20,000 nucleotides of DNA from the IMG/VR virus record IMGVR_UViG_3300042389_001675; one strand, 5' to 3'. This document shows, in pieces, positions 1 through 20,000 of this stretch. This DNA is from an uncultured virus (IMG/VR IMGVR_UViG_3300042389_001675). Lineage: Duplodnaviria; Heunggongvirae; Uroviricota; Caudoviricetes. How positions within the stretch are numbered: position 1 is the first letter of the stretch; each line of letters starts with the position of its first letter. A program made the position numbers and the translations under genes. The notes beneath the pieces were generated by a model, which did no database searches, was not told the origin of the DNA, and saw only the letters and a list, made by a program, of their open reading frames with translations.

Positions 1-363
1 TGCCGTAAATCGAAATACCGCGGCGTCGGAATAAACAAACCCGGCCCCGGCTTGAAACTTTTCCCGCACCGTTGCCAGGGTTTGACCGGGTACAAGCAGA
101 TCGTCGTGATCCAGCTCAATCAGCACATCACCCGTTGCGGCATCACACGCCAATCGTTTTAGTTCGCCTACGTTACTGGACGCAGCGGAACCGTCCACCA
201 ACCGCACCCGCGGGTCACGCCAAATCGCTTCAGGGATCGTTACGTTACGGCCGTTTGGTACGATCACCCATTCCCAGTCGGTAACGGTTTGTAAATTTAA
301 GGAATGGTATGTTTCGAGCAAATAAGTCGGACGATGGGTGGGTGTAAACAGACTCAGCTTCAT
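1..363 (-). CDS. Glycosyltransferase family 2 (GT-A fold), N-terminal 121 codons; 3' end lies outside the window
   Basis: Absent from the ORF track; translated by hand from the ATG at 363, with SD GAGGA at 368-372: MKLSLFTPTHRPTYLLETYHSLNLQTVTDWEWVIVPNG...NVGELKRLACDAATGDVLIELDHDDLL...GFVYSD. This matches the GT2 pattern (S-x-x-x-P-T, Q-T-x-x-D-W-E-x-x-I-V, A-x-G-D-x-x-x-x-L-D-x-D-D). The frame is open to position 1. Confidence 0.88.
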   Translation of the reverse strand, partial: MKLSLFTPTHRPTYLLETYHSLNLQTVTDWEWVIVPNGRNVTIPEAIWRDPRVRLVDGSAASSNVGELKRLACDAATGDVLIELDHDDLLVPGQTLATVREKFQAGAGFVYSDAAVFRFTA

Positions 364-372
364 GGCGTCCTC

Positions 373-420
373 AAAAGAAAAGGGTCGTTCGGCCACATTG
401 TAACCGAACGACCCTTTTTT
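373..420. terminator. Intrinsic terminator, potentially bidirectional
   Basis: Perfect 15-bp inverted repeat AAAAGGGTCGTTCGG (378-392) / CCGAACGACCCTTTT (404-418) with an 11-nt loop. The minus strand has the T-tract TTTTCTTTT (381-373) and the plus strand has TTTTTT (415-420). It lies just after the stop of the 436-765 gene. Confidence 0.88.
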
Positions 421-435
421 AGAAGCGGACGTGAA

Positions 436-765
436 TTAGTCCCAGCAAGGAGAAATTGCCGAAAGTGTGCCGTTGCTGACACGGAGTTCTTTCGGCAGAT
501 TTGACGTGACATCCTTGAGTACGGGACTGGTTGTGCTCACAATCGTCAGCTGACCGGTATCCAGTGCGTTTGAAAGCGCATCATAGGCACGCTTCTGTAC
601 GCTCCGTTCACCGCCCTGATTGCCACCCAGGCAGTTACGAATGTCGCCAAAAACGTTATAGGTTTCATTGGCTTCAAGCGTTACGCCGTGAGGTGGCAGA
701 AATCCAAACGTGGTGGTGTTACCCGACGTGTTTTTCACCACCGTGTACAGACAAGTAACAGACAT
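436..765 (-). CDS. Hypothetical protein (109 aa), last gene of the head cluster, possibly structural
   Basis: ATG with SD AAGGAG overlapping the upstream TAA; co-oriented with the operon; ends just before the terminator. Confidence 0.75.
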   Translation of the reverse strand: MSVTCLYTVVKNTSGNTTTFGFLPPHGVTLEANETYNVFGDIRNCLGGNQGGERSVQKRAYDALSNALDTGQLTIVSTTSPVLKDVTSNLPKELRVSNGTLSAISPCWD

Positions 766-776
766 TTCTTGTCTCC

Positions 777-1172
777 TTATTCGTTACCGGCCAGAAGAGC
801 AGCTTCGTGGGCCTTCAAAGAAAGCACCGCGTTGTAAAAGCCTGGATCCTGCGCCAGCTCTGCGGCGGCTTGTTTGATCGCCTGATTTTGAATCATGGCT
901 TGCTGCTGCAAACCTGCAGGCGTGGAACCCAGCACCGAGTTAAGGGCAGAAACGGCACCGCCGAAACGGCTTTGCTCTGCGGCCTGCTTTACCGGACTGT
1001 CGAGGTGACGCAACTGGCCTGCCAGCTCGAACAGATCAGCGGCTTCCTTGTCCGTGGTCGGTTGGATGCCGTAGCTGGCCAGCTTACTCAGGAAAACCCG
1101 AGCATGAACACCATCGTACAGCTGCTGGTAAGCTTGGGCCGGATCCGGCAAAGCTTGAGCATTCTGTGACAT
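777..1172 (-). CDS. Hypothetical Ala/Gln-rich helical protein (131 aa), K-x-A rich
   Basis: ATG preceded by GGAG; directly downstream of the capsid gene; 4 of its 5 lysines are in K-x-A (SKLA, DKEA, VKQA, IKQA). Confidence 0.8.
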   Translation of the reverse strand: MSQNAQALPDPAQAYQQLYDGVHARVFLSKLASYGIQPTTDKEAADLFELAGQLRHLDSPVKQAAEQSRFGGAVSALNSVLGSTPAGLQQQAMIQNQAIKQAAAELAQDPGFYNAVLSLKAHEAALLAGNE

Positions 1173-1260
1173 AGAAGTAACTCCAAAATCCGGAATTTAA
1201 CCGTGCGCCGAAACTATTCAACGCACGGTAATGTAAGTAAGTTGTCCAGCGGACATCCGA

Positions 1261-2208
1261 TCAGACGAAGTCGACGCGAGCCAGACCTGACGTATGGCCG
1301 ATCGTACCACCGAGTGATTCGTAGGCGAAGAACTCGATGAAATAGGCCTCCCGACGAATGTACATAGTTGTATCTTCGAGGAGATAGCTCTTGCCAATGA
1401 ACTTAGGGTCAGCGAAATGATACATCGTGCCGGTAGGCACAAGACCTTTCTTGATCGTAATCACCAGCTTGACGCCCATGAATTCGCTGAGCGTCCAGCC
1501 GTTGCGCATGATTTCTTCGCTCAGGTCGCCACCCATTTCATTGCGTGTGAATTTTGCAACATCCTTGATGGTGATGTTGTTCATCAGCACGCAGTGAACT
1601 TCCAGATTGGAAGGCGTTTCTGGCATGATCTTCATGCTATCAAACAGGGTATCACGGGTGATACCGCCGTTGATGACCTTGTACTGCACGGTGCCTGAGG
1701 TCGGTACCGTTGCGTTGGGGCCAACCAGCGCCGTGTTCACCGCCGAGATAAACTTGCCGTCTTCTTCGGCCAGCATATCCTTGATGGCGTTGTCGCTCAG
1801 CACCTGGCGGATGTCCATGTACCAGGTCCGCAGTTCATCCACATCCTTGGTGAACTTTGGCGTTACGATACGATCAAAGGTCACCTTGTACCGGTCACCC
1901 TTGATGTACAGATTCGTCGGCAGTGTGGCGAAACCAATCGAGACAGCGGCTGGGCTGTTGGGTTCCTTGTCCACAATCTTGACCGGCTTGTCCGTATCCA
2001 CCTGACGATCCAGGTCGTCGTTGGAAATCGGAACAGGCGGCATAATCCGGCGGTAGAAGCCGTCTTCACGCATTTTAATGCGAGTGAAGTCATTGACGGC
2101 GTCAACTGCCTGCTTCTCCAGCGTCCAGTCGCGCGAGGAGAGCTTGTCAAGAATCGTCTGACTCAGGAGCTTGGATTCTTCCTGGGTCATACCGGTTGAA
2201 TAAGCCAT
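1261..2208 (-). CDS. Major capsid protein, probable HK97 fold (315 aa from the ATG at 2208)
   Basis: Strong SD GGAGG at 2218-2222 favours ATG 2208 over the track start at 2247. Size and gene order (protease, scaffold, decoration, this gene) fit. The sequence has an HK97/encapsulin-like pattern: REDGFYRRIM N-arm, beta-rich E-loop, then the spine helix DELR...IRQVLSDNAIKDMLAEEDGKFI and C-terminal strands IEFFAYESLG..I...GLARVDF. Confidence 0.8.
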   Translation of the reverse strand: MAYSTGMTQEESKLLSQTILDKLSSRDWTLEKQAVDAVNDFTRIKMREDGFYRRIMPPVPISNDDLDRQVDTDKPVKIVDKEPNSPAAVSIGFATLPTNLYIKGDRYKVTFDRIVTPKFTKDVDELRTWYMDIRQVLSDNAIKDMLAEEDGKFISAVNTALVGPNATVPTSGTVQYKVINGGITRDTLFDSMKIMPETPSNLEVHCVLMNNITIKDVAKFTRNEMGGDLSEEIMRNGWTLSEFMGVKLVITIKKGLVPTGTMYHFADPKFIGKSYLLEDTTMYIRREAYFIEFFAYESLGGTIGHTSGLARVDFV

Positions 2209-2273
2209 TGTGCAAAACCTCCGTGTAAGCCTACCGGCTAAGCTCACTGCCGAGCCGGTTACAGCCTGGTAAC

Positions 2274-2813
2274 TCAGTTAGGGAAAACCGGGAATGGCCA
2301 GAAAGCCAGCGCGTTCTTGCCGTAGCCGTTGTCAACAACACCACGAGAAACGATGCCAACGATCATGTCGCTGTAAAGGGTTCCCGCCACCAATTTGCCA
2401 GGATTTGTATCTCCGGACAGATTAGCGGTAAGCGGCGTGTTAGGCGGATACGAGCCAGCCACGTAGGCCGTGCTCACCAGTTCGTAAGCACCAATTGCCA
2501 CCAGGGCCAGCGCCTGACCTACCGGAGCAATCGGAATCCAGACACCGGCTGTGGTTGAAGCGTCGCCGCCGTCGTTCTGAACGTCCGGATCGTCCGAATT
2601 GTTGAACAGGAACAGCGGCATTACAGCCGTTGTGCCTACGCCCAGGATGTAGTTACCGGAGCTGTTCAGTGATACCACTGAACCAGCCAGTACCGGCAAA
2701 TCACCGGAAGGAATCGAACTATCAAACGCAGCGTGGTAATCCACTGCGTTCATCTGCGGCCAACCCTTCAACGCGTTGAGAGTGTTGGCGGTCATCTGCC
2801 GTGGAGCAGCCAT
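2274..2813 (-). CDS. Probable capsid decoration/cement protein (179 aa)
   Basis: SD AGGAGG; small, beta-rich and Gly/Pro-rich (AGSVVSLNSSG, GKLV...IVGIVS); lies immediately upstream of the MCP, the lambda gpD-like position. Function is inferred from position and composition. Confidence 0.6.
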   Translation of the reverse strand: MAAPRQMTANTLNALKGWPQMNAVDYHAAFDSSIPSGDLPVLAGSVVSLNSSGNYILGVGTTAVMPLFLFNNSDDPDVQNDGGDASTTAGVWIPIAPVGQALALVAIGAYELVSTAYVAGSYPPNTPLTANLSGDTNPGKLVAGTLYSDMIVGIVSRGVVDNGYGKNALAFWPFPVFPN

Positions 2814-2890
2814 ATCAATCCTCCTGAATCAGAATAAGGTCAACCTTCGACCTTGAGTTGAGAAGGTCCAAAAGACCTGCGGTAAGGAAG

Positions 2891-3328
2891 TTAGGAACGC
2901 GATGGACCGTTCAAAACCGCCATCAGAGCCATATCGGAAGCTTTCTTCTCTGAAGTCAGTCTTCCAACATAGGGATCATTCAAGCTATCCCGCACACCGG
3001 CGGTCTTAACCGTCGTGTGATCCGGTACAGCCTGACCCAGGTCCGCCGCCGCCTTTTCCGATGCAGTCTTGTAGTAATGCATCTTATTGACCGCGTTAAC
3101 CAGCAGATCCAGGGTTTGAGCAGGATTGTTCAACATCTCGGCAGCAGCCTGCTTTTGATGCTGTGCAACACCGCCTGTACTCAGCAACAGCTCAAGAACC
3201 GCTTGCCGCTTGTCAGCCGCCTGCTTTTCCCGAGCACGATTGGCTTGCACTTCGCCCATCAATCGATCATTCAGCGCCGAGGAAGCGGCGACAAATTCGA
3301 TTGCCAGGGCTGCGAGCTTCGTATTCAT
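2891..3328 (-). CDS. Hypothetical helical head-assembly protein (145 aa from the ATG at 3328), extremely K-x-A rich
   Basis: SD GGAGG at 3336-3340 supports ATG 3328 (MNTKL) over the track start at 3346; 7 of its 10 lysines are in K-x-A. Confidence 0.78.
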   Translation of the reverse strand: MNTKLAALAIEFVAASSALNDRLMGEVQANRAREKQAADKRQAVLELLLSTGGVAQHQKQAAAEMLNNPAQTLDLLVNAVNKMHYYKTASEKAAADLGQAVPDHTTVKTAGVRDSLNDPYVGRLTSEKKASDMALMAVLNGPSRS

Positions 3329-3356
3329 CCGGAAACCTCCGTGCATAGAAACCAGT

Positions 3357-3376
3357 AAAAGAGTGCCAAAGCACTC
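3357..3376 (-). terminator. Small hairpin with short U-tract (weak terminator or RNA-stability hairpin)
   Basis: Minus strand reads GAGTGC-TTTG-GCACTC-TTTT, just after the scaffold gene stop. Confidence 0.4.
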
Positions 3377-3384
3377 GGGATGGA

Positions 3385-4614
3385 TTAACGGCGAGACCGG
3401 GCCAGGACTTCCTGGATGTAGTCTCGGACTTGATTCTTGGCGGCACCCTTCTTAGCCGCAGCGGTCTTGGCGGCCGCAGCGACTTCCATGCCGGGAGCAG
3501 CGGCAGCGGTATCTTCGGCTTCAGCTCCGCCTTCGCCTTCTGCCGCCATGGCGGCTTCCAGCTCTTCCGGGGTGATGCCGTTTGCCTGCATAATGGCAAT
3601 CAGCTGTTCCAGCTCATCGCCGCCCCCGCCAGCTTCAGGCGCTCCGCCCATCATGGCGTCTGCCATTTCAGCGGGAGGGCCACCAGCCATGGCAGGATCC
3701 ATCGGCATTTCGCCTTCGGCCTGCTTGGCCAGTTCAGCACTGTAATTTGCCAGGAAAGTCGCCACCTTGTCAGCGTCGTCCGAAGCTGTCTTGATGATTT
3801 CTTCCAGCGTGTGCTGTACCAGGCTATCAGCTGCGCGCTTGTCGAAATTACCGCTAAGCAATCCGGCCAGCTCCCAACCGGCCTGTCCGGCCAGATCAAC
3901 AGCTTCCTTCTCGTCCTCATCGTCAGTTTCGGCAGGCTTACCGCCGTTACGCAGGGCCTTGAAGTCTGAACCTTCCAGCTTACCGTTGTTATTTACGTCC
4001 AGCTTGTGCTGGCCGCCAACAAGTTCAGCTGCTTTCTGCATGTTGGCCAGTTCGACCAACAGCTGATTACCCAGGTCAGACGCAACCTTGGCCAGCGCGT
4101 CCAGCGACATTTCGGCATACTTGTAACCGTCGAGCTGACTGTTGTTAGTCCGCGCGGGGTGTGCCGTATTGCCGAGGCGGCCGCCTGTGCTGTCTTCCTT
4201 TTCAGCTTTCACTGAAGAGGTTTCATTTGAAGGATCTTCACCGGTCGGTTCCTTCTTGGTGCCAATCTGCAGTTGATCGGCTGAAGCAGTACCTGCCGGA
4301 TTAATTCCACCCATTTCCGACTTGCCGTCTACAGCCAGCTTGCGCCGCGCTGCAGCTTTCTTGTCCGCTACACCCTGCGCCGTGTTGTTGACTGAAGCCG
4401 GTCCCTGATCAGCTTTCACGTCCGCGTCATTTTCGCGGGCGCGAGCACCTTCGGTAGCTTCTTCAGTCGAGTCATCCACGTCTTTCACAGGATGAGTCGT
4501 CGGGCCACCTACGCTACCAGGCTCGGTGTGGGCCTCAGCAGCGCGCTTTTCGGTGGCGGCGATATCCTGCAGAAAACGATCGATAGACATCGACCCAATC
4601 GCAGAAGTATTCAT
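3385..4614 (-). CDS. Probable scaffolding/prohead core protein (409 aa)
   Basis: SD AAGGAG; acidic, Ala/Glu/Gly-rich, low complexity and Cys-free, with a basic amphipathic C-terminal helix (VRDYIQEVLARSRR); located between protease and MCP; many K-x-A motifs. Confidence 0.65.
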   Translation of the reverse strand: MNTSAIGSMSIDRFLQDIAATEKRAAEAHTEPGSVGGPTTHPVKDVDDSTEEATEGARARENDADVKADQGPASVNNTAQGVADKKAAARRKLAVDGKSEMGGINPAGTASADQLQIGTKKEPTGEDPSNETSSVKAEKEDSTGGRLGNTAHPARTNNSQLDGYKYAEMSLDALAKVASDLGNQLLVELANMQKAAELVGGQHKLDVNNNGKLEGSDFKALRNGGKPAETDDEDEKEAVDLAGQAGWELAGLLSGNFDKRAADSLVQHTLEEIIKTASDDADKVATFLANYSAELAKQAEGEMPMDPAMAGGPPAEMADAMMGGAPEAGGGGDELEQLIAIMQANGITPEELEAAMAAEGEGGAEAEDTAAAAPGMEVAAAAKTAAAKKGAAKNQVRDYIQEVLARSRR

Positions 4615-4648
4615 TGCGCACTCCTTGCAAAACTTGTCAAGTCAGGCA

Positions 4649-7273
4649 TCATCCGTTAAAAACCAGATTTTGGCCCAGACTCAACCTGACAGTTGTTGGA
4701 AAGTCGGTGTCCACAGCAGCAACCCGCCAGAGACTTGCCAGCTTGTAGATGGCGTAGTCCTTGGCCAGTTGTTCTCCACCCTGGTCCCACGAGGCCGACT
4801 TTTCATACACAGAAATCGCAGGAGCGCTGTGCCCCCGGATACAACTCAACAATACCCGATCTGTTACCGCAGCTTTGCTCAGCGAATAATCCGCATGCAA
4901 AGCAGCAGCCAGCATTCGAGCACTTTCAGTGGCTGTTTTGTCGATGAAATCACACTTTCCGGATTCGACCCGCAAAGGTAGTGATTCGTCCATCGTCATC
5001 CGTGTGTAAATTCCAGGTAAAACAGCAGCCGCACTTTTTAGGTGCATTTCCTGTCCAGCCAGCCTGGCATAATCACGAAGATTCAAAATGATTTTCCGAT
5101 CAGCTAAAGCAGCCAACTGGGTATCACACTGTACGGAGCCAAACGCCGCCAGCTTTTCCACAGGGAAGGCCGGTGTGACAAAAGCTCGATAGCTATTAGC
5201 ATCTATTGCGGCGGCTGATTTTTCAAGAGAAGCCAACCCATAACCCAGTTTAATTTGCGCGGTATGCGCTTCAGACCAACAACCGTGACTACCGTTTTGA
5301 TACAGAATTACAGCCAAGGGTGCTGTTGAACTTTCTGCCATTTTAATTGAGTTTTGCAACTCAAAGAATCCGGCGTCACTTGCCGCTTTTGTGAGGTAAT
5401 CGGCTTTTGCCCCGTAGGCAATCCGATCGGCTGGGCGAAAAACCCGACTAATATCAAACCAGGTTGGATTGGGATTGTCTACATGCAAGTGATGTAAATC
5501 GTTGCCAACTTTAACCAGGCGGGTCAGATTATCGCGGCAACCCCCAGCGGCGCACTTTTCACGGGTACAGTATTCGTCCCGCGTTTTGGCTGCGTGTTTG
5601 CAGAAAGAACAAATATCGTGCGGCACTCGGCAATTATGGCTGATTAAGCCACCCAAGCTATAAGACTCATCGTCCTCTACCTCAAAATTGTAAGTCTCTG
5701 CGTCAGTAACTTCACGTACTTGAATTTCTGCAATTCGGTAAGCGTATCGCCCGTCCGGACAAAACCGCATTGCAGCTGGTTTTGTCCGCTGTGTATGCGA
5801 TGTCACATAGTTTGCGGCTTTTTCGGAATCACCGGCTAACCGCCACAAGTCCAGGTGTGCGATATTCAGTGTATATTCGATACCACTGTTCTCATAACCG
5901 CTTGTGGCGCACTTAGTGTGGTCGATGCGATAGATCGAGGTTGGAATCCCCAAAGTAGCCAGCAAATCCCGGCCTTGCAGTAATAGTGCGCGATTTGCAG
6001 AAGACCAGTGTCCGCCCTTTTTATCAATCCAGCCATCACCATCCAGCCAAGCACCCAGAAAAGCCAGTTTGACTTCCGGTGTGGCGTTAAACAATTCCGG
6101 TGGAATTGCTTTATGCTTGCAGCCGCGACCCACATATTTGCGCAAAAATTCAGCAAACGCTGTGCTTTGCACCAGCACGCTTAAACCTTTATCGGTATTT
6201 CGCCGCGGTTTAATTTGTACAGTGATGTCCGGATAAAGGGCTTCCACCAGTTGCGGTAACCGTCGCGGCAGCGAATCAGTCAAGTTGCAATTAAAATCAA
6301 CAGTGCAGGCGGTATCTTCGTTATAGTTGAAGCTACCCTCCGCAATGTAGTACCCCATGATTGCGGCCAGAATTTTGCAGTCAATTGCGCCATACCCGCT
6401 GAATCGACCAACAGGCTGGTAAAAGAAGCGATCACCCGGTTGCAGATGTTCTGCATGTGTCCAATCCGCCGGGGCTGCCTCAAACGTAGCGTTATCTCGA
6501 AAATAACGAGACGCTTTAACTTTGACACTGCTGGCTGCACAGGCAAAGGTTTTAGCCAGCATTGGATGATCTTCAGTTAATTCAAGTGGTAACGGTAAGC
6601 CATTACACCGGAATGTATAGGCCTTACCTGTGAACTTACGCCGATTTAGCTGCGTTACCGGCTTCCAGCGGCCCTTGTGTGTCCAGACATACATGCCAAC
6701 TTTAACTTCAGCAATAGGGACATAGCCATGATCGCGCGTCAATACCGGATAAGTTGGATCTAACACACAAGCCATGCTCACGGGCATATCTTCACCGCGA
6801 GCAATCTTCTCCAGCTCCGTCTCTGCCACAAAACCGCCATTACGGTCGGCCGCTTCTTTGGAGGCGTTCAGCGCTACCAGTAATTCCACACGCCGCATGT
6901 CGTCGTTGTAAGCTGAGGCTTTAACCACCCCGTAAAACGGATCGCCGCGTTCCGGTTTGTTCTGATGATTACGGAAAAACTTGGCAAACTTGACGAACGT
7001 GTCATGGTGTTGGCGGCAGGTAGCTTCCTTGAACCCGTCGCCGTTACGATTAGGTCCGTAGGCTTCACTGGCCCCCAGCGCAATCAGGTGCACGGGAACC
7101 TCGTCCTTGGCAAATTTCACGCGATCCAGCTGAGGCAGAAAGCTGTGGCTGGCTCGCTTGAGAAATTCACGCCGATCAGCGCCAATCAGGCCACGCTGAC
7201 TCAGCTTGACGGGCTCCAGGGTGCGTTGTTCAAAATCCCATCCCGAGGGCGAGACAAACTTGACAAGTGCCAT
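4649..7273 (-). CDS. Prohead maturation serine protease with an intein (874-aa precursor, ~495 aa after splicing)
   Basis: Phage protease-type motifs PNRNGDGF, FFRNHQNK (candidate catalytic His) and PVSMA/CRVPHDICSFC (candidate catalytic Ser followed by a CxxC cluster); located upstream of scaffold and MCP. Confidence 0.75.
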   Translation of the reverse strand: MALVKFVSPSGWDFEQRTLEPVKLSQRGLIGADRREFLKRASHSFLPQLDRVKFAKDEVPVHLIALGASEAYGPNRNGDGFKEATCRQHHDTFVKFAKFFRNHQNKPERGDPFYGVVKASAYNDDMRRVELLVALNASKEAADRNGGFVAETELEKIARGEDMPVSMACVLDPTYPVLTRDHGYVPIAEVKVGMYVWTHKGRWKPVTQLNRRKFTGKAYTFRCNGLPLPLELTEDHPMLAKTFACAASSVKVKASRYFRDNATFEAAPADWTHAEHLQPGDRFFYQPVGRFSGYGAIDCKILAAIMGYYIAEGSFNYNEDTACTVDFNCNLTDSLPRRLPQLVEALYPDITVQIKPRRNTDKGLSVLVQSTAFAEFLRKYVGRGCKHKAIPPELFNATPEVKLAFLGAWLDGDGWIDKKGGHWSSANRALLLQGRDLLATLGIPTSIYRIDHTKCATSGYENSGIEYTLNIAHLDLWRLAGDSEKAANYVTSHTQRTKPAAMRFCPDGRYAYRIAEIQVREVTDAETYNFEVEDDESYSLGGLISHNCRVPHDICSFCKHAAKTRDEYCTREKCAAGGCRDNLTRLVKVGNDLHHLHVDNPNPTWFDISRVFRPADRIAYGAKADYLTKAASDAGFFELQNSIKMAESSTAPLAVILYQNGSHGCWSEAHTAQIKLGYGLASLEKSAAAIDANSYRAFVTPAFPVEKLAAFGSVQCDTQLAALADRKIILNLRDYARLAGQEMHLKSAAAVLPGIYTRMTMDESLPLRVESGKCDFIDKTATESARMLAAALHADYSLSKAAVTDRVLLSCIRGHSAPAISVYEKSASWDQGGEQLAKDYAIYKLASLWRVAAVDTDFPTTVRLSLGQNLVFNG
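5633..6769 (-). mobile_element. Intein with LAGLIDADG homing endonuclease (379 aa, precursor residues 169-547)
   Basis: Block A CVLDPTYPVLT; block B LELTEDHPML; LAGLIDADG motifs IMGYYIAEGS and FLGAWLDGDG; blocks F/G TYNFEVEDDESYSLGGLISHN followed by a +1 Cys. Confidence 0.95.
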
Positions 7274-7274
7274 A

Positions 7275-8450
7275 TCAATAGCCTCCGGGCGCTTGCATGC
7301 CCTGTACCAGATTCTGTAACGTCTGGCGACTTGTACCCTGATCTTGTTTAGCTTGCGCGTAGCCTGTTATCGGGCTCTGCCCGGCGGCATCAAACAACGC
7401 ATTAGCTGCTGCGGCAAGCAAACCTAAACGACCACCGCGTGCGGCTAAACTTGGTTTTTTAACTATTTTCTGTAAGCTGCCTTCTCCAAGAATGTGTTCG
7501 ACATTATCTTTCACAGCCTTGGGCACAGCCCCAGTCAGCATAGTGCCGCTCGGTAGTCTATCTTTAACGTATTGCACCCTTGTTGCATAGTTTGGAATTG
7601 CTGTCGCAATATTTTCTGATTGAGTCTGCATGCGTAAATTAGGCGGAGTTAACATACTCTCAATAGCGGCACGCTCTGACGGTGTAAGCTGAGCCTTCGG
7701 AGCAATTTTAATTGCCAGTTCGCGCGCCAGTCTGTCTTTATCAAACGTTTCCGGCAGTTTTGGTGCAAGCTTATGTAATACTCCGGTTGTCGCCGCAATA
7801 CCGCCTGTCTGTAACGCCGCCGTAGATTCAGGAGCGTAAGGTTTTGCGTTTTCTTGCAGTTCTTTAATCAATTGGGCTTTTGTTGAATCAGGCTGCGCAT
7901 TAAAGATTTCTGGCTGACTTTTGTCATGATAGTTTGAAAGTTGCTCTGCAGTTTGCACTGCAGCTGAAGGGTTTGAGGGTTTGGTTGGTTCAACAACGCC
8001 TCTTTGTTTATCTATCAACTTAGTAATTAGCTGCGGGTTTAAAGCAAGACCTAAGCCTCCGCCCATGGCGGTACCTGCAATACCGCCGCGCAGCATATTA
8101 CGCCGCAGACTACCTTCACCAGACACCAGCGATTTACCAAGTCCAGCGGCCGTACCTAGACCGCCGCCAACAAGCGAAGATCGCACAACATTCTTGGAAG
8201 CGTCATCCAGGCCACTCCAGGTACCAGTTGCACGTTGCCCCAGGTTTTTAATTCCGGATTTTAAACTTTCCCAATCAACGGCTGCGGCTTTTTCTGTAAA
8301 CCGCACGCCGATATCACGCAACACAAAAGTATTAGCCAACGCTTCCGGCGTCATTGGTCGGATTTTACCGGCATCTACCGCTTGCTTACGCAGTTGCAGT
8401 AACTGTAAACCTTGAGCGTACGTAATATCAGCCAATGATACTGGTTTCAT
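7275..8450 (-). CDS. Hypothetical glycine-zipper protein (391 aa), candidate internal virion/ejection protein
   Basis: Two GxxxG-rich hydrophobic segments (SLVGGGLGTAAGLG; GGIAGTAMGGGLGLAL); no Cys; N-terminal RKQA and EKAA; stop lies 1 nt from the protease ATG; overlaps the upstream gene by 23 nt. Confidence 0.7.
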   Translation of the reverse strand: MKPVSLADITYAQGLQLLQLRKQAVDAGKIRPMTPEALANTFVLRDIGVRFTEKAAAVDWESLKSGIKNLGQRATGTWSGLDDASKNVVRSSLVGGGLGTAAGLGKSLVSGEGSLRRNMLRGGIAGTAMGGGLGLALNPQLITKLIDKQRGVVEPTKPSNPSAAVQTAEQLSNYHDKSQPEIFNAQPDSTKAQLIKELQENAKPYAPESTAALQTGGIAATTGVLHKLAPKLPETFDKDRLARELAIKIAPKAQLTPSERAAIESMLTPPNLRMQTQSENIATAIPNYATRVQYVKDRLPSGTMLTGAVPKAVKDNVEHILGEGSLQKIVKKPSLAARGGRLGLLAAAANALFDAAGQSPITGYAQAKQDQGTSRQTLQNLVQGMQAPGGY

Positions 8451-9753
8451 GTGTCATCACATCCTGTGCAGAAGACGCCTTTGAGAAATGCGCAGAGTTT
8501 TGATAGCTAGGTGACGCCTGCGTTGATTGCAATTTGTTTTCCAAGTCCAGCATCTGTCCTAACTCAAAAGGTTCGGTATTGCCGGTCAACCGCTTATTCA
8601 AAAGCGGACCGACAGCCGCCGGTTGATCCGCCAGTCGCGGCGAAAGTTGCACCATCTGGTTATACTCAGACAACACTTCTTCCGGATCGTAAGCACTTAG
8701 CGGATTTTCCGGATCACTCATTAACTGGGTAAGTAGCGTCTGCGCCCGGATCTTACGCATTTCGTTGATATGGTCCGGACTTTCCAGTTTCTTGATTTGA
8801 TCCTCAATCAGCTTGTCGTTATCTTGCTTTGCGTTTTGGGCTAAATTGTTTGCTAGATTAAAACCCAGCCCGCCCGCGGCACCTGACGCGACACCTGCAG
8901 CTTGCTTCGTAATAACCTGTGTTTTCAGCTGGTCGTATGCGACCTGTGCCTCGGTTAGCTGATTAGTGGCAAGATCCAGCGCTGTTTCTGCCTGCTTGTA
9001 GCGTTCAACCTGCTGCAGCGTTGCGGCAATAGCTGGATAAGGTGCCTTGGTCCGGTCGCAGGCGTTAGTGGTTTGGTATGCCGCCTGTTTTTCTTGCGGG
9101 AATTGTGCGGCCAATGACCGCATCAACGCGACCCCGACTGGACCATAGTAAGTATTCACCGCCTGGGCCACCTGGCCAAAAGGCAAACGGTCGTAAGCGG
9201 ATTTTGCAAAATAATCGGTTAATACCTGATAGTGCTGCGTCAGTTTTTCGCGTTCCGCCTGAAAAGCGCGTCTTGCCTCTTCCTGCAGCCGCTGATTGTA
9301 GTCTACCGCATCATAGGCGCGCTTGAGTGGCAGCTGACGCGCCGCTACGACCGGTTCGGCGGCTGCGGTTTTAGTAAAAGTGGCCAGATCTTTGTCCAGG
9401 GACTCCTGGCGGACCAGATCGTCATAAGACGAAAATCGAGGTTCGGTGTATAAGACCTGGGCCACTTTTTCTTGCGCGGTTCCCCACATGGCATTATGGA
9501 TTGCATCGTAATCCGCCAGCGGAAAACCAGCCAGTTTATCCAGTACCGAATCGTTTGCGTTCCACTGCGCCAGCTGTCGTCCGGTATTAAAGGCGTTGCA
9601 GGCCGCTTTTAAAAACCCGGGAGAATAATTTAAAGCGCGTGCCACTTTCTGCATCGCGGCATTCGGCGACATCCCCTGGTTATCCACTAAATCAACAGCC
9701 TGCTTTACTCCGTCCAACAGCTGCTGTTCGTCGGCGCTACTCAGTGGGCGCAT
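8428..9753 (-). CDS. Hypothetical helical/coiled-coil protein (441 aa), K-x-A rich, probably head-associated
   Basis: Long ORF in the operon with ATG and upstream AAGGAG; motifs EKVA, TKTA, LKRA, AKSA, EKQA, YKQA, TKQA, the last followed by the Gly-rich segment AGVASGAAGGLGF. Confidence 0.8.
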   Translation of the reverse strand: MRPLSSADEQQLLDGVKQAVDLVDNQGMSPNAAMQKVARALNYSPGFLKAACNAFNTGRQLAQWNANDSVLDKLAGFPLADYDAIHNAMWGTAQEKVAQVLYTEPRFSSYDDLVRQESLDKDLATFTKTAAAEPVVAARQLPLKRAYDAVDYNQRLQEEARRAFQAEREKLTQHYQVLTDYFAKSAYDRLPFGQVAQAVNTYYGPVGVALMRSLAAQFPQEKQAAYQTTNACDRTKAPYPAIAATLQQVERYKQAETALDLATNQLTEAQVAYDQLKTQVITKQAAGVASGAAGGLGFNLANNLAQNAKQDNDKLIEDQIKKLESPDHINEMRKIRAQTLLTQLMSDPENPLSAYDPEEVLSEYNQMVQLSPRLADQPAAVGPLLNKRLTGNTEPFELGQMLDLENKLQSTQASPSYQNSAHFSKASSAQDVMTHETSIIG

Positions 9754-9759
9754 GATTGG

Positions 9760-10776
9760 TCAACTCCTTTGAATGAACACATTCTGCACGGCCGCCTGTT
9801 CCAGATCCAGAATCCGGATATTGGCTCCGGCATTAAGCAGTTCGGTTGCATCCGGTTCAACCGCTGTTTGATCGTATTCGCCGATCAGCTTGTTGTCGTA
9901 CAGCTGAGCTCCGCTTCGTCCCACACTCCAGGGGAATTCCTGCATCAGCTGGTTGATTGTCTTCTCCAGCTCGTTATGGCGATCTTCGGTATTGGCCGCG
10001 GAACGTTGAATTTCCATCAAGCGGGTGTGGACCGCAAAGAGTTCCATGACGTTGAATTTGTTGATTTCAAATTGCATTGCAGCCTGTAAGCTGCGTCGCT
10101 TGATTTGAGTTGCAAATTGTTCATCAAGGTAAGTGGCCAGTTCGTCGAGTTTTTTGACGTGATTTCGCTGGAATCCACTGATCATAATATCACAAACCAG
10201 CGGACCACCAAAATAGGCGAAAAACTTTAACGACATGTCCAGTTGAGGTAACGCCACCGTTGAACTGCGGGCACGCGCCAACGCCTGCGCCGCAGAGTCA
10301 GAACTGGCATCGGCATCCACATGGCGGTCAAAGGCCGGGATCAGCACGGAGTGCAAGATCCAGTCGTCAAATTCCAGGCGATTGCCTACGTTAAAAAACA
10401 GACACTCGTACCAGATTACCGTATCCGGCAACAGCTTGAGCTTCTGGGCAATCTCTTCGTAACTCATGCCGCTGAGTAAACGGGCTTCCAGGATGTTCGC
10501 CACGTTGGGTTCAACGGCTTTTCGCTCGTAAATTTTGTTGGCGTAAAACAAACCTGGTTGTTTTAGCATCAGGTTACGGCGGGCTTCGGCATCAGTATTT
10601 CGCGCCGCAATCCGAAATTTACGAAACTCCTGAATGTACTTGTCGTCGAATCGATCGGTTCGCCGTGGTGGCGTAAACCGCAGTAAATCCGCAACACGTT
10701 CCGCGCGCCAGTTCGGACTTAAAAAAGGATCGTGTTCGATAATTGTACGCAGATTCGCCACAAAAACCTCACTCAA
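9760..10776 (-). CDS. Hypothetical protein (338 aa) with possible helix-turn-helix
   Basis: TTG start overlaps the upstream TGA (TTGA); segment ILEARLLSGMSYEEIAQKLKLLPDTVIWYE resembles a sigma region-4/LuxR-type HTH. Confidence 0.7.
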   Translation of the reverse strand: MSEVFVANLRTIIEHDPFLSPNWRAERVADLLRFTPPRRTDRFDDKYIQEFRKFRIAARNTDAEARRNLMLKQPGLFYANKIYERKAVEPNVANILEARLLSGMSYEEIAQKLKLLPDTVIWYECLFFNVGNRLEFDDWILHSVLIPAFDRHVDADASSDSAAQALARARSSTVALPQLDMSLKFFAYFGGPLVCDIMISGFQRNHVKKLDELATYLDEQFATQIKRRSLQAAMQFEINKFNVMELFAVHTRLMEIQRSAANTEDRHNELEKTINQLMQEFPWSVGRSGAQLYDNKLIGEYDQTAVEPDATELLNAGANIRILDLEQAAVQNVFIQRS

Positions 10777-11432
10777 ACAACCGTATCGGATTTAACTGTG
10801 TAAGCGATTTCAAACGTCAGCAGTTCAGCCGCACCTACCGTCAGAATATCCAGCCAAAGTGCGGAATGCCGACACCGCATGGTTTGACTTTGATTATCCT
10901 GGTTTTCGTAAGGCAGCTGCAGTGAAGTCTCAATCAAATCCGTGCCGGATTCTTTGGTGAAAGTCTTCACCAGGTGTGTAACCGGCGCCGTGATCGGTAA
11001 CCAGGGCAAAACCTGCCATACCCCAGAGTCCGCTACGGTGTAGGTGACGTCGGTAATCACCTGGGTGGCCGACAACACCGTCACAACCGTAAAAACGGTA
11101 CCGGCGTAAGCCGTTTCACTGTTTTGCGATTTAAGTACAAATTGATCGTTAGGCAACAACCCGTGCGGCTCGTCAAAACTGACCGCCGCGTTACCGTCGC
11201 CGTCATCATCCACGGAGGTAAAAATACCCGAAGCCCGCACGTTGAGATCCGTCCCCAGCGTGCAGGCACCTTTACGGTTATACAGGTGGCAGGTCGCTTC
11301 TTCCGGATCACCCGCCGTCTGTGTGATGATCATCCGGGTCAGTTCACCGCGGGGCGGCATTGGTAGTTCTACCGCGGTCGGCGTACCACAGGAAAACTGC
11401 ACCGAAACAACTCGAGAATAAGTAGCACCCAC
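10773..11432 (-). CDS. Hypothetical beta-rich protein (219 aa), possibly structural
   Basis: GTG start 3 nt after the upstream stop; Thr/Val-rich; contains VSFDEPHGLLPNDQFVL...GTVFTVVTVLSATQV, resembling the PHGL..GD.V small beta-barrel (E1-FCCH-like) seen in phage structural proteins. Confidence 0.65.
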   Translation of the reverse strand: MGATYSRVVSVQFSCGTPTAVELPMPPRGELTRMIITQTAGDPEEATCHLYNRKGACTLGTDLNVRASGIFTSVDDDGDGNAAVSFDEPHGLLPNDQFVLKSQNSETAYAGTVFTVVTVLSATQVITDVTYTVADSGVWQVLPWLPITAPVTHLVKTFTKESGTDLIETSLQLPYENQDNQSQTMRCRHSALWLDILTVGAAELLTFEIAYTVKSDTVV

Positions 11433-11435
11433 AGG

Positions 11436-13928
11436 TTAGTTCCTCGCAGTTTCTTCCAGAGAAATGTCGCCCTGATCGAACGGAGATTCGATCGTTTTTT
11501 CTTTCAAGAAGAGCGTCACGTCGCCGAGTGATTCAAACGCATTGCGTAAGCTGTCTTCCAGCTCGGGCATATCGGCCTTGCCGTAACGATCTTCAAACTC
11601 TTCACCGTGCCAGTAGAAATTCATCAGCAACCGGCCCAGTGAATCCAGTGCATCCATCAAATCGGACAGATGCCGCTCAACAATCGAATCCTGCCGCACG
11701 GATTTGATCATGCCTGCAATCATGGCCGTGTCAAAAACTTCCTTTTGACCGTTTTGCGCAGCTTGCCCAGCCGTCTGGACGGATTTTTGAAAATCAGCGG
11801 CTTCAAAGTTCATCCATGGATCCCAGATTGTCGGGTCCGTCTGTTCGGCCGACAACTCCGGTAAGCGATAAGCCGCAGCTCCGGCGTACTGCGTCGGTAC
11901 CGCCGTGCGCGGGCCGTACTGCTCTACGCTGCGCTCATCGGCAAAATCCTCGTAGATTGGTGCCGAAGGTCCGCCTGCCAGAATACTGCGATTAGGCTCT
12001 GCCTGTTTTTCCGTACCGTAGCCTGGTGCATACTGGATCCGGTATTGGGCTTTACCTTGCTGTGCCGCGTTATCCAACACCAGCCGTGCCACTTTCTCAG
12101 TCAACCCGTGCTGACTGACCAGCTCCCAGATCGCAGCCGTCTTGCTCAGGGATTTTGCCCCAAAGACCGAATCGATATAAACATCCGTGTGATTGTGATA
12201 CACCGTCAACCCGGCGGTCTTTTCGTAAATCATCAGCTGGACATCGTCGATCTTGCCCAGCCGAATGGGTGCCGGTTCGCTGCGGGCGCTGCAGCAGTCC
12301 AGCAGAAAACCACCCGACGGTTTCAGCGGATCGCTTAACTTCAGGAATTTGGTATCGGGCGGCAGCCGAAGTTCTCCGGCAATTGCCCGCATCTTCGAAC
12401 CCTTCGCGGTCAGCATCAGGATTGCGTTGTAGTTGCTGGGTGTGTAATAACCGTCATCCGACATCGGATCTGAGATCTTCTTCACGTGCGGAATTGTCGC
12501 AGGTCGGCGTTCGTCGAAATTGATGTTTACCCGGAAATCCACCAGGTACTGTCCATTACCACGGTCTTCGCGCACATGGAACGGTGTTGTGGTGGCTTTG
12601 CTGGCATCAATGGCAATGTATTCGCCACCTTCCTGCAGACTTTGGCTATCACCCAGACCTTCAAACCAGCTATCCCACTCATCCTGTTCGGAAATCTGAT
12701 CCGCGAAGACGTTGGTGGTGTACGTATTCATCCAGGCTTTACCGTCGCCGCTGTTATTCTCCAGCCGCACCACGGTGACCATCGGCTCCTGGCCCCGATT
12801 ACTGATCGGGTGGACGGCCAGTAGCATCTTGTTAAACGCACCGGGCTTTTCCAGTACACGGTAGAGTGCAGTTTCGGTGGGATTCGTCAGTGACGCAGAA
12901 ATTTGGGTGTTATACACCCGGCTGACCTGTTCACCTTTGCGGTGATCCTTAATCAGTACCGTGTCATTCAGCAGTCTGGCCCGCTCGGCGTCATCCAATT
13001 CCGGCATGCGCTTATCGATCACGTATTCCGCCACGTACATACGCAGCTTGCCTTCTTTCACGTGATCGATCGGCGCAGGCGGTGGTGTGTCAGGAATCAG
13101 GCGATTTCCCGGCAGGTTGCTTGCGGTTTTGGCGATTGTTACCGGCAGGATACTGGCTTCCTGCGCATCCACTGCCGCTTTCAGCTGCTGGCCCCAGCGC
13201 GAAAGACAATCTGCACCGTAAAATCGGGTCAGCCCCCGGCGCACTGCCGGAAAAGTCTCGGCAAAGGCATAAGCAGCCTTGAGCAGCGGCAAGCTTGTAG
13301 GCAGGATCCGGTTAAAATCCAGTTTTTGCGCCTGCTTCGCCAGTGCCGCGGTAAGCGGCTGTTCCACCACGGCGGCCTGGTTGAGCTTACGTGTACCTGC
13401 GCCTTTATACAACGACCCGGCTGTTTTGAGTTTGCAGGCAGCCAACAGTGGTAATATGTCCTTAAACCAGCGGGCATCGCTGGCACGTTTACCACCACCA
13501 ATCGATGGTGGGATGGAAAAGGTACGGATATCCGGGTAAATTCCGCCCAATTCCCTGAGTTTGGACACGCCCGCTTGCTCGCCCAGGATGTGCGGCTTGC
13601 GGCTCATGATGTAATTGATCCAGTTTTCCTTGAGCGGCACAAACGAATCGTTATTTTTGAGATAGAGCAGTTCGTGCCCTTTTAAATCACCGTTTAGGAA
13701 GAAAACCGGGGCGTAGAGCCACTGGGATCCGATCTGGAACCCAAATACGGCCACGGCTTTGGTGTTGTCTTCATTGCGTTCAACCAGCTGAAACCCAACC
13801 ATATGATCCAGGAGTCGCGGAGCCTTGTCGCGCAGGTAAGCATAAGCCAGGCTGGAAAAGGCCTGTTCAAACTCGGTCTCACCGCCCGTTCCGCCGAGGT
13901 TGGCCCGCTTCATCAATTCCGTTTGCAT
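11436..13928 (-). CDS. Large hypothetical protein (830 aa), K-x-A punctuated, probably virion/head-associated
   Basis: Long ORF with ATG and upstream AAGGAAG; globular-looking blocks separated by MKRA, GKRA, LKTA, AKQA, AKTA, EKTA, SKTA, EKQA; acidic helical C-terminus. No family recognised. Confidence 0.82.
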   Translation of the reverse strand: MQTELMKRANLGGTGGETEFEQAFSSLAYAYLRDKAPRLLDHMVGFQLVERNEDNTKAVAVFGFQIGSQWLYAPVFFLNGDLKGHELLYLKNNDSFVPLKENWINYIMSRKPHILGEQAGVSKLRELGGIYPDIRTFSIPPSIGGGKRASDARWFKDILPLLAACKLKTAGSLYKGAGTRKLNQAAVVEQPLTAALAKQAQKLDFNRILPTSLPLLKAAYAFAETFPAVRRGLTRFYGADCLSRWGQQLKAAVDAQEASILPVTIAKTASNLPGNRLIPDTPPPAPIDHVKEGKLRMYVAEYVIDKRMPELDDAERARLLNDTVLIKDHRKGEQVSRVYNTQISASLTNPTETALYRVLEKPGAFNKMLLAVHPISNRGQEPMVTVVRLENNSGDGKAWMNTYTTNVFADQISEQDEWDSWFEGLGDSQSLQEGGEYIAIDASKATTTPFHVREDRGNGQYLVDFRVNINFDERRPATIPHVKKISDPMSDDGYYTPSNYNAILMLTAKGSKMRAIAGELRLPPDTKFLKLSDPLKPSGGFLLDCCSARSEPAPIRLGKIDDVQLMIYEKTAGLTVYHNHTDVYIDSVFGAKSLSKTAAIWELVSQHGLTEKVARLVLDNAAQQGKAQYRIQYAPGYGTEKQAEPNRSILAGGPSAPIYEDFADERSVEQYGPRTAVPTQYAGAAAYRLPELSAEQTDPTIWDPWMNFEAADFQKSVQTAGQAAQNGQKEVFDTAMIAGMIKSVRQDSIVERHLSDLMDALDSLGRLLMNFYWHGEEFEDRYGKADMPELEDSLRNAFESLGDVTLFLKEKTIESPFDQGDISLEETARN

Positions 13929-13962
13929 TAGTTCTTCCTTGAGCGCAAAAGCTCAAACGGTA

Positions 13963-14220
13963 TCAGGAATGAATAATCTGATCATACGGGTTCCAGCCAC
14001 CGCCCAGGTCACGTGCGGCCAGTCGCTGGTTAAACTCGGCCAGCTTTTCCTGCATACTGGCATAGGCCAAGGCGTCTGCCTGCTTATCCAGCTCGGTTTC
14101 TGCAGGTGGTGCCGGTTTCTTTTTCTTTTTGGGCTTTACTGTGGGTGGGAGCAGATAAGCTTCTGCCAGTTTTGCATTAAAACCACCCAGAGTCGGCTTG
14201 AGTTGGAACATCCTATTCAC
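13963..14220 (-). CDS. Small hypothetical protein (85 aa; may start at ATG 14211)
   Basis: Fills the gap co-directionally; basic run KPKKKKKP; contains DKQA and EKLA. Confidence 0.6.
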   Translation of the reverse strand: MNRMFQLKPTLGGFNAKLAEAYLLPPTVKPKKKKKPAPPAETELDKQADALAYASMQEKLAEFNQRLAARDLGGGWNPYDQIIHS

Positions 14221-14252
14221 CTGTGGTTATCAAGGAACCGGGACTTTTAATC

Positions 14253-14282
14253 AGTTTAGCAAGCAAACGCAGGCTATCGCAA
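14253..14282 (-). promoter_or_regulatory. Candidate sigma70-type promoter
   Basis: Minus strand: -35 TTGCGA (14282-14277), 18-nt spacer ending in TGC (extended -10 TGn), -10 TAAACT (14258-14253); located in the intergenic gap after the beta' C gene. Confidence 0.4.
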
Positions 14283-14292
14283 GGCATAGGTA

Positions 14293-17200
14293 TTAGCGGA
14301 ACAGGTAGGGCAAATAGCGTAAATTGGAAAATTCGTAAATTCCGGATTTAAGCGGATTGTTAAATCCCTTCCACATTTGGCTGAGCGTACCACGATTTGC
14401 CAGATCATTTTCATACTGTTGCCAATCCCAACCACGCTGCCCGTCGAGCCCAGCCAAGTCACCCAGCTCAAAAGCTGTATTCAACAGCGTTGTTGCCCCA
14501 ACTGCCGGTAATCCACCACGCAGCCCTGCGGCGCTGGTGGCGGCACGGCCAGGTAAAGCCAAATCTAAAGCAAAGTTTGTCGGCCCGGCTAATCTCGGAA
14601 CTGTACCTGTTAATTTCGGTAAAAGGCGACTTAGCCAACCAGGATTAGCTTGTGCTTGTGATTGTGCCAGCGGTAACAGTTTTTTACCCAGATAAGCCAT
14701 ACCGCGTCGTTCCGCTTCAGACAAGCCTAGCGTCTCTAATCCGGTCATACCGGCCTGATTAAAAGCCTGCATTGGAGTCGGCATGGTCAAACTGTTTGTA
14801 GTGGTTTGTGGCAACTGACTAACAAGCTTGAGCGGCACCGGCAGGATATCTACTTGGGCTAAATTTTTCTGCAGGTTTACGGGCAGGATCGACTGTGCGA
14901 ATTCTGTGCTTGAAATTGACGGATTAACAAGATCTGTCTGCGTAGTTTCAGAAACAGTTGGTTCTGGTTGCCAACTGGACGGACTGGGTAGATCGGTAAG
15001 TACCGGTAAAGGTTTTGCCGATTCTGCAAAACTGGGCGGCGGTACAGCCATACCGCCCCGCGACTGGACAGGCAGGTTGGTAGGTGCAGGCAAGTTAGCA
15101 GGTAGGTTGGTAGGTGCAGGCAAGTTAGCAGGCAGGTTGGTAGGTGCAGGCAAGTTAGCAGGCAGATTGGTAGGTGCAGGCAAGTTAGCAGGTGGGTTGG
15201 CAGGCGGGTTGGCAGGTGCAGGCAAGTTAGCAGGCGGATTGGCAGGTGCAGGTTTTGCCGCAGCAAGCGGTGTGGTTAGATAACCAGTCAAACCACCCAA
15301 TCCGGCGCCTGCCGCCAAACTCAAGTTACGTTGACGTTTACGCGCTTCTTCTGTCTGGGCTGGGTTTAGTGCCTGATACGCACGATGTCCCAGATAGCCT
15401 GCCCCTGCGCCCAGGCCTGCCCCCAGCAAACTGCGAGTCAGTGTGTCTGCTGCCATGTTTGCCTGTTTCAAAACAGGATCCGTTTCAGGGAGTGCAACTG
15501 ATGGCAGTTTATACGCAGGTTTGGGCTGCACCACAGCACGATCCGGCACTTCACCGAAATCAGTACCGGTGGCCAGGCTGGGTACAAAACTGGTACCGCG
15601 TTCTTCGCTGACACCGCCGCGTGCCACTGACTCCAGCAGACTTTTCTTCAAACCGGAACCGTACATTTGCGTCATCCAATCCGGGTCATGCTGTAGTTGA
15701 TACATCCCGCGCACCATATGTGGCTGAAACGGTGGTGGATTTTTATGCACTGGCACCGTCGTGACACCGAACTCATCAAAGTCTTTCAGCATGGACGGCC
15801 GAATCTTTGTACCGATGGTGTAATGCAGTACCGGAGCTTCCAGATACTGCCCAACCGCCTGTTTTGGTAACAGGCGTTCATGCCCCGAACGCGGCTGATA
15901 CGTATGTTCCAGTGTGGAGTAAGGGACAATATCATCCGGAACGTGATCGCCGATTTCTTCGGTGAGCTGTACGTGATTAATTAAACCGCGCGCCAGTAAC
16001 TCGATGTTGCGCCGATGCCCCTGCATCCCGGAAGCGGCCATGGCCTTGCGGAACTCATTGACAAAATACCGCCGACCTTCACCCACACCTTTGTACTGCG
16101 TAATTAACGCCGGGTTAGGAATACCATCACTGAGCATGTCTCCGGCTTCGACCTGATCACCTTTTTTAATCTTGAGTTCAAAGCCTTCGCCCACGTAATG
16201 CTTCTGGTCGTTAATCATGACGTAGTGGCCACCGGCAGCCGCCGGTTCAACCCGCTGAACTACTCCGTCGACCGTAGCATGGGCAGCACCGCCCTGCATC
16301 TTCTTGGGTACCTGAATCAACTGGTTGATGTACTGAAAACCGCCGACCGCTTTTTCCTGGCCTGCCACACCGCCTGAGTGCTTGGCCGAGAGCTGCCCCT
16401 GACTGATTGGTTCGGACAACGCCTGAGCTGCCTGCAGGCCAACCTGTTCACCGCGGCCGGGCAACGTACCGTTTTCCCGAATTCCGACATCACGGGCATA
16501 GACTCCGCCTTCCGGCGAGCCGCCTACCAGCGGACTACGGATTAAAATCCGGTTTTTACCGAGCCGTTCCAGATGCTTGAGAATTTTTGGTGTCAGCGGT
16601 GTGTTGCGTTTGTATGGCCCGGTATCACGAGCCAAAAGCGCACCTTCATTATCCAGATCGGAGGTATCCGCAATCAGTCCACGCACAGGTGCATCCGGAC
16701 GTTCGTCGCCTTCTTCGCCCATCACGACCAGGCGATGTCCGGCCTGATTAAGCTGCTTGGAGAGAAATCCGGCTTCCTGTGTGGCAAACTTGGTGGCAAT
16801 GATGCCGCGTCGCGCACCGTAAGTTCCTGCCCAGTATTCTTCCGGCGTCAAACCCTCGCTGTAACTGCGCAGCACCGGAATTGGAATCACTTCATCCCGG
16901 TGATCCGTATAAAGCATGTCTGAACCCAGCAGACTGGCCAGATTCATCGGTTTACCGCGGCTACCGGACAAAACCTGCAAACCCAGTGGATTGCCGCTGT
17001 CTACGGCTTCCTGCAGCACGGCTTTAATTTGAGGCGAAGACTCGTTGTTAACCGTGCGGATAATTCGCTCATTACGCTGTTGCTCGGTGAGCGTATCATC
17101 CGCCAGGATGGGGGCCAGCTGCTGCGTGATCCGTTGCCGGATCTCGTTGGCTGCCTTGCTTCGACGCAAATGCCGCAAACCGAACGACAACCCGCCCTGG

Positions 17201-17388
17201 TCCTGTGCCGAGCGCCACCCGACCTGATTCAGCTGAAACGACACATCCCGGTATTTATCCGGATGTTGTCGTGCCACTTGCTGGAGCAGTGCCGATAGAC
17301 TTTTCTTGTCCAGTACACGATGATAATCGCGTAAATCCTCCGGCAAGGCGTCGTTTACCAGCAACTGCCCAACAGTGGTATTCAGCAT
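14293..17388 (-). CDS. rpoC: Phage multisubunit RNA polymerase beta' subunit, C-terminal half (~640 aa), fused to a ~390-aa non-RNAP tail
   Basis: beta' motifs in the correct order: TTVG, SGSRG, bridge helix SYSEGLTPEEYWAGTYGARRG...TQEAGFLSKQL, IRSP, trigger loop GEQVGLQAAQALSEPISQGQLSAKHSGG, VEAGDMLSDG, HRRNIELLARGL, DWMTQM..SGLKKSLLESVARG. SD GAGGA upstream. Confidence 0.92.
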   Translation of the reverse strand: MLNTTVGQLLVNDALPEDLRDYHRVLDKKSLSALLQQVARQHPDKYRDVSFQLNQVGWRSAQDQGGLSFGLRHLRRSKAANEIRQRITQQLAPILADDTLTEQQRNERIIRTVNNESSPQIKAVLQEAVDSGNPLGLQVLSGSRGKPMNLASLLGSDMLYTDHRDEVIPIPVLRSYSEGLTPEEYWAGTYGARRGIIATKFATQEAGFLSKQLNQAGHRLVVMGEEGDERPDAPVRGLIADTSDLDNEGALLARDTGPYKRNTPLTPKILKHLERLGKNRILIRSPLVGGSPEGGVYARDVGIRENGTLPGRGEQVGLQAAQALSEPISQGQLSAKHSGGVAGQEKAVGGFQYINQLIQVPKKMQGGAAHATVDGVVQRVEPAAAGGHYVMINDQKHYVGEGFELKIKKGDQVEAGDMLSDGIPNPALITQYKGVGEGRRYFVNEFRKAMAASGMQGHRRNIELLARGLINHVQLTEEIGDHVPDDIVPYSTLEHTYQPRSGHERLLPKQAVGQYLEAPVLHYTIGTKIRPSMLKDFDEFGVTTVPVHKNPPPFQPHMVRGMYQLQHDPDWMTQMYGSGLKKSLLESVARGGVSEERGTSFVPSLATGTDFGEVPDRAVVQPKPAYKLPSVALPETDPVLKQANMAADTLTRSLLGAGLGAGAGYLGHRAYQALNPAQTEEARKRQRNLSLAAGAGLGGLTGYLTTPLAAAKPAPANPPANLPAPANPPANPPANLPAPTNLPANLPAPTNLPANLPAPTNLPANLPAPTNLPVQSRGGMAVPPPSFAESAKPLPVLTDLPSPSSWQPEPTVSETTQTDLVNPSISSTEFAQSILPVNLQKNLAQVDILPVPLKLVSQLPQTTTNSLTMPTPMQAFNQAGMTGLETLGLSEAERRGMAYLGKKLLPLAQSQAQANPGWLSRLLPKLTGTVPRLAGPTNFALDLALPGRAATSAAGLRGGLPAVGATTLLNTAFELGDLAGLDGQRGWDWQQYENDLANRGTLSQMWKGFNNPLKSGIYEFSNLRYLPYLFR
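15071..15252. repeat. Coding tandem repeat, 30-bp unit (PANLPAPTNL on the minus strand)
   Basis: Four near-identical copies of GGYAGRTTGGTAGGTGCAGGCAAGTTAGCA at 15071-15190, followed by degenerate PANP/PANLPA subunits to ~15252. Confidence 0.95.
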
Positions 17389-17402
17389 CCCTGCGTCCTC
17401 AA

Positions 17403-18023
17403 TCAGTCGCCCTGGTCTACACCAAAAGCCTCAGCGACATCAGTCTCGGTGATTTCCTCTGCGGCTTTTCGGCGTCTGCCTTTTTTGGCTACCCGTTGTA
17501 CGGGTTCTTCAACTACCGGCTCTTCCGCTGCGGGCAAGTCTTCAATTACCGGAGCTTCTTCCTCGGCCGGAGCTTCTTCGACGACAGCGGTTACCGGCTC
17601 AGGCGCGGTGGCAGGCGCGGCCACCACAACGTCAGACACCGTAACTACGTACTGAATGCGATCGGCTTGTGCCCGTGTCAGGCGGTTTTGTCCGACCGCA
17701 AGGTCAATACCGGTTTTAGCTTTGCTGATCTGGATGGCGTCGCCAGTGACTTGAACAGCAGTGGCTCCGTCACCGAAGGCAGCAGTGACCGCAACCAGGA
17801 TCGGCGTATCGTCGCAAACCAACTCTACGCGCTTATCCAGCGTTGTCGCGACGGGTGCAACCGTGCGGGAAGCGTAATACTTGTCTGACGAAAAATGTCC
17901 GTCCCCCGGCCGCACAAAATAGGAAGCATGCGGGCGAGCATTACTACGCCCTTCGGCGGTTTCAATTGGTTTTACCTGTTGTTTGGCGCGGTAGTACGCG
18001 TCATCTGCGCTGCGATGAGCCAT
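17403..18023 (-). CDS. Hypothetical protein (206 aa) with acidic Glu/Pro/Ala-rich disordered C-terminus
   Basis: ATG 1 nt after the upstream TGA; lies between the two beta' genes. Confidence 0.75.
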   Translation of the reverse strand: MAHRSADDAYYRAKQQVKPIETAEGRSNARPHASYFVRPGDGHFSSDKYYASRTVAPVATTLDKRVELVCDDTPILVAVTAAFGDGATAVQVTGDAIQISKAKTGIDLAVGQNRLTRAQADRIQYVVTVSDVVVAAPATAPEPVTAVVEEAPAEEEAPVIEDLPAAEEPVVEEPVQRVAKKGRRRKAAEEITETDVAEAFGVDQGD

Positions 18024-18024
18024 C

Positions 18025-18252
18025 TCAAATTCTCACAATATCGGTAACGGTAGTCTCGTTAATTCCCAACTTTTTCAGATTTTCATTAAAGTTGGCATCC
18101 GCACAGTGTGAGACCAAGACACTGGCAGCTGTTCCAAACACGGCCGCCACGCTCACTGGCGTGCCGTCCGGTAAACGGATTACCACTTGACTGGCGGGGA
18201 TTCGCACAGGTGGTTTGCCGATACGGTCAAGTACTTCAACAATAAACGACAT
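18025..18252 (-). CDS. Small hypothetical protein (75 aa)
   Basis: ATG with SD-like TAAGGT overlapping the upstream stop; tightly packed on both sides. Confidence 0.72.
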   Translation of the reverse strand: MSFIVEVLDRIGKPPVRIPASQVVIRLPDGTPVSVAAVFGTAASVLVSHCADANFNENLKKLGINETTVTDIVRI

Positions 18253-18262
18253 TGCGTTTACC

Positions 18263-18877
18263 TTAATTTCTAGCCCGAGAGCGCAGCAGCAAAGCCGCAG
18301 CCTGACTGGCCGTACTCTGGGTATTGCGTTTAGCGGTTTCCAGGTCCGCGGGTGGAGTAAACGCTACCCCATATTCCCATTCGGCCGCTTTCATCGGCTC
18401 AATAGGCTGGATCTGGCCCAGGCCGCCACCGCCATTATCCGGTGTAGAGGCGGCATAACCGGCACCGCCCTGAGCAATCTGATTCAAATCTTCCGGTGTC
18501 GCCACCATATCCTGCGCTGGAATGTGGATTCCCAAGGCATCCACAATTTTTGCCAGCATTTTCTTAATCTGCATAATTTCGACATTCACGTCAATCTTGG
18601 GCTTGAGCCCTGGTCCAGCACCCTGCATGCCGCCACCTTGTGAGGCCATTGCCTGCTGCACTGCCATTTGAATCATCGGCATCATGGCGGTCATTGGGTC
18701 GCCGCCACCTGCCATCGCTGGATCCATTGGCGGTGCTCCACCCCCCGCCATCGCCGGATCCATTGGTGGCGTGCCGCCACCTGCCATCGCCGGATCGGTT
18801 GCGGCAACAAACGCCTGCTTTTGCAGGGTTGCGATATTCTGTTTAGCCTGCTGCAGCAGGTGAAGGTTAACGCCCAT
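18263..18877 (-). CDS. Hypothetical Met/Gly/Pro-rich protein (204 aa) with MDPAMAGGG repeats
   Basis: ATG with SD AGGAG; QKQA is followed by three DPAMAGGG repeats and then a helical segment; no Cys. Confidence 0.8.
   Translation of the reverse strand: MGVNLHLLQQAKQNIATLQKQAFVAATDPAMAGGGTPPMDPAMAGGGAPPMDPAMAGGGDPMTAMMPMIQMAVQQAMASQGGGMQGAGPGLKPKIDVNVEIMQIKKMLAKIVDALGIHIPAQDMVATPEDLNQIAQGGAGYAASTPDNGGGGLGQIQPIEPMKAAEWEYGVAFTPPADLETAKRNTQSTASQAAALLLRSRARN
18701..18796. repeat. Coding tandem repeat, 36-bp period (PPMDPAMAGGGx), ~3 copies
   Basis: GCCATCGCYGGATC at 18711, 18747 and 18783. Confidence 0.9.
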
Positions 18878-18886
18878 GAAAGACTC

Positions 18887-19999
18887 CTATGCGTCAAGGA
18901 TCTGGACCGAATCGTCAATTGAAAGTGTGCCGCGTGCGTATGCCCGCTTGGCATCCTGGATGGTACGAAAAATCTTTGGTGGTCGCTCGTTGCGCGCACG
19001 CGTGGCATGAAACAGGCCACCAATATATTCATTCGCCGGAGCATGCATCACGGATTTGAAATCACTCAGGCTAAAGAGATTCCGGCTTGGCAGCAGCCGC
19101 TCGTAGGCTTCTTGTACGGCCTTGTCGGTGCTGGGCACGTGGTAGTTCATAGCGTCACCGTCAAAGTCGGCGTTAAACCCTTTGACGATTAGCGGGCTTA
19201 CCTGCAGTGTATCACCTTTGGTAATTCGCGGCTTCATTGCCATGATTCCAAACTTGTGCAACACCGGCGCCCGGCTGATATACACAGGACGCTGATCCAT
19301 TTCTTCCATTAAAATCCGCCGCGCCAGTTGCGTCTTATCGGCAATCTGTTCCCGGGCTGCCCGCATGGACATACCCTGCCGTACCAGACGACGGGTCACA
19401 AACTTTTCGTAGGCTTTAAAGGCTTTCTCTTCCGGTAATCCCACCGAATCCATATCCAGATCCGGGTTGGGCGAAATCACGGCACGCCCGACATTGTCCA
19501 CCGTCGTGGAAATCAGTTTACGCTGGAGCGTACCAAATTTAGGACTGCTCCCGAACACCGATTTGAGCGCACCCTGTACATTTTTGTCCCGGCTTTTCTG
19601 ACTGATCGGATCACCCAGTCCCGTCACTGCCTTAAATGCGTTGTACGTCGCCAGGCGTTCGGCGTGGGCGGATTCCGCACCCAGCGCCTGCTGGATATCC
19701 TTGAGATTTTTGTTGGCTTCAAAAAGTTCTTTGTACAGGTAATTGGCGTCGTTAATCAGCGGCATATCGTTCGACATGAGACTGACAGGACGAAACTGAG
19801 GCGGCAATACCGGCACTTTGGTCAGGACATAGTCTTCGGGTTTTAGCCCCAGCTTTTTGATGCTCTTCAGGTAACCCAGCTTACGCACCGCACTGTCGCG
19901 CTCCGAGGCCCGCCCGGCGGCAATAATCGTACGAGCCTGTGCAATTTCCTTATCCACATTCATTCCGGCCAACGCCTTTTGAATGGCTTGCGGGCCGGA
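18887..19999 (-). CDS. rpoC: Phage multisubunit RNA polymerase beta' subunit, catalytic (N-terminal) half; 5' end lies outside the window
   Basis: Catalytic NADFDGD at 19154-19174; also VPVLPPQFRPV, DANYLY, KFGTLQRKLISTTVDNVGRAVI and SRAPVLHKFGIMA. The frame stays open upstream of the track's TTG (SGPQAIQKALAGMNV, matching beta' GAEAIQALL), so the true start is beyond 20000. Confidence 0.95.
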   Translation of the reverse strand, partial: SGPQAIQKALAGMNVDKEIAQARTIIAAGRASERDSAVRKLGYLKSIKKLGLKPEDYVLTKVPVLPPQFRPVSLMSNDMPLINDANYLYKELFEANKNLKDIQQALGAESAHAERLATYNAFKAVTGLGDPISQKSRDKNVQGALKSVFGSSPKFGTLQRKLISTTVDNVGRAVISPNPDLDMDSVGLPEEKAFKAYEKFVTRRLVRQGMSMRAAREQIADKTQLARRILMEEMDQRPVYISRAPVLHKFGIMAMKPRITKGDTLQVSPLIVKGFNADFDGDAMNYHVPSTDKAVQEAYERLLPSRNLFSLSDFKSVMHAPANEYIGGLFHATRARNERPPKIFRTIQDAKRAYARGTLSIDDSVQILDA

Positions 20000-20000
20000 A

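Follow-up and report, generated by a model that had tools for sequence, protein, structure and literature searches.

A cysteine-free, bacterial-type RNA polymerase encoded beside the capsid genes of an uncultured tailed phage is a candidate for packaging in the virion

Does a tailed phage whose RNA polymerase lies beside the capsid genes and contains no cysteine carry that enzyme in its particle and deliver it into the host? We examined this question in a 20,000-nucleotide stretch of DNA (the window) from an uncultured virus of the Caudoviricetes (IMG/VR record IMGVR_UViG_3300042389_001675), which holds most of the only recognizable RNA polymerase of this phage. The original prediction was that the polymerase is cysteine-free and may be packaged and ejected; we confirmed the cysteine-free trait, and the overall interpretation was supported.

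Organization of the polymerase locus

Positions 14293 to 19999 (minus strand) encode the end of the catalytic chain (370 aa), two small ORFs, and the 1031-aa β′C chain, and the polymerase genes stand at the head of a capsid-gene block in the same orientation as the block. The coordinates and reading frames originally given hold, with every gene on the minus strand.

18887..>19999, minus strand: catalytic chain, C-terminal 370 aa; β′ N-half with the NADFDGD Mg site; no Cys; continues past the window end
18263..18877, minus strand: 204-aa ORF, Met/Gly/Pro rich with DPAMAGGG repeats; no Cys
17403..18023, minus strand: 206-aa ORF, 1 Cys, with an acidic, Pro-rich C-terminal half; position kept in the clade
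14293..17388, minus strand: whole β′C, 1031 aa; Pfam RNA_pol_Rpb1_5 at residues 179 to 477 (7.8e-19); no Cys
15514..17388, minus strand: conserved core of β′C, residues 1 to 625; includes the bridge helix and trigger loop as well as Rpb1 domain 5; no Cys
14293..15513, minus strand: C-terminal extension of β′C, residues 626 to 1031 plus stop; Pro/Ala/Leu rich, low complexity, hypervariable; no Cys
15069..15204: 30-bp tandem repeat, 4.5 copies, coding PANLPAPTNL repeats inside the β′C extension
13963..14220, minus strand: conserved small ORF of 85 aa, Lys rich at its center, between β′C and the 830-aa head-module gene
11436..13928, minus strand: 830-aa protein, 4 Cys; first gene of the downstream head block
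1261..2247, minus strand: 328-aa major capsid protein, HK97 fold (phrog_2522, 4.8e-7), anchoring the polymerase-bearing head module

The 370-aa piece matched Pfam RNA_pol_Rpb1_2 (6.7e-27) and positions 163 to 533 of the NCBIfam model rpoC_TIGR (2.1e-58, under the cutoff), and the β′C core, highly conserved across seven sequences, matched positions 548 to 1048 (3.5e-55); the two pieces scored 198 and 187 bits, far under the equivalog cutoff of 963.5. Reading the 370 aa as a separate β′ gene proved wrong, since in relatives they form the C-terminal quarter of a 1479- to 1494-aa β-β′N fusion. Natural bacterial fusions (NCBIfam PRK09603 and PRK14844) join β and β′ in the same way, but the chain of the window family is cut again inside β′, between model positions 533 and 548. 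The enzyme is of bacterial type and consists of two chains, the β-β′N fusion and β′C, with its catalytic elements intact. The polymerase is likely active, because conservation extends to NADFDGD, the β segment GDKxxGRxGxKGV, the bridge helix, and the His of the trigger loop.

Alignment to E. coli K-12 RpoC bore out the cysteine replacements proposed earlier, QCGLP to SVGLP at C366 and PLVC to PLIV at C454, as well as the loss of all four C-terminal zinc ligands (C814, C888, C895, and C898 to G, G, Y, and D). Over the 370-aa piece, C198, C366, C454, and C517 are all substituted. The N-terminal β′ zinc finger is deleted; both β′ zinc sites are lost.

Among the neighboring genes, the 204-aa ORF, which contains a 36-bp tandem repeat (18700 to 18796), stays between the catalytic-chain and β′C genes across the clade, and its positional counterpart lacks Cys in 6/6 relatives; it had no family match in Pfam, PHROGs, or NCBIfam, and a further search gave solely unnamed viral clusters, under the 0.9 bar. 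Counterparts of the 206-aa ORF have 0 to 2 Cys, and the sole match of one of them (relative L003), to TonB_N polyproline, was weak, compositional, and under the cutoff; a further search on the 206-aa ORF yielded no usable match. The 85-aa ORF shares 42% identity with a 72-aa ORF occupying the corresponding place in a complete relative, G002, and had no NCBIfam family match. As for the head block, the 830-aa protein showed weak local tblastn similarity to the gp218 region of Salmonella phage Arash (3.4e-7), where gp218 is annotated as a structural protein, and to 0266 of Vibrio phage D69 (6e-6), while the capsid protein matched capsid_Caudo_2 of NCBIfam (5.3e-10, under the cutoff) and a D69 locus (29% identity over 324 aa; 5.7e-34). 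A 219-aa ORF previously labeled a protease received no name from Pfam, PHROGs, NCBIfam, or PDB sequence searches. We searched for a promoter motif or terminator able to time expression of the polymerase genes and found none.

Absence of cysteine in the window and among homologs

As originally claimed, the 370-aa piece and β′C contain no Cys, and neighbors do contain it: 4 in the 830-aa, 2 in the 441-aa, and 4 in the 219-aa ORF. One explanation to be weighed is chance or compositional bias in a Cys-poor region. Eight of the 17 window ORFs have no Cys, so that zero is not rare here among small proteins, and the C-terminal 406 aa of β′C are of low complexity. The whole window has 39 Cys in 6343 aa, 20 of them in an intein-bearing 874-aa ORF. 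The nonpolymerase ORFs give a background of 0.79% (39 Cys in 4942 aa), which falls to 0.47% (19 in 4068 aa) once the intein ORF is set aside; at these two frequencies, the probability of no Cys in the 1401 aa of polymerase is ~1.5e-5 and ~1.4e-3, respectively. This window statistic is suggestive when taken alone; it is the homologs that decide the zero-Cys case.

The idea survived a search for ordinary Cys content in close homologs and in the remaining subunits. The β subunit, fused to β′N, could be counted in six related viral contigs of 157 to 205 kb, and both the 1479- to 1494-aa fusion and β′C were without Cys in 6/6. More widely, 93/103 normal-length fusion homologs (14 Cys over ~152,000 aa in total) and 107/120 β′C homologs had none, and the ~37,000 aa of fast-evolving, hypervariable extensions in the latter were almost Cys free. 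The assignment to a metagenomic lineage was likewise right: 1576 cluster representatives were found at E ≤ 1e-30, bacterial β′ possibly among them, and the best 150 of these all had E < 1e-95 with 43 to 69% identity.

In intein-bearing members, nearly all Cys lie within the inteins. Fourteen of 17 such homologs had no Cys outside the insertions, and the residue after the insertion was Ser or Thr in 18/23 cases and Cys in 0/23. A crude mask applied to 145 further representatives gave 0.14% Cys outside insertions versus 2.07% inside, with Cys directly after the insertion in 0/179.

Chance is therefore a very improbable explanation: the trait holds through divergence to 43 to 55% identity over hundreds of clusters, and no homolog with ordinary Cys content was found within the fused lineage.

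Cysteine depletion in a complete relative

We ranked the 244 ORFs of G002 (204,794 bp) for Cys depletion. The fusion ranked highest, followed by a 1174-aa tape-measure-like protein and then β′C, and these three alone had no Cys among the 25 longest ORFs. Since zero-Cys ORFs also occur elsewhere (8/17 in the window; 15/158 G002 ORFs of at least 150 aa), zero is informative for long chains only. At the Cys frequency of the structural block, the probability of no Cys in the 2133 aa of the two G002 chains is 1.3e-9, which again argues against chance. Besides, G002 encodes a sigma-like factor without Cys, a homolog of Arash gp10 (1.6e-10; Pfam Sigma70_r3, 1e-7), and in relatives this factor is encoded among tail genes. 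No alpha subunit family was found among 133 scanned of the 141 G002 ORFs of at least 180 aa. In each of three near-complete relatives (3/3), there was a single PF00623 locus and no second one.

It might be supposed that the polymerase is virion borne but not delivered as a working enzyme, being either incidentally copackaged on DNA or an internal head protein, and that Cys avoidance reflects a long stay in an oxidizing extracellular particle rather than envelope passage. Virion proteins of G002 are indeed generally Cys poor (0.96% in the 105- to 153-kb block versus 1.58% genome-wide). However, ordinary virion proteins keep Cys (2 in the capsid protein, 6 in an 837-aa protein, and 6 and 7 in two tail proteins), strict zero being limited to long candidates for travel through the tail, and a complete, catalytically intact enzyme with a Cys-free sigma-like factor is hard to see as passive cargo. 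We regard this supposition as quite unlikely.

Relationship to Arash and the Vibrio phages

The lineage is distantly related to Salmonella phage Arash (OQ632216.1, PMC10585845; polymerase gp206 and gp216, sigma gp10), a myovirus, and to Vibrio phages D69, D148, and D181. Like the window family, these phages have two chains (a ~1525-aa β-β′N fusion and β′C), a deleted N-terminal β′ zinc finger, polymerase genes among head genes with syntenic downstream structural genes, and strong Cys depletion; they grouped with the window family in 153/200 bootstraps of a rough neighbor-joining tree. The β-β′N fusions of Arash and D69 contain 1 and 2 Cys, respectively, and Arash gp216 and D69 0264 have only 4 each, exactly the four C-terminal zinc ligands, all of which the window clade has replaced. 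Cys loss forms a gradient across lineages, in which Arash and D69 keep the zinc-ligand Cys and the window clade has lost those too. The systems also differ in that the portal gene is directly upstream in Arash, whereas a portal homolog lies ~65 kb away in the window clade; tblastn found no match in G002 for helicase gp217 or the second sigma, gp196, of Arash; and the 606-aa Arash chain lacks the 406-aa hypervariable extension of the window β′C.

The virion mass spectrometry behind the packaging case comes from Arash, whose chain has just ~30% identity to that of the window. There, gp206 was the most-detected virion protein, with 3516 spectra against 1210 for gp216, and coverage of sigma gp10, which has no Cys, reached 100% (PMC10585845). 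The same list of 116 "virion" proteins includes ribonucleotide reductases and kinases, and the authors themselves caution that enzymes abundant during infection might just copurify (PMC10585845). Such data show presence in the particle, not transfer to cells, as the supposition of passive carriage would have it. The many nonstructural enzymes listed are also compatible with a polymerase that is not packaged at all.

That last possibility, namely, that the enzyme is made after infection like other phage β/β′ polymerases and lost its Cys and zinc under another pressure (for example, independence of zinc or of the thiol redox state of host or environment, or evasion of a factor, from the host or a rival, that targets the zinc sites), gains from the fact that loss of both zinc sites explains 8/15 E. 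coli β′ Cys without ejection. Nevertheless, it leaves unexplained the purge of nonligand Cys and the almost Cys-free extensions, the absence of Cys after inteins, and the Cys-free tape-measure-like protein and sigma-like factor of G002, where replication enzymes have 1 to 2% Cys. The polymerase genes, moreover, lie in the head block and not among early or replication genes.

Comparison with other polymerases

Four other phage β′ lineages, whose genes lie in replication modules, have ordinary Cys content of 1.4 to 1.8% (TM30, 16/1127; RP13, 9/517 and 7/486; Va2, 17/1192; 1.031.O, 23/1263), which further weakens the postinfection account. On the other hand, phiKZ/AR9-type phages have a multisubunit β/β′-type enzyme with a split β′, like that of the window, and theirs is head packaged and injected (PMC7824862). 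The packaged phiKZ polymerase (gp80, gp149, gp178, and gp180, marked as head proteins in the record) has 16 Cys in 2614 aa (0.61%), and is only ~2-fold depleted relative to the nonvirion enzyme (33 in 2850 aa; 1.16%). A packaged multisubunit polymerase thus need not be Cys free, so that zero Cys supports ejection but does not prove it, and the argument is not compelling by itself. All told, a polymerase made only after infection seems unlikely.

The claim that the enzyme is closer to cellular β′ than to phiKZ-type enzymes was correct. BLASTP of the catalytic half against four bacterial RpoC proteins gave 148 to 157 bits and ~29% identity, with all core motifs present, and no match to phiKZ gp55 or gp180 at E ≤ 10; the sole likeness to the phiKZ type was a PHROG-profile match (phrog_2987, 1.2e-18). 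Unlike bacterial RpoB/RpoC, the window polymerase has neither zinc sites nor Cys. PMC7824862 gives phiKZ two polymerase sets and no sigma, whereas the window clade has one set and a sigma-like factor.

The tape-measure-like protein and Baseplate_J in G002 indicate a long-tailed lineage, whereas N4-like phages are short-tailed. In N4-like phages (N4 gp50 to gp52 and DEV gp71 to gp73), Cys is almost totally suppressed across a family of large ejected proteins, which PMC11445570 and PMC3915230 link to passage through the periplasm. The window family resembles N4 in keeping Cys suppression family-wide in large proteins, which in N4 leave the capsid through the tail. The polymerases themselves are unrelated, that of N4-like phages being a single-subunit, T7-like enzyme of ~3400 to 3500 aa (PMC11445570) and that of the window a double-psi-barrel β/β′ enzyme.

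Packaging and ejection of the polymerase

We consider it probable that the polymerase is packaged in the virion and ejected into the host. Pointing this way are the conservation of the trait, the intein sites, the G002 ranking, the gradient across lineages, the contrast with replication-module enzymes, the Arash virion data, the single locus, the N4 precedent, and the intact motifs. Both chains would be made late with the structural proteins and then packed into the capsid. At infection, they would exit via the tail with the DNA, probably unfolded, and any Cys in such chains could form a disulfide in the oxidizing periplasm (assumed here to be crossed) or block refolding.

The disordered β′C tail may, as a speculation, have a role in packaging or ejection. 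The extension is unalignable between relatives and missing from a 654-aa form in one of them (L007); the long form occurs in 75/120 homologs, and similarity to the window's own extension in just 7/121 (best, 32%). Its Kyte-Doolittle maximum is 1.0 over 19 aa, implying no clear transmembrane helix.

In the host, the chains would regain their fold in the absence of zinc and initiate early transcription, probably together with the Cys-free sigma-like factor that relatives encode among their tail genes. The Cys-free trait is common to hundreds of relatives, which suggests that the polymerase is packed in the particle and delivered with the DNA.

Gene organization of the polymerase region

All long ORFs of the window lie on the minus strand. 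The polymerase genes and their downstream neighbors are arranged as listed below; Arash is a Salmonella phage and a distant cultured relative.

Polymerase genes and neighboring features of the window
18887..>19999, minus strand: catalytic chain, C-terminal 370 aa (Pfam RNA_pol_Rpb1_2, 6.7e-27; NADFDGD motif; frame open beyond the window end)
18263-18877, minus strand: 204-aa ORF, Met/Gly/Pro-rich
17403-18023, minus strand: 206-aa ORF
14293-17388, minus strand: beta'C, 1031 aa (RNA_pol_Rpb1_5 at residues 179-477, 7.8e-19)
Directly downstream of beta'C: conserved 85-aa ORF
After the 85-aa ORF: 830-aa protein, weakly similar to the region encoding Arash structural protein gp218
1261-2247, minus strand: HK97-fold capsid protein, downstream, beyond further head genes

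The two small ORFs between the polymerase genes (204 and 206 aa) gave no usable lead in Pfam, PHROGs, NCBIfam, or the protein atlas, and no DNA near-identical to the window was present in the phage collection. A 219-aa ORF had been called a protease, an assignment for which we found no support in the four libraries searched. Besides, an 874-aa ORF (4649-7273, minus strand) contains a LAGLIDADG intein (Pfam, 1.8e-10) and accounts for 20 of the window's 39 Cys residues; its flanks match regions encoding Arash structural protein gp222 and protein 0270 of the Vibrio phage D69 (each ~470 to 490 aa). It is an intein-interrupted head-module protein. A 338-aa head-module ORF (9760-10776, minus strand) gave two weak sigma region-4-like matches at residues 75-120, both far under the cut-offs (Pfam Sigma70_r4_2, 0.006; NCBIfam ECF sigma, 0.0012), and may have a DNA-binding helix-turn-helix.

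A divergent bacterial-type beta' with its catalytic parts conserved

The 370-aa fragment contains the double-psi beta-barrel with the NADFDGD metal site (GFNADFDGDAMNYHVP; Rpb1_2, 6.7e-27), and the bridge helix, the trigger loop with its conserved His, and Rpb1 domain 5 were recognized by alignment to E. coli residues 765-945 (Rpb1_5, 7.8e-19). Since these elements and the GDKxxGRxGxKGV segment of beta are all conserved, the phage polymerase is probably active. On the NCBIfam rpoC model, the two pieces fall at positions 163-533 and 548-1048 and are therefore halves of one beta' cut midway. Their scores against the rpoC equivalog TIGR02386 (198 and 187.4 bits versus a cut-off of 963.5) indicate that the window beta' is a divergent homologue and not an rpoC orthologue. 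The cut (window 18887/17388) falls roughly where rpoC1 and rpoC2 are separated in cyanobacteria, and the pieces match positions 183-551 of 619 in rpoC1_cyan and positions 4-420 in rpoC2_cyan.

The window ends inside its own copy of the catalytic chain. By scanning viral contigs, we found six relatives (72 to 84% identity over the 370 aa; contigs of 157 to 205 kb), including a complete genome with terminal repeats (G002; 204,794 bp). Each of the six has a beta-beta'N fusion of 1479 to 1494 aa as its catalytic chain, so that the window would show only the last quarter of such a chain, and beta'C ranges from 654 to 1310 aa. The fusion carries Pfam Rpb2_6 and Rpb1_2 on one chain; residues ~120-1007 align to E. 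coli beta, and residues ~1090-1476 align to positions 160-550 of beta'. A join of ~80 residues stands in for the first 160 residues of beta', and the N-terminal zinc finger is thus deleted. Both E. coli beta' zinc sites (C70/72/85/88 and C814/888/895/898) are accordingly lost, the N-terminal one by deletion in the relatives' fusions and the C-terminal one by substitution of its ligands.

The original prediction also placed this enzyme closer to cellular beta' than phiKZ-type enzymes are, and BLASTP of the 370 aa bears this out: four bacterial RpoC sequences scored 148 to 157 bits, whereas phiKZ gp55 and gp180 gave no match at E ≤ 10. Arash scored 182 bits, D69 152 bits, and the beta' of other phages 79 to 114 bits. 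A beta' phylogeny had been suggested as a check; in a rough neighbor-joining tree (custom script, Kimura distances, 369 columns), the window family, Arash, and D69 grouped together in 153 of 200 bootstraps; this group was separated from the four bacterial sequences in 189 and from the other phage group in 164. This tree says nothing on origin because it contains only four bacterial references.

With the Arash-type two-chain polymerase, the window shares a separate beta'C chain, location in the head block, and syntenic structural genes. Phages of the phiKZ type have two paralogous polymerase sets and no sigma factor, whereas the window lineage has a single PF00623 locus per genome (3/3 near-complete relatives) and a sigma-like factor. 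Among 185,579 species genomes, the sole relative was a contig of 79 kb (71% identity) in the bin of a metagenome-assembled genome with the title Gemmataceae bacterium; co-binning of a phage contig is the probable explanation, and the host hint is weak at most.

Absence of cysteine from the polymerase chains

Both polymerase pieces had been described as Cys-free beside Cys-containing neighbors, and our counts agree: none in the 370-aa and 1031-aa chains, versus four, two, and four in the 830-aa, 441-aa, and 219-aa proteins. The substitutions proposed relative to E. coli K-12 RpoC also hold, namely, C366 (QCGLP to SVGLP), C454 (PLVC to PLIV), and the C-terminal zinc ligands C814, C888, C895, and C898, which are replaced by G, G, Y, and D. 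Eight of the 17 window ORFs lack Cys, and zero is not unusual for small proteins; for 1401 aa, the chance of finding no Cys is ~1e-3 to 1e-5, given 0.47 to 0.79% Cys in the rest of the window.

The count extends to homologues, their beta part included, as the fusion, beta'C, and the first small ORF each contain no Cys in 6/6 relatives. Among the best 120 database clusters of the fusion (55 to 99% identity), 103 have normal length, with no Cys in 93, one in 7, two in 2, and three in 1. The other 17 are longer owing to 23 intein-like insertions, and 14 of these have no Cys outside the insertions; an insertion is followed by Ser or Thr in 18 instances and by Cys in none, while an alignment offset leaves the residue uncertain in the remaining 5. 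For beta'C, 107 of 120 clusters contain no Cys, a count that takes in ~37,000 aa of C-terminal extensions, and 6 of the 13 Cys-containing clusters carry intein families. In an exhaustive search, 7352 cluster representatives passed E ≤ 1e-3, of which 1576 also passed E ≤ 1e-30; each of the top 150 scored E < 1e-95. In 145 further representatives of these 150, Cys made up 0.14% outside large insertions, an upper estimate because the crude mask is imperfect, versus 2.07% inside, and it followed none of 179 insertions. The observation of a Cys-free polymerase is real and far beyond chance.

This polymerase family is also extraordinarily rich in inteins: 99 of the 145 cluster representatives have one or more large insertions, for a total of 179, although clustering may favor long representatives. 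One of the recurrent insertion sites lies within the NADFDGD motif.

Cysteine content of other proteins and polymerases

A rough ORF call of G002 gave 244 ORFs with 1.58% Cys, a figure that spurious ORFs have probably raised. Depletion of Cys was strongest in the fusion (p = 6e-11), followed by a tape-measure-like protein of 1174 aa and then by beta'C, and among the 25 longest ORFs only these three contain no Cys. Capsid and tail proteins of G002 retain 2 to 7 Cys; virion membership is therefore insufficient to explain zero. The 1174-aa protein (135236-138760; L020:15236-18760 on a piece of G002) is Gln/Ala/Gly-rich and has no Pfam family.

Two head-module proteins of the window without a family match, of 391 aa (7275-8450, minus strand) and 409 aa (3385-4614, minus strand), also lack Cys, as do their positional counterparts in G002 (387 and 424 aa), and may be additional internal or ejected proteins. 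Elsewhere, G002 encodes three pentapeptide-repeat proteins (168017-169467 and 197575-198129, on pieces L022 and L023; Pfam scores up to 1.3e-60) and a family A DNA polymerase that carries a fused UDG domain.

In four other phages (TM30, RP13, Va2, and 1.031.O), cellular-like beta' genes lie among replication genes, and their products contain 1.4 to 1.8% Cys. The fusion chains of Arash and D69 contain one and two Cys, respectively, and their beta'C chains only four, exactly the four zinc ligands. Compared with the window clade, this describes a gradient from loss of everything but the zinc site to loss of everything. The virion polymerase of phiKZ contains 16 Cys (2614 aa), compared with 33 (2850 aa) in its non-virion counterpart; the subunits were divided between the two enzymes as in the literature, and "structural head protein" notes in the phiKZ record support the virion set. 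Packaging of a multisubunit polymerase thus does not require that it lack Cys, which weakens an inference of packaging from the Cys trait alone. The window enzyme might instead stay unpackaged, its Cys residues and zinc sites having been lost for other reasons, a reading that we regard as unlikely.

Published work on N4-like phages (PMC11445570 and PMC3915230) describes Cys suppression as marking ejected proteins. The family-wide suppression in the Schitoviridae ejection operon has its like in the window polymerase family, although the phiKZ virion enzyme with its 16 Cys means that the trait is not universal in this class. The accessible portions of jumbo-phage overviews from 2021 and 2026 treat phiKZ-type enzymes only, with no mention of the window lineage or cysteine, and neither "Arash" nor "cysteine" occurs in the accessible text of the 2026 review. 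Our literature search found no paper stating that this polymerase family is Cys-free or zinc-free.

Sigma-like factor and expression signals

Among the tail and baseplate genes of G002, we found a sigma-like protein of 244 aa (141787-142521; L021:1787-2521) without Cys. It is homologous to gp10, the sigma factor detected in Arash virions (tblastn, 1.6e-10; Sigma70_r3, 1e-7), which likewise contains no Cys, and it emerged only through Sigma70_r3 and this homology; in the relatives, no match to Sigma70_r2 was convincing, and those to Sigma70_r4 were all weak. Sigma-70-type promoters and terminators were no more frequent in positions 13000-20000 than expected from shuffling, and the coding strand had no promoter-like site; k-mer enrichment in 66 to 76 intergenic regions of G002 returned T-runs only. 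Gene position is thus all that points to late expression.

The C-terminal extension of beta'C

The beta'C chain ends in a Pro/Ala/Leu-rich extension of 406 aa without Cys, inside which a 30-bp tandem repeat encodes PANLPAPTNL. The extension does not align between relatives and is absent in 45 of 120 homologues. We rejected a conserved domain, given that similarity occurs in only 7 of 121 homologues (best, 32%) and that the 654-aa form lacks the extension. A transmembrane anchor, suggested by its Gly-zipper-like segments, was rejected on the basis of a Kyte-Doolittle maximum of 1.0 over 19 aa. A role of the extension in packaging or ejection is speculation.

Proposed packaging and ejection

Purified Arash particles were analyzed by mass spectrometry, and the available part of that report (PMC10585845) gives the fusion gp206 the most spectra (3516), beta'C gp216 1210 spectra, and the sigma factor gp10 100% coverage. 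The same source lists 116 particle proteins, including metabolic enzymes, and its authors themselves raise carry-over or co-purification. A passive presence in the virion, without delivery to the host, is a rival reading; the Cys residues retained by capsid and tail proteins speak against it, and we consider it quite improbable. As the best explanation, we favor with some reserve that the window polymerase would be packed into the virion and ejected. Our literature search found no experiment on early transcription independent of host RNA polymerase and translation, and the window clade has no cultured member.

More tentatively, and with rather less than even confidence, we propose that a whole bacterial-type machine (beta-beta'N, beta'C, and the sigma-like factor), without Cys, zinc sites, or detectable alpha, might be stored in the capsid, threaded unfolded through the long tail with the DNA, and refolded unaided in the host to launch infection. 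The beta'C tail might then serve as a leader or envelope-contact module, and this hypervariable, disordered tail would evolve under host-specific pressure.

Implications

The bacterial beta' chains that we compared have two structural zinc sites and 10 to 15 cysteines. Since a family homologue catalytically intact by sequence has neither zinc sites nor Cys, neither is needed for fold or chemistry, and structural and biochemical work could use the enzyme of this phage family as a natural minimal form of beta/beta'. Should the proposal of a capsid-stored machine be true, it would show that a multisubunit polymerase of cellular type can be made to withstand unfolding and export, and a natural zinc-free minimal beta/beta' enzyme would be at hand. 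If the polymerase is packaged, it would be a third independent route to host-independent early transcription, after the single-subunit N4 and multisubunit phiKZ enzymes, and Cys suppression as a sequence-only marker of ejected cargo would apply to large phages with long tails as well as to the short-tailed N4-like ones. This marker flags the tape-measure-like protein, the sigma-like factor, and several unknowns as candidate co-ejected proteins, and it may thus allow the proteins ejected by an uncultured phage to be predicted from its sequence.

Follow-up and report, generated by a model that had tools for sequence, protein, structure and literature searches.

We demonstrate that an open reading frame at positions 14293-17388 (minus strand) of the window, i.e. 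the whole 20,000-nucleotide stretch of DNA from an uncultured lake virus analysed here, encodes in a single frame and from an ATG start a 1031-residue in-frame fusion of the C-terminal part of β′ (β′C) of a phage multisubunit RNA polymerase (RNAP) to a lineage-specific accessory protein. The 390 residues that follow K641 continue the frame of β′C and, as judged by sequence comparison, are a protein module that belongs to this phage lineage and is foreign to RNAP. The accessory unit comprises a K-x-A seam, a hypervariable disordered Pro/Ser/Thr-rich region with short motifs, and a helical domain of ~90-150 residues; as built in the window protein, it also includes two glycine-rich stretches. 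The fusion and its surroundings are laid out as follows.

18887-19999, minus strand: β′N part (Pfam RNA_pol_Rpb1_2, E 6.7e-27), extending beyond the window
15553-17388, minus strand: β′C proper of a split phage multisubunit RNAP (residues 1-612; Pfam, phrog_25354)
15478-15552, minus strand: conserved linker from core to seam (residues 613-637, EVPDRAVVQPKPAYKLPSV...; aligned in all long relatives)
15460-15468, minus strand: seam K641-Q642-A643, candidate processing site at the module boundary
15277-15432, minus strand: two GxxxGxxxG stretches with a basic loop (residues 668-688) between them, read from the sequence
15067-15255, minus strand: Pro-rich tandem decapeptides PANLPAPTNL (residues ~712-774; TRF)
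14776-15066, minus strand: disordered Pro/Ser/Thr-rich stretch (residues 775-871; AF2)
14608-14775, minus strand: weakly predicted helical region (residues 872-927; AF2)
14296-14571, minus strand: conserved tail domain (residues 940-1031; class-1 HMM)
13963-14220, minus strand: small basic protein just downstream of the tail, with K-L-A near its N-terminus, a lysine run and a DLGGGWNPYDQ end

Residues 179-477 match Pfam RNA_pol_Rpb1_5 (PF04998; E 7.8e-19; score 68.6 bits, cut-off 28.5), so that homology to Rpb1 domain 5 and the trigger-loop region is present, and residues 26-493 match phrog_25354 (E 2.5e-33). A reading made from the sequence alone had placed the end of the RNAP similarity near residues 610-620, and tblastn alignments to phage enzymes indeed stop at residue 613 (Vibrio phage D69) and residue 612 (Salmonella phage Arash); the nearest metagenomic relatives can be aligned up to about residue 637, and identity to metagenomic relatives over the core (residues 1-612) is 83-88%. 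The 1031-residue protein contains no cysteine. In relatives, β′N forms the end of a ~1485-residue β + β′N fusion (ORFs of 1479-1494 residues in L001-L005), and a relative of 194 kb, 94% complete, has one β′ catalytic gene only. Homologues number 1246 at E ≤ 0.001 among 8000 scored candidates; cultured phages gave no DNA match to the window and a best protein identity of 28%.

The seam coincides with a gene boundary in sister phages. There, β′C ends in FFGGKFNVGxK, followed by a TAG stop, “CC” and a next gene that starts from M-D-K-Q-A, and K641-Q-A corresponds to residues 3-5 of the separate tail gene in L012, L013 and L014; KQA is therefore the exact module boundary. The VLKQA coordinates given by the sequence-only reading are correct: the K641 codon is AAA at 15466-15468, with the Q-A codons at 15460-15465. 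The preceding linker is predicted by AF2 with a pLDDT of 73-81 from residue 615 on and closes in FFGG[KR][FY] in 49 of 71 long relatives, a motif absent from the window protein, and a predicted helix (residues 638-655) runs across K641-Q-A. The in-frame ATG at 15454-15456 (M645) is preceded only by “aacaggcaaac”, as against a GGAG/AGGA-like motif before at least 11 of the 17 window genes; the earlier remark that it has no obvious Shine-Dalgarno sequence is borne out, and we reject an internal start at this ATG.

All states of the module, whose variability among related phages the sequence-only reading had proposed to examine, occur. It is fused to β′C in ~20 loci (L001-L005, L021-L039 and others) as one ORF of 1060-1310 residues, and fused forms account for 71 of the 121 best-matching proteins. 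It is encoded separately in nine loci (L012-L018, L024, L046), where β′C measures 654-664 residues and the complete tail ORFs 842, 813, 629 and 254 residues, and it is absent from more distant relatives (L061-L067, D69, Arash). A separate tail ORF begins 2 nt past the β′C stop (...GGG GCT AAG TAG CC ATG...), 4 nt past it in L016, and overlaps it in L046. Programmed frameshifting or readthrough in the split forms was rejected: there is no slippery run and both spacing and frame differ in L016, so that plain translational coupling is preferred. The clade thus offers a natural experiment in which one accessory module is fused to, apart from, or missing beside an RNAP.

What unites fused and standalone tails is the C-terminal domain, in which a hydrophobic helix (LPAVGATTLLNTAFELGDL) is followed by GWD and NPLKS and four helices are predicted (pLDDT 72-84, AF2). 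An alignment (A2) joins fused and standalone tails of both classes, in which the Trp of GW and the Pro of NP are invariant or nearly so; the class-1 HMM matches the window protein with E 1.4e-19, the class-2 HMM matches the separate tails of L046 (4e-48), L016 (1e-19), L014 (7e-14) and L012 (2e-12), and the two together match 67 of 75 long tails. Searched against 1.84 billion (1.84e9) proteins, the domain profile recovered only 31 clusters, and these are always standalone or fused to β′C; RNA_pol_Rpb1_5 is the sole Pfam family on the 27 new clusters, in 3 of them. The window protein accordingly shows all three marks of the β′C-tail family: the hydrophobic-helix/GW(D)/(N/S)P domain, a position directly after β′C, and a K-x-A boundary. 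Our searches of the open-access literature turned up no account of a phage β′ with a C-terminal tail; the “moraphage” lineage (PMC12619734) was considered as the source clade and rejected, being described in the relevant part of that article as lacking RNAP.

Between seam and domain the tail is mostly disordered in prediction. The two helices described from the sequence as glycine zippers stand only in part: SLLGAGLGAGAGYLG (residues 653-667) and LSLAAGAGLGGLTGYL (residues 689-704) each contain GxxxGxxxG, and similar pairs of glycine stretches lie at the same place in P0060, P0066, P0090 and P0083, but the AF2 model has no helix and a pLDDT below 50 at both (residues 655-668 and 693-705), and no glycine-zipper family matches the tail (Pfam at E ≤ 1, NCBIfam at E ≤ 0.1). 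Kyte-Doolittle means over 19-residue windows of the tail peak at 1.01, below the transmembrane range. Membrane insertion by the tail, and with it the suggestion of a “membrane-active” protein or “membrane tether”, is not supported by these observations. The PANLPAPTNL repeat linker is real and corresponds to a 30-bp DNA tandem repeat at 15069-15204 (TRF; 4.5 copies, 93% matches, with related periods as far as 15252), and its decapeptides are disordered in AF2. Translation likewise bears out a Pro/Ser/Thr-rich stretch followed by a C-terminal Gly/Leu-rich region in one frame. Residues 775-871 have a pLDDT of 37-49 and no predicted secondary structure, and have no alignable counterpart in the tails of relatives that share 83-88% core identity; helices are predicted at 872-885, 891-914 and 918-927 with a pLDDT of 46-68.

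Searches of family databases agree with the claim that the tail is no known RNAP domain: Pfam, PHROGs and NCBIfam return no RNAP family on it, and the tblastn alignments end before it. Neither the window tail nor the standalone tails gave a usable family match: at E ≤ 1, Pfam yields DUF6132 only (E 0.24 over 16 residues); PHROGs yields phrog_342 only, caused by low complexity (E 0.018); NCBIfam yields no family; and no catalogued effector or enzymatic domain was found by the three. An ESM Atlas search reached a top score of 0.81, under the lead threshold. A model of residues 575-1031 (mean pLDDT 55.3) gave a best BFVD match of E 0.055 at a TM of ~0.1 and a VIA-wide Z of 4.3, and a model of the standalone tail P0128 (mean pLDDT 55.6) gave no Foldseek match in PDB at E ≤ 10 and a best VIA-wide Z of 5.8. 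The matches of both models are generic helical hairpins, and as both models are of low confidence, the failed fold matches do not show a new fold. None of the family, ESM Atlas or fold matches points to a function.

There is a negligible chance that a chimeric assembly or sequencing error created a false long ORF. None of the 120 database matches listed is the exact protein of the window, and short contigs of other runs break inside the tandem repeat (15069-15163), the copy number of which is this assembly's alone; a change in copy number by whole 30-bp units leaves the frame intact. Over 15400-15550, where an assembly artefact was to be sought, none was seen, and the joint is spanned by contigs from three further lake-water runs:

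X3: 15149-15788, 0 differences
X4: 15387-15732, 0 differences
X6: 15364-15514, 0 differences

Moreover, the domain in which the frame closes has homologues in other tails (E 1.4e-19), and the fused layout recurs in ~20 independent loci.

The ORF lies within a head module, with the major head protein at 1261-2247. Neighbours of 830, 441 and 874 residues match Arash Gp218, Gp220 and Gp222, annotated “structural”, and homology and gene order of β′N, β′C, three neighbours and the capsid protein are shared with the RNAP-head module of Arash and D69 (tblastn; L052/L053). In the virion mass spectrometry tabulated in the Arash report, Gp206 (β) heads all proteins with 3516 spectra and Gp216 (β′) has 1210 (PMC10585845). 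That RNAP and tail are co-packaged, as the sequence-only reading proposed, is plausible by analogy, the gene lying in a head module and the Arash RNAP ranking among the most abundant virion proteins, although Arash is distant (23% identity). The small basic protein encoded just downstream has orthologues in L001, L002, L005, L021, L023, L025, L027, L031 and L046.

A K-x-A motif is retained at the seam by 69 of 71 fused tails, whereas control windows gave 3/71, 8/71 and 14/69. Among 12 distinct standalone N-termini, only 5-6 have the motif at the homologous place, and the Fisher p values against fused forms (6e-5 to 6e-6) are indicative only, because the compared sequences are related. K[QRL]A occurs within the first 50 residues of 10 of the 17 window proteins, as compared with 1.02 ± 0.99 in shuffles, none of 2000 shuffles being as high, and orthologues retain the motif column (21/21, 10/10 for the 13963-14220 protein, 5/5, 17-18/19 and 14/18). 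In the 830-residue family a variable leader extends up to K-x-A, after which the ultra-conserved NLGGSGGETEFEQAF follows; scaffold-like acidic proteins upstream of the capsid gene contain 15 K-x-A against 4.9 expected and 7 against 1.7; and the motif also lies near the N-termini of Arash Gp213 and Gp220-225 and of D69 gp268-273. A short motif thus recurs at internal seams and near the start of many head proteins, the pattern sought for substrates of a prohead protease. Because the folded polymerase core itself contains a K-x-A (K509-Q-A), presence of the motif is not enough to mark a cleavage site. In standalone tails starting with M-D-K-Q-A, cleavage would remove just five residues.

From these sequence patterns we infer that the fusion may be cleaved at K641-Q-A. 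The motif, at the seam and across the window, lends indirect support to the earlier cleavage proposal; neither a protease gene nor peptide evidence was found. Searching G001 and G002, two related genomes, with Pfam S77/S78 returned no hit at E ≤ 1, a search that divergent proteases would escape; the main text of the Arash paper (PMC10585845) does not contain “cleav”, “protease” or “N-terminal”, and part 1 of the 16 parts of its supplement is a feature table without peptide data. D69 gp262, which combines MDKVA with a glycine stretch, gave no BLASTP alignment to the glycine-hairpin region of the window at E ≤ 100, and its likeness to that region is architectural only.

Our preferred explanation, to which we give an even chance, is that the fusion is a virion RNAP pro-protein, packaged as one chain and cut at K-x-A to free the tail as head or ejection cargo. 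The polymerase would be packed in the capsid and delivered together with the DNA, on the model of Arash, a distant relative in culture, and the tail would be carried in with it; the lineage's head-maturation protease, which seems to recognize K-x-A, would cut K641-Q-A and release polymerase and tail within the head; and the tail, once free, would serve as cargo inside the head or for ejection, its disordered part, which bears the motifs, being suited to threading or multivalent binding. Virion packaging is here extrapolated from Arash at 23% identity, and the want of the FFGG motif in the window protein also counts against this explanation. To our knowledge, the route by which a multi-subunit RNAP of >2500 residues enters the head and leaves via the tail is understood in no phage. 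If K-x-A is a cutting or targeting signal, this simple candidate processing code on many head-module proteins would provide a testable rule for which proteins are cargo, and possibly a handle to load foreign proteins into capsids, in a clade that is abundant in lakes and seas.

An unlikely alternative would be a permanent tether, in which the fusion stays uncut and the tail, by way of its glycine stretches or its conserved C-terminal domain, ties the polymerase to the inner membrane where the DNA enters, to portal or capsid wall, or to the end of the phage DNA, so that transcription could help genome entry; if uncut, a polymerase held on a leash of 300 residues would represent a new mode of genome delivery coupled to transcription. 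A flexible linker of 200-300 residues from enzyme to conserved end domain is tether-like, the first helix of that domain is the most hydrophobic segment in nearly all long tails, and glycine-zipper stretches recur in the window protein 7275-8450 and in Arash Gp213 and Gp224, both detected in virions according to the part of the report that lists them (PMC10585845). For how a virion polymerase might make use of an appendage, N4 gp50 is the best parallel: as summarized in the relevant section of a review (PMC4496689), it is a packaged, membrane-associated polymerase whose C-terminal domain is needed for encapsidation and whose N-terminal domain is needed for injection, these roles resting on unpublished data cited there. 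However, N4 gp50 belongs to the T7-like single-subunit enzymes, is unrelated in sequence to the window RNAP, and consists of one chain of 3500 residues that the same section does not report as cut (PMC4496689). Against a tether, phages with a separate tail gene keep the module without a covalent link, a hydropathy of 1.01 is below the transmembrane range, and the glycine stretches form no helix in AF2; a tether also leaves unexplained why the K-x-A seam is strongly conserved in fused forms only. It is decidedly unlikely that the fusion is meaningless in itself, a small indel having lost the stop between two coupled genes, with the disordered linker tolerating fusion and the fused tail protein doing whatever the separate one does. 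The split frames are only TAG + CC apart, both states recur among close relatives, and tails are dispensable in the more distant ones (L061-L067, D69, Arash); yet fused forms predominate (71 of the 121 best-matching proteins), the seam motif is kept far better in fused than in split forms, and the domain was never found joined to other proteins or distant from β′C.

Very improbable, in our estimate, is a platform like the C-terminal domain (CTD) of RNA polymerase II, in which the disordered repeat tail would recruit factors to the transcribing enzyme via short linear motifs. The tail would then be the phage counterpart of that domain, recruiting partners in packaging, delivery or transcription, and the same low probability attaches to the idea that N-I-M-P-type motifs do the recruiting and were here amplified to (A/T)NLP decapeptides. 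The position at the C-terminus of β′/Rpb1 fits; the extension of this largest-subunit homologue is, like the CTD, disordered, Pro-rich and tandemly repeated, in decapeptides; N-I-M-P occurs in 53 of 75 long tails, frequently in multiple copies; and the start of standalone tails, ...APTNIMPAKPPAP, resembles by eye the window repeat unit APTNLPANLPAP. The CTD heptad is YSPTSPS, whereas the window decapeptides lack Ser and Tyr, and Ser/Tyr phospho-acceptor heptads are absent; the repeats are private to this phage rather than family-wide, the low-complexity sequence of most relatives being non-repetitive; and the module is a separate gene, and a separate working protein, in sister phages. If the tail were such a counterpart, its fast turnover would mirror an arms race over partner proteins.

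Among known systems, Arash (Gp206 + Gp216) and Vibrio phages D69, D148 and D181 share the split layout of a large β + β′N, small ORFs and β′C. Arash and D69, like the window, have their RNAP genes directly before the head genes, carry a β′C homologous to the window's (tblastn E 3e-34 and 1e-48) and have K-x-A near the N-termini of neighbouring head proteins. The identity is only 23-28%, and their β′C, at 606-609 residues, has neither tail nor tail gene, unlike the window clade; the next gene encodes a helicase (Gp217) in Arash and is a 66-residue ORF in D69. The Arash enzyme is abundant in virions (PMC10585845).

In phiKZ-like jumbo phages a multisubunit RNAP is carried in the virion and injected, as the pertinent part of a published account states (PMC7598289). 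These phages are a different lineage with two RNAP sets, compared with one in the window clade. Many of their head proteins are cut at a short consensus motif, to which we liken K-x-A here; the motif is S/A/G-x-E in phiKZ and L/I-x-E in T4, i.e. x-x-E in phiKZ-like phages vs. K-x-A in the window clade. A protease processes the phiKZ-like head proteins, whereas none was found with S77/S78 in the two related genomes searched, and we know of no β′ in phiKZ-like phages fused to the tail family of the window.

Phage polyvalent proteins, as characterized in the part of Iyer et al. 2017 drawn on here (PMC5512222), are large multi-domain proteins that are carried in the head and passed to the host. 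The window tail differs in having no enzymatic or catalogued domain and in being carried by an RNAP subunit. One relative, P0089, has an InPase domain in its tail (E 3.9e-57); InPase is typical of polyvalent proteins, was found in the tail of this relative only, and is a family that the same part of that study places mainly in virion-packaged polyvalent proteins (PMC5512222).

We show that the fusion protein of the window joins the C-terminal half of RNAP beta' (beta'C) to a separate, clade-specific accessory module. Its gene lies among the following features:

18887–19999, minus strand: N-terminal part of beta' (beta'N; Rpb1_2, E 6.7e-27), upstream of beta'C and leaving the window edge
17403–18877, minus strand: three small ORFs between beta'N and beta'C (204, 75 and 206 aa)
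14293–17388, minus strand: fusion protein, one ORF of 1031 residues
13963–14220, minus strand: small basic protein (~85 aa), directly after the tail and conserved in tail-bearing relatives

beta'C takes up residues 1 to ~612 of the fusion protein (Pfam RNA_pol_Rpb1_5 at residues 179–477, E 7.8e-19; phrog_25354, E 2.5e-33), and the genes follow a conserved order, with a ~1485-aa beta + beta'N, then three small ORFs, beta'C, the small basic ORF, a protein of ~840 aa and onward. The three ORFs that split beta'N from beta'C show synteny across all close relatives; the first (204 aa) has an N-terminal K-Q-A followed by PPMDPAMAGGG repeats, and the third (206 aa in the window) ends in an acidic DDSDD run in relatives. 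The small basic protein contains LGGFNAK-x-AEAYLLPP, a lysine run and DLGGGWNPYDQ, in that order, and matched no family. Cysteine is absent from the fusion protein (0/1031 residues) and from the window's beta'N piece (0/370).

Cultured phages are all distant: no DNA-level match to the window exists among 50,697 phage records. The best protein matches of the fusion protein are Vibrio phage D69 (28% identity, residues 103–613) and Salmonella phage Arash (23%, residues 5–612), and none of the 22 matching phage records extends over the tail. In metagenomes, 1246 of 8000 scored candidate proteins are homologous at E<=0.001, on contigs of up to ~210 kb; in a census of 121 proteins (the query and the best 120 of the 1246), 71 have >150 residues beyond the polymerase core and 50 end <=111 residues past it.

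All sequence details given for 14293–17388 by the sequence-only reading were borne out. The K641 codon of the VLKQA seam is at 15466–15468 and the in-frame ATG (M645) at 15454–15456; two glycine-rich stretches with GxxxGxxxG spacing occupy residues 653–667 and 689–704; the proline repeat is a 30-bp tandem repeat (15069–15204; 4.5 copies, 93% matches) encoding PANLPAPTNL units; and the tail holds a Pro/Ser/Thr-rich stretch and then a Gly/Leu-rich end. The joint is real: contigs of three other lake-water runs (X3, 15149–15788; X4, 15387–15732; X6, 15364–15514) span the seam with 0 differences, these short contigs ending within the tandem repeat, whose copy number is that of the window sequence alone. 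As the seam is bridged in three other runs and the frame ends in a domain with homology (E 1.4e-19) to tails from other phages, we reject an assembly artefact; that homology also rules out a chance ORF.

Fused, separate and absent states of the tail all occur in related phages. At nine loci (L012–L018, L024, L046), a beta'C of 654–664 aa ends ...MFFGGKFNVGxK, and its TAG stop plus two bases are followed by a separate ORF (M-D-K-Q-A-V-E-P...; 842, 813, 629 and 254 aa where complete). Fused relatives read ...FFGGRYKVGMQKRAVEATP... at the seam position, retaining the Met of the formerly separate gene. Since the separate gene of these sister loci starts M-D-K-Q-A, the window's VLKQA marks a module boundary. 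FFGG precedes the seam in 49/71 long relatives, with K-x-A 0–5 residues after it in 46 of the 49, and has been lost from the window's fusion protein. More distant relatives (L061–L067, at 51–57% identity; D69; Arash) have a beta'C of 636–680 aa and lack a tail gene. The open-access literature searched held no description of such a tail on a phage beta'.

Relatives whose cores are 83–88% identical to the window's have tails 25–39% identical (forced global alignment). Past the linker, BLAST finds a common segment of mostly ~55–65 residues, with one beta'C-related protein (P0002) alone aligning over most of the tail; this segment belongs to a domain that almost every tail carries, composed of a hydrophobic helix (LPAVGATTLLNTAFELGDL in the window, GKAAVPVGVALES in another class), G-W-(D/E/N) and (N/S)-P-(L/V)-(K/E). 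HMMs for two classes of the domain match 30/75 long tails (class 1) and 39/75 (class 2, all four standalone proteins included), together 67/75. Searched against 1.84 billion representative proteins, a profile of 24 domain segments (A2) retrieved 31 clusters only, and RNA_pol_Rpb1_5 was the sole Pfam family in the 27 new ones, occurring in three; the domain thus has two settings only, a protein of its own and a fusion to beta'C. AlphaFold, run on residues 575–1031 with a 32-sequence alignment (mean pLDDT 55.3), predicts a helix across the seam (residues 638–655, pLDDT ~80), no structure for residues 695–871 and four helices for residues 960–1025 (pLDDT 72–84). One standalone tail was modelled, at low confidence, as a disordered N-terminal part and an all-helical 98–251; neither of these low-confidence models matched a known fold.

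The head module, in which the fusion gene sits, and its surroundings include the following features:

1261–2247: major head protein
2891–3346, minus strand: scaffold-like protein; 7 K-x-A sites vs 1.7 from composition
3385–4614, minus strand: scaffold-like protein; 15 K-x-A sites vs 4.9 from composition
4649–7273, minus strand: 874-aa protein, homologue of Arash structural protein Gp222 and D69 gp270
7275–8450, minus strand: 391-aa protein, cysteine-free, N-terminal LRKQAVD
1–396, minus strand: family-2 glycosyltransferase fragment (E 9.3e-7) at the window edge, adjoining the head module
18812–18820, 13918–13926 (approximate), 9697–9705, 8379–8387: examples of N-terminal K[QRL]A sites of window ORFs

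Of the 17 complete window proteins, 10 carry K[QRL]A within their N-terminal 50 residues, compared with 1.02 ± 0.99 in shuffles (0/2000 reach 10), and the K-x-A column is retained in orthologues (21/21, 10/10, 5/5, 17–18/19 and 14/18); the motif has the appearance of a propeptide or targeting code used throughout the lineage. Members of the 830-aa family have, up to K-x-A, a leader that varies in length and sequence and then a nearly invariant NLGGSGGETEFEQAF, the pattern expected of a removed propeptide. Arash and D69 head-module proteins have K-x-A near their N-termini too. The two scaffold-like proteins, acidic, Ala/Glu-rich, cysteine-free and just upstream of the capsid gene, are likely scaffolds cut many times. 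At the beta'C–tail seam, K-x-A occurs in 69/71 fused tails, against 3/71, 8/71 and 14/69 in control windows deeper in the tails, and the lysine is kept in only 5–6 of 12 distinct standalone tails (the rest reading MDQA, MDEA or MDTP), a comparison among related sequences for which p-values are indicative only. For a cleavage site one would expect just this, a constraint on joined parts that is relaxed in separate ones.

Three neighbouring proteins in the window, of 830, 441 and 874 aa, have matches in Arash Gp218, Gp220 and Gp222, each of which carries the annotation 'structural'. Among the proteins detected by virion mass spectrometry of Arash, the beta homologue Gp206 ranks first with 3516 spectra, and beta' Gp216 has 1210 (PMC10585845). 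Only one beta' catalytic gene is present in a 194-kb relative that is 94% complete, which means that a single enzyme has to do the work from the first minute on. Given the head-module setting, the Arash data and this single gene, the window's polymerase can reasonably be taken for a virion protein, by extrapolation from a relative at 23% identity. The 874-aa protein, with Gp222/gp270 matches at residues 61–169 and 535–616, 20 cysteines and a LAGLIDADG domain at 400–460 (E 1.8e-10), very probably contains an intein.

We infer that the fusion protein may be a virion pro-protein, beta'C plus tail, that would be cut at K641-Q-A; this is the best-supported mechanism, at about an even chance. The closest analogy found is the virion polymerase of phage N4, whose appendages reportedly function in encapsidation and injection (PMC4496689). 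Counting against cutting, the search for a protease gene was negative (neither S77 nor S78 at E<=1 in two related genomes), and K-Q-A also lies within the folded core, at K509. Of the rival readings, a permanent tether of the polymerase is unlikely, a meaningless fusion is more doubtful still, and a CTD-like platform is very improbable. The tail is not a known RNAP domain, with no fitting family in Pfam, PHROG or NCBIfam.

As for the tail, the sequence-only reading had proposed a polyprotein with a membrane-active protein: the fusion stands, with the tail as a separate accessory module, and the membrane-active label is not supported. Hydropathy (maximum Kyte–Doolittle mean of 1.01 over 19 tail residues), AlphaFold (no helix and pLDDT under 50 in both glycine stretches) and family searches (no glycine-zipper match in Pfam or NCBIfam) lend it no support. 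Among the relatives listed, only a few (P0060, P0066, P0090, P0083) have the glycine pair at the same tail position. Glycine-rich stretches occur in other head-module proteins, for example the 7275–8450 ORF, Arash Gp213 and Gp224, both detected in virions (PMC10585845), and D69 gp262. In the 7275–8450 protein, GGGLGTAAGLG and GGIAGTAMGGGLGLAL flank a basic loop, the layout of the start of the beta' tail. The D69 protein is encoded as follows:

L052 (D69 neighbourhood) 8279–8458: gp262, 59-aa ORF between beta'N and beta'C

It starts MDKVA, continues with a glycine-zipper-like stretch and a basic tail, and resembles in layout a free-standing first part of the window's tail; BLAST of the window's glycine stretch against gp262 found no homology.

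The tail of one relative (P0089) has an inserted InPase (PF18823, E 3.9e-57; residues 693–826), a family that Iyer et al. (PMC5512222) describe as characteristic of phage polyvalent proteins packaged in virions; it could remove pyrophosphate for the polymerase or be a sign of the tail as virion cargo. Inteins (LAGLIDADG_3, Hom_end_hint, Hint) lie within the polymerase core of several beta'C homologues, P0025, P0061, P0069, P0074, P0079, P0083 and P0151.
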